From: an uncultured archaeon
Lineage (GTDB): Archaea > Thermoproteota > EX4484-205 > JAAOZP01
Length of the DNA stretch: 64,000 nucleotides
Assembly (NCBI GenBank): GCA_938045545.1
Contig: CALIBN010000007.1
Span: 64,001 to 128,000, forward strand
Direction: 5' to 3'
Every line of letters starts with the position of its first letter. Positions within the stretch are counted from its first letter, which is position 1. The position numbers were made by a program, and so were the translations under genes. The notes beneath the pieces are model-generated. The model worked only from the letters and a program-made list of their open reading frames with translations, did no database searches and was not told where the DNA came from. Below, one piece after another: positions 1 to 64,000 of this stretch.

Positions 1-1486
1 AATCATTTGGTGTCTAATGATGGTTTTCCAGGCCGCGTTAATCAGGCTGCAGCTGATTAAAAAAGAGAGGCTCCCATTCCCAATGATGATTCCGATTAAC
101 GAGATGCTTTCACAGCATCAGAAGGGAACCTTTACGCAATACATGAAGAAGCTTCCATTCATAGCAGGGGTAATACTGGGATGCATAATAGGTATACTAG
201 GGGCTTTAAACTATATTATTAAATTCACGACGGTGTTCTTCGCCTTCGGACAGTTCTACCAGCAATGGTTCGCCGACCTTATGAGCTCGATCTCTCAAAA
301 CACGATACAATCCTGGTGGATGTTCATACCCGCGGATGCTGCAATCATGTACCTTGCCCCCTTGGACATTCTTTCCTCAATAGTCATCTGGCTGTTCATC
401 TTCCAAATCCTGTTCCCACTGGTCCTCGTCAACACTGGGGTGATAACGCCCAACACTAACCCGGCTGGTACAGGCCCGTTCCCATGGCTAAACTTCAGCT
501 ACTACTGGGCCCCGTTGGCGATAGGCATCTGGACAATAGTCTTCGGCTACAAGACTTATGCTGAGAGCTTGAAGAAGAAGGAGTTTGCCCCGGGCGAACT
601 CCCAAATTCACTCGTATGGTACGGCTTCGCAGCCACATGGCTTCTCTGGCTCATCCTATGGGTCATATTCGGAGCCAACGTTCTCCCGTTGCTAGTGGGC
701 TTCATCGTGTGGTTCCTGTATACGACGGGTATGGTTGCTGTCTGCGGGGCAACAGGTACCTGGGTAGCTGGAGGAGACGCTGTTCCGGCGAGATTCTTAG
801 CGTGGGGAGTAGGCACTGGAATAGGCCTGTTCCCAGCAAGCGGTGCGGCTGCTAAAACTCAATCCGCGTGGGCAACGATGGCCGGCGTCAGCATAACTGC
901 CAGCATGGGTGGAGTGATTCATCAGAACACGCATTCCGCTTGGGCCTACACGTCAACCTACACGATGGTTGAACCCGCTAAGGTGAAGGAAACAGACATT
1001 CTAAAGTCGCACATCCTAGGAATACTTATAACGGTGCTTATCGGTGTTCCAGTTGCCGTCTACATAATCTACGGGACTGGAATAGGCCAGCTGAAGGCCT
1101 GGGGCCTCGGCAGCGGTGCAAACATCACCGGCTTCCAAGTGCCATGGGTAGTGGCTGATGCAGCGCCTCCTGCAGGCTTCCACTGGTGGATGTTCCCACT
1201 GGCTATAGTCGTGGTCGGCATCTTGTTCTTCCTGAGGGCTAGGTTCGCATGGTTCTTCTTCAGCCCGTATGCGTTATTCTTCTACTCTGGAATGTGGCTG
1301 ATAAACGCCGGGGTAGCGTGGATACTTAAACTCATAACGCTTAAAGTATTCGGAGCGAAGGCCTACGAAGAGGTTGGAGTACCCGTAGCAATAGGCTTCA
1401 TGGTTGGTGTCACTCTCATGGCTACGATAATCATGGGAGTGAACTCTGCTACCGGAGGAATATCAGTAGGACCGACAGGCTATTAG
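1..1486 (+). CDS. OPT-superfamily-like multi-pass membrane protein (cassette 1, gene A), 5'-truncated by the window edge
   Basis: The frame is open from base 2 (IIWCLMMV...). It has many TM segments and the motifs ERLPFP, YLAPLDIL and LKLITLKVFGAKAYEEVGVPVAIG, all shared with 41994..44090. It resembles what I recall as DUF6785/DUF6784 putative transporters (unverified). Confidence 0.7.
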   Translation, partial: IIWCLMMVFQAALIRLQLIKKERLPFPMMIPINEMLSQHQKGTFTQYMKKLPFIAGVILGCIIGILGALNYIIKFTTVFFAFGQFYQQWFADLMSSISQNTIQSWWMFIPADAAIMYLAPLDILSSIVIWLFIFQILFPLVLVNTGVITPNTNPAGTGPFPWLNFSYYWAPLAIGIWTIVFGYKTYAESLKKKEFAPGELPNSLVWYGFAATWLLWLILWVIFGANVLPLLVGFIVWFLYTTGMVAVCGATGTWVAGGDAVPARFLAWGVGTGIGLFPASGAAAKTQSAWATMAGVSITASMGGVIHQNTHSAWAYTSTYTMVEPAKVKETDILKSHILGILITVLIGVPVAVYIIYGTGIGQLKAWGLGSGANITGFQVPWVVADAAPPAGFHWWMFPLAIVVVGILFFLRARFAWFFFSPYALFFYSGMWLINAGVAWILKLITLKVFGAKAYEEVGVPVAIGFMVGVTLMATIIMGVNSATGGISVGPTGY

Positions 1487-1494
1487 ATCCAAAC

Positions 1495-1507
1495 CCTCTT
1501 TTTTTTG
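1495..1507 (+). terminator. Archaeal oligo-T terminator after cassette 1 gene A
   Basis: cctcTTTTTTTTg, with the T8 run 12 nt after the stop codon. Confidence 0.55.
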
Positions 1508-1599
1508 AGCCACGGCTTAGTTGCTTCCATGTCAGCTTAAGCCTCCTTATCGTTACCCTTGAGGACATGAGCTTCCTTTTAAAGAGGGGTTTTAACGAC

Positions 1600-1632
1600 G
1601 TAAAGTTTAAATCAATCTCGGTGGAGTTCCAC
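1600..1632 (+). promoter_or_regulatory. TATA box (AAAGTTTAAAT) and short inverted repeat GTGGA-gt-TCCAC upstream of the 1505-aa gene
   Basis: TTTAAAT at 1606-1612 lies about 25-30 nt before ATG 1637. The palindrome is at 1621-1632. Confidence 0.4.
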
Positions 1633-1636
1633 GTTA

Positions 1637-4600
1637 ATGATAATAGTCCAAAGAAAATATTTGCTTGTTGCTGTGTTTTTAACGATGCTTGTTGTCCCTC
1701 TCTTAGCAATACGGGGGAGTCGGGAGGCTGTTGAAGAAAAAACCTGGTTAAACCAGGAAGCCCCGTTGGTTTCAGCTGACAGGATAAGAGACTATGTGGC
1801 GTTGTTTTCATCAATACAGTCAAGGTTCACAGGCTACCCGGGCTCTCTCCAAGCAGCCAGAATCATAATGGACAAGTTTAACGAATCTGACCTGAATGTT
1901 AGCCTTTTCAACTACACGGTGCTGGTCCCGTATGACTCCGGCTCATACATGAAGGTGGGTGGAAGAGTGATTAAGGCTTATGCTCTCTACCCTAATGTTG
2001 TAGCCACGGGTTTGAAAAAGGCTTCCGGAAAGCTTGTCTACGCGGGCCACGGTACTCCGGAGGAGCTTAGGGGACTTGACGTGAATGGTAACATAGTCCT
2101 CCTTGAGTTTAACTCCGGGTCTGCATGGGTAGACATGGTTAAGCTGGGCGCCTCCGGCATCGTTTTCCTAGAGGACGGTGACACGAATCGCTTCGAAGCA
2201 TTGAGAAAAATCTCCTCTGTCCCACTGAATACTCCAAGAATATACGTAGCAGGCCAGGAAGCGTCTCAGCTCAGAGAAATCGCTAAAAACAATCCGGTTG
2301 CAGAGCTCGTTAACGGTATGGAGTGGAGAGAAGTTGAGGCTGTTAACGTGATTGGGGAAATGAAGGGTGTTGAAGACCCGTCTAAAGTAATTATTATAAC
2401 GGCGAACTATGACTCCGGGTCGATTGTACCAGGGGTCGCTCCGGGGGCTGATGAAGCCATAGGTATTTCTGTCATGCTTGAATTCATCAGATCTTTGAAG
2501 CATCAGGGCCTCTCGCCGAGATACACAGTTCTTTTTATAGCGATGTCTGGACATTGGCAGGCCCTAGCCGGTGCTAGAAGCTTCGTGGAACAATTCTACT
2601 TTAACAATTCCGCGATAGGCAGGGAAGTCTTCCCGTATCTCGTCATAGACATTAAGATCAGCTCAGGAAGCCCGCACTTAAACCTTGTTTACAGCGGCAT
2701 GATGTACTCCATCAATACTCAGTATATTGCAAGCAGGTTCAGAGACCTCCGAATATTTTTTGCAAATTCAATTAAATCTTTCATTCAATCTTTCCCAAGC
2801 TATAGCGAAAAGGTTTTAACGAGCAACCTGTATCCTGGTCTATACGGCATTGCATACGACTCGGCTAGTCCCGGTTTTCAGAAGGGCCTTGCCTTCAAGC
2901 ATATTCTCGAAATGGAGCCTTTTGAGCTGGCTAACAGCATTGGGCTCGGAATAATTACTTTCGACGACTTCAGGTATCGCGTTTTCACCCCGTCTGACAG
3001 GCTGGAGTTCATCGATTTCCAGAACGTCATACCTCAAGCACAGCTAACATTCCAGATCCTGTTCGACCTGTTGAAGGCTCCGGTTGAAGAATGGTATCCA
3101 GGCAGTTGGGAGGGTTTAAGACCGTTAAGAATGGGTGAAACCTACACTGGAGTTGGTTTCACTGTATTAAAGGTTGAAGTGGTTGAATACGACCCGACTA
3201 CGCCAGGCCTATACAGCCCGGTTCCAAAAGCTTTCGTCACAGTGGGGAGCACGTTGGACCCATTCACGCTGATGTTTTCTAAATCAGATTCTTCAGGCTT
3301 CGCGGTGTTCAGGGGTTTAAGGCCATATCCTGAGGCGACGACCGCGTTGCAAACCCCTATTCAGAGCTACGTGATCGACGAGGAGGGGAGAATAATCTAC
3401 GCCCCAGACAGGGGGCAGCATGGTGCCGGAACATATCCTTCAAGCGTAACGATAGTCTCACCTGAACAATTCACGAGGAACGTTGTGTTTAAATGCGGGA
3501 GCGCCGTCATGTTCGATTTAACCGACCCGGACACTCTGCAGGCTGCAGTCTCTCCAAGCTCGATGTTTGGAACCACGAATGCTTATTCGGCACAGCTCAG
3601 GAATTACGGTGGCTACGAGACCCCGCTAACGATAAGCGTGATGATGATGCAGATACCTGGATACTCTATTCTAGACTCGTTCGGCTACGAGTTCGACCCC
3701 ATTCTGTCGGTTGCACAGGTTTACGCCCCGCCCCGCATCAGGTTCGGCTTCGTTGTTAAAAGCACGTCTATGGCTAAAACGGTTGCAGTCTATACGAATG
3801 TGACTCTGCAGAACCAGGATGGGTACGGGTATTATTTGGGTAAAGAGGGGGACAGGCTGCTCGTAAAGGGTGGAATACCCGGCATGTTCATGGAGATGTT
3901 GACATTAGCATATGGCAGGTATTTGGCTCAAGCAGATATTCAAGTTCTGGACCCAAAGACGATGGAGAATTTGAATTATGCGATAATGTTTAACCAGACG
4001 CTTCTTCAGACGGCTTCGAAAAAGGATTACAGCGGGTTCTTGACGAGCGCTTTAATGGCTTGGGGGTTCTCCAGCAAGGCTTACCAAAGCTCTTTGAGCG
4101 TTGTACGCGACGCGGTTACGAGCATAATTCTCGTATTCGCTTTAGCAATACCCTTCATCCTTCTGTTTTCCTCCCTGGTTTACAATTTGAGCAGCGGCTT
4201 TAGAAGCGTCGCCCTTACTCTTGCTGTGGCGCTGTCCGTGGCGTTGCTTTTAACAGTATTCCACCCGGGTTTCGGGCTAGCGGTAAACGTGCCTGCAATA
4301 TTCATAGGGACGCTGATAGTTGCCCTGGTTATTCCAGTGATGTTCTTCCTGTTCTCCAACTTCTCTACAGGGCTTTCCAGGCTGAGGAGAGAAGTTCTTG
4401 GTGCGCACTTCCTTGAGAGAAGCGGATTCGACGTTTCGTTTTCAGCCGTATCCATAGGAATAGGCAACTTGAAGAAGCGTAAGTTTAGAACAGTATTAAC
4501 GATGCTGTGCATAGTAATCATAAGCTTCTCGCTTTCGTCTCTGACTTCCGTGACGGAGATAAGGGCTTTAAGAGTTACCCCAACGCCCACCGAGGTAACT

Positions 4601-6154
4601 TACAACGGGGTGCTGCTGAGAACAGCCAACTTCGTCCCTTTAAACAGGAAGTTGATCGACCTAGTGTCAACCTACATATCTGGCAAGACACTTTATGCTC
4701 CGAGGTACTGGGTTTATCTTCCTTCCACTCCTGGAGAGGGGACTGCTGGCACAATAGTAATATCCTCTGAGAAAAGCAAGGCTTTGATCTACGCGGCTGT
4801 CGGAATAAGCCCTGTAGAGTTGAAAGCATCGTTCAAGCAGGTTGAAAAAATACTTTTAGAAGGATCCATGTTTAAAGAGGAAGAGGTTTTCTCAGCATTA
4901 TTGCCGAACAGCCTTGCGGAAAGCCTTAAGGTGAAGACAGGCGAATACGTCTGGGTTAACGGCTTCCGCTTAAGAGTAGCAGGCATACTCAACACGACCG
5001 CAATTCTAGCATATGTGAAAGATTCAGATGGTTTCGTGGACGTCCTGCCCATGGACACGTATATTCTTTCGAACGAGAGAACTCCTCCCCGTGCTGAGGC
5101 AGCGTTGAGCCCAGGATCCGTAATATTCGTGCCCGCCGGCCTGGTTGAATTGATTCCGGAGGCATGCTTGACAAGCGTTTTCATACCGGCAGACGGGATG
5201 GTGTTCGAGGAACTTTACGAGAAGTGCGGCGAGGTTTTCTCCGCTTTCGAAGGTTTAAACATTTATCTGACGTATAACGGCACTGTCTACCGGTTCTCCA
5301 AGGAGAACGTTATCTCGCTATTCGGCTTCCAGTTCATTCTAATACCCATGATCATCGCGGGGCTGATAACTATGTCGACGATCCTAGGCGGAGTCATGGA
5401 GAGAATACGTGAGGGCTACATATATAGCAGTCTAGGCCTAGCACCGGTTCAAGTAGGCTTAATGTTCTTCGGGGAGAACATCATATACGCTATCGTAGGC
5501 TCGATGACAGGCTATCTCGGCGGCATCTCAGCCTCATACTTGACGAGGAAAATAGGCTTGATAAACCTCCCTGTGAACTACACGTCGTCATTCGTCATGA
5601 TAGCTGTCGGTCTGGTGATAGTGCTGGTTCTGGCAGCGTCGCTCTACCCGTTCTACAGAGTCTCCGTCACAGTAACCCCGTCGCTAGAGAGGAAGTGGCG
5701 TCTCCAGACTAAGCCGAAGGGAGACTCGTGGGACATACCGATACCTTTCCGTATAAAGGAGGATGATAGGGCCGCAGGAATGGCTGTTTTCCTCCATGAG
5801 TATCTCTGGAATAAGAGGATAGAGAGGGCAGGAGTCTTCTCCATTGAAAACGTTGAGGTCAGCAAGATAGAGTCTGGGATTGGTATTAAGTCAAGAGTCT
5901 GGCTGGCACCATTCGAGCAGAACATAAAGCAGGATATGAACATAGTGATATTGAAGAGCAAGACAGAGCAGAATTTCCTTATTTTAATGAATCTAACCAG
6001 GGTGTCCGGACCCTACGACTCATGGGTCAGGTTCAACTATCCCTTTATTGATGAGATAAGGAAGCAAATGCTGATATGGAACGTTCTCAATCCAGAGGAG
6101 CGGGAGAAATACATACGTATGGCTAGGGAGCGTAGCCTAGTAGGTGAGAAATAA
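1637..6154 (+). CDS. Large membrane protein: degenerate M28 peptidase-like + PA domain ectodomain fused to a MacB/FtsX-like permease (cassette 1, gene B)
   Basis: N-terminal signal/TM. SRFTGYPG, PA-like GKLVYAGHG...GNIVLL and M28-like ANYDS...APGADEAIG. MacB TM1 GNLKKRKFRTVLT, FtsX coupling helix ERIREGYIYSSLGL, and a C-terminal cytoplasmic domain. Confidence 0.8.
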   Translation: MIIVQRKYLLVAVFLTMLVVPLLAIRGSREAVEEKTWLNQEAPLVSADRIRDYVALFSSIQSRFTGYPGSLQAARIIMDKFNESDLNVSLFNYTVLVPYDSGSYMKVGGRVIKAYALYPNVVATGLKKASGKLVYAGHGTPEELRGLDVNGNIVLLEFNSGSAWVDMVKLGASGIVFLEDGDTNRFEALRKISSVPLNTPRIYVAGQEASQLREIAKNNPVAELVNGMEWREVEAVNVIGEMKGVEDPSKVIIITANYDSGSIVPGVAPGADEAIGISVMLEFIRSLKHQGLSPRYTVLFIAMSGHWQALAGARSFVEQFYFNNSAIGREVFPYLVIDIKISSGSPHLNLVYSGMMYSINTQYIASRFRDLRIFFANSIKSFIQSFPSYSEKVLTSNLYPGLYGIAYDSASPGFQKGLAFKHILEMEPFELANSIGLGIITFDDFRYRVFTPSDRLEFIDFQNVIPQAQLTFQILFDLLKAPVEEWYPGSWEGLRPLRMGETYTGVGFTVLKVEVVEYDPTTPGLYSPVPKAFVTVGSTLDPFTLMFSKSDSSGFAVFRGLRPYPEATTALQTPIQSYVIDEEGRIIYAPDRGQHGAGTYPSSVTIVSPEQFTRNVVFKCGSAVMFDLTDPDTLQAAVSPSSMFGTTNAYSAQLRNYGGYETPLTISVMMMQIPGYSILDSFGYEFDPILSVAQVYAPPRIRFGFVVKSTSMAKTVAVYTNVTLQNQDGYGYYLGKEGDRLLVKGGIPGMFMEMLTLAYGRYLAQADIQVLDPKTMENLNYAIMFNQTLLQTASKKDYSGFLTSALMAWGFSSKAYQSSLSVVRDAVTSIILVFALAIPFILLFSSLVYNLSSGFRSVALTLAVALSVALLLTVFHPGFGLAVNVPAIFIGTLIVALVIPVMFFLFSNFSTGLSRLRREVLGAHFLERSGFDVSFSAVSIGIGNLKKRKFRTVLTMLCIVIISFSLSSLTSVTEIRALRVTPTPTEVTYNGVLLRTANFVPLNRKLIDLVSTYISGKTLYAPRYWVYLPSTPGEGTAGTIVISSEKSKALIYAAVGISPVELKASFKQVEKILLEGSMFKEEEVFSALLPNSLAESLKVKTGEYVWVNGFRLRVAGILNTTAILAYVKDSDGFVDVLPMDTYILSNERTPPRAEAALSPGSVIFVPAGLVELIPEACLTSVFIPADGMVFEELYEKCGEVFSAFEGLNIYLTYNGTVYRFSKENVISLFGFQFILIPMIIAGLITMSTILGGVMERIREGYIYSSLGLAPVQVGLMFFGENIIYAIVGSMTGYLGGISASYLTRKIGLINLPVNYTSSFVMIAVGLVIVLVLAASLYPFYRVSVTVTPSLERKWRLQTKPKGDSWDIPIPFRIKEDDRAAGMAVFLHEYLWNKRIERAGVFSIENVEVSKIESGIGIKSRVWLAPFEQNIKQDMNIVILKSKTEQNFLILMNLTRVSGPYDSWVRFNYPFIDEIRKQMLIWNVLNPEEREKYIRMARERSLVGEK

Positions 6155-8073
6155 TGGAAGAGGCTGCACGTGAAAAAGAAGCTTTCATCCCTGGGCTGAC
6201 AATCGTATCGGTCTCCGCAGTATTGTTCGGGCTTGTGGTAATCGTGCCCGCAATAATCTATTTAGGCTGGGCCGTCGGCTCTTTAGGTGGGACCGAGAGG
6301 TTCATCCCGGTTTTCGTCACAATCCTCCTATTCACCGAGGCGGGGAGGCTCGTTAAGAGGTATATAACATCGCAGGAGGCTTACATAATATACTTCATGC
6401 TTCAAGCCATAGCCCTATGGTTCGTCGGCGGAGGAATGTTCGGCGATTTCCTTATAAGGTATTACTACAGGTCCGCCCCTTACACTATCCTATACGGTAT
6501 CGCTGAAAAGCTTCCCACATGGTATGTCCCTGAGCTCGGGAGCTACGGCCCACTCCACAGGACTTTCCTCTCCCCAGACTGGGTGATTCCGATATCGATT
6601 TCTCTAGCTGTTAACGTTTGCGTGCTGATGATAGATTACGGTGTTTCTTTCATAACAAACATGCTCTACATAGAGATAGAGAAGCTCCCATTCCCCGTCG
6701 CACCCATAGACTACCAGGCGATTTCAACCCTTACTGAGAGAACACCTGAGAAAATAATGTACTTCTCTTTCGCCGCTGTGATAAGCTTCATCTACGAGTT
6801 CGCCATCTATGGGATTCCAAACATAACCTCGATTTTCCTAGGCAGGGCTATAACCGTCATACCGTATCCCTGGGTGGACTTAACCACGGGGATTGAAAGA
6901 ATCCTGCCAGGAGCCGTTTTTGCAGTCGGAACTGATATTGCTCAATACATGGTGGGCTGGCTTATCCCGTTTAACGCCGCGGTATGGATGTTCATCGGGT
7001 CGGTGGCAGTCTGGGTTTTCGGAAACTCTATAGCGCTCAGGATTGACCATCCCTACTTCAGCATGTGGCAGAGAGAATGGACTTACGGCGCGTCAATCCA
7101 ATGGTGGTGGCAGAGAGCAATCTACGACCTGTGGGCAAGTCCACAAGTAGGTTTAACACTCGGGATCGCGCTTGGAATACTTGCTGTAGGAGCCAAAAAC
7201 ATTGCGCGAGCAATCCTCTCCCTCAGACATCTTTCGGCAGAGCAGCTTAAAACATCATACTTGCCTTTCAGCTGGATAGTTGCTTTAATCGCCGCCGGGT
7301 CTATAGGCGGGTTGCTTGTTTCAGTCTCCCTTGCCCCAGAACTATGGTTCGTCTGGGTGGTGACCTGGACGATAGTTCCGTTTATTCAAGGTATTCTGAC
7401 AGCCAGGGCCACTGCTGAAACCGGGTTATCTGTCACCATACCCTACATTAGGGAGGCGTTCTTCGTTTCTTTCACAAGGCCTGGAGACGTGGTCCCGTGG
7501 GTGGTTCCGACTCATGTGACAAGTAGCGCCGGGATAATTACGCACAGGGTCTACGTGGCTAAGCTCCTGAAAGTCAGGCCCCTGGACTACTACAAGGCCT
7601 ACCTCATATTCTTCATAGTAGCTATTCTCCTATCCCTGCTGTACGTTTCAATATTCTGGGCGATGACACCCATACCTTCTGCCTTCTACCCCTACGCCAG
7701 CTACTCCTGGCCTATTTCAGCCCTCTACTTCTCCCTATGGGTCTCCAGGTCGATCGAGATTTTCAAGGTGGACGTGATAGCTATCTCAAGCGTCTTATCC
7801 TTCATAATGGTCGTCGTCTCCTCCCGTTTCCCAACGCAATACTTCTCCCCAATAGGCTTCCTATACGGTTTTCAAAACATTCCCGCTTACACGCTTCCAC
7901 CGTTGATCGGAGCCCTGATCGGAAAATGGCTTGAGAGGAGAATGGGTAAGGATAAATGGGTGGTGCGGAGAGGAGTGATAATCGCCGGAACATTCTGCGG
8001 GATCGCGCTTGCAGTAGCAGCCGCTGTCGCCGTCACTATAATGGGGAGAGCGATAACAGCTAAACCTTTCTAG
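6154..8073 (+). CDS. OPT/YSL-superfamily-like transporter (cassette 1, gene C)
   Basis: About 16 TMs and an IEIEKLPFP motif. The start overlaps the upstream stop (TAATG). Paralog of 48705..50582. Confidence 0.7.
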   Translation: MEEAAREKEAFIPGLTIVSVSAVLFGLVVIVPAIIYLGWAVGSLGGTERFIPVFVTILLFTEAGRLVKRYITSQEAYIIYFMLQAIALWFVGGGMFGDFLIRYYYRSAPYTILYGIAEKLPTWYVPELGSYGPLHRTFLSPDWVIPISISLAVNVCVLMIDYGVSFITNMLYIEIEKLPFPVAPIDYQAISTLTERTPEKIMYFSFAAVISFIYEFAIYGIPNITSIFLGRAITVIPYPWVDLTTGIERILPGAVFAVGTDIAQYMVGWLIPFNAAVWMFIGSVAVWVFGNSIALRIDHPYFSMWQREWTYGASIQWWWQRAIYDLWASPQVGLTLGIALGILAVGAKNIARAILSLRHLSAEQLKTSYLPFSWIVALIAAGSIGGLLVSVSLAPELWFVWVVTWTIVPFIQGILTARATAETGLSVTIPYIREAFFVSFTRPGDVVPWVVPTHVTSSAGIITHRVYVAKLLKVRPLDYYKAYLIFFIVAILLSLLYVSIFWAMTPIPSAFYPYASYSWPISALYFSLWVSRSIEIFKVDVIAISSVLSFIMVVVSSRFPTQYFSPIGFLYGFQNIPAYTLPPLIGALIGKWLERRMGKDKWVVRRGVIIAGTFCGIALAVAAAVAVTIMGRAITAKPF

Positions 8074-8075
8074 AG

Positions 8076-9125
8076 TTAGCGGCTGTGCTTATTTCCTTTT
8101 AGCGCGCCTATCTCGGAAGTATAGAGAATTAGTCGGTCTACCTCCGTGCTCCATCCAAGCTCCCTGGTGTGATTCGGATCCACCGCCTCAACCCATATTA
8201 GCCACCTGTCGCCCCTTATCTTGTCGAATAAGGCTTGAGCATAGGTGTGAATCGGGTACTCGGCGTGTTCGAAACGTGAAAGCGGCGTCCAAACTTTTTC
8301 GAAAATAGTTTCTAGATTAAGCCTTCCTAAATCAATACTGTAGGCGACAAAATGTTTGGTAAGCGCGTTTCCCCTTATCACGTCCAGCGTTTTCGTGCCG
8401 ATGAAAATCAGACCCGTTGAGCCTGGGATTATTGAGCCGCTGAGCAGGAAGAAGTCTGGTTGACTCTTGCCGTCAACAGTAGGTACTCCAAGCTTAACCC
8501 AGTTCTTCCCATCGCTACCGACAGCCAACGCCGTCTTCACGATGCTTGTGCCCGCCCTCCTAGCCTTGTAGAGGCAGAAGTATCTGCCATCAACTATGTC
8601 TATAGTGGCGTCTCTCGATTCTCCACTGTCGTATTCCTCGCTTCCTCTGATTACGAAGCCTTCAGGCTCCCATGGGCCGGAAGGGTCTTCCGAAGTAAGT
8701 AGGAAGGTTTCCCACCTGCTCTCTGTGAAAGCCTTCCCCTCGACAACCAAGTTCTCCCTTGAAACATTCAGCGAAAGATAAAGATGGTATCTCCCAGTCA
8801 AAGGGTCTTTTAAAAGCTGCTGGTTCTCTATGCTTAGAATCTGGTTTTCCGTCATCTTGCTCAACTCTTCCTTAGTAATCCATGTTACCAGACCATAATT
8901 CTCACCGTCCTTCGACCTGTATATTTCCACAGCGTACCCTCTCTTCATTTCCCTCATCTCCCTGGGCCTACTCGTCAACCAGTATTCCCTATTCTCCTCA
9001 TCGATCCACATTTTTCCAGCGCCGCACCAAGAGCCAGGGTTGAAATTGGGAGGGTCGAGGAGCACCTTGTTAAACCTTCTTTTGGAGAAGATGGCTTGAG
9101 GCGGGTATAGGCCATACCAGCTCAT
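8076..9125 (-). CDS. Putative five-bladed beta-propeller glycoside hydrolase-like protein
   Basis: Repeated propeller-like segments (YRSKDGENY, DPLTGRYHLYLS, SEDPSGPW, RDATIDIVDGRYFCLY, GSDGKNW). No signal peptide. Confidence 0.45.
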   Translation of the reverse strand: MSWYGLYPPQAIFSKRRFNKVLLDPPNFNPGSWCGAGKMWIDEENREYWLTSRPREMREMKRGYAVEIYRSKDGENYGLVTWITKEELSKMTENQILSIENQQLLKDPLTGRYHLYLSLNVSRENLVVEGKAFTESRWETFLLTSEDPSGPWEPEGFVIRGSEEYDSGESRDATIDIVDGRYFCLYKARRAGTSIVKTALAVGSDGKNWVKLGVPTVDGKSQPDFFLLSGSIIPGSTGLIFIGTKTLDVIRGNALTKHFVAYSIDLGRLNLETIFEKVWTPLSRFEHAEYPIHTYAQALFDKIRGDRWLIWVEAVDPNHTRELGWSTEVDRLILYTSEIGALKGNKHSR

Positions 9126-9179
9126 AACAACACTGAGAAAAGAAGTGTTATTTAAGGCTTCGCCATTGTTTTCACTTTT

Positions 9180-10156
9180 CTATATTGCGGCTCGTAGTCT
9201 TTTCCACTCGTCTATGAAAGCCTGAACATTCTCCCATGGCCACTGCTCGCGGATAGAGGGTACTGCGTGAAGAATAAAGCCTCTTCGGCCGAAAACTTGG
9301 AAAGCATTCTGAACTGCTTTACGCACAGTCTCCAGCTTCCCCTGGCCTATTTGGATGGGTGCGCTAACACCCCCCAGATACACTTTCTACCGCCAAGCTT
9401 CTAAGCCACGATCCTCATGTCTTGGTTTCCAAGAGCCGGCTCGATGCCGTCATAAGCGTCGAAAGGGAGTTCAGCCAAATAGTCTAATATGGGCATCACG
9501 CCTGTGCAAACCGTGTAGCTGCAAACCCTGCCGGCGGAATGTGCCAGCTCAGCCTCCTCTCGCAACCTTTCCCCCAAAAAGGTTTGTAGCTGCCTAGGGC
9601 TCCAGAAATCCGTGGTCTCGTAGAAGCCGTTGCGGCGCACAATGTCCACACCATTTTCGACCAAGGCTCTAGCCTTCACCATTCTTTTCTGAAAGGCTTC
9701 AACCTCCCGCCTTCCTGGAGGCATGTGCACATAAGCCCAGCGCTTAACATCCTCCATGTTTTCAAGCCAAGGCTTAACGAAGCGGGAAACGTAAGTCTGA
9801 GAGTAGCGGTATTTCCATGCCATGTGGCCAATCAGGGGTTCTCCTTACAGCGGCGGTAAGAGGCACGGCGGGCGTCGTGATCCCTCGTGAAGAATGGGAT
9901 AGGGCTCACCCGGTGTCTCCCAAACCCTAAAAGATACTTCAGGATGCTGGCCCGCTGGAACATCCAAGGGTATAACAGGGTCGATGCCTAGCTCCTCTGC
10001 TTGTAACCGGAGTGCTTGCTCACCATAGGGATCTTGCTGTTGCCAGTCCCTATACTTACCAGGCTCAACCTGGGGCTCGCTGAAAAAAGTTGAGAGCGAC
10101 ACATAGTCCACATCCCCTCGGCGCATAGCTACTATCACGCGTTCACGAGAGTTCAT
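9180..10156 (-). pseudogene. Interrupted uroporphyrinogen-decarboxylase (UROD/MtaA) family gene
   Basis: Starts MNSRERVIVAMRRGDVD and ends GGVSA...GFILHAVPSIREQWPWENV. It is split across three ORFs by at least three frameshifts and an in-frame TAG at 9401-9403. Confidence 0.75.
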
Positions 10157-10267
10157 CCATTTCTACCTAATTTACATCCAGCGACTTGCTTACACATATG
10201 TTTTTGAATCGTGTTCCTGATCAACTTTTAACGGGTATTCAAAAGGAGCACCGTATTAAACTCAGAT

Positions 10268-11398
10268 TTAGAATATGTCTTCCGCGTAGGCTACACCTGC
10301 CGCATGTATGCCCCATTCTCGATATTTTAAGCATGTGGCTGAGTAATAAGCCGTATAGATGGTTCCGTCATCAAGCTGGACACTACTTGGGTATCCGCAG
10401 TCAGCGTCTGTCGCATAAGAGACTAAGGCGGCTCTCCTGTTAAACATCCATGATCGGCCGCCGTCGAGGCTTATCACCGCATGAACCCCGTAAGGTACCT
10501 TCCGGTGTCCAAAGGTTAGCAAAACCTTCCCGCTCTTAAGGTAACAAAGGTCCCCGGGGTGTTCACCGCCACCAGTCACCTGTTTAGGCTCAGACCATGT
10601 GTAACCCATGTCTCGAGAGCGACTGATGGCAACGCATTCGCCGCCACCCTGAGCATGGGGTCCGCGGAGGGCTGCCAACAAGTCTCCATCGGGTAATTGT
10701 AGAAGAGCGGTTTCATTATATCCTTTAGCGACGATGGTTAAATCCTTCCATGTGAAACCATTGTCCTCGGAGCGTAGAATATAGCTGGTCTCTATCGAGC
10801 CTTCTAAAGTATATTCTTGAGAGTAAACAGACATAAGAATAGTTCCATCATCCGTCTGAAGCATTCTCCCATAGGGTGAAACCGCCCCTTTAAACGGAAA
10901 CTCCAGCGGCTCTGGCTTACTCCACTCCCTACCACCGTTGGTCGACCTCGTTACGAACATTTGCCACCTCATCCCATTCCTCTTCCACAACCCATTCTCA
11001 TAACCCCAGACTCTTGCAAAGGCAACCAGCAGAGTACCGTCCTTCAATTGACATAGCGCCGGATTCCTATCGTCAGTCTGAGAAACAGTTACGATTCTTG
11101 GCATTGTCCATGTCTTACCCCCGTCTTTAGATAACGAGAGTTCCAAGCGGCCTCGTTGACCAACATGGTAATCCCCCATGCGGAAGACAACCGCTAGGTT
11201 TCCGTCACGGAGTTTAGTCAAAACCGGGAAATATCCACCCATAGGAGTTATAAGATATCTTCTAACCCGCTTAAGGGAACCAACCATCGCCTCATCGCAA
11301 AACTGCATTCCATACTCGAACTCCTCATCGGCTTTCATGTTTTTCCACGGCCCACCGTTTTTCCATATGCGGGCATTCTTATTAATTTTGATGTTCAT
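10268..11398 (-). CDS. Sialidase-like (BNR/Asp-box repeat, GH33-like) beta-propeller protein
   Basis: Five Asp-boxes: SKDGGKTW, STNGGREW, SEDNGFTW, SRDMGYTW and SLDGGRSW. C-terminal GYPSSVQLDDG. Confidence 0.8.
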   Translation of the reverse strand: MNIKINKNARIWKNGGPWKNMKADEEFEYGMQFCDEAMVGSLKRVRRYLITPMGGYFPVLTKLRDGNLAVVFRMGDYHVGQRGRLELSLSKDGGKTWTMPRIVTVSQTDDRNPALCQLKDGTLLVAFARVWGYENGLWKRNGMRWQMFVTRSTNGGREWSKPEPLEFPFKGAVSPYGRMLQTDDGTILMSVYSQEYTLEGSIETSYILRSEDNGFTWKDLTIVAKGYNETALLQLPDGDLLAALRGPHAQGGGECVAISRSRDMGYTWSEPKQVTGGGEHPGDLCYLKSGKVLLTFGHRKVPYGVHAVISLDGGRSWMFNRRAALVSYATDADCGYPSSVQLDDGTIYTAYYSATCLKYREWGIHAAGVAYAEDIF

Positions 11399-11535
11399 GC
11401 TTGCGGGATAAGTATCACCATTGCCATTCGTATCCGCGTGCTAGCTGTGTAGGTGAGCTTTTCCTCACTATAGTCGCAGAATGTTAACGCAAGAAACTAG
11501 GAATTTAAGGTTGTTTTTCACACGCATCAAACGTT

Positions 11536-12384
11536 TTATTCTGCCCTAACCAATAACACTATGGTTTGAGGCCCGATTTGGAGTGCTAATGCCTTTAGTT
11601 TTTCTCTACAGTAAAACGGAGAATAAATTATCGTCATGTTTCCCTGCTTTAAAACATACTGTGCGAATTCTCCACCATCCCGGGTCCAAGGCAGAATAGG
11701 GATTATCTCAAACGATCCATCCTCATACTCCACTTTAACCCCGGCGGAGAACATCTCAACCTCAGATACGGGTGTATTACCGTAAAAACATTCATGGAGG
11801 CGGAGTATTGTTGGCGCAAGGTAGGTGAAGACTACTCCTCTGAAGACTATTTTCGTACCGTTCTCCAGCTCGCTCGCCGTTACCAGCAGGTATCTGAACC
11901 TTAAGCCTCCCACTGTAACAAAATCTTCTGAAAGATCCAGGTTTTCGTAAAGCGGTATTTGCCTTGACGCAACCCGATGAATCTCAGGGATCGTCACCGC
12001 TGATAGCAGGACAACGATTACAGCTAAACTTAGAATATTAAGCATCCTACTCTTTCTTACACTCATCTGTTCAACGAGCTGTGTAAACCGTAAAGCCTCC
12101 CTCCCATCGTCACTTATCACATACTTTCCATAGGCGTCCTGTTTCACAAGGTCTCTCAGCCTCTCTAAGTGGTACTGAAGATGGCCACTGCTCTCCATCC
12201 CCAGAGCCTTTTTAAGCTCCGAAAAGCCCATGGGTTCCTGCCGAAGAACCTTCAATATCCTTATCCTCACGGGATGCGCGAGAACGTCGAAGAGCTCAGC
12301 CCTTCTTATAGAATCATCCCTCTCCATTGATTCCGAATGTTTCACACATGATTTAAGGCTTTTCAAGTCTAAAATTCTGGACAA
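11536..12384 (-). CDS. Membrane-anchored ArsR-family winged-helix regulator (HTH-TM-extracellular domain); likely start 12327
   Basis: ELFDVLAHPVRIRILKVL...FSELKKALGMESSGHLQYHLERL, then one TM (ILSLAVIVVLLSAV) and a ~150-aa C-terminal domain. Confidence 0.8.
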   Translation of the reverse strand: MSRILDLKSLKSCVKHSESMERDDSIRRAELFDVLAHPVRIRILKVLRQEPMGFSELKKALGMESSGHLQYHLERLRDLVKQDAYGKYVISDDGREALRFTQLVEQMSVRKSRMLNILSLAVIVVLLSAVTIPEIHRVASRQIPLYENLDLSEDFVTVGGLRFRYLLVTASELENGTKIVFRGVVFTYLAPTILRLHECFYGNTPVSEVEMFSAGVKVEYEDGSFEIIPILPWTRDGGEFAQYVLKQGNMTIIYSPFYCREKLKALALQIGPQTIVLLVRAE

Positions 12385-12398
12385 GCAGGAATATAGAT

Positions 12399-12441
12399 AC
12401 CTGATTAGGTCTAGAAGAGAGGCATTATATATGCACTTCTA
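12399..12441. promoter_or_regulatory. Divergent promoter with imperfect inverted repeats around a TATA element
   Basis: TAGAAG...GCAT-tatat-ATGC...CTTCTA at 12412-12441 and ACCT-gatt-AGGT at 12399-12410. Confidence 0.35.
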
Positions 12442-12470
12442 AATACTCCTTAATGGAAGGAGGTGAGAAG

Positions 12471-13181
12471 ATGAGAACAGTAAAAGTGCTGTCTAGGAGA
12501 AGTTCTACTATCTTAAGTTTTGCTCTAATTTCCTTTCTCGCGGCAATAGTGCTGTTACAGGGTAAGGTGAGGAGTCAAGCGGCCGGTCCAGAAAAATTAA
12601 TCCCGATCAATATTCAAGCAATAAAGCTCGAGAATCCTACAAACGATCCGTACAAATGGCCCCCTCCGTTCGTAAGGGAAATCATGTTGGATGACGGAAG
12701 AGTATTGAAAGTTAACCTCTGGGGCTTCATCCTCAGGGCTACAGGGCAACTTATTAAAGAGGAGGGGTATTTCTGGATCGCATCTTGGAAGTTCATGTAT
12801 ATTGCCGGATCCCCTAAAGGTTCAAGCTCCGCGAAAGCCACCCTTCATTTCACATTCTTGACCTTTGAGAGGCCGGAGCCATCTTCAATAGGCGAACCAA
12901 TCGGAGGAGTGCTTTCTCCTCGAGAGGCCCGCCTACATGGCGGTTTCTATGAACCGGCGGGTGCACCGATATGGGTAACAATCACGTGGGAACCGGCGGA
13001 CAGGCCAATAATAGTATCTACCTACTGCGCCGAAACCAGAAGAGGGCAAGGCTATCAAATCACTGGAGGTAGCTGGACCGGAAACCTGACGGTACTCGAC
13101 TCGGGAATCAACTATGTTGTAGTGGGGAACCCAAATGACGATGTCACTATAACGTATTCAGGCGAGTTAATCTGGCCATAA
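12471..13181 (+). CDS. Secreted or membrane-anchored hypothetical protein with a C-terminal beta-sandwich
   Basis: RBS GGAGGTGA at 12459-12466 before ATG 12471. Basic N-terminus followed by a hydrophobic signal/TM. Beta-rich C-terminus. Confidence 0.65.
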   Translation: MRTVKVLSRRSSTILSFALISFLAAIVLLQGKVRSQAAGPEKLIPINIQAIKLENPTNDPYKWPPPFVREIMLDDGRVLKVNLWGFILRATGQLIKEEGYFWIASWKFMYIAGSPKGSSSAKATLHFTFLTFERPEPSSIGEPIGGVLSPREARLHGGFYEPAGAPIWVTITWEPADRPIIVSTYCAETRRGQGYQITGGSWTGNLTVLDSGINYVVVGNPNDDVTITYSGELIWP

Positions 13182-13706
13182 TCCAACTCTATACTCAATC
13201 TCCTCTCTCTTATTTTTCCGCTTCGCTGTTTTAAACACGACATTCTCTTAATAAATTTGAGACCATGTTTATGGAATAAGTATCAGCGTCATCCCTTATA
13301 TTCTGTCAGGCGATATGCGCTAAATAGTGATGCAGCGCACCTATACGATTGCTGCCCCTTCTTGAGAGAAATGTTCATGATGTTTCCTATGACCTTTGGC
13401 ATCGATCTGCATAGACAGTTATTGCCGCGAAGAGTCAGGGGCCTCTTACTGAAGCCAAAAATATGAATAGGGCAGAAATATTTCACTTCTTTCCAATTTC
13501 AGAGGAAACTGAATGCAATTTTGAAATCAAGAATGAGTTAAACGCTTCCCTACTGGATTTTAGATTTAGCTGATGAAGTTACAGGCCTCATAAAACTTCG
13601 AGAGAGGCTTAAATACATGAGGCTTGAATGATGCTGGACAAACAAATTCAAATATTGGAAAATGACAGATGAAATAAAAATGAAGGCATGAGGTTTAGGA
13701 AGGTCT

Positions 13707-14804
13707 TTACGTATATTCTCCGTATTTTCTGATCAGCTTTATGTATTCTTGAAATGCGCTGAAAGAAACATCAGGCGGCACACTGTGGTCTGAACATGCT
13801 ATGTATCCCCCGCCTTTTTTTGCGACGGGTATCTTGCGGGATATTTCAACCTCAATCTCCTTGGGGTTGCCAATCTTCCTTGCATCGAGGTTTCCAATGA
13901 AGGAAAGGGTCTTCCCATATTTCTCTTTCAGCTCGACAACATCCATTCCCGCCTTAACTTCCATCGGCTGTAAGGCCGTGAAACCAGCTTCGATCAATTT
14001 CGGGATCAACAGGTTCACGTTGCCGTCAGTATGCAATATGGTCGGCATATTCCTCACCCTATAGGCAGAGGTCATTTGAGCATGCGCCGGCTTCACGAAC
14101 TCGTCGTAAACCTTCGGGGAGAAGAACGGCCCCTTGTTGTAACCTATATCGTCCCAAACCCACAGTCCGTCAACTCCTAGCTTAAGATAGGTTTCCACGA
14201 TCCTTGAGAAATACTGGCCCAAATGTCTGAAAATATACTTAACGAGGTCCGGATCCCTGTGGATCGCGACTAACACCTTGTCCACGCTTTCCCCAAGTAT
14301 ATGTCTAGTTGCTTCAAAAGGGCCTATTATCGAGCAGAATACGGCGTAATGCTCCTTCAACCTCCTTATGCCTTCCTCAAGCTCCCTCTTAAACGGGTAT
14401 CTGCTGCTTGAAACCCTGATTGGCAGCTCAGGGTCTAACAGGGGCTCAAGCTTCTCTTTAAAATCCTCAATCGTCGAGACCGATGGTGGTCCAGCGGGAT
14501 GAGGCGTACCGCTCCTACCGATCCAAGCCTTCACCCTCACGCCCCAGGAATCTATGTATGTTCGAAACTTATCATTCTCTTCGAGTATGATGGTGTCATA
14601 CTTAGGACTTACATCCGGACCTATTAGGTAGATATCGTAGCCAAAATAATCATGTAAGGAAACTCCTCTAGGCAGGCCCTCGCTATACCATCTCTCCAGG
14701 GTTTCGCCCCATGGGAAATCTATGAAGGGAACCCTGTCTGCCTCCTCGTGGTTTAACACTCTTAACACCCGTTCCCTCGAATCCATGTTTTTCAAAAATC
14801 CCAC
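13707..14804 (-). CDS. Uroporphyrinogen decarboxylase (UROD/MtaA) family protein; likely start 14786
   Basis: MDSRERVLRVLNHEEADRVP, GPFE, DDIGYNKGPFFSP, HTDGN and GGGYIACSDHSV. Confidence 0.85.
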   Translation of the reverse strand: MGFLKNMDSRERVLRVLNHEEADRVPFIDFPWGETLERWYSEGLPRGVSLHDYFGYDIYLIGPDVSPKYDTIILEENDKFRTYIDSWGVRVKAWIGRSGTPHPAGPPSVSTIEDFKEKLEPLLDPELPIRVSSSRYPFKRELEEGIRRLKEHYAVFCSIIGPFEATRHILGESVDKVLVAIHRDPDLVKYIFRHLGQYFSRIVETYLKLGVDGLWVWDDIGYNKGPFFSPKVYDEFVKPAHAQMTSAYRVRNMPTILHTDGNVNLLIPKLIEAGFTALQPMEVKAGMDVVELKEKYGKTLSFIGNLDARKIGNPKEIEVEISRKIPVAKKGGGYIACSDHSVPPDVSFSAFQEYIKLIRKYGEYT

Positions 14805-14854
14805 TTATTACTTAAATCTATCCCCTAAGACAAAAAGGGATGAGCCACATGTTC

Positions 14855-16042
14855 TCAAGCGGCTTTTCTAACTAGTAAAAACAATAGGGTTGAGAGCAGT
14901 GTTAAAAAGCTGGCTGCGTAAAATATGGATGCCGGCCCAAGGCTTTCCCAGAGAAGGCCTCCCAGTATTCCTCCAAAAACCCCACCCAAACCATTGCTTA
15001 ACTCTATGAATCCCATTGCTTCCCCAAGGTTTTCACCGTGGCAAATCTCTGCTGTGAGAGTCCTCCTGGCGGGGAGGTCCATAGCCCCTACGAGACCGAA
15101 AACAAAAACGTAAAGCCCCATGGATGTAAAACTATCTGATAAAGCGAGAATAATCCAGGTTGGCGAGGATGCTGCCAGATGCGTCAACATCATTCTCCAG
15201 CTTCCCTTTCTTGTTGTGACCCATGCCCAGGGAAGGAAGCCGGCCGCCAGCCCAATGTTCCAAATCGAGATGACCATTCCGACTCCCGCCATGTCTAACC
15301 CAACGATTCTCTGGGCGAAAAGACTGATGTATGGGGAGATCATGAAGAAACCCAGTTCGTGAAAGAAGATTGAGCAACCGTAGAAGATTAGCCGTGGATT
15401 CTGCCTAAGCATGTGTAACGTTGTTCTAATGTCGACTGAGCTCGCTAAAACTTTCAGCCTGTTTCCAGGGGATCTGCCTGTTCCTCCAGCAATATAGAGA
15501 GAATAAATCGGGATGGATAAGAGAAAAAATATTGAGGCGGTAAAAAACGGGAGTTCTACTGTAAAGATTTTTGAAAGCCAGCCTGCTAAAAATGAGCTTA
15601 GCGACGACCCGGCTAGGGTTGCAAGATAGAAAACTGCGAAGAAGAGTGGAGCCTTAGAGGATTCCGTGCTTTCAAATATTAGGGCACTATTGTTAGGCGT
15701 GAATAAGGCTGTCGAAAAACCGATTAGAATATAGAGTGATAAGGCTGTGAAAATGTTTGCTGCGAAATACACCAGTATGCATGCTACGGCGCCCAGAATA
15801 CTGGAAACTATGAGTGGGGTACGTCTACCGGTGAAGTCGGAGAGTCTGCCGAACGGCATGGAGGTGAAACTGATGATGCCCCAGCTGACTGAGTTTAATG
15901 CACCTATTTGACTCGGAGAGACCCCCTTGCTGTTGAAAAATGGGGAGGCTATAGCCCCCTGCATTGAGGAGGCTGCCTGATGGAGCAGGCCGCCTGCAAG
16001 AACACCTTTGAAATCCCTGTTTCTCCCTTCTTTCAAACCCAT
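14855..16042 (-). CDS. MFS transporter
   Basis: 12 TMs and MFS motif A (GRLSDFTGRR). Confidence 0.85.
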   Translation of the reverse strand: MGLKEGRNRDFKGVLAGGLLHQAASSMQGAIASPFFNSKGVSPSQIGALNSVSWGIISFTSMPFGRLSDFTGRRTPLIVSSILGAVACILVYFAANIFTALSLYILIGFSTALFTPNNSALIFESTESSKAPLFFAVFYLATLAGSSLSSFLAGWLSKIFTVELPFFTASIFFLLSIPIYSLYIAGGTGRSPGNRLKVLASSVDIRTTLHMLRQNPRLIFYGCSIFFHELGFFMISPYISLFAQRIVGLDMAGVGMVISIWNIGLAAGFLPWAWVTTRKGSWRMMLTHLAASSPTWIILALSDSFTSMGLYVFVFGLVGAMDLPARRTLTAEICHGENLGEAMGFIELSNGLGGVFGGILGGLLWESLGPASIFYAASFLTLLSTLLFLLVRKAA

Positions 16043-16083
16043 TGAGGAGATCCCGTCTAATCCTTTTTTAAATTTTAAAACTT

Positions 16084-16293
16084 CTATCTAACCCTTAAAC
16101 TTGGAAACCTGTCTCTCACGAAGTTTTCAGAAGACCTGTCGTATGTTTTCTCAGCCCCCTTGGAGAAGAAGCATGCTGGAAGCTCTCCGCGTGCCCTATG
16201 GTAACTTATGCATTCGCAGCATATCCCCTTCTTGGGGCAATCGGGCCATGTGCAAGGACAGTTCTTCAAGTTTTTTTCTCTTTTGCAATCCAT
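16084..16293 (-). CDS. Small Cys-rich protein (DUF6485-like)
   Basis: [43 protein letters not shown], a conserved CxC...CCEC...H...LPACFF pattern. Confidence 0.7.
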
Positions 16294-16398
16294 GGTGGAA
16301 AAGCTGAGCCTCAAGTATTTTAATTTTTAGTTTAGTTTTTGAACTTGGCTGACAAATAAGTTTATAATAATCGAAACCTCATCTGAAAACGAGTAATC

Positions 16399-17763
16399 AT
16401 GGTTAAGATAACTGTTATTGGAGCAGGAAGCCTAGCTTGGTCGGCGACGCTGGTTCGCGACTTATGTTTGACTCCGAGCCTGAGAGGTTCAACAGTAGTG
16501 TTCATGGATATAAACAAGGAAAGGCTGAGCCTGATTGACGCTTTCGCTAAGAGGTATGCTTCTGAGGTTGAAGCCAACCTGGTTTTTGAGAAAACAACCG
16601 ACAGGAGGGCTGCGTTAAAGGATTCAGACGTGGTGATAAACACAGCCATGGCTGGGGGCCACTCTTACTATGAAAACATGAGAAGGATCTCAGAGAAGCA
16701 TGGCTACTATAGGGGAATAAACAGTGTTGAGTGGAACATGGTTTCAGACTACCATACCATATGGGGCTACTACCAGTTTAAACTTGCCTTGGATATCGCG
16801 AGGGATATTGAGGAATTAAGCCCAGAAGCATGGCTTCTCCAGCTCGCCAACCCTGTTTTCGAGCTAACCACTCTAATAAGCAGGGAGACTAAGACAAGAG
16901 TCATAGGACTTTGCCACGGCCACCTGGGTTATCTAGAGATATCCAGTATCCTAGGGCTTAACCCTAGGAATATTGATTTCGAGGCCATAGGCTTTAACCA
17001 CGTTATCTGGCTAACCAGGTTTAAACATAATGGGGAGGATGCTTACCGTTTCATAGACGACTGGATTAGAAACAAGGCTGAAGAATACTGGAAGATATGG
17101 CGCGAGGATCAAGTAAACCCGTTCGACATACAGATGTCTCCAGCAGCCGTCGACATGTACAGGACCTACGGGCTTTTCCCGGTAGGGGACACTGTTAGGA
17201 GTGGAACGTGGAAGTATCATTGGAACCTTGAGACTAAGAGAAAATGGTACGGCTCTCTAGCGGGCCCGGATTCTGAAACCGGTTGGAAAGTATACTTAGA
17301 TATGCTTCAGTACAACTTTGACACGATAGCTGAGGCGATAAAGGATCCGGCGCCTTTGACAAGAATGCTCCCCCCAAATCTTAGCCGGGAATCAGTTGTC
17401 CCAATAATAGACTCGTTGATGAACGATAAGGTGGGAGTCTACCAGGTTAACGTTTTAAACATGGGTGTGATTGCTGATTTGCCTGATGACGTTGCTGTCG
17501 AGATTCCGGCTAAGGTTGACGGGAAAGGCGTGCACAGGATGAGGGTTGAAAAACTGCCTAGGCGAATAGTAAACTATGTTCTCCGGCCAAGAATGATGAG
17601 GATGGAGTGGGCTCTTGAAGCGTTCTTAGATGGTGGTCGTGACACTCTTTTCGAATGGCTGGTGACAGACACTAGGACAAAGTCTACAGAGCAGGTTAAC
17701 CGGGTCATAGACGACGTTCTTTCAATGCCGGAGAACCTGGAGATGGCGAAACATTTCAAGTGA
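16399..17763 (+). CDS. aglA: GH4 NAD+-dependent alpha-glucosidase/alpha-glucuronidase (Thermotoga AglA-like)
   Basis: IGAGS Rossmann motif, INTAMAGGH, HGYYRGI, ANPVFE, GLCHG, SPAAVDMYR and RPRMMRMEWALEAF. Confidence 0.85.
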   Translation: MVKITVIGAGSLAWSATLVRDLCLTPSLRGSTVVFMDINKERLSLIDAFAKRYASEVEANLVFEKTTDRRAALKDSDVVINTAMAGGHSYYENMRRISEKHGYYRGINSVEWNMVSDYHTIWGYYQFKLALDIARDIEELSPEAWLLQLANPVFELTTLISRETKTRVIGLCHGHLGYLEISSILGLNPRNIDFEAIGFNHVIWLTRFKHNGEDAYRFIDDWIRNKAEEYWKIWREDQVNPFDIQMSPAAVDMYRTYGLFPVGDTVRSGTWKYHWNLETKRKWYGSLAGPDSETGWKVYLDMLQYNFDTIAEAIKDPAPLTRMLPPNLSRESVVPIIDSLMNDKVGVYQVNVLNMGVIADLPDDVAVEIPAKVDGKGVHRMRVEKLPRRIVNYVLRPRMMRMEWALEAFLDGGRDTLFEWLVTDTRTKSTEQVNRVIDDVLSMPENLEMAKHFK

Positions 17764-17882
17764 ATCCTTGCTTGCTAAAGTGTTTTCTGCCGCGTGGTCC
17801 AAGCGTTTTTTGACTGAAAGAAGGTTCGGCGGGAGAGTTAACATTGAAAAAGATGGGAAGCGTTACAGGATGAGTGAGTAAA

Positions 17883-18689
17883 CTACGCTAGGGCAAGACC
17901 CTCCTTCTTAGCCTTTCTCTCCAAATGGAATATTGCAGCTTTCGCTAGAAGGCCGAAACCTAGTGTGAAGGCGAGTAGCATTCCGATCTCAACTTCCACA
18001 GGCCACACGGTGCTGGCTCCCATTATGAAGTGGCGTGAAAGATCAATCCCGTGGGTTAGAGGTATGAAGAATGCGATGATTTTCAACGGGTCAGGCATAA
18101 ACTGGAGGGGTACGAACATTCCCGTGGCTATTTGAAAGAGGAAATTAAGGATGGACATTACTGCTGAAACATCTTTGAAAAGCAGTATGGCGCTGGACAT
18201 TATAACACCTATCTGGCATAGGGCTAGGAAGGTTAGGAGTAGCGTGATGCAGGTCATTAAGAAAGCAGGTAGAGGTGGAAAACTGCCTAGGAGGATGAAT
18301 GCTGTCGCAAACATAGGTATTATGCCGAACAATGTTCCAACAACAGCTTGGGAGACGGATGAGGAAAGCATGTAGACATATCTGGAGACTGGCGAGGCAA
18401 ACGTGTACTCGATCTGACCCCTAGTTAACTCGTCCCTTATCTCCCAGGCTCCCCAGGTTGCAGCGCCCTGATAGTTTTGGAAAGCAACCCCGATTAATAG
18501 AAATACGGCGTAATTCGTGCTTCCAATCGAGCCGAGTTTAGCAGGGTCTATTACGAACCCGAAGATCATGAGGCCAAGACCCCATATGAAGCTCATTATC
18601 AACTCGACTGTGAAATTCAGCTTGTAACGCGTTATCTCCCTTATTCTCCTCCAGACTGTCATCCTGATCATTGTCAGAATATTGCTCAT
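17883..18689 (-). CDS. ABC-2 type exporter permease
   Basis: 6 TMs, ELTRGQIEYTFASP and FFIPLTHGIDLSR. Overlaps the ATPase gene. Confidence 0.85.
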   Translation of the reverse strand: MSNILTMIRMTVWRRIREITRYKLNFTVELIMSFIWGLGLMIFGFVIDPAKLGSIGSTNYAVFLLIGVAFQNYQGAATWGAWEIRDELTRGQIEYTFASPVSRYVYMLSSSVSQAVVGTLFGIIPMFATAFILLGSFPPLPAFLMTCITLLLTFLALCQIGVIMSSAILLFKDVSAVMSILNFLFQIATGMFVPLQFMPDPLKIIAFFIPLTHGIDLSRHFIMGASTVWPVEVEIGMLLAFTLGFGLLAKAAIFHLERKAKKEGLALA

Positions 18690-19696
18690 CCTTCCCCACC
18701 CTCAACCATTATTTTAAACGCTTCTTCAAGCGTTAGATTCTCTATCCTTATTCCAGGCCTCTGCCCTTTGTCTTTCAAAAGCTTGATCACAACCGGCAGG
18801 GTTTCATAAGCATCCTTACAGTAAATCCTAAGATCAGAGTTCTCCCGTTGAACACTGATAACTCCCTCGACATGGGTCAGCTTCTTCACGAGCTCTTCGT
18901 GAATATTGTTCCCGTTTATCTGAATGACCTCAGTTCTAGTGACTGATTCCCTCATTTTCTCCGGCGCCCCGTCGAACATAATCTTGCCCTTGTTCATCAT
19001 GATAACCCTATCACCTAGCTCTTCAGCCTCCTTCATGTTGTGGGTTGTGACGATTATGGCTGCCCCTCTATTCTGAGCGTAATCCTTCAAATATTTTCTA
19101 ACTTTAGAGGCAGTAAGAGGATCAAGAGATTTAGAAGGCTCATCCATGAACACGATCCTCGGCCGGGTTATTAGAGACCTCATTATTACGAAAGTCTGCT
19201 TCTGTCCTCCTGAAAGAGCAATGAAATACTGGTCTAGACAATCTTTAAAATCGAACTCCCTAGCCATCTCCTCAATCCTCTCGTTAGCCTCAGACCTGTG
19301 TAACCCGTGGAAAGCAGTAGCGAAGAAAATCAGGTTCTCCCTAGCGGTCAACCTGAAGAAAGCGGATCTCTCACTATCTTGGCCAGCGTAACCAATTATT
19401 CTCCTAACACTGTCGGCCTGAGAAACCACGTCGTAGCCGCCGACCCATGCTTGCCCCTCGTCTGGAAACAGGAGGGTGCTCAATATCTTTACTAAAGTAG
19501 TCTTACCGGCTCCATTAGGCCCGAGAAGACAGACTATTTCCCCCTGTCTGACACTGAAGCTGACGCCTTGAAGCGCAACCGTCTGCTTTCCACCGGACCT
19601 ATATGTCTTGCGAAGACCCGTAGCCTGAACTAGGGTTCTCAAAACCGGTTTTTCCATGGTAGTTGTCTCTGCCGCGGCTCTTGCCTTAACACCCAT
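18686..19696 (-). CDS. ABC exporter ATP-binding protein (DrrA-like)
   Basis: Walker A GPNGAGKT, signature LSGGQ, Walker B FMDEP, H-loop TTH. Confidence 0.9.
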   Translation of the reverse strand: MGVKARAAAETTTMEKPVLRTLVQATGLRKTYRSGGKQTVALQGVSFSVRQGEIVCLLGPNGAGKTTLVKILSTLLFPDEGQAWVGGYDVVSQADSVRRIIGYAGQDSERSAFFRLTARENLIFFATAFHGLHRSEANERIEEMAREFDFKDCLDQYFIALSGGQKQTFVIMRSLITRPRIVFMDEPSKSLDPLTASKVRKYLKDYAQNRGAAIIVTTHNMKEAEELGDRVIMMNKGKIMFDGAPEKMRESVTRTEVIQINGNNIHEELVKKLTHVEGVISVQRENSDLRIYCKDAYETLPVVIKLLKDKGQRPGIRIENLTLEEAFKIMVEGGEG

Positions 19697-19931
19697 GTTT
19701 TCATCACCAGACCGATAAAACTATTTTTAAAAATGACTCGCGAAATGTGAATTCTAAATGTAATTGTCTGAAGAGAGTCGCCCAATGCCTTCTAGGGTTG
19801 TTTCCCGCCATTTCAGAAATGCTTCTCTATGAATGCTTTTAAGAATTTTGCAACTTTTTACCCAAGTATTTGCCCACCCCACCCGGCGCGTGCTGCATTA
19901 TGAATGACGATTATCTACCTCGATCTAACTT

Positions 19932-21338
19932 TTACCTTTCTTCCACGAGTGTTAACTCTCCGTCCTTTTTAATCACCACGAATAGTGCTGCCAGAGCTGT
20001 GGATGCCGATAGCGCTCCCATGTATCGCGTAAGGCCAGTTAAATCAACCGTCTGAGACACTACTTTGAACACGTAGTTGATCGGCTCGCTCTCCACAATC
20101 CGGTATAGCTGTCCATATAGGACGATGCTTACTGCCCGCGTTGTCAGGTTTCCCTCGCCACTGCTCAGGAACCCGTCGGAATCATAGGCTCCAGTAAAAT
20201 AATGTATAGTCGTATTCACGTTGACAACGCTGACTGTCGAACCCGCTTTCACCATTACTGGGAGTCTAATGCTCTTACTGCTTAAAATTATCTGTCTGTT
20301 AGAATTGGCTGCATTGTAAAGCAATCCAGCCGCGTTCAACCTGTTTAGCAATATTCTCGTAGTGTCCAAAGATACCCTTGCAATCTGAGACTCCAGGTCT
20401 GGCAGCTGTATGCCCACGTAGTCAACGTAGGGGGTTCCTTCACACGTATATTGAATTGTTGTTGACTTTACAGTGTCTTGAACAGCCAACCCTGAGGAGG
20501 CGTAGGCTGCTCCAGCTAAAAGCAAAACCATGAAAACTGTGGTAATGGTTTTTGAGAAAAAGCCTAGTCCCCTCGTCTTCAGGTTGATAGGCATCAAGTA
20601 GGGGAAGAGGCTGTATAGCCGCAGCATTCTAAACATGGCAATCCTCCTTTTATCGACAATGAGCGGAAGCAACGCTATTCCCATTACGAACCCTCCTGCG
20701 TGAGCAAAAACCGCTGTGCTTCCCGCGGTCCTGGTGAAGCCGTAAATCACCTGTGTTGCAAACCAGAATATTATGTAGTAGGCGGCCTTGATCCTGAAAA
20801 ACATTGGGAAGAGTATGAAGCTCCAGCCCACTACGAGATATGTACCCGGGTAAAGTATGAGGTACGCCCCCAGGATTCCGCTGATCGCTCCAGACGCGCC
20901 GATTGCAGGAACCGTGTATGCTGAAAAACCGCCTAGAAAGCTAAACGCGGTGTGGAATATGGATGCTGCAACTCCTGCAGTCAAGTATAAAAGTAGGAAT
21001 CTTAACTTGCCTAGGATGCTTTCAACAGCCCTGCCGAAAACATATAGGAAATACATGTTGAAGAGTATGTGGAAGAAATCGGCGTGGAGAAACATTGATG
21101 TAAAAACCCTATACCACTGGAAGGGGGTTTCTATAAGCGAAGGGATGAAACCACCAATGCTCACCCAGTATTCACTGGTCTCTATGAAGAAACTCTCGTA
21201 GGAGGTTAAGACGTATATTAAAACATTAACCATTATTATGATTATTGTAACCGTCGGCTTGGTTTTGAAACCAGCTGGACTACCAATCGGTATGCCGAAG
21301 CTCGTTCTAAATCCGCCGGAAGCCATTTCCCTACTCAT
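19932..21338 (-). CDS. Rhomboid intramembrane serine protease with a long C-terminal extension
   Basis: WYRVFTSMFLHADFFHILFNM, catalytic GASG and AHAGG. About 230 extra residues arranged TM-soluble domain-TM. Confidence 0.85.
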   Translation of the reverse strand: MSREMASGGFRTSFGIPIGSPAGFKTKPTVTIIIIMVNVLIYVLTSYESFFIETSEYWVSIGGFIPSLIETPFQWYRVFTSMFLHADFFHILFNMYFLYVFGRAVESILGKLRFLLLYLTAGVAASIFHTAFSFLGGFSAYTVPAIGASGAISGILGAYLILYPGTYLVVGWSFILFPMFFRIKAAYYIIFWFATQVIYGFTRTAGSTAVFAHAGGFVMGIALLPLIVDKRRIAMFRMLRLYSLFPYLMPINLKTRGLGFFSKTITTVFMVLLLAGAAYASSGLAVQDTVKSTTIQYTCEGTPYVDYVGIQLPDLESQIARVSLDTTRILLNRLNAAGLLYNAANSNRQIILSSKSIRLPVMVKAGSTVSVVNVNTTIHYFTGAYDSDGFLSSGEGNLTTRAVSIVLYGQLYRIVESEPINYVFKVVSQTVDLTGLTRYMGALSASTALAALFVVIKKDGELTLVEER

Positions 21339-22608
21339 ACCTCAGTGCATCGACAGGTTTAAGTTTTGAGGCTTTCCAAGCAGGGTAGAGGGCGAACACC
21401 ATGGTGACAGTCAAACCGAAGACGAGGGCTCCAAGTATAACTGTTGGAGTTAAGACCGGTGTTATCGTGATGCCGTTTGATACTGCAGCCCGGTTTCCCT
21501 GCCGTATGATGCCCACTCTATCCGAGGAGCCGAATATCCTTAAAACAATTTGCGCTAAGCTCCATCCTGCGCCGATCCCGATTAAAGTCCCTAGCAAACC
21601 TATTATGGCTGCCTCGCACAAGAATATCAGTAGCACTTGATGATTCTTCATACCTAAAGCCTTCAGTATGCCTATTTCCCTGGTTCGCTCCATTACAGAT
21701 ACGATCATAATGTTCATTATGCCTATTCCTGCTACAAGAAGCGAGATTGCCGCGATCCCCGCTAGGAAGAGCTCAACCGTTGAGAATACGCTTGAAATAA
21801 TGTTTAAGATGGCTGTTGAAGAAGTGACTGATACACGGCCTCCTAAGGCTTCCCTTATGGCCTTCGTCGCACTGTCGATTGTAGCCCTATCGTCATTCCT
21901 CAACTTAACGATTATCATCTCGCAGGTTTCAGTTCCGAAGAAGCTTTGAGCCTTCGAAATCGGAATATATATCCTGTTGTCTGAGGGGCCACCGATGGTG
22001 AATCCCCCGATCTCACGGAGAACAGCCGCAACTCTGCCTACATACGTTTCGTTTCTAAGTGGTCTTGCGGTCGTGTTGGTCCAAAGTATCTCTAACGTGT
22101 CGCCAGTCCTGCAGAGAATTGTTCCATTACCCCAAGGGTCGCTCACCTGCTTTCCTATTACGATAGCGTTGTCTTCAGGGTTTAACGGGATTTCCCCCTC
22201 CTCGGCTGCGAACGCGCTGCTGTAAATCTCCCTGTAGGCGGCAAAATCGACGCCAGTTACCGTAACTCGACGCGTCTGCCCGTTTGGCATTCTTATATAG
22301 CATATTCTTTGAATCACTGCTATTGAGGCAGTAACGTTATCCATCTCTTTTATTGTTTGAGCATCCTTAACCAACAAGTTGAACTCGTTTACGCCACCCA
22401 AACCCCCGCCTGCGGCGACGATTAGAGTGTCTGTTGCGAAACCTCTCTGAAGCTGTGCGGATATTGCTACTTGAAGCCCCTGAGTTATTGAAAGCAGTGC
22501 CACTATTGCGGCTATTCCAATGACTACGCCTAGCGTCGTTAAACCTGCTCTGAGTTTACGCAGCTTTATCGCGCTGAAAGCATATGAAAACAAGTCTATT
22601 ATCCTCAT
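21331..22608 (-). CDS. MacB/FtsX-family ABC permease
   Basis: KLRAGLTTLGVVIG, SVMERTREIGILKALG and YPAWKASKLKPVDALRYE. Confidence 0.9.
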   Translation of the reverse strand: MRIIDLFSYAFSAIKLRKLRAGLTTLGVVIGIAAIVALLSITQGLQVAISAQLQRGFATDTLIVAAGGGLGGVNEFNLLVKDAQTIKEMDNVTASIAVIQRICYIRMPNGQTRRVTVTGVDFAAYREIYSSAFAAEEGEIPLNPEDNAIVIGKQVSDPWGNGTILCRTGDTLEILWTNTTARPLRNETYVGRVAAVLREIGGFTIGGPSDNRIYIPISKAQSFFGTETCEMIIVKLRNDDRATIDSATKAIREALGGRVSVTSSTAILNIISSVFSTVELFLAGIAAISLLVAGIGIMNIMIVSVMERTREIGILKALGMKNHQVLLIFLCEAAIIGLLGTLIGIGAGWSLAQIVLRIFGSSDRVGIIRQGNRAAVSNGITITPVLTPTVILGALVFGLTVTMVFALYPAWKASKLKPVDALRYE

Positions 22609-22609
22609 T

Positions 22610-23296
22610 TCAACTCACCGTCTCCCTGACAATCATGCCGTCAAGCATGTACACTATTCTCTTAGCTTCCGCAGCCAGCTGCTGATCATGGGTAACCATT
22701 ATTATTGTTACACCCTTATCCTCATTAAGCCTTTTTACGAGCCTTATTATTTCGTAAGCGTTTTTAGAATCTATGTTTCCAGTGGGTTCATCCATAAGCA
22801 AGAATCTCGGGTTGTTGGCTAGGGCTCTGGCAATCGCGACGCGTTGCTGCTCGCCCCCACTGAGCTCCGTCGGCTTGTGATTCATCCTGCTTGCTAAACC
22901 AACCATTTGCAAGAGTTCCTCAGCACGTTTTCTCCTCTCGCCCTTGCTTAAGCCGGCAATCGACATGGGTAGTTCAACGTTCTCCCTTGCTGTGAACCTC
23001 GGAATAAGGTTGAAGAATTGGAAGACAAACCCTATTTTAATCCTTAAATCCGCAAGCTGGTTATCATTCAGGGCTGACACATCAATGTTTTCGATGAAAA
23101 GCTTTCCCCCCGTAGGCTTGTCTAAAGCTCCTATCAGGTTTAGGAGAGTCGACTTTCCGCTTCCCGAGGGCCCTAGTACTGAGAGAAACTCGCCCTCCCT
23201 CACTTCAAGGTTTACTTCACGAAGAGCCTCAACCGGAATCCTGCCCTGCATGTAGGTTTTCCTGAGATCAACAGTTTTAATGATGGTCTTAGCCAT
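22610..23296 (-). CDS. MacB/LolD-type ABC ATP-binding protein
   Basis: [33 protein letters not shown] and VTHD. Confidence 0.92.
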
Positions 23297-23311
23297 TTCT
23301 CCAACACCATC

Positions 23312-24271
23312 CTACTTAGACAGGTATCTCCAGGAAAGCACTATTCCTATTGAAGAAAGCACGGTGGCGAAGAAACCTAGGTACATAAAGTCAGTGGTAA
23401 GCTTAGAAACGTCTAAAGTCAGGATTGTCAACTGCCTTAAAGCGTCTGTCAGATAGCTAAGCGGGTTTACATAAGCCACTGCCTGCAACCAGTCCGGCAT
23501 TAAAGTGATTGGGAATAAAGTGTTGCTCGCAAACATCAGCGGCATAGTGATTAAGCTTATGAATTGCATGGGCCTCTCCAACTTAGTTGATCTTAGGGAG
23601 AATGCTAGGAAAACCGATGAAAGCCCTACGCTGAGAAGGAATATTGCAGCGTAAACCCCAAACATGTTAATCAGGGTGAAGCTTGGGCTCAACTGCAACC
23701 CGAATATTGTTGCAAGGGTCAGGATTATCGTGGCCTGAAGCATCGCTCTTAAAGTCGCGTTAAGAACCTTCGAAAAGATTATGGCACCGCGGGGCACAGG
23801 CGTGCTCAAAACTTTATCTAGGAACCCTAGACGCCTATCCCAAACTATAGACATTCCGCTGAACATAGTCGTGGTCATAACTATCATTGAAATCATGCCG
23901 ATGGACATGTAGCTGAAGTAATCCGTTACCCCGAAAACGTTCCTCATAACGTTAGCACCAATATCTGAAACCGTCTGCTGGATTATCTGGGAAACCATTG
24001 TACCGCTAACATATATTACTCCGTTAGCCGGAGGAATCACGTAGTTTCCCGGTATCGGAATTTTCTCCGGAACCTCTATGTTGCCCAGGTTGCCTGCTGA
24101 GAACATTGCAGCCAGGTTCATCGACTTCCCTAGAAGCCCCATCCAGATTAAAGGCTGGATCACGAGCATTAGAAGCATTATGGGGTCGTTTAACCATTTT
24201 TTAAGCTCCCTGACCGTTAAAGCCCACAGGCCGCGGAGAAGGCTCGGATGATACTCTTTCACTCTGCTCAT
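23312..24271 (-). CDS. ABC-2 type exporter permease (DrrB-like)
   Basis: DRRLGFLDKVLSTP and MPDWLQAVAYVNPLSY. 6 TMs with an enlarged first loop. Confidence 0.88.
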   Translation of the reverse strand: MSRVKEYHPSLLRGLWALTVRELKKWLNDPIMLLMLVIQPLIWMGLLGKSMNLAAMFSAGNLGNIEVPEKIPIPGNYVIPPANGVIYVSGTMVSQIIQQTVSDIGANVMRNVFGVTDYFSYMSIGMISMIVMTTTMFSGMSIVWDRRLGFLDKVLSTPVPRGAIIFSKVLNATLRAMLQATIILTLATIFGLQLSPSFTLINMFGVYAAIFLLSVGLSSVFLAFSLRSTKLERPMQFISLITMPLMFASNTLFPITLMPDWLQAVAYVNPLSYLTDALRQLTILTLDVSKLTTDFMYLGFFATVLSSIGIVLSWRYLSK

Positions 24272-25272
24272 CTTGCCCTCGCCCTCCTAATGGTCATCCT
24301 CTGGCTTCGGAAAGCCTCTTTAGACTCCTCCGTGTCTCGCATAGACCTGCCCGTGTATTCCAGGTAAACCTCGTTTAAAGTTGGTTCTGTAAGCGAAAGC
24401 CTGGTCACAGTATAGCCGTTCCTTCTGAGAGCCTCGATTATCAGAGGAGCGGTTTCCTCCCCCGACTCCACCTTGATCCTGTAGGAACCATTCTCGTTTC
24501 TAACCTCCTTAACGTTTTCAACGCTGCGAATTATGCTACTGATGTCAACATCCTCCTTTATGCTTATCGTAATGATGTCGCCGCCTAAACTATGCTTCAA
24601 TTCTTCGGGGTCTCCGGTTATGATGATTTTCCCATAGTCGATTATTGCTATACGGTCGCAAAGGGTGTCAGCCTCCTCCAAGTAGTGCGTCGTCATGAAA
24701 ATAGTCATGTCATATTCCTCTTTCAAACGCTTAATGTAGTTCCATGTTGCAGCCCTGGTTTGGACATCTAGACCTAGCGTCGGCTCGTCTAGGAAAAGAA
24801 CCCTCGGCCGGTTTATCAGGCCACTTGCGAGCTCGAGTCTTCGCCTCATCCCCCCGGAATAGGTTTCAACCTTCTTATCTTTGAAGCTGGTGAGTTCAAC
24901 GAGCTCCAGCAGCTCAACAGCCCTCTTCTTCGAGACTTCGCGTGGAATGCCGTAGAGGTCTGCACATAGAATGATGTTCTCGTAGCCTGTTAAATCCTCG
25001 TCTGCCGTGTACTCTTGTGGAACAACGCCTATAACCTTCCTAACCTCGTTAGCCTGCTTCACAACGTCGTATCCTAGAATGGAGGCTGTACCTTCTGTCG
25101 GCCTTAAAACAGTTATCAGCATATTTATGGTGGTTGTCTTACCGGCGCCATTGGGACCGAGGAAACCGAAGATTTCACCGTGTTTAACGCTGAAGCTCAC
25201 ATGGTCGACTGCAACCAGATTCTTGTTGAAAACCTTAGTAAGGCCTGTAGCAACTATGACTTCCTTAGACAC
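24268..25272 (-). CDS. ABC exporter ATP-binding protein (DrrA-like)
   Basis: [25 protein letters not shown] and TTHYLEEA. Confidence 0.92.
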   Translation of the reverse strand: MSKEVIVATGLTKVFNKNLVAVDHVSFSVKHGEIFGFLGPNGAGKTTTINMLITVLRPTEGTASILGYDVVKQANEVRKVIGVVPQEYTADEDLTGYENIILCADLYGIPREVSKKRAVELLELVELTSFKDKKVETYSGGMRRRLELASGLINRPRVLFLDEPTLGLDVQTRAATWNYIKRLKEEYDMTIFMTTHYLEEADTLCDRIAIIDYGKIIITGDPEELKHSLGGDIITISIKEDVDISSIIRSVENVKEVRNENGSYRIKVESGEETAPLIIEALRRNGYTVTRLSLTEPTLNEVYLEYTGRSMRDTEESKEAFRSQRMTIRRARAR

Positions 25273-25279
25273 TCTGAAT

Positions 25280-25816
25280 CTACCCCCTAATCCTCTTGTT
25301 TAACTCTTCTATTTTTCCTGCAGCTTCCTCAAGCACCCTGACTACTTCTGCAAGATCCTCCTTAGTCGCCCTGCCTCTTGAAAGAATCATGAATTCCCTG
25401 AAGGCGGAGAAAAGACGTTTAATAGGATCGTGAAGCCCCCCAAGTCTATCCTCTGGAAACCTGCCGACGAAAGGAGGCGGTGGAAGTAGGAGAGGGAAGG
25501 AAACCATTCTTTCGACGAGCCTTTCCCTTATCTTACCCTTCTCCTCAAGGAGTTTTCTACCCTTGTCAGTCAACTCGTAGCGTTTAACCCCTGTCTCATC
25601 CCTTGGAAGAGCCTTTATGAACCCTTTTTCATGCAGCCATGTGAGCAGGGGGTAGATTGAGCCTGGGCTCGGTCTCCAAGCCCCGTGGCTTTCCTCCTCA
25701 ATCCTATCCATTATTTCAGAGCCGGACATGGGCTTCTCACTCAGCTTTTCTAGAACCAAGTATCTTAGAAGACCCTTTGGCGCGTAAGCCATATGCCTCA
25801 TCCAGTGCCTAAACAT
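25280..25816 (-). CDS. PadR-family transcriptional regulator
   Basis: KGLLRYLVL...PMSGSEI...WRPSPGSIYPLL...YELTDKG. Confidence 0.9.
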   Translation of the reverse strand: MFRHWMRHMAYAPKGLLRYLVLEKLSEKPMSGSEIMDRIEEESHGAWRPSPGSIYPLLTWLHEKGFIKALPRDETGVKRYELTDKGRKLLEEKGKIRERLVERMVSFPLLLPPPPFVGRFPEDRLGGLHDPIKRLFSAFREFMILSRGRATKEDLAEVVRVLEEAAGKIEELNKRIRG

Positions 25817-25823
25817 GTCGCTG

Positions 25824-25850
25824 TCGATATCGATAACGATATATAAACTT
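25824..25850 (-). promoter_or_regulatory. PadR operon promoter: TATA box with an adjacent inverted repeat (candidate operator)
   Basis: ATATCG-ataa-CGATAT (25827-25842) and an overlapping TCGATATCGA palindrome (25824-25833). Minus-strand TTTATATA lies about 27 nt upstream of the ATG. Confidence 0.6.
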
Positions 25851-25923
25851 TACTGTTCTCCAAATTTATTTCTTACGAGTAGGCTCACGCTAAAGATATA
25901 AACCCTTAAAACAAATAGTCGCC

Positions 25924-27186
25924 ATGCTAGTTAAGATACCTTTCGGAAAGGGCTTTGAAGAGTGTGAGATTGAGGATTCCAGGATCCATGCTCATCTCGA
26001 GCCATCTTGGCCCACGCCTGGTAACCCTGATTTTTTCATTGAAAACGCTTTATCGAATCCGATAGGGTCTAAAAGCCTTGATGAGCTTGCCGAGAGTGCG
26101 GGCAGGATACTAATTATTACTAGTGATAACACTAGGCCCGTCCCGAGTAAAACTACTCTTCCAAGGCTTATCTCAAAAATGAAGAAGGCGTCGCCACAGG
26201 CTTCTATACGGCTGCTAGTGGCTACCGGGCTACACGAATGGTCTCCCAGTGGAAGCGAGTTGAAAGAGAAGTTCGGTCAGGCGCTGGACTATTTAGATGA
26301 GTTTGTTATTCACTCGGCTAAAAACGTTGGTTCGCTGGTTAACCTCGGCTCGTTGTCAACCGGCAACAGGCTTTACGTAAACACTCTTTTAAAAGAGGCC
26401 GACCTAGTGGTTTCTGAGGGATATATTGAGGGCCACTTCTTCGCAGGCTTCACCGGGGGGCCGAAGAGTGTTCTCCCCGGCGTTTCAGGGGTTGAGACCA
26501 TAATGAACAATCACTCTCCGAGAAACATTGATCATCCGAACGCCAGGTGCGGTGTTGCTGAGGGAAACCCTATATACGAGGAGATGCTGGAGGCAGCAAA
26601 CATGGCAAGACTCCGCTTCATTCTGAACGTCGTGTTAGACGGTAGGAAGCGGATGCTTTCAGCCTTCGCAGGAGACCCGATTGAAGCGCATAGAAGTGGC
26701 CGTGTCTTCACTTTAAAATACTGCGGTGTGAAGCCAGTCCCAGGGGATATAGTAATAACTTCAAACGGCGGTTATCCTCTAGACCGAAACCTCTACCAGC
26801 TTGTTAAAGGTATTTCAAACGGTGCCCTGACGGCTAGGGAGGACGGTGTAATCGTGGCGTGCGGCGAATGCGTAGACGGGGTTGGGCACCAAGGGTTCTA
26901 CGAGATGCTTGCCTCCTCAAGCAGCCCAGGCGAGTTTCTAAGGAGACTTAGGTCTGGAGAAATATGGAGGGAGGCGCAATGGGAGGCCCAGGTTTTGGCG
27001 AGAGTCTTAGAGAAGTTTCGCGTGATAGTTGTCTCAAGAGGCGTGGATTCGAAAACAGTTGAATCCATGCATATGATGCATGCGAAAAGCCTGAAGGAGG
27101 GTTTGGAAATCGCTCTTAGCCTCAAGCCTCTGGGGAGGATAACTCTTCTCCCCGACGGCCCTTCCACAATACCTCTTCCACAATAA
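25924..27186 (+). CDS. larA: Nickel-pincer-dependent lactate racemase (LarA) family 2-hydroxy-acid racemase/epimerase
   Basis: SDNTRP, ATGLH, HFFAGFTGGPKSVLPG, NNH and GGYPLDRNLYQ. Confidence 0.85.
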   Translation: MLVKIPFGKGFEECEIEDSRIHAHLEPSWPTPGNPDFFIENALSNPIGSKSLDELAESAGRILIITSDNTRPVPSKTTLPRLISKMKKASPQASIRLLVATGLHEWSPSGSELKEKFGQALDYLDEFVIHSAKNVGSLVNLGSLSTGNRLYVNTLLKEADLVVSEGYIEGHFFAGFTGGPKSVLPGVSGVETIMNNHSPRNIDHPNARCGVAEGNPIYEEMLEAANMARLRFILNVVLDGRKRMLSAFAGDPIEAHRSGRVFTLKYCGVKPVPGDIVITSNGGYPLDRNLYQLVKGISNGALTAREDGVIVACGECVDGVGHQGFYEMLASSSSPGEFLRRLRSGEIWREAQWEAQVLARVLEKFRVIVVSRGVDSKTVESMHMMHAKSLKEGLEIALSLKPLGRITLLPDGPSTIPLPQ

Positions 27187-27227
27187 GCGGTTAGCAGCAT
27201 ACTGTCTATGCGGATTATCTGCCTACA

Positions 27228-27851
27228 TTACCATCTGGTGAATTCAACCGTCTTATCTCTCTTAGGCGGGATGCCGGATGTGTGCACAAGATACCGGATC
27301 TGTGAGGAAGCCTCGATCATACAGGTGACGTGGTAAGCCTCTTCCAGGAGCTTAGCCGCGGCGAATGTTCCGTGACCCCTCACCACAACCCCCTTATAGT
27401 GTTTAAGCGCCTCCGAAACCTTTTCCTCAAGCTCCTTGGAGCCGCTCACTTCTTTAACAACAAGCACAGGTACTTTTCTAAGCACGTAGTCTCCCTCGGC
27501 ATCCATCGGAATTATCTCGTCGAAAATCAGTGAGCAGACTATCGAGTAGGGTGGGTGAGCATGTACAACGGCCAGTGCTGAAGTATTAAGATATATGGCC
27601 CTGTGAACCATGGTTTCAGAAGAGCTTAATAGTATGGAACTATCCTCCTCGAAAAGGTCTACTTCAACAATGTCCTCAGGCCCTATCTCGTCGGCAGCCG
27701 CACCCCTCCTTTTAATATACATCTTATCGCCAACCCTAACGCTTATGTTTCCGCTATGGCTAACCATGTAGCCTTTGTCGAAAAGCTTCTTGCCATACTT
27801 GCTTATCTCCTTCCAAACCTCGCTTACACCACTAATGTTCAATTCTCTCAA
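27228..27851 (-). CDS. Class II (Zn) aldolase/adducin family, L-fuculose-1-phosphate aldolase-like
   Basis: SGNISVR, SSETMVHRAIY, VVHAHP and VRGHG. Confidence 0.85.
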   Translation of the reverse strand: MRELNISGVSEVWKEISKYGKKLFDKGYMVSHSGNISVRVGDKMYIKRRGAAADEIGPEDIVEVDLFEEDSSILLSSSETMVHRAIYLNTSALAVVHAHPPYSIVCSLIFDEIIPMDAEGDYVLRKVPVLVVKEVSGSKELEEKVSEALKHYKGVVVRGHGTFAAAKLLEEAYHVTCMIEASSQIRYLVHTSGIPPKRDKTVEFTRW

Positions 27852-27939
27852 TTTTCCTTCTCATTAAAAGTAATATTTAAAGACTCTGGGCGTTATTACG
27901 CAACTCTTTCCCCATCTTGTTTGCAATAATCTGCCTGAG

Positions 27940-28200
27940 CTAGTCTTACTCCTCCTCGATAAAGATGAGGAGTTCGCTATGCTGGGAGACTAGGGTTATC
28001 TGAAATCTTAAAGAGGCTTGATAGGCTTGAAAAACTAGGTTAGGCCGTGGGAGGATCAGAATAAGCTTTGGGAAGAGGTTAGGAGCATAAGGAGCGAGAT
28101 CCGATACATGAGAGCCGAGTTAAGAGCTTCGGAAGAGCTGTTGGAAGGACTTTACAACGGCATTCGTGGAAATCATCCTGGAAGAGAGGGTTACGCTAGG
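27940..28200 (+). pseudogene. Remnant of an archaeal coiled-coil / PD-(D/E)XK (DUF3782-like) gene
   Basis: Frameshifted pieces read LLLDKDEEF(R)YA..GRLGLSEILKRLDRLE and WEDQNKLWEEVRSIRSE. Confidence 0.5.
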
Positions 28201-28418
28201 GCGCGCTCCAATAATCTTCAAACAGCACCAACTAAAGGTTTACACTCCCCAACTCCCATGGATTTAAGCATAGCTATTTTTTAATTTTTTAATTCACATA
28301 AAGAATCGTATACGTTGCATTGGAAGCTCATTCATTTTTTTAAAAGAAGCTATCACCTCAGCTTCTGGAAGCAAGCTTGTTGCCCCTGTAAGCATGATTT
28401 CCAGTTTAACCCTTCTGT

Positions 28419-30197
28419 CTAACCATCCAAGTCCAATTTCTCAATTGTTCTCCTAGTTGGGCGCCCCTCATTATCCCATCCTCTTGCCCTATAATACTCG
28501 TTAAGCATTAGGTCGAGCTCAACAACCTGCCCCTTTGTTGGTCCATCAGCCAATGGCTCGCTTAGAAGCCTCTTAGGAAGAGTATCATCCCTCCTGCTAA
28601 ACCCCTCTCTTATGTTGAAAAGCCTCTCGAGGTTCCATATTCTCTCGCCTACGAGCATGAGGTCTTCAGCCGTATACTTTACGCCGGTTGCAGCTGAAAG
28701 CATCCTTGAGTAGTATTCTTCGTCAAGCCCGTATCCTGTGAACCTGCATGCTACGAGCGTATCCATGGCTGCGTAAAGGTTCTGCTGGTATATCACTAGG
28801 CCGGCCTTGTTGACCGTCGAAAACCTGTCTATCCTCTTCGGAACCCCAAGTATTTCCAAGCCTATCATATACGACCTTAGGTGGCAGCCTCCCCTGTTGC
28901 TTGTGGCGTATGCTAGCCCCTGCCCCTTCGCTCCCCGGGGGTCGTAGGCGGGCAGCTCCAAGCCTTTAACATGCATGGCTGCATCTGGATCCCCGTATTT
29001 CTCAGCGAGCCTACGCGAGCCCTCTGCAAGATCGTTTCCGAAGCCCTTCCTGTAAGCGGTTTCCTCAATCAGCTCCATGATTTTATCCCCGTCGCCCCAC
29101 TTTACTTCCTCAGGCGTCAAACCCTTCTCGCTAAGCTCCATCGCGCAGGCTATCGTAACGCCTGTTGAAATAGTGTCCAGCCCAAGGTCGTTGCACAAAT
29201 TGTTTGCCCTCCAAATCGTCTCAAGGTCCCAAAGCAGGCAGCAGGAGCCAAGTGAGAAGACTGTCTCATACTCCGGCCCCTCGCCCTCAGCACTGTCTAG
29301 ACGAGTCCTCCTGCCGCACGAGATCCCGCATCCGAAGCATGCCTTAGGTTTAACAAGCAGCCTCCTGGTTATCTCCTCTCCAGCAATATTCCTTGCCTCA
29401 GGCACGAAAGTTGCCTGGAAGTTTTTAGCCGGCAGCACGCCAAGCTCGTTCATAAGATTTACTAAAACAGCCGTCCCAAACCTGGGTAGGGCTTTACTCG
29501 TAATAGGGTTCTGGCCGAAAACCCTGTTGCATTCTCTGACTACGAAGAGAAAATTCTCCTTGTCGGCGATTTCAACTGTCTTGCTTCCTTTTGCGACGAT
29601 TGCTTTCAGCTTCTTCGAACCCATTACTGCGCCGACCCCGCCTCTCGCAGCAGCCCTGTAGTAGTCGTTCATTATTCCCGCTATTCTCACAAGGTTTTCC
29701 CCCGCAGGGCCTATGCACGCTACCCTGGCTTCCTTCCCGAACTTTTCAGTCAACATGCTCGTGGCTTCAAACACTCTCATACCCCAGTATTTTTCACCGT
29801 CTAGAACCTGAATATCCTTATCATCCATGTATATTATCACCGGGTTTTGAGCTGCTCCCCGGATTACGAGCACATCGATGCCGCATGCTTTGAACCTGGT
29901 TGCGAAAAATCCTCCCGAGTTTGCGTCGAATATCGTGCCTGTCAACGGGGATTTGGTTGACACGGAGAACCTGCCTGAAGTCGGCGCAGCCGTTGCCGTA
30001 AGCGGGCCGACTGCGAAAACCAGCACGTTATTCTTGCTTAAAGGGTCAACTTCAGGGCCAACGTTGTCGTAGACGATTTTAGCTCCTATTCCTCTTCCAC
30101 CGATAAACCTGAGCTTCTCATCCTCATTCCACGTGCGAAAAGTTATCTTTGAACTAGACAGGTCTACCTCGGCGATTGATCCCATCCAGCCTGCCAT
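28419..30197 (-). CDS. aor: Tungsten-type aldehyde:ferredoxin oxidoreductase family protein
   Basis: GGRG, KSPLTG, GPAGENLV, RGGVGAVMGSKKLK, CFGCGISC, GPEYET, DLGLDTIS and RGGCH. Confidence 0.92.
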   Translation of the reverse strand: MAGWMGSIAEVDLSSSKITFRTWNEDEKLRFIGGRGIGAKIVYDNVGPEVDPLSKNNVLVFAVGPLTATAAPTSGRFSVSTKSPLTGTIFDANSGGFFATRFKACGIDVLVIRGAAQNPVIIYMDDKDIQVLDGEKYWGMRVFEATSMLTEKFGKEARVACIGPAGENLVRIAGIMNDYYRAAARGGVGAVMGSKKLKAIVAKGSKTVEIADKENFLFVVRECNRVFGQNPITSKALPRFGTAVLVNLMNELGVLPAKNFQATFVPEARNIAGEEITRRLLVKPKACFGCGISCGRRTRLDSAEGEGPEYETVFSLGSCCLLWDLETIWRANNLCNDLGLDTISTGVTIACAMELSEKGLTPEEVKWGDGDKIMELIEETAYRKGFGNDLAEGSRRLAEKYGDPDAAMHVKGLELPAYDPRGAKGQGLAYATSNRGGCHLRSYMIGLEILGVPKRIDRFSTVNKAGLVIYQQNLYAAMDTLVACRFTGYGLDEEYYSRMLSAATGVKYTAEDLMLVGERIWNLERLFNIREGFSRRDDTLPKRLLSEPLADGPTKGQVVELDLMLNEYYRARGWDNEGRPTRRTIEKLDLDG

Positions 30198-30294
30198 GTT
30201 AAGTGTCGGGAAAGATGTCTTGTAAGTATTTATAAGTGTATTGTAGGAATACTCGGTAAAAACATATAAGCATGAGGAGGCTGGAAGAAACGGA

Positions 30295-30537
30295 ATGAAG
30301 ATTCTGGTTAAGTATTTCGCCTCCTACAGGGAGGCTGTGGGAAAATACGAGGAGGAACTGGAGCTTACACCCGGCTCAACCGTTAAGGAGGTTCTCGAAG
30401 AGATAGTTTCGAAGCATCCTGGAGTTGAGGTTGATAAGGAGGCAATAATTGTCTTAAACCAGAAGATAGTTAGGGATAATCCGGAAGTTAAAGATGGCGA
30501 TGTTCTGGCAATTTTCCCGCAGCTGGGTGGCGGGTGA
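30295..30537 (+). CDS. moaD: MoaD/ThiS/SAMP ubiquitin-like sulfur carrier
   Basis: MKILVKYFASYRE...DGDVLAIFPQLGGG with a C-terminal diglycine. Divergent from the AOR gene. Confidence 0.85.
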   Translation: MKILVKYFASYREAVGKYEEELELTPGSTVKEVLEEIVSKHPGVEVDKEAIIVLNQKIVRDNPEVKDGDVLAIFPQLGGG

Positions 30538-30630
30538 CAGTTAAGCCTGTTGACGGATGTTAGCCGGAATAAGCCTCGTGTTTCTATGGAAAGTAAAGTT
30601 AAAAAGTGACTGAAAAGAGTTAAGTGGGAA

Positions 30631-31416
30631 ATGAAGTTCTCAGTCCAAGAGAATCTTGTTCCCGGTGCTAATTTAGAGGAGAAGCTTAGGAAGCTTGAAA
30701 ACTATGGTTATGACGGTATTGAGCTTTGGGGGAGACAGGAGCTCGGCGGGGTTCTAAAGAATGTTTTGGATGCGTTATCCACCACTAGCGTTAAGGTGAG
30801 CACTATTTGTTCAGGATACTCGGGAAGCCTGCTTTCTCCAAGAAGAGAAGACAGGGAGGCGGCATTAAAAGGGATAAAGGAGAGGCTCGAGTGGGCTAAT
30901 AGGCTTGGTGCGGTAGGGGTTATAACGGTACCGGTCTTTGGGGAGGCAACTGTTCCAGACCTTTCTCCTCTTTTCAAAGACAAGTTTGAACTGGAGTGGA
31001 AGCTGGCTGTAGAAGAATACAGGATTCTTGGGAGGCATGCGAGGGATGTTGGAAGCATAGTGATTGTGGAGCCGCTTAACAGGTATGAGACTCACTTCCT
31101 CAAGACGCTTTCTCAAGCCGCCTCGCTCTGTGAAGAAGTCGGCTTAGACGAGGTGAGAATAATGGCTGACTATTTCCACATGAGTATTGAGGAGGTTGAC
31201 ATCGGGTCAAGCCTGAGGAAACATCTTGAAAAGATTGTTCACGTGCACCTTGCTGACAGCAACAGGTTGACGCCAGGAAGAGGACATACTGATTTCAGTT
31301 CTTTGAGGATTCTGAGAGAAGGAGGCTATAAGCATTATCTTACCTTGGAGTGCGGCGTACCCGGCGAGCCTGATGAGGAGTTGAGAAGAACGCTAAGCTT
31401 CCTTAAATCATTCTGA
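30631..31416 (+). CDS. Sugar phosphate isomerase/epimerase (xylose-isomerase-like TIM barrel)
   Basis: GYDGIEL, VEPLNRYE, DYFHM, HVHLADSNR and PGRGH. Confidence 0.88.
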   Translation: MKFSVQENLVPGANLEEKLRKLENYGYDGIELWGRQELGGVLKNVLDALSTTSVKVSTICSGYSGSLLSPRREDREAALKGIKERLEWANRLGAVGVITVPVFGEATVPDLSPLFKDKFELEWKLAVEEYRILGRHARDVGSIVIVEPLNRYETHFLKTLSQAASLCEEVGLDEVRIMADYFHMSIEEVDIGSSLRKHLEKIVHVHLADSNRLTPGRGHTDFSSLRILREGGYKHYLTLECGVPGEPDEELRRTLSFLKSF

Positions 31417-31449
31417 TAAAGTAATCCGGGTTAAGAGGTAAGACAAGAG

Positions 31450-32481
31450 TTGAAGCCTGTTGATCGCGTGCTCACTACGCTTAATCATGAGGAGCCCGAC
31501 ATGGTTCCCTGCCTCTGGGCTGTTGCAGACGGCCTCAAACAGCTTCAAGAAGCTTTCAGGGCCAGAGAAATGCCCCAGGATCTTGTGGGCGTAGGAAGCA
31601 TTCCGGAGACAAGGGTTTTAGAGCAGGGTTCTGAACACAGGCTTTTAGAATCCGTTTTCGGAGACGTGCATCGCGTCTCTTACAAAGTGTATTATGGTTA
31701 CAGGGAGTTAGTTAAGCCAGCCGTCTCAAAGCCGGAGGATCTTAATAGGCTTGAAGAACTACGGTTCGAATTATCTAGAGAAAATGTTAAGAGGATCAGG
31801 GTGAATGTTGAGAAAAACAGTGATCGCTTCACCTTCATAAGTCACGAGAGCCCTTTCGGCTTAGCAGCATACTCCTTAAGGGGTTTCAAACAGTTTCTAA
31901 CAGACATAGTTGTTAACCCGGGTTTCGCCAAAAAGATTCTCAGTTTCGGAGTTAAGGTGCTTATGGAAATGTCAAGGCAAATAATAGAGGAAACAGGTGT
32001 TAATGCTGTCTGGCTTTCAGGCGACCTGGGTGATCGCAACGGCCCATTCGTGTCGCCAAACCTCTACAGGGAAATTCTAGAGCCATTTGACCGTGAGCTT
32101 TGCAGGATCTACCATAAGCTGGGGACCTATGTTTTCATCCACAGTCATGGTAATCTGAACCTTATTCTTGACAGGCTGGTTGACGCGGGGTTTGACGGCT
32201 TAAACCCTTTGGATGAGGCTGAAAACATGGTTCTCGCTTCTGTGAAGGAGAAATACGGGAGCAAGGTGACCCTAATACCTCAGCCGTCTACCTATAAATT
32301 GGAGAAGATGCCTAGAAGCCTGATAGAGAAATATGTTGCAAACCAGCTTCACGCCGGGGCTCATGGCGGAGGTTTCATATACTACGGTGTAATAGTTAAC
32401 ATGCCTCTTGAAAACGCTGAGGAATACGTTAAGGCTTTTTTAAAATTGAGGAGTTACCCGTTGCGGTGCTGCAGGAGGTGA
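31450..32481 (+). CDS. UROD/MtaA family protein
   Basis: DRVLTTLNHEEPDMVP, LRG, GDLG..GPFVSP, HSHGN and GGGFI. Confidence 0.8.
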   Translation: MKPVDRVLTTLNHEEPDMVPCLWAVADGLKQLQEAFRAREMPQDLVGVGSIPETRVLEQGSEHRLLESVFGDVHRVSYKVYYGYRELVKPAVSKPEDLNRLEELRFELSRENVKRIRVNVEKNSDRFTFISHESPFGLAAYSLRGFKQFLTDIVVNPGFAKKILSFGVKVLMEMSRQIIEETGVNAVWLSGDLGDRNGPFVSPNLYREILEPFDRELCRIYHKLGTYVFIHSHGNLNLILDRLVDAGFDGLNPLDEAENMVLASVKEKYGSKVTLIPQPSTYKLEKMPRSLIEKYVANQLHAGAHGGGFIYYGVIVNMPLENAEEYVKAFLKLRSYPLRCCRR

Positions 32482-32582
32482 GTTGCTGTATATTGTCGTC
32501 GGTTAACGGCTCAGCCTCTGCTTTACGCATTTCTAAGCAAAAGGCTTAAAAGATTATCGTGGATTTTTGAAACGATGTCTTC

Positions 32583-33161
32583 ATGAGCATGATTGAGAAA
32601 ACCATAGTCTACTTTAGCACGCCTGGGAGGATCAATACTGAGACTGTTCTAGTTTTAGCGAGAAAGAGGGCTGAGGAGCTCGGCATAAGAAGCATCGTCG
32701 TCGCGTCTACAACGGGCGAAACTGGAGTTAAGGCCTCGCAGCTGTTTAAGGGCTTCAACCTGGTTGTCGTAACCCATCATACGGGCTTCAAAGAGCTTGG
32801 GCAACAGGAGTTGACTGAGGAGAACCGTAGAATAATAGAGGCAAACGGCGCTAAGGTTTACACCGGGACGCATGTCTTCATGAATGTTGAGAGGGCGATA
32901 AGAAGCAAGTTTAACACCGCTTACCCTGCTGAGATAATGGCTCAGACCCTTAGGCTTTTCTGCGAGGGCATGAAGGTGGCTGTCGAGATCGCAGCAATGG
33001 CTGCTGACGCTGGCCTAATACCTGTGGACAGGGATGTGGTGAGCATAGCTGGAACCGGTAGGGGTGCTGACACCGCTATAGTTGTCCAGCCTGCTAACTC
33101 TTCTAGGATATTCGACATGATTATTAAAGAGATCATAGCTAAGCCTCTGAGCAAGGCATGA
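32583..33161 (+). CDS. Stand-alone pyruvate-kinase C-terminal alpha/beta domain protein (MTH1675-like)
   Basis: IVYFSTPG..NT, IVVASTTGETG, VVVTHH, GMKVAVEIAAMAADAG and GTGRGADTA. Confidence 0.8.
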   Translation: MSMIEKTIVYFSTPGRINTETVLVLARKRAEELGIRSIVVASTTGETGVKASQLFKGFNLVVVTHHTGFKELGQQELTEENRRIIEANGAKVYTGTHVFMNVERAIRSKFNTAYPAEIMAQTLRLFCEGMKVAVEIAAMAADAGLIPVDRDVVSIAGTGRGADTAIVVQPANSSRIFDMIIKEIIAKPLSKA

Positions 33162-33176
33162 GGAGTAAAAAGGCGG

Positions 33177-34010
33177 ATGGTTGAACATGGCTTTGCTGAA
33201 GCCTGTGATAAAAAAGAATTTGGAGGGCGTAGCGCCTTGTTCAGCCAGGTAGGGAAAGGGCTTAGGTTAAGCAGGATTTTCTCTAAAGACGGGAAAACGC
33301 TGATCATCGGTCTTGACTCTACTTTCGCAGGCGGACAGGTTGAAAACCTGTGGAGAACGCGAAGCATCCTGACAAGCGTTTTAAAGTCTAATCCGGATGC
33401 CGTCATCCTTAGCAAGGGACAGGTCACCGGGCTGGAAAGCCTGATCGGAGGCAGAGGGCCCTCTGTTATAATAAGGTCTGATTTCACGAATGCTGCGGTG
33501 GGCTATTCGACACTGCCCCGTAAAAAACTCGAGCATGTTAAACTAGTTAACCCTAGAGAGGCTTTGACATTGGGTGTTGAAGGTGTTGCCGCTTATCTTC
33601 TCGTCGGGGATGAGGATGAGGAGGCTAGAAGTATTAGAATTGTTTCAACACTCGTCTCGGGCTGCCGAAAGCTGGGGCTTCCACTCCTCGTGGAGACAAT
33701 AGCATTAGGTGAGCGTGTCACTCAGGCTAACCGCCTAGACTGTTTAAAGCTTGCCGTCAGGATGGCTATTGAAGCGGGTGCCGACCTGGTTGCAGCACCA
33801 TATGTTGGAGACGAGAAGTCTATGCGCTCCATAGTCGAGGTGTCTGGTCAAACCCCGGTTGTCGCAGTTGACGATGCTGGGACTCCTCTATCAGAGCTTA
33901 GGAACGCTCTCTCAGCAGGATGCCTAGGCCTTCTTTTAAGGGAGAGACTGGCCTCGGGCGACGTTGAGGAGACTGTTGCGGAAGCCAGGCTTCTAGTCCA
34001 CGGGTGTTAA
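33177..34010 (+). CDS. DhnA/class I aldolase-like protein lacking the Schiff-base lysine
   Basis: Colinear with the downstream aldolase (GKGLRLSRIF, EALTLG, GLPLLVE). It has GADLVAAPY where the family has GADxxKxxY. Confidence 0.75.
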   Translation: MVEHGFAEACDKKEFGGRSALFSQVGKGLRLSRIFSKDGKTLIIGLDSTFAGGQVENLWRTRSILTSVLKSNPDAVILSKGQVTGLESLIGGRGPSVIIRSDFTNAAVGYSTLPRKKLEHVKLVNPREALTLGVEGVAAYLLVGDEDEEARSIRIVSTLVSGCRKLGLPLLVETIALGERVTQANRLDCLKLAVRMAIEAGADLVAAPYVGDEKSMRSIVEVSGQTPVVAVDDAGTPLSELRNALSAGCLGLLLRERLASGDVEETVAEARLLVHGC

Positions 34011-34012
34011 GA

Positions 34013-35248
34013 ATGCAGATCGGCAAGAGGCTTAGGCTGAAAAGAATATTTGGCGAAGACGGGAGAGCCGTGGTCGTCGCCGCTGACCATGGGCTTATGC
34101 TTGGACCAATAAGGGGCGTTGTCAACCTGAGGGAAACACTTACCAGGGTTATTCAAGGGGGTCCAGACGCCATTCTTCTAACCCCTGGGCAAGCATCCAG
34201 TCTAATAGACCTTTTCTACGGAAAGGATGCCCCTGCACTCTTGGTAAGAGCCGATTGGACGAACGCGTTCAGGGACAAGACCTACACTCTCCCGGCCAGA
34301 GTCATACGCGACGTAGACACAGTGAGGGTGGAGGATGCTTTAGCCCTAGGAGCCACCGGAATAGTAGTATACCTTTTCATGGGTTTGGGCGACGAAGACG
34401 AGGAGGCTAGAAACATTGAAATGGTATCGGTGTTTTCACGCGAATGCGAGAAACAAGGCATGCCCCTCATAGTTGAGCCCCTCCCAATGGGTGAACGGGT
34501 AACGAAGGCGAACTACGTCGACCTCGTAGCTCTTTCAGTGAAGATCGCCGCTGAGCTTGGTGCGGATGCGCTTAAAGTCCCATACACAGGCGACCCGTAC
34601 ACTTTTGAAAAGGTTGTTAAAACTGCCGGTGGAATACCGGTGCTAGCCTTAGGTGGCTACAGTGGAGTCACCGTAAGAGACTCGCTGGAGGTTGTTGAAG
34701 AGGTCATGCAGGCGGGTGGTTCCGGAATCGTCTACGGAAGGAACATAGTGCAGGCCCAAGATCCCGGGGAGATGGTAAGGCTCGTAAGGAGCATAGTGCA
34801 CGAGGGTAGGAGCGCCTTGGAGGTGGTTGGAGCCGCCAAGAAGGGGAGGATTTCCCTCAGGGTTGAGCCAGCCCTCTGCGTCGGCTGCAGCCTGTGTGCC
34901 GCTGTCTGCAGCCTCTACCATGATGGGAGCATAGATATTGGGCGTGCTAGGCTCAGAGTTTTACAGGAGTGGCCAAGCGGAGCCAAGCCGGTTGTATGTG
35001 TTCAATGCGGGAAATGCATATCCGTCTGTCCAACTGGAGCCTTAAAATGGGGCTCGAAAGGTAATGTTGAGCTTGAGGAGAAGCTTTGCACATCCTGCAT
35101 GGCTTGCGTGGAAACATGCCCGCAGAAGGTCATCGTGTTCGACGAGAAGAGGAATATTCCTCTGTTTTGCGACCTTTGCGGCGGGGTTCCCCAGTGCTCG
35201 GAGTGGTGCGGCACAGCAGCCATAAGGATCGTAGAGGAGGATGCTTAA
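34013..35248 (+). CDS. DhnA/class I aldolase fused to a C-terminal 4x[4Fe-4S] ferredoxin domain
   Basis: AADHG, GADALKVPY and YGRNIVQ. These are followed in the same frame by CVGCSLCAAVC, CVQCGKCISVCP, CTSCMACVETCP and CDLCGGVPQCSEWC. Confidence 0.85.
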   Translation: MQIGKRLRLKRIFGEDGRAVVVAADHGLMLGPIRGVVNLRETLTRVIQGGPDAILLTPGQASSLIDLFYGKDAPALLVRADWTNAFRDKTYTLPARVIRDVDTVRVEDALALGATGIVVYLFMGLGDEDEEARNIEMVSVFSRECEKQGMPLIVEPLPMGERVTKANYVDLVALSVKIAAELGADALKVPYTGDPYTFEKVVKTAGGIPVLALGGYSGVTVRDSLEVVEEVMQAGGSGIVYGRNIVQAQDPGEMVRLVRSIVHEGRSALEVVGAAKKGRISLRVEPALCVGCSLCAAVCSLYHDGSIDIGRARLRVLQEWPSGAKPVVCVQCGKCISVCPTGALKWGSKGNVELEEKLCTSCMACVETCPQKVIVFDEKRNIPLFCDLCGGVPQCSEWCGTAAIRIVEEDA

Positions 35249-37061
35249 AATGAAGGGTGGCTACACGGGCAGGGTTCTAAGCTTCGACCTCTCCTTAGAA
35301 AAGGCTAAAGTTGGGGACTTGAACGAGAAGGAGGCTTTCCTACTGCTCGGTGGAAAGGGTCTTGGAGCCCTTCTCCTCTACAGGAGTCTGCGAGGTAAAG
35401 AGGATCCTCTCTCCCCTGAAAACCCTCTCATAGTTTCAACAGGGCCCTTGACAGGGACGATTGCTCCAACAGGCACTAAGTTCAGTGTTCTAACTAAAAG
35501 CCCACAGACAGGTGTTTTCCTCGATTCAAACTGCGGAGGAATGTTTGGAGTGCAGCTTAAGAGAGCCGGCTACGATATGCTTATTGTCAAAGGGGCTGCT
35601 GAAGAACCCTCCATGCTAATAGTTGATGAAAACGGTGCTGAGCTTAGGCCCTGCAGGCTATGGGGCGTGACGACGTTTGAAACAATCGCGGAGCTTAAGA
35701 AGGAGTTTCCCAACCGCGGCATCCTAGTAATCGGGCCCGCGGGTGAAAGGCTTGCTCCAATATCCGGATTGTTGACGGACGACGCGAGGTCTGCAGGCCG
35801 TGGCGGCTCTGGTGCAGTAATGGGCTCTAAAAGGCTTAAAGCAATAGTAGCGGGAGGCAGGAGACCAATAGAGGTTTATGATGCTGAGGGGATGAAGAGG
35901 GCTGCCTGGGTGGTCAGGAGGATGCTCAGGCTGCATGAGGTTACTGCGAGAAGCCTTCCGAGACACGGGACGGTGAACATAATAGAGGCTGTCAACGAGA
36001 TGGGGGCTCTCCCAACGAGAAACTTTCAAAAAGGCAGGTTCGACGGCGCGGGCGAGCTTTCAGGGGAGAAATGGAGGTCCGGTCTTTGGAGGAGGGATAA
36101 GGGTTGCTACGGCTGCACTATAAGGTGCGGGAAAATCGCTGTTTTAAACGGCTCATGGGTCGACGGGCCGGACTACGAGACCATCTGGGCGTTCGGTCCA
36201 AACTGCGGTATCAAAGATACTAAAACAATAGCTATGGCTAACTATCTTTGCGACGACTACGGCTTAGACACGATAAGCACCGGCGTCACGATAAGCTTCC
36301 TAATGGAGCTCTACGAGAAAGGCTTCATCCAAGACTTGGACGGGTTGAAGCCCATGTGGGGGGACGAGGATGTCTTTCTCAAGCTTGTGGAGAAAGCGTG
36401 TAAGGGCGAGGGGTGTGGAAGAATGATTGAGCAGGGTGTAGCCAGGGTGAGCGGAAAGTTCCCGGGCAGCGAGGCCTTCGCAATGCACGTGAAAGGATTG
36501 GAAATGCCTGCTTACGAGCCGAGGGCCGCTAAAGGAATGGGTCTTGGCTACGCGACCAGCGACCGGGGGGCGTGCCATCTTAGAGGATACACTGCTGGGC
36601 AGGAGCTGCTTGGGTACGGTGGGGGCGTAGACCCGTACACTATTGAGGGCAAGGCTAGGCTAGTGATAGATAGGCAGGACGAGAAGGCTGTGATAGACTC
36701 TTCAGGCCTATGCTTCTTCGCGTTTTACGCAATAACTCTTAAAGAGCTGCACCGCATGATTGTTGCCTGCACCGGGCTCCCCTATAAAGACTGGTATGAA
36801 TTAATGAGGATAGGGGAGAGAATCTACAACTTGACGAGGCTTTTCAACATTAGGGAGGGGTTAACCAGGAAGGATGACACTCTGCCCAGCAGATTCTTAA
36901 AGGAACCCATGCCCGAGGGACCTGGAAAAGGACAGGTGGTTGAGCTTGAACAGATGCTTTCCGAATACTATAGGCTCAGGGGTTGGAACGAGAAAGGTGA
37001 GCCTAAAAAGGAAACTCTTGATAGTCTAGGGTTAAACGAGCTTCTTAAGACGAACGAATAG
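35241..37061 (+). CDS. aor: Tungsten-type aldehyde:ferredoxin oxidoreductase family protein (start may be 35250)
   Basis: GGKGLG, KSPQTG, GPAGE, GRGGSGAVMGSK, CYGCTIRC, GPDYET, DDYGLDTIS and RGACH. Confidence 0.92.
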   Translation: MLKMKGGYTGRVLSFDLSLEKAKVGDLNEKEAFLLLGGKGLGALLLYRSLRGKEDPLSPENPLIVSTGPLTGTIAPTGTKFSVLTKSPQTGVFLDSNCGGMFGVQLKRAGYDMLIVKGAAEEPSMLIVDENGAELRPCRLWGVTTFETIAELKKEFPNRGILVIGPAGERLAPISGLLTDDARSAGRGGSGAVMGSKRLKAIVAGGRRPIEVYDAEGMKRAAWVVRRMLRLHEVTARSLPRHGTVNIIEAVNEMGALPTRNFQKGRFDGAGELSGEKWRSGLWRRDKGCYGCTIRCGKIAVLNGSWVDGPDYETIWAFGPNCGIKDTKTIAMANYLCDDYGLDTISTGVTISFLMELYEKGFIQDLDGLKPMWGDEDVFLKLVEKACKGEGCGRMIEQGVARVSGKFPGSEAFAMHVKGLEMPAYEPRAAKGMGLGYATSDRGACHLRGYTAGQELLGYGGGVDPYTIEGKARLVIDRQDEKAVIDSSGLCFFAFYAITLKELHRMIVACTGLPYKDWYELMRIGERIYNLTRLFNIREGLTRKDDTLPSRFLKEPMPEGPGKGQVVELEQMLSEYYRLRGWNEKGEPKKETLDSLGLNELLKTNE

Positions 37062-37249
37062 TGTACTGGAAACTTTTTCCATTATTTTTTAATCGCTTTT
37101 CAATGATGCTTTAATACACTTGTAGGATTATATTGAAAACGGTTGGGTCTCAGCTAGATTCACGTCATTCCCCAGATTAAGCCATATGTTTGGTGAATGC
37201 AATAGGCCTCTGCCGTCAAGCGTATACTCCTATGATATCCATCATCATA

Positions 37250-37708
37250 GACAAATCTGAAAGAGCCCGCAATGAATTCTAGTGTAATGATCCTTGAGAA
37301 GGTTATTGATGCAAAAACGACAACTGAGATTGTTTATGAGCCATGGGGCATGAAATGTATAAGTACAATCTATAAATCTAAGATCGAGCGGGTAATAAAA
37401 AGGAGAAGTTAATGTTGGCGAAGTCATAGAGTTAGCTCTTTCTGGATGCACAGTTAATGGAAAGCCAAGGATGGTTATAAAAGAAGACCCTCTGTCAAAA
37501 GTTGGGGAGCAACTCATATTATTTTCTGAAGCGTGTCAAAGAACTTGAAGGAAGGTTTAGAATTCTGGGTCCATGGAGAAGGTTCATTGTAATTTCTAAC
37601 AAGGTATATTCTTTGGGTGCCCTTTACCCGGATTCAAAAGAAAGCTCATTGAATGTAAACGGAGTAGACTTGGAAAAATTCTTAAAAGAAGTACAAGAAA
37701 ACATGTAA
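37250..37708 (+). pseudogene. Frameshifted remnant of a probable secreted hypothetical protein
   Basis: Joined across two frameshifts it reads NLKEPAMNSSVMILEKVID...KIERVIK/GEVNVGEVIEL...EDPLSKVGEQLILF/LKRV...LEKFLKEV. Confidence 0.4.
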
Positions 37709-37719
37709 AACAATTCTCT

Positions 37720-38745
37720 TTAGCACGAAAACAGTTGCCCTGCATTGTTTCGAAACGTATTCCCAATGATGCGTGGATTGTTTTTTACTGCTTTAATCAT
37801 CGTCTTAACATTCTCTACTGGAGTTTTCGGATGCAGGGCACAGGCTGGAGCCACTATTCTGATTCCGAGGTTTAGGCATGAGAGCGAGGCTTCAACAATG
37901 CTCTTCTCATCACCTTCCAGCAGTAGAAATGTACTTACTCCTCCTGCTAACGTTACGCCTCGGATCAAGTCTTTCGCAACCCTGAGGTTGGTTTTAGGGT
38001 CTACGTGGAAGACTTTAACACCTGTCTCAGGTATGTCTTTCAAAATCTTTAAAGTGTCTCCGCATATGTGTAGTATACAGGGGACATTTAACATTGAGGT
38101 CAACCGTTTAAGAGGCTCTACTTCGACAGTTCTGAAGATCATGGGGTTAAGCACGTCCGGTGATGAAGCCATGTCCTCAATCACGATAGCATCCGCCCCG
38201 GCGGAAACAATTTCCATGGCGTAATTCGCTATGGATGCTGAAAGCTGGTAAGTGTAATCCTTAATGAGATCCGGATCCCTTCTACTTAGCAACATGGTTT
38301 TAGCAGGGCCAAGCAGATAGTTGAGAAGGGTGAAAGGACCCGTGACGCCGCCGAGTATAGGAAAACCCGGTCCAACCGCTTCCCTAAGGTCTCCGATTAC
38401 GTCTAAAACCATACTCGTCCTACCTCTCCCCATAAAGTTGAACTCTTTTATCTTCTCCAAGAGTGTCCTTGGTTTAGGGTAATGACCCTCGAAGTCTAGC
38501 TCAACGCCGAGGGCTTCGGCTTCAACACACTGGTCGAAAGGGACCCGTATCGTTTCAAAACCAATTACTTGCTTAGCTGCTAAGGCGGCTTTAACCATGT
38601 GTTCACGGCTCCTGTGGACTGATGGCCATGTTGAGCCGCATATATTGAGTAACTCTTCAGTTAAAGGGCTAGTTATTGCAGTTGCCATCGGTCTCACCAT
38701 GTTTTCACCGCGCACTAGTGAGAGGAAGAGGCTTCTCCGATCCAA
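37720..38745 (-). CDS. MtaA/CmuA-type methylcobamide methyltransferase (UROD superfamily)
   Basis: RVPFDQCVEAEALG and GPFTL. Zn ligands in LHICG and APAC. TPVENV. Confidence 0.8.
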   Translation of the reverse strand: MDRRSLFLSLVRGENMVRPMATAITSPLTEELLNICGSTWPSVHRSREHMVKAALAAKQVIGFETIRVPFDQCVEAEALGVELDFEGHYPKPRTLLEKIKEFNFMGRGRTSMVLDVIGDLREAVGPGFPILGGVTGPFTLLNYLLGPAKTMLLSRRDPDLIKDYTYQLSASIANYAMEIVSAGADAIVIEDMASSPDVLNPMIFRTVEVEPLKRLTSMLNVPCILHICGDTLKILKDIPETGVKVFHVDPKTNLRVAKDLIRGVTLAGGVSTFLLLEGDEKSIVEASLSCLNLGIRIVAPACALHPKTPVENVKTMIKAVKNNPRIIGNTFRNNAGQLFSC

Positions 38746-39035
38746 ATCGCTAAATAAAATGTTGGCTTATTATTAGCTTTTATCGTGGTATCAGCTGGAA
38801 AGAGAATTAAACAAAAAGGTATTCCGGATGAAGGTCTTAGGGCTGTTTTCGAGTTAGCTGGTCATAAACACGGGCATGGCTTCTTTCCAAGAGGATTCGT
38901 AGTTGAGTATAGTCCTTAAGATACTGATGGTGTTCCACACGCATAGAATCAAGGGCTGTCAATATTCTTGACAGCCAGTCAATGTCGATAGAATTATATT
39001 TGCCACTCTAGCATTTGTTTAACAGGTGATGTTGC

Positions 39036-39460
39036 ATGAGTCCGGATGAAGACCTTTTTGAGACTCTGTCGCATCCCCTGCGGATTGAAATACTTAAGCT
39101 ACTGGCCAAAGGTTCTATGCGTTTCGCTGAGATAAAAAGGAGCTCAGGATTAATAGTAGCGGCCTCCTAGATTTTCATTTAAAGAAGCTTGACAATCTGA
39201 TAGGCGTAGATGGTGAAGGCCATTACGTCTTGAATGAGAAGGGGGTTGCAGCATTACAAGCGGTTGAAATTATATCTAAATATGGTTGGCAGAAAAGGGT
39301 GTTCTTCATAAACCTTTTAATATATATTCTAATGAATTCATATGTCTTTTTAACAGACATAAAGTTAGCTTCAATAGTACTGGCTACAAGTACATTATGG
39401 ATAGTATTCTACAGTTATTGGACATTCTTCAAAAGGCGTGTACATCTTAAAAACATATAA
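39036..39460 (+). pseudogene. ArsR-HTH + 2-TM regulator with a single frameshift near 39140
   Basis: RBS AGGTGA precedes MSPDEDLFETLSHPLRIEILKLL...FAEIKR. After the shift it continues ELRINSSGLLDFHLKKLD...NEKG into the TM segments. Confidence 0.7.
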
Positions 39461-39516
39461 GAAGGCAGCCTTATTCATGATCATGAAAAGAATGATAAAA
39501 ATAGGGTGCTTGAAAC

Positions 39517-40291
39517 ATGACGTATTCACCCCCAGTTTTCGTTAAAGAGCTCGTGGTTAAATATGGTTCTTTCGTTGCTGTCGACGGTATTTCATTCACC
39601 GTTGAACCCGGGGAAATATACGGACTTCTCGGTCCCAACGGGGCTGGTAAAACCAGCACTTTGAAAAGTGTTAACCGGGCTTTTAAAGCCTGCTTCCGGG
39701 AGAGTTGAAATATTCGGCAGGCCTCTTTCAGACGAGGTTGCTGTGAAAAGCATGATGGGCTATGTTCCGGAGGAGGTCATTCTGATGGATTCACTAACCC
39801 CAAGGGAATTCCTAGAATTCGTCGCCTCCATTAGGCGTCTAAACGCAGACACGGTTAACACGCGGCTTGAGAAACTGGTTTCAGCGTTTCAACTCAGAGA
39901 GTATTTCGACACACCTATCGCAGCCCTTTCCAAGGGGAATAAGCAGAAGGTCGCGGTAGTAGCGGCTCTGATGCACGAGCCAAAGCTCCTAATTCTAGAC
40001 GAGCCCCTGATAGGGCTTGACGCGTTCTCATCTAAAATACTCAAGGAACTGTTGACTTTCCACGCGAGCAAGGGTGGTGCAGTGATTTTTTCAACACACA
40101 TCATGGAGGTTGCTGAAAGACTCTGCACGAGAGTGGGTATAATAAACAGGGGGAGGATGGTTGGTGAGGGCACAGTCGATGGTCTTCGAAAACTGGTTAA
40201 GAGCGCGGAAGGCTCCTTAGAGGAAATATTCTTGAAGGTGACTGAGCAGGAGGCTGGAGTCCAGGAGATAGTTAAAGCATTGGAGGCGTAG
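39517..40291 (+). pseudogene. ABC exporter ATP-binding protein with a +1 frameshift in an A4 run (39664-39667)
   Basis: Walker [10 protein letters not shown] is in ORF 39517-39708. LSKGNKQK, LDEP and STH are in ORF 39668-40291. Confidence 0.75.
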
Positions 40292-40296
40292 GGTTA

Positions 40297-41955
40297 ATGA
40301 ATACTTCTGAACTCTGACAGCTGTCGAAAAAGGTTTACAGGGAGATAGTTTTCCAATCGTTCTTCTCACTCCGCGTAGGCGGGACCCTGCCTCAAACGGG
40401 TGACGTTGAGAAAAACATTGCGAAACTAGTCAGTAGTGCCGAGGTTAACGCTACCTTCAGTAAGCTCATGATGGCTTTTTTCATAGGTGTAATAGGTGTT
40501 TTCACTTTCTTCTCAGGCGTTCTGCTTGAAATGGACAGGGAGCTTGCTGCCGCATGCGGTGTTTCATCAATGCTCAGCATAGTCCTCTTCATGATAGTTT
40601 TCATGGGGTTACAGGTTGCGACATCCTTTGTCTCCTCCAGGGTTGCAGAGTTCCTCATCCCCCTACCAGTTTCAAGCGGGGATGTTTCAAAAATCCTCCT
40701 AATGTGCTTCATAAGGATCTTCGACATTCCATTAATAGCGGCGGTCTTTATACTCCCAATAGCATACGGGGTCTCATACGGCTCTATCTCGGGTGCTTTA
40801 ACCGTCCTTCTTAGCGTCGTAACTACGGAGATATTCGCATTGACTATAGCTGTTTTCCTAGCCCTATCCTTCTACTCTAAAGTGGTTAAGGGAGGAGGAG
40901 GCTCAGCGTTGAGAACCCTCATGAGGCTCTTCTACATGCTGGTCTGGATTATTCCGATGTTTCTCATGTACGCGGTCACGAGTTTCGCGATGCAGATGGT
41001 TAACCTGATGAAAACCCTTACTCGGAGCCTCTCTCACCTGCTTACATTGCTATACCCTTTTTCACTCGGCTTCTTAGCTTCATTAGCTACCTTCTTTAAA
41101 ATCGATGACCCTAGTATTGCTGCCCTATCAGTAGGCTCCTCGCTTCTCTACCTCGCCCTGGCAACATACTCTTTCAAATGGCTTGTCAAGAGGGTGGTTG
41201 GGATAGGCTTTGGAAGTGTTGCCGCAGGCAGTAGGGTGGAGGTTAAAGAAGTCTCCATAAATCCTGGGCCACCTTGGCTCGGGGTTCTTAAGAAGGATCT
41301 TAGGATCGCTTCAAGGTCTCCCTCCTACTTCAGCATACTTATAATGCCGGTTATACAGGTCATAATTTTCAGCTTCTCCTTCAGCTCCCTATATTCAGAT
41401 GTGAGCGGCGCTCCAGCGGAGCTCCTATCTTCCATGCTTCTGCCCCTATTCATGTTCATGGTTTCTTTACTTATAATACTATTACTTCCTCCCATGCTTC
41501 TAAACACTGAGAGCATTGCTTATTCCTACGTTGGAAGCCTGCCTTTAAGAAGCAGGACGCTGATTCTTGCTAAGACAATCCTAACGTCAATCGTATACCT
41601 GCTTTCGCTCCTCGTATCGTTGACGATAACTATGTTAAGAGCACCAGGACTCATACGCATATTCGCGCTTTTCGGAGGTGTTTCCACCTTCTCCGCCGCT
41701 GCTTCAATAATGTTTGAAACCCTTCTGATCTCAAGAATACTTGGGCAAACCGTCTCATCGGGAAACCTTTATTCAAAATTCCACTATTATATTCTCCCAT
41801 TGATACTGGGCTTCATGGTTGCAATGGTTCCAACCCTAGTATACTTCATGACACTGCTTCTAACAGCTTCCTTTGTTCTAGGCATAATCTGTTTAACAGC
41901 TACCTCGATCCTGGAGTTTTTAATCGCAGTTCTGCTTCTAGTTAGAAAGGGATAG
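40297..41955 (+). pseudogene. Archaeal ABC-2-like 12-TM permease with a premature TGA at codon 7 (40315-40317)
   Basis: ATG 40297 is in frame with ORF 40468-41955 (MNTSEL*QLSKKVYREIVFQS...). Motifs FLIPLPVS, KKDLRIASR and SLPL..LILAK. Confidence 0.65.
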
Positions 41956-41956
41956 T

Positions 41957-41972
41957 CGAAAAACTTAAATAG
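41957..41972 (+). promoter_or_regulatory. BRE/TATA promoter of cassette 2 gene A
   Basis: CGAAAAACTTAAATAG, about 25-30 nt upstream of ATG 41994. Confidence 0.55.
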
Positions 41973-41993
41973 ATGACTTTTACATAGATAAAG

Positions 41994-44090
41994 ATGGTGA
42001 AAGGCATGAGTGAGGAAAAAGAATTCCTCCTCGGCAAATTTTTGAAGTCTCGAGGATTCATAGTTGGCCTAGTAATCTCCATAGTGATGATGCTAATACA
42101 GCTTTCAATAGACTGGACCAACGTTAATCTGACGCTGTGGGGTATGAATGCTGGCGCATTTCTAGTCCTATTTGTGCTGGCAATACTTGGCTACTTTCTC
42201 AGTTCCCTGAGGCTCAGGGCAGACGAATACGCTATCGTTTTCGCCATGGTGACGGTGAGCCTTGGCTTCGCCTGGTCTGTAGCCGTACCATTTTCAATAT
42301 CGATTTTCAACACAGCTTGGGAAAAACAATGGTGGTACATGGGATACTGGGTGTCCACAATACCGGGAGCCCTGGAGATGAGCCCCCTTTTCGGAGTAAA
42401 GGACGCAGAGGCGGCTTTAGCTGCTTTCACCGGGGGAACCTCTGTTCCTTGGGCGGCTTGGGCGCCTGCGTTAGGCTACTGGATCGTCTTCACGATAGTC
42501 TTGGTAGTATTCATGATTTCAATGGGGATGATACTTCGGAAACTATGGATAGACATTGAGAAACTTCCGTTCCCATATTTGAACATTACTAATGAGCTTA
42601 TCAATTTGGGTCTTGGCGTAACCGAGAAGCCCCGCGTGAAAAAGATACTGATAGGCATACTCATAGGCTTTCTACTAATGCTCGGGAACCTAATAGATGC
42701 CTTGGCACCCGGGAGAGGATGGAACCTGTGGCAGACCTACCACATTGAAGCCTTGGAGGTCGCATTGCCCAATTCAAGCTGGTTCTTCAGCGTTTCACCA
42801 TCTCAGCTAAGCTTATGGTATCTCGCACCGCTGGATGTTCTCTTCACCGCCGTAATCGCCTGGTTTATATTCGCAGACATTATTCCAGCCATATCAGCTT
42901 GGGCAGGATACGCGGCGCTGCAGGCACCTTGGGGAAGCTCCGGGGGAGCATGGCACAACATGGCTTCAGGCGCTATCGCACCTGTTTCCGGCGGTATGAT
43001 CGGATGGGGCGCGATGATCGGCTTAGGCCTCTGGCTTCTCGTCTACGCAAGGAAATACATTGTTTCCACGCTTAAAAACGCGTTTGGCAAGAAGGTGCTG
43101 GACGAGTCTAACGAGCCGTTCTCGTACAGAACTCTCTGGCTGGCCTTCATAGTTTCAATCGTGCTGCTCATAGTGCTCATGGTCGCCGTCTACATTCCAG
43201 TCTGGGCAGCAGGTATAATCGTAGTATATACTTGTCTCCAGTATGTTGCGACATCCAGGATCCGTGGTGAAAGCATAGCGAAGGGTGACATTCCCTGGGA
43301 ATCACAGGAGGTTTTGGCCACGCTATTGTCTCAAGCAGGCCTCTACTCGCTCGTCGGACCCCAAGCATCGGCAGCGTCTCAAGCTGCATACGGGCCAGGT
43401 GCCTACACGGCTTGGAACATGGGTTACGTGGTGACTGGGCACTACACGTGGTACTGGGGCGGCGCGGGCACGCCTCAGAGCGCTCAGCTTGAAGCCTTCA
43501 AATTGGCGACTTTAACCAAAACACATAACAGGGCTATGGCTATTTCAACCATTGTGGCCATGGTCCTCGCTGTCCTCATATGTCTCCCGCTGTGGCTGGT
43601 CTTCACGTACATGATTGGGATTGACAAGGGCTTCGGGCATGGCGGCACCCTCTACAGCCAGTGGGTCAGCCCAGCATGGTGGAGTCAAGAAGCCATTTTT
43701 AACGCTGCTTTTAACCAAGCTCAAGGCTGTTCCTGGTTTAACTGGAACAAGGACCTGCTGGGACTTGAGCTGGCGAACTGGGCTGCAGGCTTCTTCCTCG
43801 CCGGAGTTCTTCTCTGGGCTAGGGTTGCATTCGCCCGGTTTCCATTGAATCCGGTGGGTCTCATCATAGGCTTGTGCCAGCCTGCACACTGGCTTTGGGG
43901 CTACCTTCTTGTCGCATGGGTTTTGAAGTTTATAACGTTTAGAATAGGCGGCTCAAAGCTCTATGAAGAAAAAGGCGTGCCGCTGGCGATAGGGATATTC
44001 CTAGGCTCATTCATAGTATCCATAATTACCGACATATTCCTGCCGGTTGCACAAGCAGGAATAGAATGGGCTCCTGCTGTTCCAGGTTGA
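41994..44090 (+). CDS. OPT-superfamily-like multi-pass membrane protein (cassette 2, gene A)
   Basis: About 16 TMs. Motifs VPWAAWAPAL, WIDIEKLPFP, YLAPLDVL and LKFITFRIGGSKLYEEKGVPLAIG. Confidence 0.72.
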   Translation: MVKGMSEEKEFLLGKFLKSRGFIVGLVISIVMMLIQLSIDWTNVNLTLWGMNAGAFLVLFVLAILGYFLSSLRLRADEYAIVFAMVTVSLGFAWSVAVPFSISIFNTAWEKQWWYMGYWVSTIPGALEMSPLFGVKDAEAALAAFTGGTSVPWAAWAPALGYWIVFTIVLVVFMISMGMILRKLWIDIEKLPFPYLNITNELINLGLGVTEKPRVKKILIGILIGFLLMLGNLIDALAPGRGWNLWQTYHIEALEVALPNSSWFFSVSPSQLSLWYLAPLDVLFTAVIAWFIFADIIPAISAWAGYAALQAPWGSSGGAWHNMASGAIAPVSGGMIGWGAMIGLGLWLLVYARKYIVSTLKNAFGKKVLDESNEPFSYRTLWLAFIVSIVLLIVLMVAVYIPVWAAGIIVVYTCLQYVATSRIRGESIAKGDIPWESQEVLATLLSQAGLYSLVGPQASAASQAAYGPGAYTAWNMGYVVTGHYTWYWGGAGTPQSAQLEAFKLATLTKTHNRAMAISTIVAMVLAVLICLPLWLVFTYMIGIDKGFGHGGTLYSQWVSPAWWSQEAIFNAAFNQAQGCSWFNWNKDLLGLELANWAAGFFLAGVLLWARVAFARFPLNPVGLIIGLCQPAHWLWGYLLVAWVLKFITFRIGGSKLYEEKGVPLAIGIFLGSFIVSIITDIFLPVAQAGIEWAPAVPG

Positions 44091-44093
44091 TAT

Positions 44094-44121
44094 TTCCCCC
44101 TTTTTTCTATACTTTTTTAAA
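44094..44121 (+). terminator. Oligo-T terminator after gene A; the second T-run may also be the TATA box of gene B
   Basis: ttcccccTTTTTTctatacTTTTTTaaa directly after the stop codon. RBS AGGTGA at 44137-44142. Confidence 0.5.
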
Positions 44122-44149
44122 CAGGATTAGGCATGAAGGTGAGTAGGGA

Positions 44150-47100
44150 ATGCCTCTGCAGAGAAAAATCCTGCTTCGAAGAATATTGAGAGTAAAGCTT
44201 AATCAGCTGCCGATTATCTTCTTCTTATGCTCAACGATCGTTTTTAACGCTGTTTATAAAGTGGAGGCAGACGGCCTGCAGGCCTTTAAAAATGGCGATA
44301 TTTTAAACACCATTAACGTAGACGCTATTCGCGGGCACGTAAAGTATCTATCCGGCCTAGGATGCAGGACTCCCGGTCACCCGGGCTATGAAGCCGCTGC
44401 GAAGTACATCTATGAAAACTTCGTGAAAACTGGTCTTAAACCGGGTCCTTACGGTTACTTTGAAAACTTCACGGTTCTAGTCCCCGTGGTTCACGAGGCA
44501 AGGGTTCAAGTATTATCCCCGTTCCAGTTTACTCTTGACAATGTTTTAACAATGTACCCGATGGGTCTAAACCCGGGTGTGACTCCCCCGGAGGGTATTG
44601 AGGGGAGGCTGGTCTACGTTGGGAAAGCATCCCTGTCGGAGCTTGATGGAAAAAACCTTAATGACACGATAGTGCTTGTGGACTATGAAAACAGCGGGAA
44701 TTGGATTCGCACGGTGATGTTTGGTGCTAAAGCAGTGCTGTTCGTTGAACCCGAAGCCTATAATAACGTTCAAAGTTCTTTAAACGCTAGGCTTCCGGAT
44801 GCACCTCGATTAGCTTTCAGGGGAGGAGTCAACTACCTAGGCATCCCGCTAAATATTCCTAGGCTTGTGGTTTCAAGAAGGGATGCGGAGAATCTGATCG
44901 ATCTTCAGGCAAGCGGTGAGGTTAAAGTAAGAATTAGGCTGAATGCTTCCTGGGAGGAAAAGCCAGCTTGGAATATTTTAGGCGTAATACCTGGAAGGAG
45001 AGAAGAGGTTGTGATTTTAAGCGCATACTATGATTCACAATCATACGTAGTTGGGATGGCTCCTGGAGCAGATGAGGCCATAGGCATTGCGACGATCATG
45101 GAGCTGGCTTCCTGCTTTAAGGATAATCCCCCGGAGAGAACCGTATGGTTTCTTGCTATAGGCTCTCACTACGGAGGGTTAAAGGGCTCTAGAGATTTTG
45201 TGGAACGGCACTTCGAGGAAACGGGCAAGAAGATCAGCATGTGGATAAACTTCGATCTGGCTTCCGACGTGAGCGATCTAGGAGTGTTCTTCTGCGGGTA
45301 CAACTATTATTTCGAAGCCTCCCTCTTAAGGTATACTTGGCTCCGTGATAGATTATTCGGGTCGCGGTCCGAGGTGAAGAATATCCTGCAGAACCTGGGC
45401 CTCGACATAAATGTTGAAGACGGTTTACGCGTGAGGGAATGGAGAACATACTTGCCAACTAACCTTGCTTTCGACCATGAACCGTATGTTGTGGCGGGAG
45501 GAGTCGGCATAACAGTAGCTACCGCAAATTCTTTCAGAACCTTCCGCTCCACGCCTTCTGACACCTATGAGAATAGTCTCGGCTCTCAGAGAAGGTTTGA
45601 AAACACTAGGAAACAGGTTAGGTTTATTGCAGCCTTAGCATCAAGCCTGATAAACGGTCCTGACTTCGGAAGCAAGGGCATTGGGCCAACGAGGTACGCT
45701 TTACAGCCAAATGCAGGCGGGTTCGTTACTTTAACTGGGAAAGTTGTTACATATGATTATGCGAAGGGATGGTTTAAGGAGGTGCCTCACGCACTGGTTT
45801 CAGTCCGCCTGTCTTATATGGAAGGAGGGTATTCTCCACATTTCTACTCTTTATGTAAAACGGATGAGAACGGCGTTTTTGTGGTTCACGGACTGCCTTC
45901 AGAGACAACCTATACGGGTGCGCAACAGCTGGGCGTGGGAGTTGCTGAGGTCGCGGTTCCAAAAGTTATTGTTGAGGCATTCGTCTTCAACGATAATGGA
46001 AGCATTATGTATGCCCCAGAGCTGTGGCAGCAAAGATCCGACGTATACCCTATTTCTTTCCAGGTTGACAGTGGGCGTATCGGGACCCCGGATGCACCCC
46101 GCTATTTTCCAGTCTTCCCATGCGGCTCAATAGTCTTATTCAACCTTGTTCCGCCGGTAAACCTGCTCGGGAGCATCTCTATTCTAGATTCGCGTGGTCA
46201 CACTCCACCTACTTCCTACGGCTATGTTCGCGACAGCTTCATTGAGGGCGAAGACATAACTATGATATTTGTCCCCGAAGACGTGCCTATTGAGGTTATA
46301 GCCTACAGCCCGGGAATACCTTTTCCCCAGGGAGTTTTGAAAAGTATTACTGAAGAGAATCGCGAGGGGCGAGGCTTCTCGGTTAAACAGGGTGAGACGT
46401 TAATCATCCTAGCCACTCCTTTAAGGCTTGTTAAGGATTTTCATCTTTTGAACAAGTATAGGCTTGACTTGGCGTCAAGCTACTTGGCTGCGAGCGCTCC
46501 CGCCTTAGAGTTCTCCAAAAATACGGGTAGTCTGTTAAACGAGGCTTCAAGATGTTTCTCGGCTGAAGCCAGGTTTAATTATTCTCGCCTCGTTTACGCT
46601 ACTTATGCTGCTTGGCAGAGCGAGATAAACGCTTACATGTTTACTAGGGGCCTAATTTTTGAAATAATTTCGTCAACCCTGTTCTTTTTCATACTTTTAG
46701 TTCCGTTTTCAATACTCTTTGTCGAACTCGTGTTCTCGCCGAGAAGCGGCCTGCAGAGAATATCATATGCGTGCGGGGCCTTCGCGCTTTTTACATTTCT
46801 GCTCTACTGGTTTCACCCTGGTTTCCACTTGGCGACAAACATCTATATAATGCTGGTTGGCATAGCGATCCTGGTTTTCGTCACCCCCGTCATAGGAATA
46901 CTGTGGGGCAGAATATCAGGCTTTATCAAAGCGTTTAGAGAAGAGATAATCGGCAAACATTTCGCCGAGATAAGCCGGTTCGGTGCAGTTCTCATAGCTT
47001 TCTCAATGGGCATATCTAACATGAGGAAGAGAAGGCTGCGGACTACTCTTACGCTTGTAACAATCACGTTGATAGTGTTCTCCCTTATTTCGCTAACATC

Positions 47101-48712
47101 CATATACTTGATATCAATAGTCAGAACCATTCCGAAACCCGGGAAAACCTACTATGACGGAATACTAATAAGTGAATTCAGGTACCTGCCATCATATCTG
47201 GAGGGCCTTCTCAAAACGGAGATAGGAGACGAAGCAGTGATATGTCCAAGAAGCTGGATCTATACTTCCAGCGGCTACGTGTCAGTCTTGGGAGGGCAGG
47301 TTCCGGGGGCGAAGATAAAGGTTACTAAGATCACGGGTAACCTGTCTGAAACGCAATACGTCTTCTCCGCTTTGCTTGCAGTCGTGCCGGAGGACCCTAT
47401 CTTCGAGCAGGGCATTACTCTTCCTGGTTCCTATGGGCTACTCGGTTCTTACACGACCATAATACCGAGGGAGGCTGCAGATGCCTGCGGCTGGAGAATA
47501 GGCGATATAATTTATGTTGGCGAAGCCAATCTGACTATCGTCGGAATATTCGACTCTTCCATTCTCAACAGCCTAGTGGATTTAAACCTGCACAAGGTGA
47601 CGCCCATCAACTGGGGTGTCCAATGGGCAGGCGGCATTCAGCATATTCCCGCCCAATCCGTGCTTATAGTTCCGTACTCGCTTGCAGAAAGGTTAGGCTA
47701 TCCTCCGATGCAGATAGTCGCTAAATTCCGTAATCAAAGCAGGGTTTTCGAATTTGCCCAAAGCCTGTCTAACAGGCTGCCGTTTGTCGTTTACGCTAGC
47801 GCCGGGGGCCAGAGGGCCAATTTCCAGCAGCAAGCATGGTTCTCGCTCAGAGGAATAGAGCACCTTGTTTTCCCGATTGTCATTGCAGCTCTGGCAATCT
47901 TGGATGCGATGCTGGCCAACGTGTATGAACGTGTTAGAGAGATCGGTATTTTTAGCTCACTGGGGCTCTCGCCCCTGCATGTTGCCGGTCTCTTTCTGTC
48001 GGAAGCGTTAGTATATTCTGTTGTTGCTGCAGTCCTAGGGTATGTTGTAGGACTTGTGGGAACTAATATCCTCTATATGTTTCAATTAATGCCGAAGGAC
48101 TTTTACCCTAACTTCTCCTCAACGATCGTAATTTTAACAGTTTCAATATCGATATTAACAACGATAGCGTCCTCCGTCTATCCTGTTATGAAGGCTTCAA
48201 GGCTGGTCACGCCCTCGGTGGAAAGGGTTTGGAGGCTTAAAACCAAGCCTCAGGGCGACGTCTGGGACATACCGTTACCCTTCACCTCCTCGCCTGAGGA
48301 AACCGACGGAATCATAATGTTTTTAGTCGAGTTTTTCAAGGCTTTCACAACGGCTGAGGTGGGCGCCTTTAGAACGGACAATCTCACATTGTCTGAAAAG
48401 GTTGAAGAAGGGGCTGTTGAGAAGATCATAATCGTTGACACCACTCTGCCTCCTTTCGACATGGGGATCTCGCAGAGGGCTGAAATACTGATTCGTAAAG
48501 ATGCTGGCGAAACCAATTTCAAATACGCTCTTCGTCTAAATAGAAAATCCGGTACGCTTTACATGTGGCAGAAAGCAGGATACAGGTTTGTAGACAGTCT
48601 CCGCAAACAACTACTCATTTGGAGGACCCTTCCCGCGGCAGACAAGCTGGAAGTGATTAAGAAAGCCTGCGAAATACGAGAGACATTTAAGGAGGCGAGG
48701 AACCATGAGTAG
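44150..48712 (+). CDS. Large membrane protein: degenerate M28 + PA ectodomain fused to a MacB/FtsX-like permease (cassette 2, gene B)
   Basis: CRTPGHPG, GRLVYVG, SAYYDS...APGADEAIG, SNMRKRRLRTTLT, ERVREIGIFSSLGL, TPSVERVWRLKTKP and DSLRKQLLIW. Confidence 0.8.
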   Translation: MPLQRKILLRRILRVKLNQLPIIFFLCSTIVFNAVYKVEADGLQAFKNGDILNTINVDAIRGHVKYLSGLGCRTPGHPGYEAAAKYIYENFVKTGLKPGPYGYFENFTVLVPVVHEARVQVLSPFQFTLDNVLTMYPMGLNPGVTPPEGIEGRLVYVGKASLSELDGKNLNDTIVLVDYENSGNWIRTVMFGAKAVLFVEPEAYNNVQSSLNARLPDAPRLAFRGGVNYLGIPLNIPRLVVSRRDAENLIDLQASGEVKVRIRLNASWEEKPAWNILGVIPGRREEVVILSAYYDSQSYVVGMAPGADEAIGIATIMELASCFKDNPPERTVWFLAIGSHYGGLKGSRDFVERHFEETGKKISMWINFDLASDVSDLGVFFCGYNYYFEASLLRYTWLRDRLFGSRSEVKNILQNLGLDINVEDGLRVREWRTYLPTNLAFDHEPYVVAGGVGITVATANSFRTFRSTPSDTYENSLGSQRRFENTRKQVRFIAALASSLINGPDFGSKGIGPTRYALQPNAGGFVTLTGKVVTYDYAKGWFKEVPHALVSVRLSYMEGGYSPHFYSLCKTDENGVFVVHGLPSETTYTGAQQLGVGVAEVAVPKVIVEAFVFNDNGSIMYAPELWQQRSDVYPISFQVDSGRIGTPDAPRYFPVFPCGSIVLFNLVPPVNLLGSISILDSRGHTPPTSYGYVRDSFIEGEDITMIFVPEDVPIEVIAYSPGIPFPQGVLKSITEENREGRGFSVKQGETLIILATPLRLVKDFHLLNKYRLDLASSYLAASAPALEFSKNTGSLLNEASRCFSAEARFNYSRLVYATYAAWQSEINAYMFTRGLIFEIISSTLFFFILLVPFSILFVELVFSPRSGLQRISYACGAFALFTFLLYWFHPGFHLATNIYIMLVGIAILVFVTPVIGILWGRISGFIKAFREEIIGKHFAEISRFGAVLIAFSMGISNMRKRRLRTTLTLVTITLIVFSLISLTSIYLISIVRTIPKPGKTYYDGILISEFRYLPSYLEGLLKTEIGDEAVICPRSWIYTSSGYVSVLGGQVPGAKIKVTKITGNLSETQYVFSALLAVVPEDPIFEQGITLPGSYGLLGSYTTIIPREAADACGWRIGDIIYVGEANLTIVGIFDSSILNSLVDLNLHKVTPINWGVQWAGGIQHIPAQSVLIVPYSLAERLGYPPMQIVAKFRNQSRVFEFAQSLSNRLPFVVYASAGGQRANFQQQAWFSLRGIEHLVFPIVIAALAILDAMLANVYERVREIGIFSSLGLSPLHVAGLFLSEALVYSVVAAVLGYVVGLVGTNILYMFQLMPKDFYPNFSSTIVILTVSISILTTIASSVYPVMKASRLVTPSVERVWRLKTKPQGDVWDIPLPFTSSPEETDGIIMFLVEFFKAFTTAEVGAFRTDNLTLSEKVEEGAVEKIIIVDTTLPPFDMGISQRAEILIRKDAGETNFKYALRLNRKSGTLYMWQKAGYRFVDSLRKQLLIWRTLPAADKLEVIKKACEIRETFKEARNHE

Positions 48713-50582
48713 CGTTAAAGGCGTCTCAGGGTTAACCTGGAGGTCCTTCCTAGTGATACTCTATGGCATAGTGGTTCTTTTGCCGGCGGCAATATGGTAC
48801 CAACTTTACAGCGGCGGTAACCTTAGCTCTGGGATCCAGTATACGCTACTATTGTTTGCCGTTGAACTCGGGTTTCTGGCTGGACACCCGTTAAGCAGGC
48901 AAGAGGCATTCCTAATATGGATGATGGGGCATCAAATCTGCTTTGAGGTTGTAAGCATCCAGTGGATATATGCAACCTGGTTTAGAACCAGCCCCTATGC
49001 CTATGGGTTGAACATACCGGATTGGTGGGCTCCTGCTCCAGAGACAAACCTGTTTATCTACAGAACATTTTTCTCACCCAGCTTCATCACACCTATTTTC
49101 ATATCTCTAGTAGGAGGGCTACTTTGGAAACTTGCAGACATGTCTATGGCGTTCATTGCGAAAAGCATGTTCATCGAGGTCGAAGATTTGCCGTTTCCAA
49201 CCGCTCAGGTCGGGGCTGATGCAATTCTGACGCTTTCGGAGAGGACGGATCCTAGGAGAACCCGGATTTTTACACTGTCGGCGGCACTGGGCTTTGTCTA
49301 CGGTCTTCTAGTCTATTTGCCGGCACTAGTGCTGGGTTATACGACGATTCCAATCCCATGGATAGACCTGACTAGCAGAATAGAGCCGTTTCTACCTGGA
49401 GCCTCGTTCGGCGTAGCGACTGATATCATAAGCATCGTGACAGGGTTCATACTTCCGGTGAGAGTAGTCCTAACCCTGTTTGCAAGCGGAATGGCTTTCT
49501 ACTTCTTCGGATGTTTCCTCACCAGTTCCGAATCACCGTTGCCAGCCCTTAGGGGGCTGTTCAGCTATTGGTCTCCAGGCTCCTCTCTTTCAACAATATA
49601 CCAGCATTCGCTTTTCGAGCTCTGGGTAAGCCCAATAATAGGCTTAGCCATAGCTGCGGGGGTCCTCCCAATATTAAGGAACCCTCAAATTTTCATTAAC
49701 TCTCTGAAAAGTCTCTTGAGAATAAGGGTCGGCAAGGGTGTTGACAATTACCCATTATGGTTCCTTCTAGCACTGTTCTTCGGCTCAACCGTTGGGTCGG
49801 TTGCTCTTTTCACCTACCTGATACCTGGTCTCCCAGTAACTTTTATACTGCTGCTTCTTGCTCTTTCCTCAGGATGGTCATTCATATACACTTTAGTGGG
49901 CACAAGATCCTATGGTATAGTTGGTTTTAAGCAGGATGTTCCATATCTTAAGGAGGGAGTATTCCTCGCATACATGGGTGCAACAGGCTTTAACGATACC
50001 AGAATATGGTTCGGCCCACTTATTATCACTACTTTCGGGGCTGATTTTTGCTACTTCATGAAGATCGGTCAACTTTGCAACACGCCTTCAAAGACCATGT
50101 ATAAGACATACTTCCTGGTTTTCCCAATCGTCTGGCTGGTTGGCTTCATCTACGTGTCTGCCTTCTGGAACATCGCGCCAATGCCATCCAACGTTTACCC
50201 TGGTACGAATATTTACTGGCCTATTCAGGCTCGATGGCTCCGCCTGTTCGCTTCAGGGGGTGCGGCTGGCCTGCTCAACCCGCTTCTCGTAGCCGGCTTC
50301 TTCACGATTGGCCTAATTGTTTTCGCCGTCTCCGAGGCGACGCGCCTAGGCATTCCTGTCATAGCTTTGTCTGCAGGCACGGCGCAACCATTACCTTACT
50401 CTGTCTCCCTACTGATAGGGATGATTATTGGAAAACTGGTTGAAAAAAGAATAGGACGAGACTTCTGGTCGCGCTACAGGAATGCGATAGTCGCCGGGAT
50501 TTCCCTGGGGGTTGGCTTAATTATAACGATTAGCGTGGCTATAGGGCTGATTTTGAAAAACATGTGGATACTTCCATACTAG
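48705..50582 (+). CDS. OPT/YSL-superfamily-like transporter (cassette 2, gene C)
   Basis: GLTWRS, LSRQE, FIEVEDLPFP and PWIDLT...LPGASFG. Overlaps gene B by 8 nt. Confidence 0.7.
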   Translation: MSSVKGVSGLTWRSFLVILYGIVVLLPAAIWYQLYSGGNLSSGIQYTLLLFAVELGFLAGHPLSRQEAFLIWMMGHQICFEVVSIQWIYATWFRTSPYAYGLNIPDWWAPAPETNLFIYRTFFSPSFITPIFISLVGGLLWKLADMSMAFIAKSMFIEVEDLPFPTAQVGADAILTLSERTDPRRTRIFTLSAALGFVYGLLVYLPALVLGYTTIPIPWIDLTSRIEPFLPGASFGVATDIISIVTGFILPVRVVLTLFASGMAFYFFGCFLTSSESPLPALRGLFSYWSPGSSLSTIYQHSLFELWVSPIIGLAIAAGVLPILRNPQIFINSLKSLLRIRVGKGVDNYPLWFLLALFFGSTVGSVALFTYLIPGLPVTFILLLLALSSGWSFIYTLVGTRSYGIVGFKQDVPYLKEGVFLAYMGATGFNDTRIWFGPLIITTFGADFCYFMKIGQLCNTPSKTMYKTYFLVFPIVWLVGFIYVSAFWNIAPMPSNVYPGTNIYWPIQARWLRLFASGGAAGLLNPLLVAGFFTIGLIVFAVSEATRLGIPVIALSAGTAQPLPYSVSLLIGMIIGKLVEKRIGRDFWSRYRNAIVAGISLGVGLIITISVAIGLILKNMWILPY

Positions 50583-50668
50583 TTTTCAAGCTATCTTTTT
50601 TCTAGCCAAAACTTTCAGAAAATACTTTTAAGCCAGTTTATCGAATACATCTGCTCGTGGTGTAGACC

Positions 50669-51727
50669 ATGATTATCGGTGCATGGTTTCACCCTTCCGG
50701 TGTCAGAAGGGTTGAGAACTCGGGTTTTAGCGAGGCTGCGAAGACTGGTATTAACGCCGTCAGAACCTATAACTACGAACATTCTGAAAAAATTGCAGGA
50801 ATCATTAAGAAGCTGAATATGAGCCTGTACGCAGGGATATATGTAGATTCTGAAAATCTTCTGAAAGATTGGCATAATGAAATAAAGCAGGAACATATTC
50901 TGGGAACACATAAATTGAGCATTCCTTTAACTGCAATATGTTTGGGAAATGAACTTAGAGAATACATGAAGGGTGAACCGCCCAACTGGAAGTTTACGGG
51001 AAGATTAGCGTTCGCGCTTTCGAACTTAATCACTGCGACTAGGAAACTTATTCAGGAATATGGATTCAATACGCCAGTTACCTACGCTATGGAAGGATTT
51101 GGTTTAGATTTTGATGGGAAGATAAAAGAATGGGTTGTGCCGATTGTCGAAGCTGTCGACATATATTCTGTTAACTGCTATCCTATGGAGGCAAAGGACT
51201 GGTTCACGCTGGATGCTTTTGAACACAATAAGAGGTTTCTTACGGATGCTAGGGAAGCTAATTTAAGACTAGCCAGGTTTGAATTTATGCTTCGCAGTCT
51301 TTTGAACGAGCTTGAAAAGTACGATAAGCCCCTTATAATAAGCGAAACAGGTCTTCACGCTGGAGTTGGCTTTAGAGTGGTAAAGACGAAGGTAAAGGCG
51401 AAAACTAATAGCATTGAGACGCTGGATGGAAAGAAGATAATTCCTATTCAGGATACGAATAACTTTATGAGAGTCTATTTACAATTATCTGAAGTAATAA
51501 GTCGGGTCAACAGGGATTACTCGGGTAGAATACATGGCATATTCATATATGAGTGGAGGGACAACCCGTTTCACAGGAAAATAAAAAGTGAGAACAGCCC
51601 TGTACACGCATGTTTCGGTCTCTGTTATGTCGATGGAACTCCAAAATTCGAGATTTCTCGGGTGATGTCAATCCTGAGAGGAGAGAAAAAGAATCAAACT
51701 CTACAAATCAATGGCTTAAGCCATTAA
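50669..51727 (+). CDS. Clan GH-A TIM-barrel glycoside hydrolase (GH17-like)
   Basis: GINAVRTY, acid/base LGNE, SVNCYP and nucleophile IISETG. No signal peptide. Confidence 0.65.
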   Translation: MIIGAWFHPSGVRRVENSGFSEAAKTGINAVRTYNYEHSEKIAGIIKKLNMSLYAGIYVDSENLLKDWHNEIKQEHILGTHKLSIPLTAICLGNELREYMKGEPPNWKFTGRLAFALSNLITATRKLIQEYGFNTPVTYAMEGFGLDFDGKIKEWVVPIVEAVDIYSVNCYPMEAKDWFTLDAFEHNKRFLTDAREANLRLARFEFMLRSLLNELEKYDKPLIISETGLHAGVGFRVVKTKVKAKTNSIETLDGKKIIPIQDTNNFMRVYLQLSEVISRVNRDYSGRIHGIFIYEWRDNPFHRKIKSENSPVHACFGLCYVDGTPKFEISRVMSILRGEKKNQTLQINGLSH

Positions 51728-51858
51728 TATTTAGTCCAGCTCCTCTGTAAATGCCATAAGAATAGCATGTTGATGTAAAAAGTTTTAGACTCTGAAGACT
51801 CTAGATTTTTCAAAAGTTTATATCCACTAGTTTAGCGAGGAGTCTGAAGCCAGTCATT

Positions 51859-53053
51859 ATGAACCTCCAAAGTGGAAATATTGCGGGAAAAACTCGCATT
51901 AAACCATTACTCGTCATATTCGCCTACAACATACTGTTCATGGCTGCATCCGGGCTTTTAGTACCGGGTACTCCACTATATCTTTCTACGAACGGTTTTG
52001 ACGGGGGCTCCGTCAACCTGCTACTGTCCTCCATAGCAGTATCAAGCCTCATAGGGCAGGTGGCATGGGGATACTTGTCTGACAAGGCTATGGACAGGTT
52101 GTTTTTCCTGAAGCTTGGAACCGCGGGCTACGCGCTCGGATACTTGGCTATAGTTTTGCTAAAGAATAGGCTTGCCCTCGCAATTCTACTCGTTGCAACG
52201 AGCTTTGTAGGTTCAGCGTCATACCCGGCTGCAATGGCGCTCCTGTCAGAAACCTCTTCTACCAAGAACCGTGGCAGGTCGATGGGCGTTTTTTTGGTCA
52301 GCCGCCTCCCTGGGTTGGGCCATTTCAGTCGCGTTCACAGGATTCGTAATAAACGAGTTGGGTGGAGGATACTTTTTCGGCCTCTGTTCACTCCTCTATT
52401 CTGCTTCACTCGCCCTCGTCCACCTGTTTTTAAGGATTGAAGACAGGCATGCTTCAGACGATAAGAGGAGTAGAGGGGTTTCTTTGAGCTCCCTCTTCAG
52501 ACTGGGAACACCTTTTCTAGCGTTTCTCTCCGGAAGCATTATCTTCTTCATGGCTGATTTCGCGAAAAATGTGTACGTGCTGATGTTCTACGCTTTTGAG
52601 CTGGGGCTTGGCATGGTAACAGCCACGCTGCTTCTGAGCCTCACCAGCTGGCTTGAGATACCGGTCAACGTGATCTTCGGATACCTCTCGGATATGCTTG
52701 GTCGAAAAACCGTAGTGCTGGTTGCATACGTGCTGTGCAGCGCCTACATGTTCATCAATTCCATGGTCAGCGGTTTTGAGGGGGCTCTGCTTACCATGGC
52801 TTTCTACGGCTTTGTCTGGGGTGCTTTTTCAGGAGCGAGTTCAGCATTTGCCTCTGAACTTGTCAATGAAGATAAAAAGGGTGTTGCTCTAGGCCTTTTC
52901 AACTCTTCTTGGAACATAGCGAGTATGCTCGCCCTAGTGTCGATCGGAATGCTTAGCCAAGCCTACGGGTATCGGTTAATGTTCAACACCATGGGCGTCT
53001 TAATGCTCCTAGCGTGCCTCATCATCATCTTCGGGATACGGGGCAGAGCTTAA
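51859..53053 (+). pseudogene. MFS transporter with a +1 frameshift in a T7 run (52289-52295)
   Basis: The N-half has GYLSDK...RGRSMGVF and the C-half has WSAASLGW...GYLSDMLGRK. Six Ts would restore the frame. Confidence 0.75.
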
Positions 53054-53057
53054 CATT

Positions 53058-53786
53058 CTAAGTATATTTCAACTCTTCTAGCTTCCGTTCAACCAGTTTA
53101 ACCAGATGGTCTACAATTATGTCTACAGCCTTTCTTCCAAGCTCCCTTGAGGAAACCGCCTTAATGTCCTCTTTCCACTCCCAAACCGGGTTTTCACGAT
53201 AGTAGTTGTACGGTGCATCAGGGTAAGTGTGCACCTTAATCTTTCCAGGCTTGAACTCCTCGAGTGCTGTAAGCTGAGGATACATGTACCAGAACATGGA
53301 TGTCTCCCACTTGCCAGCGTGGTCCGCGGGCACTTCTCCATCAATCTCGACACCCTCATACTCGGGTTGGACGATAACACAGGCATCCGGATAGCACCTG
53401 TTGAAATCCTCCGCCACCCCTTTAAGACAGTCGACCTGGCAGGGACCATAGTGGCCCGTAACAACAAGTATTAGCTTTGCACCAACCTTCCTCAATTGTT
53501 CAAAGAGCTCCCAGAAGAGTGTTCGAATCAACCCGTCGCTGAAGGTTAGGGTTCCAACATACGTTGAAAAGCCGGGTCTCCCCCAATAGTTGGGTGGAAG
53601 AACTATTCCTCCCCCAAGCTTTTCAGCAACCCGTAGACATATGCCGTAGGCCTTCAACGCATCCTGCCCAAGGGGAAGATGGTCACCGTGCCATTCGAGA
53701 AGACCTGTTGGAACTATGAAAACAGGCATCTTTCCAATTGCTTCCAGAAACTCTTTCGGAGTCATTTCCTCATACTTTATTTTCAT
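53058..53786 (-). CDS. Creatininase family amidohydrolase
   Basis: PTGLLEWHGDHLPLGQD, TGH and DHAGKWETS. Confidence 0.85.
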   Translation of the reverse strand: MKIKYEEMTPKEFLEAIGKMPVFIVPTGLLEWHGDHLPLGQDALKAYGICLRVAEKLGGGIVLPPNYWGRPGFSTYVGTLTFSDGLIRTLFWELFEQLRKVGAKLILVVTGHYGPCQVDCLKGVAEDFNRCYPDACVIVQPEYEGVEIDGEVPADHAGKWETSMFWYMYPQLTALEEFKPGKIKVHTYPDAPYNYYRENPVWEWKEDIKAVSSRELGRKAVDIIVDHLVKLVERKLEELKYT

Positions 53787-53904
53787 GGGGTTTTAATTTC
53801 AGGGTTCGACTTAAATTTTTAATACTGTTCTAAAGCGGTGTAAAGGGTTCCAAACCATTGTCGCTAATAACTATATAGCTTTAAATAAATCCTCATGCTA
53901 GCGT

Positions 53905-55062
53905 GTGAAAGGTGAGAAAATGGGGGATAAGAAGGTGAAGTGTGGTGTTGTAGGATGTGGAGTTATCGCCAACGAAGCCTATTTTCCAGCGATAATTGAG
54001 AAGGGCGAGCTGGTTGCGACATGCGACAGGATTGAGAAGAGGGCTAGGAGAAGCATGGAGCTGTGGGGTGCTAAAGAATATTATACGGATGTTGACGAGA
54101 TGCTTAGGAAATCAGACATAGACGCTGTTTTCATACTTTCAGGCATGGGGATGCATGCGGATCATGCGGCAAGGGCGGCGAAAGCTGGAAAACACGTTTT
54201 GGTTCAGAAACCGTTAGCGACTAACATGAGGGATTTGAGGAAAGTTTTCAACGCGGTTAAGAAAGCACGTGTCAAGGCGCTTGTCGAGCCAAATGTTCAG
54301 ATGAATCCGCTGTACTTAAGGGTTAAAAGCGTACTGGAGGAGGGAAGTATAGGCGAGGTCTACTGGTTTAGAGCTGGACTGGGAAGAGGTGCACCAATTT
54401 GGGGGGAGGAGACTTTTTTCACCAAGCAAGCCGGAGGCCCTCTTTTCGACCTCGGTGTATACCAGATAGCTGCACTAACCTTTCTCCTGGGCCCCGCCTC
54501 GTCGGTAGCAGGCATGGCAAAGCTATCTATACCGGATAGGTTCATTGTTCCCGATGAGTTTTTCACCGAGCATCTCTCCCATAAGCCTTACGAGTCATTT
54601 TGGCCGAAGCTTGCAACCGTTAAGCCGGCTAGACGGATAAGGATGGAGGCTGAGGATAACACGTTCACACTGCTCAACATGAAAAGCGGAAGCCTGGGGT
54701 GTGTTATCGCGAACTTCGTAACTCCCGACGGTCTCAGGACAGGTATTGGGAACATGCCTGACATAGAGATATACGGCAGCGAGGGTGCCATACTCGTAGG
54801 CGGGCCGGCGGCAATATCCATCATAACGAAACGCAAGGAAAGCAAGTACTACTCGCCAGATGGCTGGTACTGTATACCTAAGCAGGATTTTCCGCCTTGG
54901 AACTATTATAAGGCTTCCACTGAACACTTTTTCGACTGCATATTGAACGATAAAGAGCCCCTGCCGAGTTTAAAATGGGGCATGCACGTCAGCGAAATAA
55001 TGATAAAGTCGATACAGTCTTCGAGAACAGGCAGTCGCCTAAGTGTTTCCTCAACCTTCTGA
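53905..55062 (+). CDS. Gfo/Idh/MocA family NAD(P)-dependent oxidoreductase (start may be 53920)
   Basis: GVVGCGVIA, AGKHVLVQKP, GGPLFDLGVY and EIYGSEG. Confidence 0.88.
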   Translation: MKGEKMGDKKVKCGVVGCGVIANEAYFPAIIEKGELVATCDRIEKRARRSMELWGAKEYYTDVDEMLRKSDIDAVFILSGMGMHADHAARAAKAGKHVLVQKPLATNMRDLRKVFNAVKKARVKALVEPNVQMNPLYLRVKSVLEEGSIGEVYWFRAGLGRGAPIWGEETFFTKQAGGPLFDLGVYQIAALTFLLGPASSVAGMAKLSIPDRFIVPDEFFTEHLSHKPYESFWPKLATVKPARRIRMEAEDNTFTLLNMKSGSLGCVIANFVTPDGLRTGIGNMPDIEIYGSEGAILVGGPAAISIITKRKESKYYSPDGWYCIPKQDFPPWNYYKASTEHFFDCILNDKEPLPSLKWGMHVSEIMIKSIQSSRTGSRLSVSSTF

Positions 55063-55124
55063 AAAACGTGAGACCAGAATGCGGCGTGAAAAGCGTATGC
55101 GTCAAAGGATGTAACATTTGGCTT

Positions 55125-55915
55125 TCAGTATTTTTCTAAGAATGCTTTACCCCGTTTAATAGACTCTACAACATCTATGCCTGTTTCATCCTGATCGCAA
55201 ACCATCCTGAGTAGTTTACTGATTTAAGCGTGCTTATATAGTCATCCCAGGGCACAAGGCCTTCGCCGACTGTTGCACGCTTCGTAACTGGGTTATAGTC
55301 CTTGGCATGAGTATGCACGATCCATGGGGCAAGGGTTCTCACACCCTCAACCACGCCATACTTAAGCATGTTGGCCGGATCATAGTTTACCTTTAGCCCT
55401 TCCCTTCCAACATCCTCCAGAAGACTTGTGAGGACTTCAGCCGTCTCCTCACCGTCTCTATGCAAAACACAGCTCCAACCTGCTTAGTGTGTCTCGATTG
55501 TGTCTTGCATGAGTCAAGCATAACTGCATACTTTTCGCTTGAAATTTGCAGAGCCCGTGTCTGAGGCAAGCTCAACCCTCATGGTTTTTTCAATCCTCTT
55601 CTCAAGGCTCCTTGGATCGCTGAGAGCGGAACCAGGCCACGGCATGCCGGGTTCCATAGGTCCAGTGAGTTGAGCACAGAACCCGGTTATCTTAAGCCCA
55701 TAGGATTCCACGATCTCCTTAACCCTTCTTCTATCACTGCCTACGCGCCTATCTGGATCCAAGAAGCAGGGTTCCGAGGGAGAGTAGTCTACGCACCAGA
55801 GTTGAACACCCCGAACCCCGATTTCTCTCGCTGTTTCAAGAACATTCTTAAACTCGGTCTCGTTCCTAGTTGGCCCTAACGACCATAATGCTAAACCTAT
55901 CTTCAAGCCCCCCAT
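55125..55915 (-). pseudogene. Interrupted sugar phosphate isomerase/epimerase
   Basis: GVRGVQL...FCIET/EETAE...NYDPANM...HTHAKD...GEGLVPW...AI/EDETG, spread over several frames with an apparent internal deletion. Confidence 0.75.
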
Positions 55916-56078
55916 AGTTCATCTCGTCTTAGCTTTTAAAGGATATTAATCTTTCCCAAGTTTCTAACCGCTAATTTTTTCAACGGAAATTACAAGGGGG
56001 TGATACAGCTCTTCCAAGCTTAGATAAACATTTAAGGATAATGCTCTTACTTAAAATTGAAGGGCGGAGGAAGCGGGG

Positions 56079-57509
56079 ATGAGTGAAAAGGAGTATCTTT
56101 ACCAGGAGCGGTTAAAACGCTACTTGACTGCTATGCGTAACGAGAAACCTGATTGCATTCCAATTCGACCTTTTGTAGCTGAGTTTACTGCAAAGTACGC
56201 TGGCTACACTTGTCAAGAGGTGACGCATGACTACAGGAAGGCTTTTGACGCTGTTTTGAAGTGTGCTAGGGATTTCGACTGGGATGCGATGGTCCCCAAC
56301 ATGGTATATGTTTGGACAGGCCTTACTCAGGCCCTTGGCCTGAAATACTACGCTATACCAGGTATCCACATCCCTCCTGACACGGCATTCCAGTATCTTG
56401 AGCCGCCTGAGCAGAAAGCGTTCATGAAGCCTGAAGAATATAACATGCTGATAGATGATCCGACAGCGTTTCTTTACACCGTCTGGTTGCCCCGCGTCTC
56501 CAGCGAGATTTCTAGAGACGGGTTTCAATCCCCGTATCGAACCATGCTTGCTCTCGTGAAAGGGGCTATGGCGATGAGCGATTATTTTAACGCTTTTGGG
56601 CCTCAGGTTGAGAGAATGAGGAGGGAGGCTGGGACTGTTTCCGCCATAGCGGGCATTCTCAAGGCCCCGCTTGACATTATCGCCGACAAGCTCCGCGGAT
56701 ATGTTGGTTTAGCTAAGGATCTTCATAGGCAGCCTGAGAAAGTGCTTGAAGCATGTGAAGCCCTCGCCCCGCATTTGACTCAGGTTGCTCGGATGACTGC
56801 CGACCCGGAGAAAAAGGTTCCAATAGGCTTCTGGATGCATCGCAGCGCGGTGCCGTTCATCAGTATGAACCATTTTTCGAATATTCACTGGCGCACGCTG
56901 AAACCAATTATTGAGGAGCTCTGGTCCCATAGGCTGAGAGTGCTTTTCTACGCGGAGGGGGACTGGACCCCGCATCTAGACAGTTTCGCCGAATTGCCTG
57001 AGGGCAGCATAGTCTTCCATATTGACAGGAGCGATGTTTTCGAGGCCCATAGGAAGCTGGGTCGCAAGTTCTGTCTAAGCGGGGGGCTGCCTAACTGGCT
57101 GCTGAACCTTGGAACACCAGACGAGGTGCGCCGCTACTGTAAGAAAATCATCGACAGTATTGCCTCGGACGGAGGGTATATCATGGATGCGTCAGCCATA
57201 ATTCAGAACGATGCTAAGGTCGAAAATGTGAAGGCGATGACTGATTTCACCCGCAGCTACGGGAAGTATGGGGAGAGAGGTTTTGAAGGTTTAAAGAATC
57301 GCCGTCAGGATTTGGGGGAAGCTGGCGAGTGCAAGCCGGCAACAGGCCTTAAGAATCTAAAAGTTAAACCGGGATCCTGCGTTCCGTGGGATGAGAAGCG
57401 CAAGGAGATCGAAAGGGTTTCTGGAGACGAGGACCTATTAAAAAGAGTCTGGGAGGAAATCGACTCACTCGGATACCTGTTCATCTGGCAAGTGTTGTTG
57501 TCCTTCTAA
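56079..57509 (+). CDS. Long UROD/MtaA superfamily protein
   Basis: ERLKRYLTAMRNEKPDCIP, APLDIIADKLRG, CLSGGLP, GTPDEV and DGGYIM. Confidence 0.8.
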   Translation: MSEKEYLYQERLKRYLTAMRNEKPDCIPIRPFVAEFTAKYAGYTCQEVTHDYRKAFDAVLKCARDFDWDAMVPNMVYVWTGLTQALGLKYYAIPGIHIPPDTAFQYLEPPEQKAFMKPEEYNMLIDDPTAFLYTVWLPRVSSEISRDGFQSPYRTMLALVKGAMAMSDYFNAFGPQVERMRREAGTVSAIAGILKAPLDIIADKLRGYVGLAKDLHRQPEKVLEACEALAPHLTQVARMTADPEKKVPIGFWMHRSAVPFISMNHFSNIHWRTLKPIIEELWSHRLRVLFYAEGDWTPHLDSFAELPEGSIVFHIDRSDVFEAHRKLGRKFCLSGGLPNWLLNLGTPDEVRRYCKKIIDSIASDGGYIMDASAIIQNDAKVENVKAMTDFTRSYGKYGERGFEGLKNRRQDLGEAGECKPATGLKNLKVKPGSCVPWDEKRKEIERVSGDEDLLKRVWEEIDSLGYLFIWQVLLSF

Positions 57510-57520
57510 GCATCGGATTC

Positions 57521-60268
57521 CTATTGGTTAACCGCTGCGTAAAGTTTTTCTGAAAACATCATGTCAACCAGCGAGCAGAAAAGCGCGGTTGAAACAGGGT
57601 CTTTAACCAGGTTTTTCATGAGCCTGAAGGTACATAGGACTGCAATCCCTGCTCCAATCTTCACTGGAAGTATTGTGGCCGCGGGCTCCCGAATCCAGCC
57701 GACGAAAACTCCTCCGAAAGCGCTCCTAGAATTTCTAGGGTTCAACCCCTCTAAAACCATGCTGGGGATGCACTCTATAAACGGCATTCCTAAGTGACCC
57801 TCGTAGAAAAGCCTGTTTGCAACATCCTTCTTAAGCCAGAGGAATGCTGTACACCAGTCTCCCCAGCGACCCTTTTCTCCTCTCTCAACTAAGCGTAAAC
57901 CACCGAATATTATGGAGCCTGCTTCAGACTCTTCAAGGAGAAAGAGCACCCTACCCCCTTTCTCAGCAAATTTTAAAGCATTCTCATTAACTCCCAGAGA
58001 CACGGCTACACTGGATTCACCGGGCTCAACAATGGTTAAACCTATTTCCCCAATCTTCTCCAACATGCTTGCGTCAGCCCCGAACACGATAATCCTCCTA
58101 CTAGTCTTGACGGACCAAGCTGGAAGTACAAGAACTTCCTGATAGTTTCGACAGACCTCTCTCCCATCATTGTCGAGCAGCCTAGCCCATACTGTCAGCT
58201 TTCCCGGCTCGCCTATTTCTGGAATCCTGAAACACGCCTCACCCGCCTCAACGCAGCAGGCCCTCTCAACACCCGTCAGCTTCAAAACTCCGCCAACCGG
58301 AATGTTTTCGACCCACCATTCGACAGCTTTCGGCTCAATGGCTGAAAATCTAGAAACGTGGATTTTTACCTTCGCTTCCTCGCCCTCAATATAGCTCCAT
58401 TTTCCGGGCCTTATTACGACGACATCCTGCGCTTGAAAGAATCTCAGGAAACGGTGTAGAATCTTCTCCCCCCTACACATATCCATGAGTCCATTGCTCT
58501 CACTGTTCAAGTCTGTAAACTGCGTTATGACGTAGCCAACTATCTCTGGGTGAAGCCTCATTGTTTCAACCTCGAACTTTAGGGAGTCAAGCTGATGTTT
58601 TTGAGCGGCTTCTGCAAGCTTCTTCAACGAGCCGTAAGCCTCATCCAGCCCCAGCCTGAAGAACTCGTTAATACCCGTGCGAACCGGCCCCCCGTAGCTC
58701 GCCTGATTAAACCAGTACGGGTCCCTCCAATCATAGTAGCGGAGAACCTCCTCAACATCAGGAAGCCCCCAGTTGCCGAACTCTGAAACCATCAAGGGTT
58801 CTAAACCCCTTCTCTCAGACTCTGGGAACCTAAAAGTCCAAGCGGGGTGTTTAGAAAAATCCTCCACCCAGTCTTCGAACTCTCGAGCATGATCGGGTAT
58901 CGCCTTATAGACATGCTGGTCCTCAATATCGCTCACAACATGCCCCGCGTTCGCAGGAGAATTGTCAACCACAAGCCTGGTGGGGTCGAGCCTTTTAACC
59001 AAGTGCCACATCTCCTTAAGCCACCTTCTCGCCTCCTCCTCTTCGGCAAGCGGAACACCCCACTCCTCATTCACCAGACACCAGCAGAAGACTGACGGAT
59101 GGTTAAAATCCCTCCAAACCCATTCTTCAAGCTCCCTCCTCATCCTTTCCCTCGCCTCAAAGGTGAACCTGTAGAAGCTCGGAAAATCTATCCAAAGCAT
59201 GATTCCAATCCTGTCGGCCCATTCAAGATAATTCTGACAAGGGATCTTGATATGGGTCCTCAGAAAATTAAGCCCCAGTTCCTTGGCTTTGAGAAACTGG
59301 TTGCGAAGCATCTCTTCTGAAGGCGTGCCATATATTACGTCCGGGTAGAAATCTTGGTCGAGCGCCCCCATAAGGTATAGGGGCTCGCCGTTAAGGAGAA
59401 TCCTGTTCTCACACACCTCAACCTTTCTCATGCCGAAATCTACGAAACAGGCGTCTTCAACCCCTTCCCCGGAGAGAACGATTTCAAGCCTGTATAGGAA
59501 GGGAGAATCTGGAGACCATAGTCTCATCCCCCGAATAGGTATTTCAACGTCGTAAACAGACTCGCCTTTAACCACTTTGAAGACTTTTTCTTCCCCGCTT
59601 GGAGAAACCTTAAGAGTTAATCTAAGACCATCCTCAGGAGCCTCGTCAACGTGGGAAAGAATTATGCGAACCCTAATTCTTGAATTATCAACCTCCGGCA
59701 CTATGAACGCTGAATGCACGTAAATCCTTCCCCTGACGAGGAGGCTGACTCCCTGCCATAGGCCGCCAATATTGCAGTAGTGAGACTGCTTACCGTTAGG
59801 GATTTCAGAGCAATCCTGAGGGTCGTAAACCCTAACCATAAGCTCGTTCTCCTCGTCGAATTTCACGATGCCTGTTACGTCGAATTCAAATGGAGTATAG
59901 CCTCCCTCATGGGAGCCAAGCTCAACGCTGTTCAACCATACTTTAGCCTCGTAATCAGCAGCGTCAAATCGGAGGATGATCCTCTTACCCGCCAGCATGC
60001 GTGGAATTCTAAATCTACGCCAATACCATGCAACCCCGTCATAATTTATAAGGTCTGGGAACTGTGCCTCCCAAGGTAAGCCTGCCCTTGCTTTTCTCAC
60101 ATCCCTGACGGAGCGAACACTCTCCGGAGTAAGCTTTCCCTCAGGGTCAACAGCGAACATCCAGTCTTCATTAAGAATAATAGTATGTTTAACGGAAAGC
60201 TTAACGTTTGACGCAAAGCCTTCGACTCGACTCCCCATTTCCCAGCTTCCCGTAAGCAAGCCGGTCAT
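57521..60268 (-). CDS. GH2 glycoside hydrolase (beta-galactosidase/glucuronidase/mannosidase-like)
   Basis: YDGVAWYWRRF, HEGGYTPF, WSPDSPFLY, RTHIK, acid/base WCLVNE and nucleophile VSEFG. Confidence 0.88.
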   Translation of the reverse strand: MTGLLTGSWEMGSRVEGFASNVKLSVKHTIILNEDWMFAVDPEGKLTPESVRSVRDVRKARAGLPWEAQFPDLINYDGVAWYWRRFRIPRMLAGKRIILRFDAADYEAKVWLNSVELGSHEGGYTPFEFDVTGIVKFDEENELMVRVYDPQDCSEIPNGKQSHYCNIGGLWQGVSLLVRGRIYVHSAFIVPEVDNSRIRVRIILSHVDEAPEDGLRLTLKVSPSGEEKVFKVVKGESVYDVEIPIRGMRLWSPDSPFLYRLEIVLSGEGVEDACFVDFGMRKVEVCENRILLNGEPLYLMGALDQDFYPDVIYGTPSEEMLRNQFLKAKELGLNFLRTHIKIPCQNYLEWADRIGIMLWIDFPSFYRFTFEARERMRRELEEWVWRDFNHPSVFCWCLVNEEWGVPLAEEEEARRWLKEMWHLVKRLDPTRLVVDNSPANAGHVVSDIEDQHVYKAIPDHAREFEDWVEDFSKHPAWTFRFPESERRGLEPLMVSEFGNWGLPDVEEVLRYYDWRDPYWFNQASYGGPVRTGINEFFRLGLDEAYGSLKKLAEAAQKHQLDSLKFEVETMRLHPEIVGYVITQFTDLNSESNGLMDMCRGEKILHRFLRFFQAQDVVVIRPGKWSYIEGEEAKVKIHVSRFSAIEPKAVEWWVENIPVGGVLKLTGVERACCVEAGEACFRIPEIGEPGKLTVWARLLDNDGREVCRNYQEVLVLPAWSVKTSRRIIVFGADASMLEKIGEIGLTIVEPGESSVAVSLGVNENALKFAEKGGRVLFLLEESEAGSIIFGGLRLVERGEKGRWGDWCTAFLWLKKDVANRLFYEGHLGMPFIECIPSMVLEGLNPRNSRSAFGGVFVGWIREPAATILPVKIGAGIAVLCTFRLMKNLVKDPVSTALFCSLVDMMFSEKLYAAVNQ

Positions 60269-60473
60269 GCTTAACTGAAAGGTTAAACAGACATTTAAAA
60301 ATTACTTTCCTCCATGTAAATCTTTAACATAAACTGGGGAAGATTTTAAGCCAAGCCTGCATATCCTTACGATTTGGCGTTCTCAACACATCGTGCTTTA
60401 ATGCAGCCTGTTTTCCATTTCAACTTAAAACAGTCATGCTTAAATATTGTTTAACGAATCAGAATCTGGTGTA

Positions 60474-61585
60474 ATGGAGCTTGAGGCTCTGGATGTTTGG
60501 AATTCCAAGGCTCGAATACGCTGACTTCCTTCTTGAAAAAGGTTTTAAAGATATTGTTGTTAGTTATGATCCGGGGCTGGTCAAAGGATTACGGGATAAG
60601 GGCTTTTCGGATTGACAACGAGTTTCGAGATCCGAAGTTTCTAGCGGAGGACCCGTATGGTAGGAAGAACATATGGTTTGGATCTGGATGCCCTAATAAT
60701 CCTGACATAAGGCGTAAGACACTCCAGCAGGTTTCCGAGATCCTTGAGAAACATGATGTCAGCAGCATTTTGCTTGACGGAATCCGATTTGCATCTGTGG
60801 GCAGTGGGATTGAGGCTTTCGCGACGTGTTTCTGTGAAAATTGTAGGAATAAGGCTGAGGAATACGGCTATCGTTTTGAAGAGATGAAGCAGTCGGTTGA
60901 AAAAATGCTCAATGCTTTCCACGATTTTAAACAGGCTTGGGAGGTTTGCAAGCATACCGTTCTTCCCCAGTAGGTTTCATGGATCTTGTCACAGAGGGGC
61001 GTGGCCTGTTTGATTGGCTTGAGTTTCGAGAACGCAGTGTTGTGGAGTTCATAATAAGTTAGAAACATGATCAAGTCGTACAGTAGGAAGACTGGCCTTG
61101 GTGCCTACGTTTTCACTCCTTCACTAGCCTTTCTGGTCGGCCAGAACTACCGGAAGTTTTGGCGCTACCTGGATATCGTTAAACCCATGGTTTACAGGAA
61201 GGGGCGTGGTGTCGCCTGCCTAAACTTTGAACTGGCTAAACTCGCTGAAGACTTGCTCCGTTGGAATCCATGGCTGGCTGAGGCTGAGCTTATAGACATG
61301 CTCTACCGGATTTTCGGCTTCCGAGGAGAGGAGTATCCTCTAAGCGTCAATAGGCTGTTTGAAGATTGCCTACCCGTATCTGTGCTTAAAGTCGAGTTTC
61401 AAGCCGCTAAAAAGCTAATAGCGGGCAGGAGCGAGCTTCACCCCATTACAATGCTGGACGACCCGCAAATCGAACAGGCTGTTAAACTCGCTACAGAAAC
61501 AGGATTGGATGGGATCGACTTCTTTTCCTTCCGAGAGGAGGAGAAAAACAGGATTAGCAGGATTTCGGAGGCAATTGGGAAATGA
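60474..61585 (+). pseudogene. Interrupted GHL10/DUF187-like TIM-barrel protein (paralog of the next gene)
   Basis: GCPNNP, LLDGIRF, TCFCENC, then LFDWLEFR and GQNY...IVKPMVY in different frames with stops. Confidence 0.7.
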
Positions 61586-62862
61586 AACCCATAGGTGCTT
61601 TCATCAGCCTTAAAACTCTGAAAGAGTGTGGAAACAGGCTTCTGGAGGATTACGGGATAGAGTATGCGCATACGCACCTGCCTGTTTTCCCAGACGAGGT
61701 TAAAGAGCTCTACAACGGTGTGAGGTGTCTCCCGGAAAACTTTGAGAAAGAATCCTACAGTGATCTTAAGAGGCTTCTCGAAGAGTTACGCGGAGTAGGC
61801 TTGAAATTCTTCGCCAGCTATCCTGTTTTCAGCAGGCCCGAGATAGCTAGAAGAGGACCCGAGTATTCCGCATGGACCATGCTTGGAAAGCCTCATTATG
61901 CTAGAGCCTGTCCGACAAACCCTGATGTTTTAAGAAGAATAGTCGCGGATCTTCGAAGCCTCGTGAGACTATACGGGGTGGATGGGGTTGTGCTCGACTT
62001 CATCAGGTTTGAAAGCCCAATGGCTGGCTTAGACTATTTTCTAACATGCTTCTGCCCTAGTTGCTGTGAAGAAATGAAGAGCCTAGGTTACGACCCGGTT
62101 TCCATCAAGAGAGACTGGCTAGGCATGATAGACTTCCTTGGCAAGGGAGAGTTTCCTAAGGAGATAGTTAGGCAGGGAACCTTAAGCACGCCGGATGTTC
62201 TGGACCTTTACAATGAGTTTCCAGGGGTGTTTGAATGGTTCAAGTATAGGAGCGAATATATTGAGAACGTTGTTAAGATTTTCTCTTCAGCAGTCAAGGA
62301 GGAAGGTGGTTGTGGAACAGTCATCGGCGCCAATCTTTTATCACCGTGGTGGAGCCTGCTGGCCGGCCAAAACTATAGGGCTCTCAGCCGAATTCTCGAC
62401 ATTGTTGAGCCGATGCTCTATTTTGACTGGATGCAGTGGGAGGGGTTGACAGCGGTCAAGGAGCTCAGCCATACTTACGGCGTCGACAAGGATCTTCTCA
62501 GCAAGTTTTACTACGTGGCTACAGGGTTGAGCACCATAGTTCAGCCACGTAACTACGATGAAACAAGGCTCTCAGGACTACCTTCAAGTTCAATAGAGGC
62601 AGGCCTTATGAAAATCTCCTGCTGGAATGTTGGGGGAGCTAGAATATGGCCGGTCGTGTTGATCCTCCGCACTGACTTCGTGCATCATCTGCTTGGTGAA
62701 CGTATTTCAAACATCTCTATGGCCACTAGAGAGTTCTTTGCGGAGAGTGTTAAGTCGGCGGTACGCGGCCATGCCGACGGGCTAGTATACTGGAACTTTG
62801 ACGGTGCTGAGAAAGATGTTGTACGGGAGCTTTACACTGTTTGGAGGACTGAAAGCCTGTAA
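61582..62862 (+). CDS. GHL10/DUF187-like putative glycoside hydrolase with a Cys (Zn) motif
   Basis: ACPTNP, VDGVVLDFIRF, TCFCPSCC, EWFKYR, GQNY and IVEPMLY. Confidence 0.65.
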   Translation: MKPIGAFISLKTLKECGNRLLEDYGIEYAHTHLPVFPDEVKELYNGVRCLPENFEKESYSDLKRLLEELRGVGLKFFASYPVFSRPEIARRGPEYSAWTMLGKPHYARACPTNPDVLRRIVADLRSLVRLYGVDGVVLDFIRFESPMAGLDYFLTCFCPSCCEEMKSLGYDPVSIKRDWLGMIDFLGKGEFPKEIVRQGTLSTPDVLDLYNEFPGVFEWFKYRSEYIENVVKIFSSAVKEEGGCGTVIGANLLSPWWSLLAGQNYRALSRILDIVEPMLYFDWMQWEGLTAVKELSHTYGVDKDLLSKFYYVATGLSTIVQPRNYDETRLSGLPSSSIEAGLMKISCWNVGGARIWPVVLILRTDFVHHLLGERISNISMATREFFAESVKSAVRGHADGLVYWNFDGAEKDVVRELYTVWRTESL

Positions 62863-62871
62863 GCATAGCTG

Positions 62872-64000
62872 CTAAAGTATTTTTAAAGTGATTATTTCCC
62901 TGTTGCAATAAGTAAACTCTAAGCAATTTCTATATGCCTTAACATCCCTGTCAACCTCGTTTAATTCAAGCAGATCTAGGGATTCTACGCTCCGCACCTT
63001 GGTGGAAAGGTCGATACGCGTCCTACCCCTCGCATTATAGAACTCGTAAAGCCTTAAAACAATACCGTCCCCATCCTCTGCTGCTTTCACAGCCTCCAGC
63101 ATCAGGTTGTCAGAGCCTATTTTCAAGAAGCTTTTACTGTTTTTCTTCCCCGTAACCACCCTCAATGGAACATTGAGCTCGTATGCCCTCCTTAATACTC
63201 CTGCATCCTTCCAGTCTCCAACATGAGGGTATATGGAGTAGGTGAAGACTGTTTCCTCAAGGTCTGTCGAGGGGTCTGGAAAAACAGGTGTTCTTGTGAG
63301 CGAAAGCCCTATTGAAGAGCCTTCTATAGAGACCCCGTATTTCCCATCGTTCAACAACGCTACACCATAGCTGTGCTCAGAAAGATCAACCATTTTCTGC
63401 ATCGCCACCTCGTATTTCGCCTTCTCCCACGAAGTATTCCTAGTTGTAGGTCTTTCAGTAACTCCGAATGGAACGTCTGAAACAGCCTTCTCCGTGTTCA
63501 CGTCGAAGTCAAACCAGGTTTTAACCAGCAGCTCCCTATCCCTCATGTTAATAGTGGTTTTGAAATCAATCCTTCTAGAGTCCGAGAAGATTCTAACCTC
63601 CTGTTTGATCTCAGACCTTCTGAACGGATAAATAAAGCATATGGACACCATTAACGGGCCTTTGCAGGCAATCCAACTCCTCGAGGCAGTTATTTCGAAA
63701 GAGGTTTCCTTATAACCCTTTTCGATATTCCAAGCATCAGCCCACCCCGGGATATTCTCGTAAGCAACAAGCTTGTTCCCAGGGTTTTTCAAAACTTCTC
63801 TACAGGCTTCCTTATCCAATATGGAAATAAGCCTTCCATTTTTCGAAACCCTTATCGTGAAAAACTTGTTCTCAACCAAGTAGGAATCATCTTCCTCCGT
63901 AATCCCCACGTGAGACGCTGGAGCCATGTTGAGCGGGGCATAACCGAGTGAGGGTGCTCTCACCCTCAGCAAGAAGCCTTCGGGAATCTTCTGAGAGCCC
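62872..64000 (-). CDS. GH38 alpha-mannosidase, C-terminal part (5' end outside the window)
   Basis: APSLGY, ENKFF, DAWNI, ELLVK, PFG..ERPT..NTSWEKAKYE, ALLNDGKYG and LRLYE. The frame is open to the window edge. Confidence 0.88.
   Translation of the reverse strand, partial: GSQKIPEGFLLRVRAPSLGYAPLNMAPASHVGITEEDDSYLVENKFFTIRVSKNGRLISILDKEACREVLKNPGNKLVAYENIPGWADAWNIEKGYKETSFEITASRSWIACKGPLMVSICFIYPFRRSEIKQEVRIFSDSRRIDFKTTINMRDRELLVKTWFDFDVNTEKAVSDVPFGVTERPTTRNTSWEKAKYEVAMQKMVDLSEHSYGVALLNDGKYGVSIEGSSIGLSLTRTPVFPDPSTDLEETVFTYSIYPHVGDWKDAGVLRRAYELNVPLRVVTGKKNSKSFLKIGSDNLMLEAVKAAEDGDGIVLRLYEFYNARGRTRIDLSTKVRSVESLDLLELNEVDRDVKAYRNCLEFTYCNREIITLKIL

Follow-up and report, generated by a model that had tools for sequence, protein, structure and literature searches.

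What is the function of three large membrane genes that recur in the same order within one stretch of an archaeal genome? The stretch, called the window below, comprises 64,000 nucleotides from an uncultured archaeon (GCA_938045545.1 CALIBN010000007.1:64001-128000), and its genes A, B and C were proposed in a first-pass annotation to form a receptor-coupled import machine working without an ATPase. We favour, at about an even chance, a single ATP-driven machine with A, B and C as its membrane parts: a type VII ABC receptor would feed OPT-fold permeases, and the whole would have expanded as nutrient-uptake systems do.

The cassette is present in multiple copies in uncultured lineages. A major part in degrading complex organic matter in sediments is ascribed to these lineages, and to our knowledge no SusCD-type systems are known in them. 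Should the cassette serve uptake, it would reveal how such organisms acquire oligomers, and would provide both an import role for type VII ABC systems and a partner for prokaryotic OPT proteins.

Three divergent cassettes in one genome

ORF calling found the trio A-B-C twice in the window, with the order kept both times and all six genes on the plus strand. A1 (ORF 2..1486; feature listed as 1..1486) is open at its 5' end at the window edge, and the partial protein matches Pfam DUF6785 with an E-value of 4.4e-07; the full-length gene in the genome encodes 660 residues from a TTG start (contig C7 63504-65486, equivalent to 11504..13486 of locus L001). It is followed by B1 (1637..6154, 1505 residues), with matches to Peptidase_M28 and FtsX both above the Pfam cut-off, and by C1 (6154..8073, 639 residues). 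The second copy consists of A2 (41994..44090, 698 residues, matching DUF6785 and DUF6784 with E-values of 5.4e-37 and 2.3e-14), B2 (44150..48712, 1520 residues, with the architecture of B1 and E-values of 7.4e-15 for M28 and 1.6e-13 for FtsX) and C2 (48705..50582, 625 residues). The near-equal sizes reported earlier for the two B and the two C proteins are borne out, as is the coupling of the B and C reading frames in both copies, which overlap by 1 nt in the sequence TAATG in copy 1 and by 8 nt in copy 2.

The copies have diverged considerably. A1 and A2 are 25% identical (E 3e-20), B1 and B2 are 27% identical end to end over 1537 columns (E 3e-150), and C1 and C2 are 29% identical (E 4e-71). 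The count of two copies has to be revised, as the genome holds three cassettes; the third lies on contig C29 with the gene order C(-) B(+) x A(+).

A and C are related to OPT/YSL permeases

The description of A and C as OPT-like is upheld, for C by its predicted structure and for A by homology to C. The AlphaFold2 model of C1 (pLDDT 90.2, pTM 0.89) was matched by Foldseek to the barley transporter HvYS1 (7wst_A, E 2e-10, TM 0.68/0.72; 7wsr_A, E 5e-10; TM scores of the two 0.67–0.72, over approximately 665 columns), and these two entries are the only PDB matches of the model at E ≤ 1e-3. The sequence identity to HvYS1 is just 14–15%: C1 shares the fold of the OPT/YSL family (PF03169; PDB 7WSR/7WST) but has diverged in sequence, and is described here as a divergent OPT/YSL-fold permease. 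C1 has no Pfam match, PF03169 included, and C2 reaches 25.6 bits, just short of the PF03169 cut-off of 25.8, nearly over its full length (residues 10–610); 16 of the 44 aligned C-family members match at E ≤ 1e-3, the best at 3.5e-17, and the bacterial C protein of locus L028 scores 33.3 bits. No PDB chain was retrieved with the sequence profile of either C or A, the two weak matches (a pilin and a Fab) being noise.

The homology between A and C is distant (hhalign 99.7%, E 3.4e-27, 565 columns), and places A in the OPT superfamily. The A proteins contain DUF6785 followed by DUF6784, which score 127.9 and 53.8 bits in A2; DUF6785 scores 67.5 bits in A3, and 29.2 bits in the part of A1 within the window, against a cut-off of 25. 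DUF6785 genes also stand alone beside cytoplasmic enzymes, at all 12 of 12 loci drawn from three related genomes, and A may therefore not need B.

B combines a degenerate M28 head with a MacB/FtsX anchor

B1 consists of a signal anchor, a PA+M28 pseudo-peptidase head, a beta-rich middle region, a bundle of three transmembrane helices, a MacB/FtsX module and a C-terminal cytoplasmic domain. The earlier reading of B as a fusion of a dead peptidase with a MacB-like permease agrees with its Pfam matches, its degenerate M28 site and the fold matches of its anchor. Peptidase_M28 scores 39.5 and 55.6 bits in B1 and B2, above the gathering score of 21.3, and Nicastrin is a weak Pfam match. The B profile retrieves the PA-containing aminopeptidase 2ek8 (8.5e-29), nicalin (1.1e-11) and TfR1 (about 5e-10) from the PDB, as well as MacB and LolC.

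The head occupies residues 45–480 approximately (1769..3076, plus strand), with the PA domain inserted in the M28-like domain, as aligned to 2ek8 and 1amp. In the Vibrio aminopeptidase, we take the two-zinc set and catalytic glutamate to be His97, Asp117, Glu151, Glu152, Asp179 and His256, with residue numbering checked against the 1amp alignment. Relative to 1amp, B1 has N in place of H97, H in place of E151 and W in place of E152. Across 23 relatives of B, the position of E151 is never Glu (23/23), that of E152 is never acidic, and that of H256 is never His, where motifs, rather than a structural alignment, served to place the columns of H256 and D179. With ligand and catalytic positions replaced, the head is not an active M28 peptidase: judged from these alignments, it keeps the M28 fold, but its catalytic site is gone. 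This is also the case for the M28-type ectodomains of the transferrin receptor, nicalin and nicastrin, which are eukaryotic single-pass proteins, whereas the head of B sits on a prokaryotic MacB-type multi-pass anchor.

The three-helix bundle (residues 818–914 approximately, 4088..4378, plus strand) is specific to the family and was delineated by hydropathy and from helices 2–35, 41–61 and 71–107 of the anchor model. It carries a conserved HPGF motif, in which P877 and F879 are nearly invariant. The MacB/FtsX module follows at residues 949–1346 (4481..5674, plus strand), in the order TM1, an extracytoplasmic Porter/Sabre-like domain, TM2, the motif ER.REI..S.LGL, TM3 and TM4. Hydropathy, model and Foldseek agree on this FtsX topology of four helices, in which a large extracytoplasmic domain separates TM1 from TM2. 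FtsX scores 43.3 bits in B1 (residues 1233–1343) and 51.2 bits in B2 against a cut-off of 25.5, and MacB_PCD is above cut-off in B3. Foldseek matched the anchor model to MacB (5gko, 4.8e-10) and also to LolCDE, HrtBA and YtrEF, with a probability of 1.00 for MacB and LolCDE; the extracytoplasmic domain of the B1 anchor matched 3ftj with a TMt of 0.59. Between TM2 and TM3, five residues (R1256, E1259, G1267, L1268 and P1270) do not vary among 23 sequences from archaea and bacteria. A passage on MacB places its major coupling helix at the same point (PMC5985334), and the motif in B corresponds to a conserved cytoplasmic coupling helix, with putative contact to a nucleotide-binding domain.

The C-terminal domain (residues 1347–1505, 5675..6151, plus strand) is a family-specific alpha/beta domain, conserved up to the C-terminus in archaea and bacteria and modelled as a beta-alpha-beta4-alpha2 unit, for which a protein atlas gave no usable match. 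It is equally conserved in bacterial members that have an ATPase gene, and is therefore not an ATPase replacement.

The trio is conserved as a unit

The proposal that A, B and C form one conserved and paralog-expanded unit is strengthened by synteny in two domains of life, by B-A fusion proteins and by co-divergence. Within 41 related genomes, C lies no more than 1 kb from B at 55 of the 63 full-length B loci, and B no more than 1 kb from 65 of the 81 C matches. Profile searches of 20 archaeal loci, chosen from these 63 and taken with 7.5-kb flanks, found A and C in 19 loci each and the full trio in 18; the two loci without it end at contig ends, and the order of the genes varies among loci. 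Besides the three cassettes described here, several related genomes contain many B loci.

The trio also occurs in Planctomycetota, Victivallales/Lentisphaerae (Lentisphaerota), Desulfobacterales (Desulfobacterota) and one named Bathyarchaeia MAG, and in one Latescibacterota genome it is found at four of six further loci. The lineages with the cassette include monoderm archaea. The 25-locus scan was built on a three-sequence bacterial alignment and is therefore biased towards bacterial relatives; it is not a census. At 15 loci from Latescibacterota and Gemmatimonadota, B and A form a single ORF of about 2100 residues, and for one of these Pfam confirms the fusion (M28, MacB_PCD, FtsX, DUF6785 and DUF6784).

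Pairwise distances of A, B and C over 25 triads are correlated with r = 0.93–0.95, a value reached in none of 2000 permutations, in a Mantel test that is inflated by shared descent. Prediction of a complex of C1 with two segments of B1 (815–975 and 1225–1400) gave a score of 0.04 against a mark of 0.32, a value that carries no weight either way on binding, B having been split in two in a way that possibly removed the interface. Taken from its genomic record, the trio is a real unit, whose members may form a physical complex.

A MacB-type ATPase accompanies B in some bacteria

The first-pass annotation saw no ATPase or regulator beside either copy. For the ATPase this stands at copy 1, where no ABC ATPase was found over about 12 kb upstream and about 4 kb downstream, excluding two far-upstream ORFs (L001 309-2530); an HTH gene (DUF7347/HTH_20, 11536-12384, minus strand) lies 3.4 kb past C1. 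It does not stand at copy 2, where a split ArsR-like HTH gene (39030-39460), an ABC ATPase gene that is frame-shifted in the assembly (39514-40291, plus strand) and a PF09847 12TM_1 permease gene (40468-41955, plus strand) lie directly upstream of A2. This ATPase was considered as a partner of B and rejected: it pairs with the 12TM_1 permease, is frame-shifted here, has been mostly deleted in G009 and does not belong to the MacB type, being absent from the 13 matches of the cassette-type MacB ATPase at E ≤ 1e-20. In the relative G007 the ATPase is intact (262 residues). The ATPase and permease genes at 39514..41955 are probably a separate, ABC-2 system.

A MacB-type ABC ATPase is encoded upstream of B on the same strand at seven of seven loci from PVC bacteria and Desulfobacterota, immediately adjacent in six of them, and compact ATPase-B-C operons occur among the bacteria. 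No such gene adjoins the 23 archaeal cassettes (20 loci in relatives and three in this genome) or the 22 Latescibacterota/Gemmatimonadota loci (16 B-A fusion loci and six further Latescibacterota loci), and ATP use at these loci is therefore something that we infer. The genome does contain an orphan MacB-type ATPase among housekeeping genes on contig C18, which is 52–63% identical to the cassette ATPases. It is present in 27 of 28 genomes with B and in 3 of 13 without, a difference that is confounded by kinship. The ATPase of bacterial cassettes, the invariant coupling motif and this orphan together run counter to the original premise of an ATPase-free machine. The cassette corresponds only by half to a characterised, ATPase-powered system: relatives do encode a dedicated ATPase, but the system itself is uncharacterised.

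Gene neighbourhood

Carbohydrate-active enzymes are frequent neighbours of the cassettes, as had been anticipated. In raw occurrences, the neighbours comprise GH2, a BNR sialidase-like gene, CBM4_9, GH42-like, GH4, GH3, GH130 and NamZ genes, together with MFS sugar transporters, and one Planctomycetota cassette contains AXE1-like and PKD/glucodextranase-like genes. The flanks are heterogeneous: even the most frequent of the 25 commonest Pfam families listed is found in at most 4 of the 108 flanking ORFs. No hydrolase or two-component system is conserved with the cassette in these 108 ORFs, and the families reported around the cassettes include neither a glycosyltransferase nor a polymerase. 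We also rejected a conserved fourth gene, as the genes of about 350 residues downstream of C1 and C2 are unrelated and no family recurs beyond the frequency just given.

Comparison with known systems

B resembles the type VII ABC systems (MacB, LolCDE, FtsEX, HrtBA, YtrEF and BceAB) in its four-helix topology, its ectodomain between TM1 and TM2, its MacB-like periplasmic core, its coupling-helix motif and, in PVC and Desulfobacterota relatives, the separate MacB-type ATPase gene beside it. It differs in an additional N-terminal ectodomain of about 800 residues (PA, dead M28 and beta-rich regions), three additional transmembrane helices and a cytoplasmic C-terminus of about 160 residues. Instead of MacA/TolC, LolA, EnvC or a kinase, its conserved partners are permeases of the OPT fold, and in archaea and Latescibacterota it has no adjoining ATPase gene. 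We know of no OPT protein that depends on a tethered receptor or is coupled to an ABC-type protein, and searches of an open-access library yielded neither such a protein nor a description of the A-B-C module.

EnvC carries a catalytically dead peptidase-fold domain. This is a LytM/M23 domain on a separate protein, with amidase activation as its output, whereas in B an M28 domain is fused to the permease. The two resemble each other in having an extracytoplasmic partner coupled to a type VII ABC system, and published accounts of FtsEX-EnvC describe ATP hydrolysis as coupled to that partner. Likeness to SusC/SusD, TRAP and TTT is one of concept only, namely an outside receptor coupled to a transporter and paralogous cassettes near glycosidases. 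It comes without homology, and for SusC/SusD it would be a functional analogy; Pfam finds no TonB-dependent barrel, SusD, DctP or TctC domain in A, B or C.

Proposed machine and alternatives

In the proposed machine, B would act as the membrane-spanning subunit of an ABC system of type VII (MacB/LolC/FtsX fold) and carry a receptor-like PA+M28 head at its N-terminus. Energy would come from the ATPase encoded beside B in PVC and Desulfobacterota bacteria, and in this archaeon probably from the contig C18 orphan, acting in trans. Movement powered by the ATPase would be transmitted mechanically via the coupling helix of B to the ectodomains. Outside the membrane, these would bind an oligomeric substrate, most likely derived from glycans and possibly a peptide, and pass it on to A and C, the OPT-fold permeases that would carry it across. 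Paralogous cassettes at 25–30% identity may each serve a different substrate. More tentatively, and with rather less than an even chance, machines in which a type VII ABC mechanotransducer with a receptor-like dead-peptidase ectodomain spends ATP on loading oligomers into OPT-fold permeases could form a new uptake class, paralog-expanded and PUL-like, in Bathyarchaeia-like archaea, Planctomycetota, Lentisphaerota and Latescibacterota, in which one archaeal orphan ATPase serves many cassettes. We know of no import role for type VII ABC systems, and protons suffice to drive OPT transporters; neither family therefore needs the other, which counts against the machine. Characterised type VII systems are described, in a passage of one paper, as handling their substrates at the outer face (PMC5985334).

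It is possible but unlikely that the cassette encodes a receptor-coupled secondary importer that is independent of ATP, in which the MacB-like part of archaeal and Latescibacterota B is a dimeric scaffold and anchor for the head, and A and C import on the proton-motive force. The lack of an adjoining ATPase gene at the 23 archaeal and 22 Latescibacterota/Gemmatimonadota loci speaks for such a scheme, as does the family-specific cytoplasmic domain directly after TM4, and a published passage describes OPT/YSL transporters as proton-coupled. Against this, the motif ER.REI...LGL is invariant in archaeal members too, the C-terminal domain is just as conserved where a bacterial ATPase is present, and the genome has its orphan MacB-type ATPase. 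We consider slightly less probable again a machine for export, extraction or envelope assembly like LolCDE, MacAB or HrtBA, in which B and the ATPase extract or expel a surface molecule, such as a lipid-linked glycan, lipoprotein or secreted polymer, and the OPT-fold proteins act as exporters or as flippases to the outer leaflet. Most neighbours are catabolic glycosidases or sugar transporters, neither glycosyltransferases nor polymerases are among the families reported from the flanks, and in our judgement three divergent cassettes and the many loci in relatives fit nutrient-specific systems better; yet every structural neighbour of the B anchor is an extractor, exporter or mechanotransmitter, and a giant protein on contig C38 combines an FtsX anchor with a GH2-like head in an envelope-glycan context.

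A module for control or protection, of the FtsEX-EnvC or BceAB kind, is improbable. Here an ATP-driven head would activate or position extracellular hydrolases or sense a ligand, and the OPT-like proteins would import the products independently. BceAB is indeed among the fold neighbours of the B anchor, glycosidases are frequent near the cassettes, and a passage on FtsEX has it act through EnvC, a regulator of amidases (PMC7668044). The tight coupling of B with C and the B-A fusions argue rather for direct cooperation with the permeases, and the 108 flanking ORFs contain no constant hydrolase or two-component system. That the adjacency has no functional meaning, and reflects chance or a shared island history, is hardly credible: A genes are able to stand alone, but the trio is kept in Archaea and at least five bacterial phyla despite shuffled gene order, with fusions and overlapping frames.

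Distribution of the B anchor family

The B anchor family comprises 1079 clusters at 50% identity (E ≤ 1e-30) in a set of 1.84 billion proteins, and no source name among the family matches listed is more specific than 'FtsX-like permease' and 'M28 family peptidase'. The related FtsX-anchor giant with the GH2-like head on contig C38 adjoins genes for BacA and a sugar nucleotidyltransferase.

Occurrence and organization of the cassettes

The window contains two copies of a cassette of three membrane protein genes, encoding a DUF6785+DUF6784 permease (A), a protein with a PA+M28 head fused to a MacB/FtsX anchor (B), and an OPT/YSL-like permease (C). ORF calls confirmed the positions and sizes of all six genes in the first-pass annotation. 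They lie on the plus strand: in copy 1, A1 at 2–1486 (cut at the window edge; 660 aa when complete on the contig), B1 at 1637–6154 (1505 aa) and C1 at 6154–8073 (639 aa); and in copy 2, A2 at 41994–44090 (698 aa), B2 at 44150–48712 (1520 aa) and C2 at 48705–50582 (625 aa). The pairwise identities are 25% for A1/A2 (E = 3e-20), 27% over 1537 columns for B1/B2 (E = 3e-150) and 29% for C1/C2 (E = 4e-71), and we regard the two copies as genuine, ancient paralogs. The translational coupling of B to C that had been described also holds in both copies: the B stop overlaps the C start (TAATG in copy 1, 8 nt in copy 2), with a GGAGG- or GGTGA-like stretch ahead of each overlap. A and B are separated by 150 nt in copy 1 and 59 nt in copy 2. 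The copy 1 spacer carries a T-run and a TTTAAA box, and A may therefore be transcribed on its own. The window corresponds to positions 64001–128000 of contig C7 in a genome of 2.03 Mb and 51 contigs. A third cassette is found on contig C29 of this genome in a different arrangement, namely C(−) B(+) 229-aa ORF(−) A(+). Source records for the proteins nearest to B1 and C1 name Thermoproteota, Thermoprotei or Bathyarchaeia archaea, which points to a Thermoproteota host that is probably Bathyarchaeia-like.

A, B and C had been proposed to form a single machine, which calls for their co-occurrence across genomes. A neighbourhood survey bears this out in archaeal relatives and in bacterial phyla. 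B matches are present in 28 of 41 related genomes, at 87 loci after merging of split matches, 63 of which are at least 3.6 kb long. C lies within 1 kb of B at 55 of these 63 long loci, and B within 1 kb of 65 of the 81 C matches in the same 41 genomes. With A2 as a single query, A was found near 35 of the 63 loci; the same query misses A3, the A gene of this genome's own third cassette. When a nine-sequence A profile was applied to 20 archaeal loci from seven genomes, hand-picked from the 63 and taken with 7.5-kb flanks, A and C were each found at 19 of them and the full trio at 18, and both incomplete loci end at contig ends. The gene orders include A-B-C, C<-B..A, B-C-A and A-C-B.

The cross-phylum scan, using one genome per species and a bacterial-alignment seed, gave at least 25 loci. 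Among the matches listed, B is followed by C at two loci in Planctomycetota, three in Victivallales, one in Lentisphaerae, one in Desulfobacterales and one in a named Bathyarchaeia MAG. The HMM places A near six of those eight B-C loci; the A of L031, in Desulfobacterales, was picked up by Pfam only, and at L032 no A was detected. One Latescibacterota genome has seven B-type genes, and at its six non-fusion loci the examined stretch contains A, B and C in four cases and A and B in two. B and A also occur as a single ORF of ~2100 aa, at 15 Latescibacterota or Gemmatimonadota loci among the matches listed; one of these fusions (L017), checked with Pfam, comprises M28, MacB_PCD, FtsX, DUF6785 and DUF6784. 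A 16th fusion locus is fragmentary. Finally, for 25 complete triads the matrices of pairwise distances for the three proteins are correlated with r = 0.93–0.95, a value inflated by shared descent, and 0 of 2000 permutations were as high. Even so, the correlation shows that each cassette duplicates and diverges as a whole. A, B and C form one unit, as neighbourhood, occurrence in other phyla, fusion and co-divergence independently show.

Structure of B

The head of B has the PA-domain M28 fold but not its catalytic site. Profile matches include the PA-aminopeptidase 2ek8 (8.5e-29), YwaD, nicalin (1.1e-11) and the transferrin receptor (~5e-10). On alignment with the Vibrio aminopeptidase 1amp, B1 has Asn at H97, His at E151 and Trp at E152; these, together with D179 and H256, are zinc-ligand or catalytic positions of the Vibrio enzyme. 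Among 23 B-family members, the E151 position is Glu in none and His in 14, and the E152 position is acidic in none. For the two remaining positions the column was set by motif, not structure; on this assignment His is found at the H256 position in 0 of 23 members and Asp at the D179 position in 4 of 23. The head is a pseudo-peptidase throughout the family.

The anchor (residues ~815–1505) was modeled with a pLDDT of 82, and the model matches MacB, LolC/E, pneumococcal Spr0694-0695, HrtBA, YtrEF, YbbAP and BceAB with probability 1.00. The extracytoplasmic part of the anchor resembles the periplasmic domain of MacB (TMt 0.59), and similarity to MacB-type proteins is seen by sequence also. B thus has the MacB/FtsX fold of type VII ABC systems; in this genome's cassettes, no gene for the ATPase part of such a system (NBD) is adjacent to it. 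B differs from MacB in having three additional transmembrane helices, with a conserved HPGF motif, ahead of the FtsX module, and a conserved C-terminal α/β domain of ~160 aa following TM4, for which no relative was recognizable. The anchor family comprises 1079 clusters at 50% identity (E ≤ 1e-30), the best 150 of which are mostly proteins of ~1450–1550 aa that end in the anchor.

FtsX anchors of the same kind were also seen with other heads. One, on contig C38 of this genome (L004 6216–11225, minus strand), is at least 1670 aa long and combines a different, GH2-like N-terminus with MacB_PCD and FtsX; it adjoins BacA and a sugar nucleotidyltransferase. Another, of 1031 aa (L003 4401–7493, minus strand), adjoins a polysaccharide deacetylase and a GHL10 gene. 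A and C are absent from the vicinity of both proteins. Open frames of ~1800 aa in many relatives give weak matches to the anchor region (E 1e-13 to 1e-22).

The permeases C and A

Pfam matches C2 to OPT at a borderline level and C1 not at all. Sixteen of 44 aligned C relatives match OPT, and no other family, and some C relatives carry the source name "OPT/YSL family transporter". An AlphaFold2 model of C1, made on the C-family alignment, has a pLDDT of 90.2 and a pTM of 0.89, and its PDB neighbours at E ≤ 1e-3 are solely two structures of barley Yellow Stripe 1 (E = 2e-10, TM 0.68/0.72, ~665 columns). HvYS1 serves as the family's structural reference, and a preprint describes it as an elevator-like transporter that is proton-coupled (bioRxiv 10.64898/2026.08.27.747422). 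From the model, C is predicted to have the OPT/YSL fold, with borderline support from Pfam.

A is assigned to DUF6785+DUF6784 by Pfam. Profile–profile comparison of the A and C families indicates end-to-end homology (99.7%, E = 3.4e-27, 565 columns), and the two share an E-K/R-L-x-F-P motif. Since A is homologous to C, the cassette comprises two distantly related OPT-superfamily permeases plus B. The A family is expanded in three genomes (G018, G020 and G033, with up to 41 matches in G020), and in all 12 loci examined from these genomes (L074–L085) A occurs without B or C. The lone A genes adjoin genes for cytoplasmic enzymes (for example URO-D-like methyltransferases, xylose-isomerase-like, GH4, GH53 and MTTB), a placement as expected of an autonomous importer, and A can presumably act without B. 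Because A stands alone in this way, B and C would be the obligate core of the cassette. We note C-like frames of 1066–1078 aa in Latescibacterota (G041, G042 and G043; for example G041:C1:6458323-6461445), whose match to C falls into two parts (4–533 and 539–637) separated by an insertion of ~380 aa.

Energy source

The first-pass annotation reported no ATPase or regulator beside either copy. This does not hold for copy 2, where an ArsR-like HTH (39030–39460, in two reading frames), an ABC ATPase (39514–40291, with Walker A read in a different frame from the remainder) and a 12TM_1 permease (40468–41955) lie upstream of A2. This ATPase is intact in the relative G007 (262 aa, abutting the permease), is mostly deleted in the relative G009, and is absent from the 13 genome matches of the cassette-type ATPase (E ≤ 1e-20). 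The ATPase and the 12TM_1 permease probably belong to another system, of the ABC-2 type, and the split HTH and ATPase at 39030–40291 represent either gene decay or else an assembly error.

All seven loci listed for Planctomycetota, Lentisphaerota and Desulfobacterota encode an ABC ATPase upstream of B and in the same orientation, and in six of them it directly abuts B; these bacterial cassette ATPases match the window's own MacB-type ATPase with E 1e-66 to 1e-73. The seven-gene Victivallales operons (L028, L030 and L033) run from A through a 298-aa ORF, a second FtsX protein (522–533 aa), an ATPase and B to C and a further ATPase. This arrangement suggests that two FtsX proteins pair as a heterodimer served by two ATPases. 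The Desulfobacterales operon has the order ATPase-B-A-C. No MacB-type ATPase was found beside the cassette at any of the 20 archaeal loci (a single ABC ATPase there belongs to a different type), nor beside the 16 fusion loci and six further Latescibacterota loci.

The sequence ER.REI...LGL.P, between TM2 and TM3 of B, is invariant in 23 archaeal and bacterial B sequences, and a conserved TPSLER stretch occurs after TM4. In MacB, the major coupling helix lies between TM2 and TM3 and the minor one after TM4 (PMC5985334); ER.REI...LGL.P sits at the place of the major helix and TPSLER at that of the minor. Of the four MacB-type ATPases in this genome, one is an orphan at C18 13157–13879 (L040 7157–7879, minus strand), with no FtsX gene nearby and with housekeeping genes as neighbours (ABCE1/RLI, triose-phosphate isomerase and ArgRS). 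It is 52–63% identical to the bacterial cassette ATPases, single-copy, and at least 70% identical in relatives as far as other families of the class. Its orthologues (≥70% identity) are present in 27 of 28 B-positive and 3 of 13 B-negative relatives, a distribution that tracks phylogeny and for this reason provides weak support. From the bacterial adjacency, the invariant coupling motif and the orphan ATPase, we infer that archaeal B is driven by an ATPase in trans.

Direction of transport and substrate

Import of extracellular oligomers would be the favoured role of the cassette, in view of how many cassettes there are and how far they have diverged, of the fact that characterized OPT/YSL proteins are importers, and of the gene context. 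Around this genome's three cassettes there are GH2 β-mannosidase-like, BNR sialidase-like, CBM4_9 and GH42-like genes and a weak GH43-like match, and elsewhere in the window a GH4, a second GH2, a GFO/IDH/MocA oxidoreductase and MFS transporters. In the 108 flank ORFs of the 20 archaeal loci, the 25 commonest families include MFS_1 (4), Sugar_tr (3), NamZ (2) and GH130 (2), as raw counts, and a GH3 gene is also present. An acetyl-xylan-esterase-like gene and a PKD/glucodextranase-domain gene are found in or beside a Planctomycetota cassette. The context is heterogeneous, and because of this, and because the counts cover the commonest families and lack a background, a glycan substrate is a leaning.

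Comparison with known systems

Functionally, the closest analogue is FtsEX-EnvC, in which a type VII ABC system works through a separate partner, EnvC, whose peptidase domain is dead. The M28 pseudo-peptidases on membrane complexes (the transferrin receptor, nicalin and nicastrin) offer another analogy. SusC/SusD, with which the cassette had been compared, has no homology to its proteins. No description of the cassette, as a combination of M28, FtsX, OPT and DUF6785 domains, was found in the open full-text literature. By its domain content it would be a type VII ABC system with a new partner class and a new ectodomain. A bolder reading would be that it represents an import mechanism of a categorically new kind.

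Other genes in the window

Just 3′ of the second cassette, at 51859–53053, two overlapping ORFs (193 and 260 aa) match the N- and then the C-terminal part of the MFS_1 profile, and are probably a single frameshifted gene for an MFS transporter. On the minus strand, 19932–23296 holds a canonical set of MacB-type ABC genes, with the ATPase at 22610–23296 followed by ORFs of 425 and 468 aa, the former having an FtsX-like tblastn match. Catabolic genes are abundant: the same 64 kb contain three URO-D-like (MtaA-type methyltransferase-like) genes (13707–14804 and 37720–38745, both minus strand, and 56079–57509, plus strand) and two aldehyde:ferredoxin oxidoreductase genes (28419–30197, minus strand, and 35241–37061, plus strand), as well as GH2, GH4 and LarA-like genes.

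Follow-up and report, generated by a model that had tools for sequence, protein, structure and literature searches.

Apparent loss of the canonical two-zinc M28 centre in archaeal membrane proteins that carry a MacB/FtsX-type module

Two paralogous genes and their neighbours

The window analyzed here is a stretch of 64,000 nucleotides from the genome of an uncultured archaeon. It contains two long genes, B1 and B2, each lying between genes for other membrane proteins:

1..1486, + strand: A1, DUF6785 polytopic membrane protein (Pfam), 660 aa in full, with its start upstream of the window
1637..6154, + strand: B1 gene, 1505 aa (open reading frame and translation)
1769..3076, + strand: PA + M28-fold domain of B1, about residues 45-480 (phmmer to 2ek8 and 1amp, AF2, Foldseek, VIA-align)
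4472..5671, + strand: MacB/FtsX-type permease module of B1, made of a TM helix, an extracytoplasmic domain and 3 TM helices (Pfam, profile, Foldseek)
6154..8073, + strand: C1, 639-aa polytopic membrane protein without a Pfam match of its own
41994..44090, + strand: A2, membrane protein with matches to DUF6785 and DUF6784, upstream of B2 (Pfam, 5.4e-37 and 2.3e-14)
44150..48712, + strand: B2 gene, 1520 aa (open reading frame and translation)
48705..50582, + strand: C2, OPT-like membrane protein downstream of B2 (Pfam OPT, 6.1e-06)

B1 and B2 are 27% identical across their full length. From its N-terminus onwards, B1 comprises a membrane anchor, the PA + M28-like domain, a beta-rich region, a helical stalk with three TM helices, the MacB/FtsX-type module and a C-terminal domain. 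Using Pfam, we found matches to Peptidase_M28 and FtsX in B1 (6.4e-10 and 4.6e-11, the latter spanning residues 1233-1343) and in B2 (7.4e-15 and 1.6e-13), with PF04389 above the Pfam threshold in both. The AF2 model of the PA + M28-fold domain of B1 reached a pLDDT of 91.6 and a pTM of 0.91. VIA-align superposed it on 1amp with a Z of 29.1 and an rmsd of 2.4 A over 268 of 291 residues, and Foldseek matched it to 2ek8 at 2.7e-25. By these measures, the M28 alpha/beta fold is complete in B1 and B2.

Regarding the membrane part, B1 presents an FtsX four-helix module in which an extracytoplasmic domain separates TM1 from TM2. The family profile matched MacB 5lil at 8.9e-18, and a Foldseek search with the AF2 model of residues 746-1505 retrieved MacB 5gko (2.0e-10), the MacB periplasmic domain 3ftj (9.8e-05) and also LolCDE, HrtB and YtrF. 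We also considered a tandem duplication of FtsX (residues 800-945 against 1195-1345), which the sequence does not support, with hhalign profile-profile probabilities of 0.08% in global and 0.6% in local mode. What still speaks for it is the arrangement of the helices as 1 + 3 and a match to the tandem YbbP that was weak in Foldseek (6.9e-06, TM 0.17).

A DUF6785 gene lies upstream of B at both loci of the window (the complete A1 gene occupies 9504-11486 of L016), and a DUF6785 or OPT-like gene was found near B at five of six further loci. C1 holds the slot that OPT-like proteins occupy elsewhere, its counterparts at the B2 and G095 loci giving weak OPT matches (6.1e-06 and 3.6e-05). At the B2 locus this counterpart is C2, whose gene overlaps the end of B2 and whose OPT score of 25.6 bits falls just below the 25.8-bit cut-off. 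No ATPase gene adjoins B at the two window loci or at the six further ones; a nearby ABC ATPase gene at 39514-40291 is frameshifted and precedes a 12TM_1 gene.

Active-site residues in B1, B2 and their relatives

A previous, sequence-only reading of this DNA had claimed that the M28 domain of these proteins has lost its catalytic residues. The positions that bear on this claim are:

2405..2413, + strand: B1 Asn257-Tyr258-Asp259, replacing HxD (alignment to 2anp, codon position)
2438..2464, + strand: B1 APGADEAIG loop, residues 268-276
2546..2560, + strand: B1 SGHWQ, residues 304-308
2648..2656, + strand: B1 Asp338-Ile339-Lys340 (family alignment, pairwise alignment)
2912..2917, + strand: B1 Met426-Glu427, with Met where the last ligand His would be (family alignment, A3)
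45026..45028, + strand: B2 Tyr293, at the position of the first-ligand His (alignment, codon position)
45167..45172, + strand: B2 His340-Tyr341, at the Glu-Glu position (alignments to 2ek8, 6hc6 and 2anp)
45476..45478, + strand: B2 His443 in DHEPY, the last ligand His, kept (family alignment, A3)

In HMMER alignments of B1 against 2anp and 1amp, Asn257 (from the ANYDS motif, which begins at residue 256) aligned with His97 and Asp259 with Asp99, while His306 stood at the position of the general base Glu151 and Trp307 at that of the ligand Glu152. In B2, where AYYDS, APGADEAIG and GSHYG start at residues 292, 304 and 338, His340 and Tyr341 paired with residues 151 and 152 of the same structures. 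The family profile against 2ek8 gave an identical residue pairing, and aligning the genome's own EE-bearing M28 protein of 423 aa confirmed it. Hence, the first zinc ligand is Asn in B1 (codon 2405) and Tyr in B2 (codon 45026), just as the sequence-only reading had it, with the residues located and the alignments in agreement. The APGADEAIG loop is indeed identical in both proteins, and all the motifs that had been named in B1 fall within 2380-2580. SGHWQ and GSHYG are present too, but the pentapeptides as a whole are not the equivalent of Glu-Glu: the replacement narrows down to His-Trp in B1 and His-Tyr in B2.

Compared with canonical M28 proteins, the APGADEAIG loop of B1 lacks one residue, and Asp272 and Glu273 flank the position of the bridging Asp. 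Here the placement of the gap differs between methods, with pairwise alignment setting it at Asp117 and profile alignment matching Asp272 to the ligand Asp of 2ek8. The Asp179-type ligand position corresponds to Lys340 of B1 in the family alignment or to Asp338 in the pairwise alignments against 1amp and 2anp, and in B2 it is occupied by Asp369 (family alignment). As for the His256-type position, which we take to be that of the last zinc-ligand His (D-H-x-P/S-F motif), the Met426 segment of B1 aligned with 2ek8 collinearly, in a profile alignment that is individually non-significant. The signature at His97, Asp99, Asp117, Asp118, Glu151, Glu152, Asp179, His256 and the residue after it thus reads N D D E H W K M E in B1 and Y D D E H Y D H E in B2. 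Of the ligands, B1 retains no more than one Asp and the bridging acid, and B2 three of five positions; the general-base Glu is found in neither. Judged by alignment to active M28 enzymes, the catalytic residues are lost in B1 and B2, as had been claimed, and with them the canonical co-catalytic two-zinc centre.

One could argue that these substitutions are assembly errors or the marks of a pseudogene, given that the assembly is a draft, in 51 contigs, and that one gene nearby carries a frameshift. Yet the reading frames of B1 and B2 are unbroken over 1505 and 1520 aa, and the AF2 confidence is high. The first-ligand position is Asn in 13 of 14 cluster representatives of the B1 clade (Ser in the other), and AYYDS, GSHYG and DHEPY are kept in all three B2 orthologues, from congeneric genomes. 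Since the substitutions are shared in this way, they are not sequencing errors; comparison with orthologues rules out the artefact or pseudogene explanation, to which we give next to no weight. The signature of B3, a third paralogue in the source genome, is likewise kept in both of its orthologues. The M28 core ranks with the best-conserved regions of the protein: its conservation between B1 and its relatives is on par with that of all other parts except the FtsX helices (66% against P0016, compared with 45-68% elsewhere in the protein). Given the confident AF2 model, the match to 1amp, this core conservation and the signatures kept in orthologues, the PA + M28 domain is under constraint and not decaying.

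To place B1 and B2 among their kin, we took a census of the 247 best-scoring relatives, drawn from the best 120 of 148 and the best 150 of 2293 matches, and read residue columns from an HMM-guided alignment in B1 numbering. None of these 247 has Glu at either position of the Glu-Glu pair, and none has all five canonical ligands together. Position 306, that of the general base, is His in 214 and Tyr or Phe, neither of them usual as a base or metal ligand, in 25 (His, Tyr or Phe in 239); position 307 is Trp in 162 and Trp, Tyr, His or Phe in 206. With Glu absent and His and Trp prevalent in this census, His-Trp in place of Glu-Glu is the hallmark of the whole family of about 1500-residue proteins. 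By the same alignments, the loss of catalytic residues is ancient and general among these relatives, and the way in which the His-aromatic pair behaves suggests a binding surface. The sequence-only reading had also singled out the His at the Glu-Glu position as a possible new ligand-binding residue. The conservation of this His fits the idea of a new role.

The remaining columns were more variable. The first ligand (column 257) is H in 155, Y in 60 and N in 17 of the 247 best-scoring relatives, and B3 retains the His. Because those 155 retain it, loss of the first His is not the family hallmark, and the Asn of B1 and the Tyr of B2 are lineage-specific. Asp259 is invariant across the census (247/247), acidic residues occupy position 272 in 175 relatives and position 273 in 238, and Glu427 is present in 216. 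Trp164, Lys191 and Arg201 of B1, which lie in the PA domain, are invariant residues too. Column 340 holds D in 183, E in 19 and K in 15, and column 426 holds S in 118, M in 26 and H in 16. A His/acid/acid triad that is a possible one-metal site, located where one zinc of the canonical pair would be bound, occurs in 139 of these relatives, B1 and B2 not among them. The Glu152/His256 pair occurs in none (a loose version in 4), and the first His and the Asp179-type acid are both absent in 29. On a tree of 244 sequences we counted at least 36 state changes for the first His and at least 19 for the Asp179-type acid. To look for joint loss of the two, we compared them over 16 supported independent pairs: on average, a change in one trait was matched by the other in 2.4 pairs and opposed by it in 0.6, and in 13.0 the other trait stayed as it was.

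With matches of E up to 1e-30 clustered at 50% identity, the family comprises at least 489 clusters. Record names place it in Thermoproteota, Bathyarchaeia, Asgard archaea and other groups, and there are three paralogues in the source genome and up to nine matches in one relative. In public records these proteins go by the name 'M28 family peptidase'. NCBIfam lacks a family for them, giving far sub-threshold matches only, and our literature search found no paper on the B1/B2 family.

Possible roles of the head

We favour, with a probability of about 0.6, the interpretation that the PA + M28 head of B1 and B2 is a ligand-binding domain and not a canonical aminopeptidase. The head most likely lacks catalysis and binds a ligand; as the sequence-only reading proposed, it may be a receptor or sensor rather than a protease. 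The former active-site cleft would have been rebuilt around a near-invariant His and its aromatic partner in place of Glu-Glu, surrounded by the conserved acids Asp259, Glu273 and Glu427 (B1 numbering). Forming a large loop between the N-terminal anchor helix and the three-helix block, the head would sit on the outer face of the membrane, on a predicted outward orientation. There it may capture an extracellular ligand, either a peptide or a glycan. It shares its polypeptide with the MacB/FtsX-type module, and its gene adjoins those of DUF6785/OPT-like permeases; through a putative coupling, the membrane module and the adjacent permeases could receive from the head either the ligand itself or a signal that the ligand is there.

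An unlikely alternative is that the rebuilt cleft is still catalytic on a peptide or some other substrate, with His306 as the base and either no metal or a single one bound through the ligand positions that survive. Such an enzyme would be in line with the conservation of His306, Asp259, the acid at 273 and Glu427 among the best-scoring relatives, with the His/acid/acid triad of 139 of them and with the three ligand positions that B2 holds on to. Glutaminyl cyclases, with a Z of about 26 to the B1 model, also have an M28 fold that works with one metal. In B1, however, three ligand positions have been taken over by Asn, Trp and Met and a fourth by Lys or Asp; Tyr or Phe stands instead of His306 in 25 best-scoring relatives, the first His is highly labile, and no best-scoring relative has the Glu152/His256 pair. 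An E151H aminopeptidase is called 'functional' in the title of the 2anp entry, and by analogy with that enzyme a His at position 151 may be compatible with residual activity.

Less probable still is a dead head with a regulatory or scaffolding task, which would bind and control another surface protein and not a nutrient. The degenerate peptidase domain of EnvC is used by FtsEX to switch on cell-wall amidases, and the B head is fused to an FtsX/MacB-type module, from the class of machines that drive such partners. A cleft conserved without its catalytic residues and a gene present in several copies (up to the nine matches mentioned above) would suit this explanation as well. Nevertheless, no candidate partner enzyme is conserved beside B, where the neighbours are polytopic DUF6785/OPT-like permeases, and no ATPase gene adjoins B at the loci examined. 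Because 139 of the 247 best-scoring relatives keep a His and two acids, the ancestor of the family may have been a one-metal protein. It is conceivable, at similarly long odds, that the family is a new M28-fold derivative, in which an ancestral His/Asp/Asp half-site next to His-Trp makes up a one-metal enzyme or a metal-dependent receptor. The attached MacB/FtsX-type module would then open and close the cleft, and in the B1 lineage the metal would be replaced by Lys340, with Asn257 beside it, as a permanently metal-free variant. If so, the three paralogues of one genome would be chemically different versions of one machine.

With ligand binding as our preferred interpretation, the cleft, conserved and presumably rebuilt, points to residues for mutation, and ligand-binding assays should come before peptidase assays. 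A peptidase-shaped head in a MacB/FtsX-type module, encoded with OPT-like permeases, would be an unstudied surface system and an independent instance of a metallopeptidase fold co-opted for a different function, in which paralogues within one genome stand at differing stages of ligand loss. In passages of two sediment metagenome studies (PMC6752024, PMC9123169), M28 genes are scored as extracellular aminopeptidase potential. Counts of this kind would come out too high with the B1/B2 family among them, since its clusters, at least 489 in number, lack the catalytic Glu-Glu.

Comparison with known systems

In sequence and fold, the nearest kin of the B1/B2 family are the PA-M28 aminopeptidases. 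The family profile matched 2ek8, from Aneurinibacillus, at 1.6e-29 and BSAP/YwaD 6hc6, from Bacillus subtilis, at 1.4e-21 (Foldseek, 7.8e-24 for the latter). The PA insert in the M28 core is common to the family and these enzymes, as are the HxD, GA(x)D, GLxG and TPxD motif frames. In the alignments, 2ek8 and 6hc6, which are proteins of about 400 residues, show Glu-Glu together with every ligand, whereas B1 and B2 have His-Trp and His-Tyr, lack the first His and are membrane-embedded proteins of 1500 residues. The M28 core of the Aeromonas/Vibrio proteolytica enzyme 1amp superposes on the B1 model, and the E151H mutant 2anp has a His at the exact place of the conserved His of the family. However, that mutant retains all five metal ligands, whereas the family is without Glu152 and has the last His in only 16 of the 247 best-scoring relatives. 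Active aminopeptidases, glutaminyl cyclases, GCPII and the transferrin receptor all gave a Z of 25-29 against the B1 model; calling activity by fold ranking was thus rejected, active and inactive relatives being inseparable.

The sequence-only reading had described the head as nicastrin/transferrin-receptor-like. TfR1, nicalin and nicastrin are inactive M28-fold ectodomains used for recognition and, like B1 and B2, they are anchored in the membrane, carry an ectodomain of PA/M28 fold and have lost the catalytic site. TfR1 (1e-11) and nicalin (1.1e-8) matched the family profile more weakly than the active aminopeptidases did, the transferrin receptor had a Z of about 26 to the B1 domain model, and a Pfam Nicastrin match was seen in B1 only, with 14.8 bits against a cut-off of 25. 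Since the profile favours active PA-M28 enzymes, with far better scores, and the Nicastrin match stays below threshold, there is no specific kinship to this group, whose partners, domain of life and substituted residues are all different. The likeness is one of analogy and not of descent, and the loss in the B1/B2 family is independent. Glutaminyl cyclases offer another non-peptidase M28 fold with a reduced metal site. They keep an Asp/Glu/His site and the catalytic Glu, positions that are lost in the B1/B2 family, where the leftover half, if there is one, is His/Asp/Asp.

Finally, the C-terminal half of B shares FtsX and a MacB-like extracytoplasmic domain with the Type VII ABC permeases (MacB, LolCDE, FtsEX, HrtBA, YtrEF and YbbAP). 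Unlike these systems, B has no adjoining ATPase gene at the loci examined, and its N-terminal three-helix block does not resemble the FtsX helices in sequence (hhalign probability below 1%). It also differs from them in having a peptidase-like head built into the protein.

Active-site residues of B1 and B2

B1 and B2, the two giant membrane-protein paralogues of the window, share 27% identity across their full length (E 3e-150), and in both Peptidase_M28 and FtsX score above the Pfam threshold.

1637-6154 (+): B1, ORF, 1505 aa; ANYDS from residue 256 (Asn257 = codon 2405), APGADEAIG from 268, SGHWQ from 304
44150-48712 (+): B2, ORF, 1520 aa; AYYDS from residue 292 (Tyr293 = codon 45026), APGADEAIG from 304, GSHYG from 338

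Positions 2380-2580 encode B1 residues 249-315, a stretch with the first three of the M28 active-site motifs. Translations and codon positions place all these residues where the sequence-only reading had seen them, and its claim that both proteins have lost the M28 catalytic residues is borne out by HMMER alignments to solved M28 enzymes, from which we took the residue equivalences and read off the residue numbers. Asn257 of B1 aligns with His97 of the Aeromonas/Vibrio aminopeptidase (1amp; 2anp for its E151H mutant), Asp259 with Asp99, His306 with residue 151 and Trp307 with Glu152. In B2, His340 and Tyr341 lie opposite the Glu-Glu of the Aneurinibacillus (2ek8) and Bacillus subtilis (BSAP, 6hc6) aminopeptidases and residues 151/152 of 2anp. 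The aligned 1amp/2anp positions are established metal ligands or the general base of M28 enzymes. Over nine tracked positions (His97, Asp99, Asp117, Asp118, Glu151, Glu152, Asp179, His256 and the next residue), B1 reads N-D-D-E-H-W-K-M-E and B2 Y-D-D-E-H-Y-D-H-E.

Regarding the remaining ligands, APGADEAIG makes a loop one residue shorter than that of canonical M28 enzymes. The gap falls at bridging Asp117 in the pairwise alignment, while the profile alignment sets Asp272 opposite the ligand Asp of 2ek8; because the two place the gap differently, either Asp272 or Glu273 could occupy the bridging-Asp site. The Asp179-type position holds Asp369 in B2 and, in B1, Lys340 (family alignment) or Asp338 (pairwise alignment). 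The last ligand His (D-H-x-P/S-F motif) is kept in B2 as His443 (DHEPY) and is Met426 in B1; relative to 2ek8 this segment is collinear and individually non-significant in the profile alignment.

The same genome encodes a third paralogue, B3 (contig C29, L002 1282-4356 and L017 12035-16612, ~1525 aa), with the consensus-type signature H-D-T-E-H-W-D-S-E (AHFDS, SGHWQ, DSEP), and a 423-aa M28 protein (contig C12, L004 1123-2394) with AHYD, VDNAGG and GEELGLRGS. In a four-way alignment, with the latter as an internal control, its Glu-Glu lies opposite H-W in B1 and B3 and H-Y in B2. The 423-aa protein, of PA/M28 type, retains His, Asp and Glu-Glu but reads D-S-I-P-F at the expected site of the last ligand His, and may itself not be fully canonical.

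The first-His position is Asn in 13 and Ser in one of the 14 cluster representatives of the B1 clade, and AYYDS, GSHYG and DHEPY are kept in 3/3 B2 orthologues from congeneric genomes. This recurrence rules out an artefact; judged from these relatives, the B1 and B2 substitutions are inherited, not errors.

Census of the family

With B1 residues 40-520 as query, a word-indexed search scored 8000 candidates, of which 148 proteins reached E <= 0.001. Of these 148, the best 120 are nearly all ~1450-1560 aa long, their source names include Thermoproteota, Bathyarchaeia, Thermofilaceae, Nitrososphaerota, Micrarchaeia, Heimdallarchaeota, Hodarchaeales and Promethearchaeota, and any product names given are 'FtsX-like permease family protein' or 'M28 family peptidase'. 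When 1.84 billion cluster representatives were scanned exhaustively with HMMER, 2293 matched at E <= 0.001 and 489 at E <= 1e-30 (best 150 listed). In a phylum sample, 35 of 121 genomes had a match at E <= 1e-10 (two of them only via a short frame, of 148 and 470 aa), with up to 9 matches per genome. For the census, an HMM was built from the first alignment and 247 of 248 proteins entered, a sample of best-scoring relatives and not a random one.

Residues at the tracked positions (of 247 best-scoring relatives)
First His: H 155, Y 60, N 17
Asp99-type: D 247
Position 272: D 116, E 59
Position 273: E 174, D 64
General base: H 214, Y 17, F 8, Glu 0
Ligand Glu: W 162, Y 23, N 23, H 17, Glu 0
Asp179-type: D 183, E 19, K 15
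Last His: S 118, M 26, A 24, T 22, I 16, H 16
Residue after last His: E 216

None of these 247 has all five canonical ligands together, and neither B1, B2 nor any relative examined has the canonical two-zinc catalytic centre. A His and two acids stand at the positions of one half-site in 139/247, and 29/247 have neither that His nor the Asp179-type acid. The consensus signature of the sample is H-D-D-E-H-W-D-S-E, and B1's sister clade (~55% identity) has H-D-D-D-H-W-E-M-E. By these alignments, HW in place of EE is the family hallmark, and the Asn and Lys of B1 and the Tyr of B2 are lineage-specific.

Fold, membrane module and gene neighbours

In B1, Arg6-Lys7 and a hydrophobic stretch (residues 8-25) precede the head, which in the AF2 model is followed by a beta-rich region and long helices. 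The model of residues 28-825, from a 53-row alignment, has a mean pLDDT of 91.6 and a pTM of 0.91. Foldseek ranked PA-containing M28 aminopeptidases on top (2ek8 2.7e-25, BSAP 7.8e-24), then GCPII and the transferrin receptor. VIA-align gave Z 29.1 against 1amp (rmsd 2.4 A, 268/291 residues) and 25-27 for glutaminyl cyclases, GCPII and the transferrin receptor, a ranking that does not separate active from inactive M28 relatives. The predicted M28 fold is thus complete. Between B1 and its relatives, only the FtsX helices are more conserved than the M28 core (B1 226-345), which is roughly on a par with the C-terminal domain (identity to one relative, P0016: core 66%, FtsX helices 75%, other parts 45-68%). 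The M28 domain is therefore maintained by selection; fold and rebuilt cleft are both conserved.

The head and a MacB/FtsX-type module form a single polypeptide: a second model (B1 746-1505, pLDDT 86.7, pTM 0.71) matches MacB, LolCDE, HrtB, YtrF and YbbP, and the family profile matches MacB at 8.9e-18. The block of three helices that follows the head is FtsX-like in topology, but its sequence shows no detectable resemblance to B1's own FtsX helices, so 'tandem FtsX' is an argument from topology.

4034-4471 (+): three-helix block, B1 800-945
5672-6151 (+): C-terminal alpha/beta domain after the last FtsX helix, B1 1346-1505; highly conserved, including invariant columns of Pro, Arg and Trp; no Pfam family
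8076-9125 (-): weak GH43-like ORF just downstream of the B1 cluster (E 0.0023, below threshold)
10268-11398 (-): BNR/sialidase-like protein just downstream of the B1 cluster (8e-25)
39514-40291 (+): frameshifted ABC ATPase, the only one nearby (Walker-A part 39514-39708, remainder 39665-40291 in another frame)
40468-41955: 12TM_1 membrane protein gene, preceded by the split ATPase and directly upstream of A2-B2-C2

B is encoded with OPT-like permeases. At both window loci a DUF6785 (+DUF6784) gene (A1, A2) lies upstream and a polytopic gene (C1, C2) downstream, the latter weakly OPT-like at the B2 locus and without a Pfam match at the B1 locus. A DUF6785 or OPT-like gene is close to B at 5/6 further loci examined, directly adjacent at three and one gene off at the B3 and G021 loci. 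No ATPase gene adjoins B at the two window loci or these six. The split ATPase may reflect an assembly error or a pseudogene; the 12TM protein, not B2, seems to be its partner. Near the B1 cluster, the GH43-like and BNR/sialidase-like ORFs hint at glycan use. At the B3 locus, the DUF6785 gene is downstream, and two genes upstream of B3 comes a 905-aa protein carrying a CBM_4_9 carbohydrate-binding domain. The A1-B1-C1 cluster is immediately preceded, outside the window, by three radical-SAM genes, one MoaA-like (L016 5306-9322).

Function and kinship of the head

We favour, with a probability of about 0.6, an outward-facing head that would lack M28-type peptide hydrolysis and would bind a putative ligand through the His/aromatic pair and the acids around it. 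The main rival, a non-canonical enzyme, seems unlikely to us but can draw on the conserved His at the general-base position, a possible one-metal triad in 139 of the 247 relatives and the E151H precedent, as given in the entry title of 2anp. We took the tracked columns out of the alignment, built a FastTree tree of 244 sequences and counted on it at least 36 state changes at the first His, 19 at the Asp179-type acid, 22 each at His306 and Trp307 and 10 at the last His. Given these many changes the old ligand positions are labile, which argues against an obligatory metal site. Losses of His306 are found at scattered tips only, mostly to Tyr or Phe; position 306 is aromatic or imidazole in 239/247 and position 307 in 206/247, a pattern more in keeping with a surface for packing or stacking than with acid-base chemistry. 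Slightly less probable still is a regulatory pseudo-enzyme, which by analogy would act in the manner of EnvC with FtsEX.

Full-text literature searches returned no paper on this M28-like/FtsX protein family; passages of two sediment studies treat M28 annotations as aminopeptidase potential (PMC6752024, PMC9123169).

The sequence-only reading had described the domain as a nicastrin/transferrin-receptor-like pseudo-peptidase, which holds as a functional analogy and fails as kinship. The family profile matches active PA-M28 enzymes best (2ek8 1.6e-29, 6hc6 1.4e-21) and the transferrin receptor (1e-11), 2anp (1.1e-11) and nicalin (1.1e-8) more weakly; no nicastrin chain is among its matches at E <= 0.001, and Pfam Nicastrin is below threshold in B1. 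Since the active enzymes match best, the resemblance of the B1 and B2 heads to nicastrin and the transferrin receptor is functional only, an analogy that stems from independent loss.

Follow-up and report, generated by a model that had tools for sequence, protein, structure and literature searches.

What is an aldolase doing in the same polypeptide as an electron-transfer protein? The question is raised by an open reading frame on the forward strand (34013/34004-35248) of the 64,000-nucleotide stretch of archaeal DNA analysed here (the window), in which a DhnA-type class I aldolase is followed by a 16-Cys polyferredoxin and which ends at the start of a gene of the aldehyde ferredoxin oxidoreductase (AOR) family. 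The product is 414 aa long from the GTG at 34004 and 411 aa from the ATG at 34013, the start favoured by its homologues. In Pfam, residues 23-250 match a DeoC/LacD aldolase (E 2e-35) and residues from about 290 to 410 match 4Fe-4S dicluster families, and an AF2 model of the whole fusion has a pLDDT of 85.7 and a pTM of 0.78. These domains, together with the Cys motifs, bear out the description in an earlier note on this DNA of one frame joining a Schiff-base aldolase to a four-cluster, 16-Cys ferredoxin.

The fusion is genuine: it is neither a chance joining nor an assembly artefact. Misassembly is excluded because the fetched loci contain 46 distinct fused ORFs, from archaeal and bacterial phyla, and because contigs of runs from three studies (one of which may be the source of the window) bridge the aldolase/ferredoxin junction with no indel inside the ORF. 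Of the 120 best database clusters, 119 show the same length and both domains, and separate genes in relatives, which the earlier note had named as grounds for abandoning the idea, were seen at none of the inspectable loci. In a phylum sample of 401 genomes, each of the 22 strong matches lies in an open frame of 410-455 aa. The protein libraries do contain unfused aldolases of this subfamily, with RADW/VEP motifs (P0124, P0126, P0128, P0129, P0132 and P0102). A metagenome scan seeded with P0124 returned no split form; it matched fused loci (L097-L108, L124 and L156), P0124's own locus not being among them, as well as distant stand-alone aldolases of 27-37% identity.

To what does the ferredoxin half connect the aldolase? 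The polyferredoxin domain (34856..35248 including the stop codon, forward strand) is of the WorS/AorA type with four [4Fe-4S] clusters: within the C-terminal 137 residues of the fusion the motif CxxCxxCxxxC occurs three times and CxxCx5CxxxC once, giving 16 Cys, and all but one of these Cys are invariant among 16 aligned fusions. Its matches in the PDB are led by the Fe-S subunit of WOR5 (6x6u_B, E 6e-21; 6x1o_B, 5e-20) and include the Fe-S subunit of an AOR (8c0z_C, 2e-17), 9mqx_E (4e-17) and 4z3w_E, and this homology to solved AOR and WOR small subunits upholds the earlier assignment to the small-subunit kind of tungsten AORs. Stand-alone homologues of the domain lie directly 5' of AOR genes in most of the AOR-showing loci among L034-L092. 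Homology and gene order thus lead us to infer that the domain binds the large subunit (WorL) and relays its electrons.

The adjoining gene (35241/35250-37061, forward strand) encodes a WorL-type large subunit of the AOR family, with AFOR_N (E 1e-64, 215 bits) and AFOR_C (E 4e-137, 458 bits) both above the Pfam cut-off. Of its candidate ATG codons, one precedes the TAA of the fusion by 8 nt and the other follows it by 1 nt, the one at 35250 being the likely start, so that the end of the fusion does abut the AOR gene, as had been claimed. The best solved relative is Pyrococcus furiosus AOR (1aor, 515 bits); 9mqx_D scores 486 bits and 8c0z_A 448 bits. By its family the protein is best read as a large subunit of tungsten type, tungsten rather than molybdenum being the putative metal of its bis-pterin cofactor. 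It is not a GAPOR: the model NF040818 gave 47 bits against a cut-off of 1300, over residues 53-136 only. An AOR gene directly follows the fusion in all 41 loci with enough downstream sequence, of which 39 were flagged by script and two (L016 and L018) were confirmed separately. In a tree of 79 rows, computed with FastTree only and with outgroup AORs sampled via similarity to the ferredoxin domain, the 24 AORs that adjoin fusions all fall on one side of a branch with a support of 100. They form a dedicated clade.

The aldolase domain (34013..34840, forward strand, with the GTG at 34004 as the alternative start) was modelled as a (beta/alpha)8 barrel of the DhnA group, and Foldseek found its nearest structures to be the ADH synthase MJ0400 (2QJG, TMt 0.89) and the FBP aldolase of Thermoproteus tenax (1OJX, 0.88), with TM values of 0.87-0.89 and E values of 5e-23 to 7e-19. 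It shares with both the Schiff-base Lys, the Asp and the GG/GR loops. Residues D28, H29, E158, K191, G217-G218 and G245-R246 are conserved in 23 of 23 aligned fusions; K191 and D28, invariant in this alignment and in that of 16 fusions, are equivalent to Lys177 and Asp24, which together with Tyr146 are given as the catalytic residues of the T. tenax enzyme in the part of PMC4881948 consulted. The third member of this set is missing. In the HMMER alignment, V-E-P-L-P of the window stands opposite V-W-S-Y-P of the T. tenax aldolase, and therefore Glu158 occupies the position of Trp144 and Leu160 that of the catalytic Tyr146, where Leu, Ile, Met or Val is found in all 23 fusions. The earlier note, which had put a Glu (in IVEP) in place of the catalytic Tyr, was thus right that the Tyr is absent and a Glu present, and wrong on the register. 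Unlike the T. tenax and MJ0400 enzymes, the fused domain combines a hydrophobic residue at the Tyr position with an invariant Glu two residues earlier, and it has a RADWTN motif and a longer loop after strand 3. Because Tyr146 is replaced in every fusion, the chemistry of the aldolase may differ.

Does the domain then cleave carbon-carbon bonds at all? It falls under every NCBIfam equivalog cut-off (FBP aldolase NF040816, 165.5 against 430; ADH synthase TIGR01949, 167.3 against 299.45), and its best family scores, all below the cut-off, are to models of ADH synthase and of LsrF type, LsrF having the same fold and being a thiolase according to its NCBIfam name. Taken with the missing Tyr, these scores would suit a domain that is no lyase, acting as a thiolase or a transaldolase-type enzyme, like LsrF or ADH synthase, or as a non-catalytic scaffold that binds sugar phosphates and oligomerises an ordinary detoxifying AOR; so would one natural variant (L178), the only fusion of 46 without the Schiff-base Lys, in which Glu158 is gone too and the three-gene arrangement is still present. 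We give this alternative very little probability, since in 45 of the 46 fusions, whatever the phylum, the Lys, the Asp, Glu158 and the two phosphate loops do not vary, and yet they decay freely in a neighbouring paralog. Such a contrast points to a catalytic role for the fused copy, which is probably active. Two more specific assignments were rejected: a pair of FBP aldolase and GAPOR, as the AOR does not resemble GAPOR and the catalytic Tyr is absent from the aldolase, and a housekeeping ADH synthase, as a true ADH synthase is encoded at another site of the genome, next to asd and DHQ synthase II.

The paralog in question, absent from the earlier note's description, is a 277-aa aldolase-like protein encoded just upstream (33177..34010, forward strand; DeoC E 3e-10). 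It shares 37% identity with the fusion's aldolase domain, has GADLVAAPY at the site of GADALKVPY, without the Schiff-base lysine, and has lost the GG and GR of the phosphate loops. Such a Lys-less paralog adjoins the fusion in 42 of 42 cases seen and at all 37 assessable loci. The junctions between the three genes are overlaps or gaps of 1-2 nt, and a scan for promoters and terminators gave signal at or below chance level. Complex prediction for a 1:1 pair of the paralog and the aldolase domain gave an ipSAE of 0.67, against 0.00 for the best control. Among solved complexes 58 of 80 reached this mark, as against 2 of 110 mismatched pairs; between runs at least 92% of contacts agreed, with a partner pLDDT of at least 81. 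The model suggests that the paralog is probably a non-catalytic partner subunit of the aldolase domain, and the positive score may reflect only likeness to solved homodecamers of this fold.

Taking the three genes together, we modestly favour the reading that 33177-37061 encodes one complex, made of WorL, the fusion of WorS with an aldolase and the dead paralog, which cleaves a ketose 1-phosphate and oxidises the resulting aldehyde. In a two-subunit oxidoreductase of tungsten type, the AOR would be the pterin-bearing large subunit and the C-terminal part of the fusion the four-cluster small subunit; the N-terminal domain would be an active Schiff-base aldolase, and the upstream paralog a dead aldolase-like subunit packed against that active domain. 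From a ketose 1-phosphate the aldolase would release DHAP and a 2-hydroxyaldehyde, and the tethered AOR would convert this aldehyde at once to the 2-hydroxyacid, the two electrons passing through five [4Fe-4S] clusters to ferredoxin. Direction, substrate class and any channelling are what we infer. Candidate reactions would be 6-deoxy-ketohexose-1-P to lactaldehyde, fructose-1-P to glyceraldehyde, pentulose-1-P to glycolaldehyde and sulfo-hexulose-1-P to sulfolactaldehyde. Oxidation of lactaldehyde by an AOR-type WOR with a WorS subunit is described in the part of PMC11725836 consulted.

The same evidence would be expected if the parts were fused for co-expression or stoichiometry only and the aldehyde equilibrated with the cytoplasm, sequence data being unable to tell co-localisation from channelling, and the specificity of 1aor-type AORs is generally broad (PMC11725836, in part). 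We nevertheless consider this unlikely: the constant dead paralog, the short, rigid-looking linker (with the pTM of the whole fusion as given above) and the dedicated AOR clade point to a defined assembly more than to loose co-expression.

The genes around the module bear on substrate and direction. Sugar isomerases or epimerases lie near it in more than 10 loci, xylose-isomerase-like TIM genes in L017, L018, L021, L022, L026, L029, L031, L032, L097 and L103, and FGGY or PfkB kinases in L014, L030, L106, L174 and L179-L181. A lactate racemase lies directly 5' of the module in L022, L026, L029 and L031 (499-503 bits against a cut-off of 460), as does a LarA-family gene in L103, recognised by Pfam Lar_N/LarA_C only, and the neighbourhood of L097 includes an Ldh_2 2-hydroxyacid dehydrogenase. 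The sugar kinases, isomerases and lactate racemase fit the proposed cleavage and oxidation, and the neighbours vary among lineages, so there may be no single substrate. The module itself is patchy: within the genus it occurs in seven of 17 genomes if the fragment in G012 is included, and the phylum sample has it in 20 of 401.

Could the pathway run the other way? Reduced ferredoxin would then drive the AOR to reduce a 2-hydroxyacid to the aldehyde, which the aldolase would at once trap with DHAP, drawing the unfavourable reduction of the acid onwards. Aldol addition is the favoured direction, and a tethered capture step would count most in such a scheme. The part of PMC9295118 consulted also describes reduction of non-activated acids by AORs with low-potential donors. 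A patchy module amid glycoside hydrolases, sugar kinases and isomerases is, however, the typical context of a catabolic island, and no biosynthetic neighbours recur; we therefore give this direction little probability.

The proposed cleaving and oxidising complex can be compared with known systems. Like the class II tungsten-containing oxidoreductases composed of WorL and WorS, for example P. furiosus WOR5/ASOR (PDB 6X6U, 6X1O) and the GOR of Caldicellulosiruptor bescii (2026 classification, PMC13328260), it has an AOR-family large subunit beside a four-[4Fe-4S] small subunit, with the small-subunit gene first and ferredoxin as the expected acceptor. Unlike them, its small subunit carries an N-terminal 277-aa aldolase, a dead aldolase paralog is always co-encoded, and the large subunit is nearer to P. 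furiosus AOR than to WOR5 (239 bits). AorABC of Aromatoleum aromaticum and the bifurcating WOR1, the nanowire enzymes of classes III and IV, also combine an AOR-type large subunit with a polyferredoxin subunit, and their higher-order assembly through the small subunit would have a counterpart here. No gene for an FAD/NAD subunit adjoins the module in the window and the annotated neighbour loci, unlike in those systems, and oligomerisation here would proceed through an aldolase-type core instead of a ferredoxin filament.

In DmpFG and BphIJ, the reactive aldehyde made by a class II pyruvate aldolase passes, within one complex, to an NAD/CoA acylating dehydrogenase. The logic of aldolase, aldehyde and oxidising partner is the same; the folds and cofactors are unrelated, the pair here being a class I DHAP-type aldolase and a pterin/Fe-S enzyme, and the link here is covalent fusion to the electron-transfer subunit. 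A more elaborate architecture, which we regard as conceivable but doubtful, would be a large ring as core, in which active and dead aldolase subunits alternate or are stacked, with radiating ferredoxin-AOR arms, a sixth class of tungsten oxidoreductase that feeds a toxic 2-hydroxyaldehyde from sugar cleavage directly into oxidation. Were this so, anaerobes would possess a branch that reduces ferredoxin with deoxy-, sulfo- or ketose-1-phosphate sugars, and an orphan AOR clade would gain a defined physiological substrate.

In line with the earlier note, which knew of no described example, our literature search found no published aldolase-ferredoxin or aldolase-WorS fusion, in searching that was partly weak and missed the colon spellings of aldehyde ferredoxin oxidoreductase. 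The word 'aldolase' is absent from the main text and two supplement files of PMC13328260, whose gene-neighbourhood datasets may list the architecture. Of the 92 clades of tungsten oxidoreductases, no more than five have a defined physiological role according to the same source, in the part consulted. Here gene fusion gives a whole AOR clade a physical link to the probable producer of its substrate, which reduces the question of that substrate to a short list of testable ketose-phosphates; in an enzyme family of mostly unknown function, the trio points to a particular task for one branch. If correct, this would be the first case found in which a class I aldolase is wired to a pterin/Fe-S oxidoreductase, a conserved pseudo-enzyme partner included. 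The module is relevant to carbon turnover by uncultured anaerobes because it is spread across Archaea (Bathyarchaeia-like lineages, Hadarchaeota, Asgard) and Bacteria (Chloroflexota, Bacteroidota/Ignavibacteriota, Zhuqueibacterota, Planctomycetota).

The window's own cluster yielded no sugar kinase gene. Upstream of the trio on the same strand, and 16 nt from the paralog, lies a stand-alone protein resembling the C-terminal domain of pyruvate kinase (32583..33161; PK_C E 1e-11), for which the Atlas gave PK_C-domain clusters only and no function. It is an accessory of the module: a PK_C gene stands 5' of the paralog only in loci of the same genus, L002-L006 and L050, the first of which retains a 24-aa end cut by the end of the locus. 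Further upstream are a ThiS-like 'WorX' gene (30295-30537), a xylose-isomerase-like TIM barrel of the ketose 3-epimerase/IolO-like kind (30631-31416, forward strand; IolO-like 139 bits, under the cut-off of 300) and a URO-D-like protein (31450-32481, same strand as the trio), and the last two may belong to the pathway.

The aldolase-polyferredoxin fusion occupies one uninterrupted reading frame on the forward strand (34004-35248), encoding 414 aa from a GTG start or 411 aa from the ATG at 34013, where homologues begin. In Pfam, residues 23-250 match a DeoC/LacD-family aldolase (E 2e-35) and residues about 290-410 match 4Fe-4S dicluster families; the C-terminal 137 residues hold 16 cysteines in four cluster motifs. 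The upstream aldolase-like paralog gene stops 2 nt 5' of ATG 34013. Downstream, the gene for the AOR, a WorL-type large subunit (35241/35250-37061, forward strand), encodes both AOR domains (Pfam) and has candidate ATGs 8 nt before or 1 nt after the fusion stop. The earlier note had described a single frame joining an aldolase to a 16-Cys, four-cluster ferredoxin with an AOR abutting; translation, Pfam and the junction coordinates show that description to be correct.

The fusion is real. The earlier note had proposed a domain-architecture search and a check of the junction with reads, and both came out in its favor. Among the best 120 clusters in a 5.8-billion-protein collection, 119 are 403-443 aa long with both PF01791 and Fer4 families present, the exception being P0102 (275 aa, aldolase only). 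Public-run contigs from three studies, one of them possibly the window's source, span the domain junction with no indel in the ORF; their only indels relative to the window are at 33166, 33210 and 37071. All 22 strong matches among 401 genomes of the phylum are open frames of 410-455 aa, and the 67 two-domain ORFs in the loci examined represent 46 distinct proteins. Record labels of the fusions are archaeal (Bathyarchaeia, Thermoproteota/Thaumarchaeota, Brockarchaeota, Hadarchaeota, Sigyn- and Lokiarchaeota) and bacterial (Chloroflexota, Bacteroidota, Ignavibacteriales, Zhuqueibacterota, Planctomycetota).

Clustering at 50% leaves a small fused family of five full-length representatives and three junction-spanning fragments, and the distribution of the module (paralog, fusion and AOR) is patchy: within the window's genus, 6 of 17 genomes carry it and G012 has a fragment, and in the phylum sample it is present in 20 of 401 genomes (8 of 161 genera). 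Related forms also occur. On a 470-kb Chloroflexia contig (L033:8001-9543), the aldolase pair is reduced to three short broken pieces with no ferredoxin domain or AOR behind, probably a decayed module, and on a 3.2-kb contig (L023:1456-3233) a frame change within the aldolase domain splits the fusion. Unfused aldolases of 264-282 aa from the protein libraries (P0124, P0126, P0128, P0129, P0132 and P0102) carry the fusion family's RADWTN and (V/I)EP motifs and the Lys, with identity up to 59%; P0130 is a stand-alone, Lys-less form resembling the paralog.

The ferredoxin domain matches the Fe-S subunits of WOR5 (6x6u_B, E 6e-21; 6x1o_B, 5e-20), and further 8c0z_C (Aromatoleum AOR), 9mqx_E and 4z3w_E (BamC). 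Stand-alone homologues lie directly 5' of AOR genes in most of the L034-L092 loci showing an AOR; the order is reversed in L049, L062, L066, L069, L074 and L084, and some loci of this set have a stand-alone homologue with no AOR within view. This likeness to solved AOR-family subunits, together with the homologues adjoining AOR genes, identifies the domain at the sequence level as a WorS-type (four-[4Fe-4S]) small subunit, as the earlier note had suggested; WorS is a category of the 2026 WOR classification (PMC13328260).

All 41 loci with 700 nt or more of sequence beyond the fusion have an AOR gene there, 39 flagged by script and two (L016 and L018), whose stop-to-stop frames overlapped beyond the script's tolerance, by inspection. 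Co-expression of aldolase and AOR, with no channelling between them, is a rival to the mechanism proposed below. In a tree of 79 AORs, built with FastTree only, a branch with SH-like support of 100 separates the 24 fusion-adjacent AORs from the other 55, which were sampled by likeness to the ferredoxin domain; kin are not independent. Archaea and bacteria are intermixed in this clade, a pattern that fits a transferable catabolic module. The window's large subunit best matches P. furiosus AOR (1aor, 515 bits, versus 343 for FOR and 239 for WOR5); a GAPOR identity was rejected on family score.

The structures closest to the aldolase domain are those of MJ0400 ADH synthase and T. tenax FBP aldolase. 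The latter forms decamers and has catalytic residues Tyr146, Asp24 and Lys177, according to PMC4881948. The HMMER alignment places D28 at Asp24 and K191 at Lys177. The earlier note had put a Glu in place of the catalytic Tyr: the Tyr is indeed absent, but Glu158 lies opposite Trp144, and it is Leu160 that lies opposite Tyr146. In the same alignment the T. tenax variant 1w8s reads VESFP and the wild type VWSYP, so that the natural fusions share the engineered protein's Glu-for-Trp, non-Tyr arrangement. D28, H29, R82, D84, R90, E158, N170, K191, G217-G218 and G245-R246 are constant in 23 aligned fusions, with L, I, M or V at position 160. By analogy with TIM-barrel phosphate sites, the GG and GR loops are presumed to bind phosphate.

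The aldolase domain scores under the cut-off in all NCBIfam equivalog models, and a non-lyase or scaffold role is the rival to our reading of it as a working aldolase. We rejected the fusion as the genome's ADH synthase: a genuine one (327 bits versus a cut-off of 299) is encoded on another contig, adjoining aspartate-semialdehyde dehydrogenase and DHQ synthase II. One genome holds a further fused copy (L178:8051-9313; G061:C19) with Glu at the K191 site and Thr at the E158 site, which retains paralog and AOR despite these changes; a comparable second copy (44% identity) is listed at G124:C144.

The paralog (33177-34010, forward strand) is 37% identical to the fusion's aldolase domain. Every one of the 37 loci that extend 800 nt or more upstream has a paralog beside the fusion (L124 by separate inspection); 36 have it on the upstream side, and in L016 it lies beyond the AOR. 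The Lys is absent from 42 of 42 paralogs over all loci; the 23 aligned ones have A, I, V, M or T there, and most have lost D28/H29 and both presumed phosphate loops, while retaining the RxDWTN motif and the region near position 158. Modelled as a complex, the paralog and the aldolase domain (residues 1-280) gave an ipSAE of 0.67 (best control, 0.00), a mark that 58 of the 80 solved complexes reach, against 2 of the 110 mismatched pairs; contact agreement between runs was at least 92% and partner pLDDT at least 81. The predicted interface comprises aldolase-domain residues 85-114, the DWTN motif and its loop. Because solved homodecamers exist for this fold, the predicted pairing may reflect fold likeness only.

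We propose a complex of WorL (the AOR), WorS-aldolase and dead paralog. The aldolase would cleave a ketose-1-phosphate via a Schiff base at K191, E158 probably taking over from Tyr as acid/base; the released aldehyde would be oxidised at the pterin site, and electrons would reach ferredoxin via the AOR's own cluster and then the fused domain's four. More speculatively, the dead paralog might fill aldolase-type oligomer positions, leaving room for the bulky ferredoxin-AOR arms. Since the aldehyde from a ketose-1-phosphate always bears a 2-hydroxyl, oxidation by the AOR would yield a 2-hydroxyacid, such as lactate, glycerate, glycolate or sulfolactate. The rival of opposite direction has acid reduction followed by aldol formation. 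For comparison, lactaldehyde is oxidised by WOR1 of E. limosum, which is of the AOR type and has a WorS subunit (PMC11725836).

Enzymes acting on 2-hydroxyacids occur beside the module, which fits the oxidative chemistry proposed: a nickel-dependent lactate racemase lies directly 5' of the paralog in L022, L026, L029 and L031 (499-503 versus an equivalog cut-off of 460), L103 has a LarA-family gene (Pfam only) in that position, and L097 has an Ldh_2 2-hydroxyacid dehydrogenase. Sugar-related neighbors, which like the others recur partly among kin loci, include FGGY kinases within about 3 kb (L014, L179, L180 and L181, one family; L174; L030), a PfkB kinase (L106), xylose-isomerase-like TIM genes (L017, L018, L021, L022, L026, L029, L031, L032, L097, L103) and D-lyxose-isomerase-like genes (L106, L107, L175). 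In the Anaerolineales-type loci L022, L026, L031 and L103, the gene directly 3' of the AOR encodes a TauE/SafE-family anion exporter, with UPF0261 and PEP-hydrolase-like pairs and creatininase/IolN-like genes close by, a hint that the product in this lineage may be sulfonated or acidic. The trio in the window is preceded by genes for a ketose-3-epimerase/IolO-like TIM barrel, a URO-D-like protein and a PK_C-domain protein, and the surrounding 60 kb contains GH2, GH4 and GH38 glycosidases, MFS transporters, a creatininase-like gene and a GFO/IDH/MocA gene.

The earlier note knew of no described example, and our full-text literature searches likewise found no description of an aldolase-ferredoxin fusion beside an AOR. 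The word "aldolase" is absent from the main text and two supplement files of the 2026 classification (PMC13328260), from the Wolframiiraptor paper and from the tungsten-enzyme review PMC12096430 (0 occurrences). The two-domain composition already appears in a database annotation (JGI name), alongside which we saw no functional account. We rate the system as a class II-type WOR, new in its aldolase-bearing small subunit and pseudo-aldolase partner.

Just upstream of the module, a second aldolase-AOR pairing (25924-30537) comprises a LarA-like lactate racemase (25924-27186; 455.8 bits versus a cut-off of 460), a class II FucA-type aldolase (27228-27851; PRK08660, 231 versus 203), a second AOR (28419-30197, minus strand) and a ThiS-like "WorX" gene (30295-30537); it may represent a lactaldehyde-to-lactate route whose aldolase is unfused. 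The 64-kb window has four URO-D/MtaA-like genes (13707-14804, 31450-32481, 37720-38745 and 56079-57509), one directly 5' of the module, and a related gene follows the AOR in L021. A large cassette is present twice (17-8073 and 41994-50582), with a DUF6785 membrane protein, then a protein of ~1500 aa with Peptidase_M28 and FtsX-like domains (1637-6154 and 44150-48712), plus a gene of ~630 aa; L175 and L178 likewise have DUF6785/DUF6784 proteins flanking the module. An ABC-transporter ATPase (39517-40291) appears broken into overlapping frames (39517-39708 and 39668-40291), of which the latter matches the ABC_tran profile from position 30 onward only, a probable frameshift or sequencing error.
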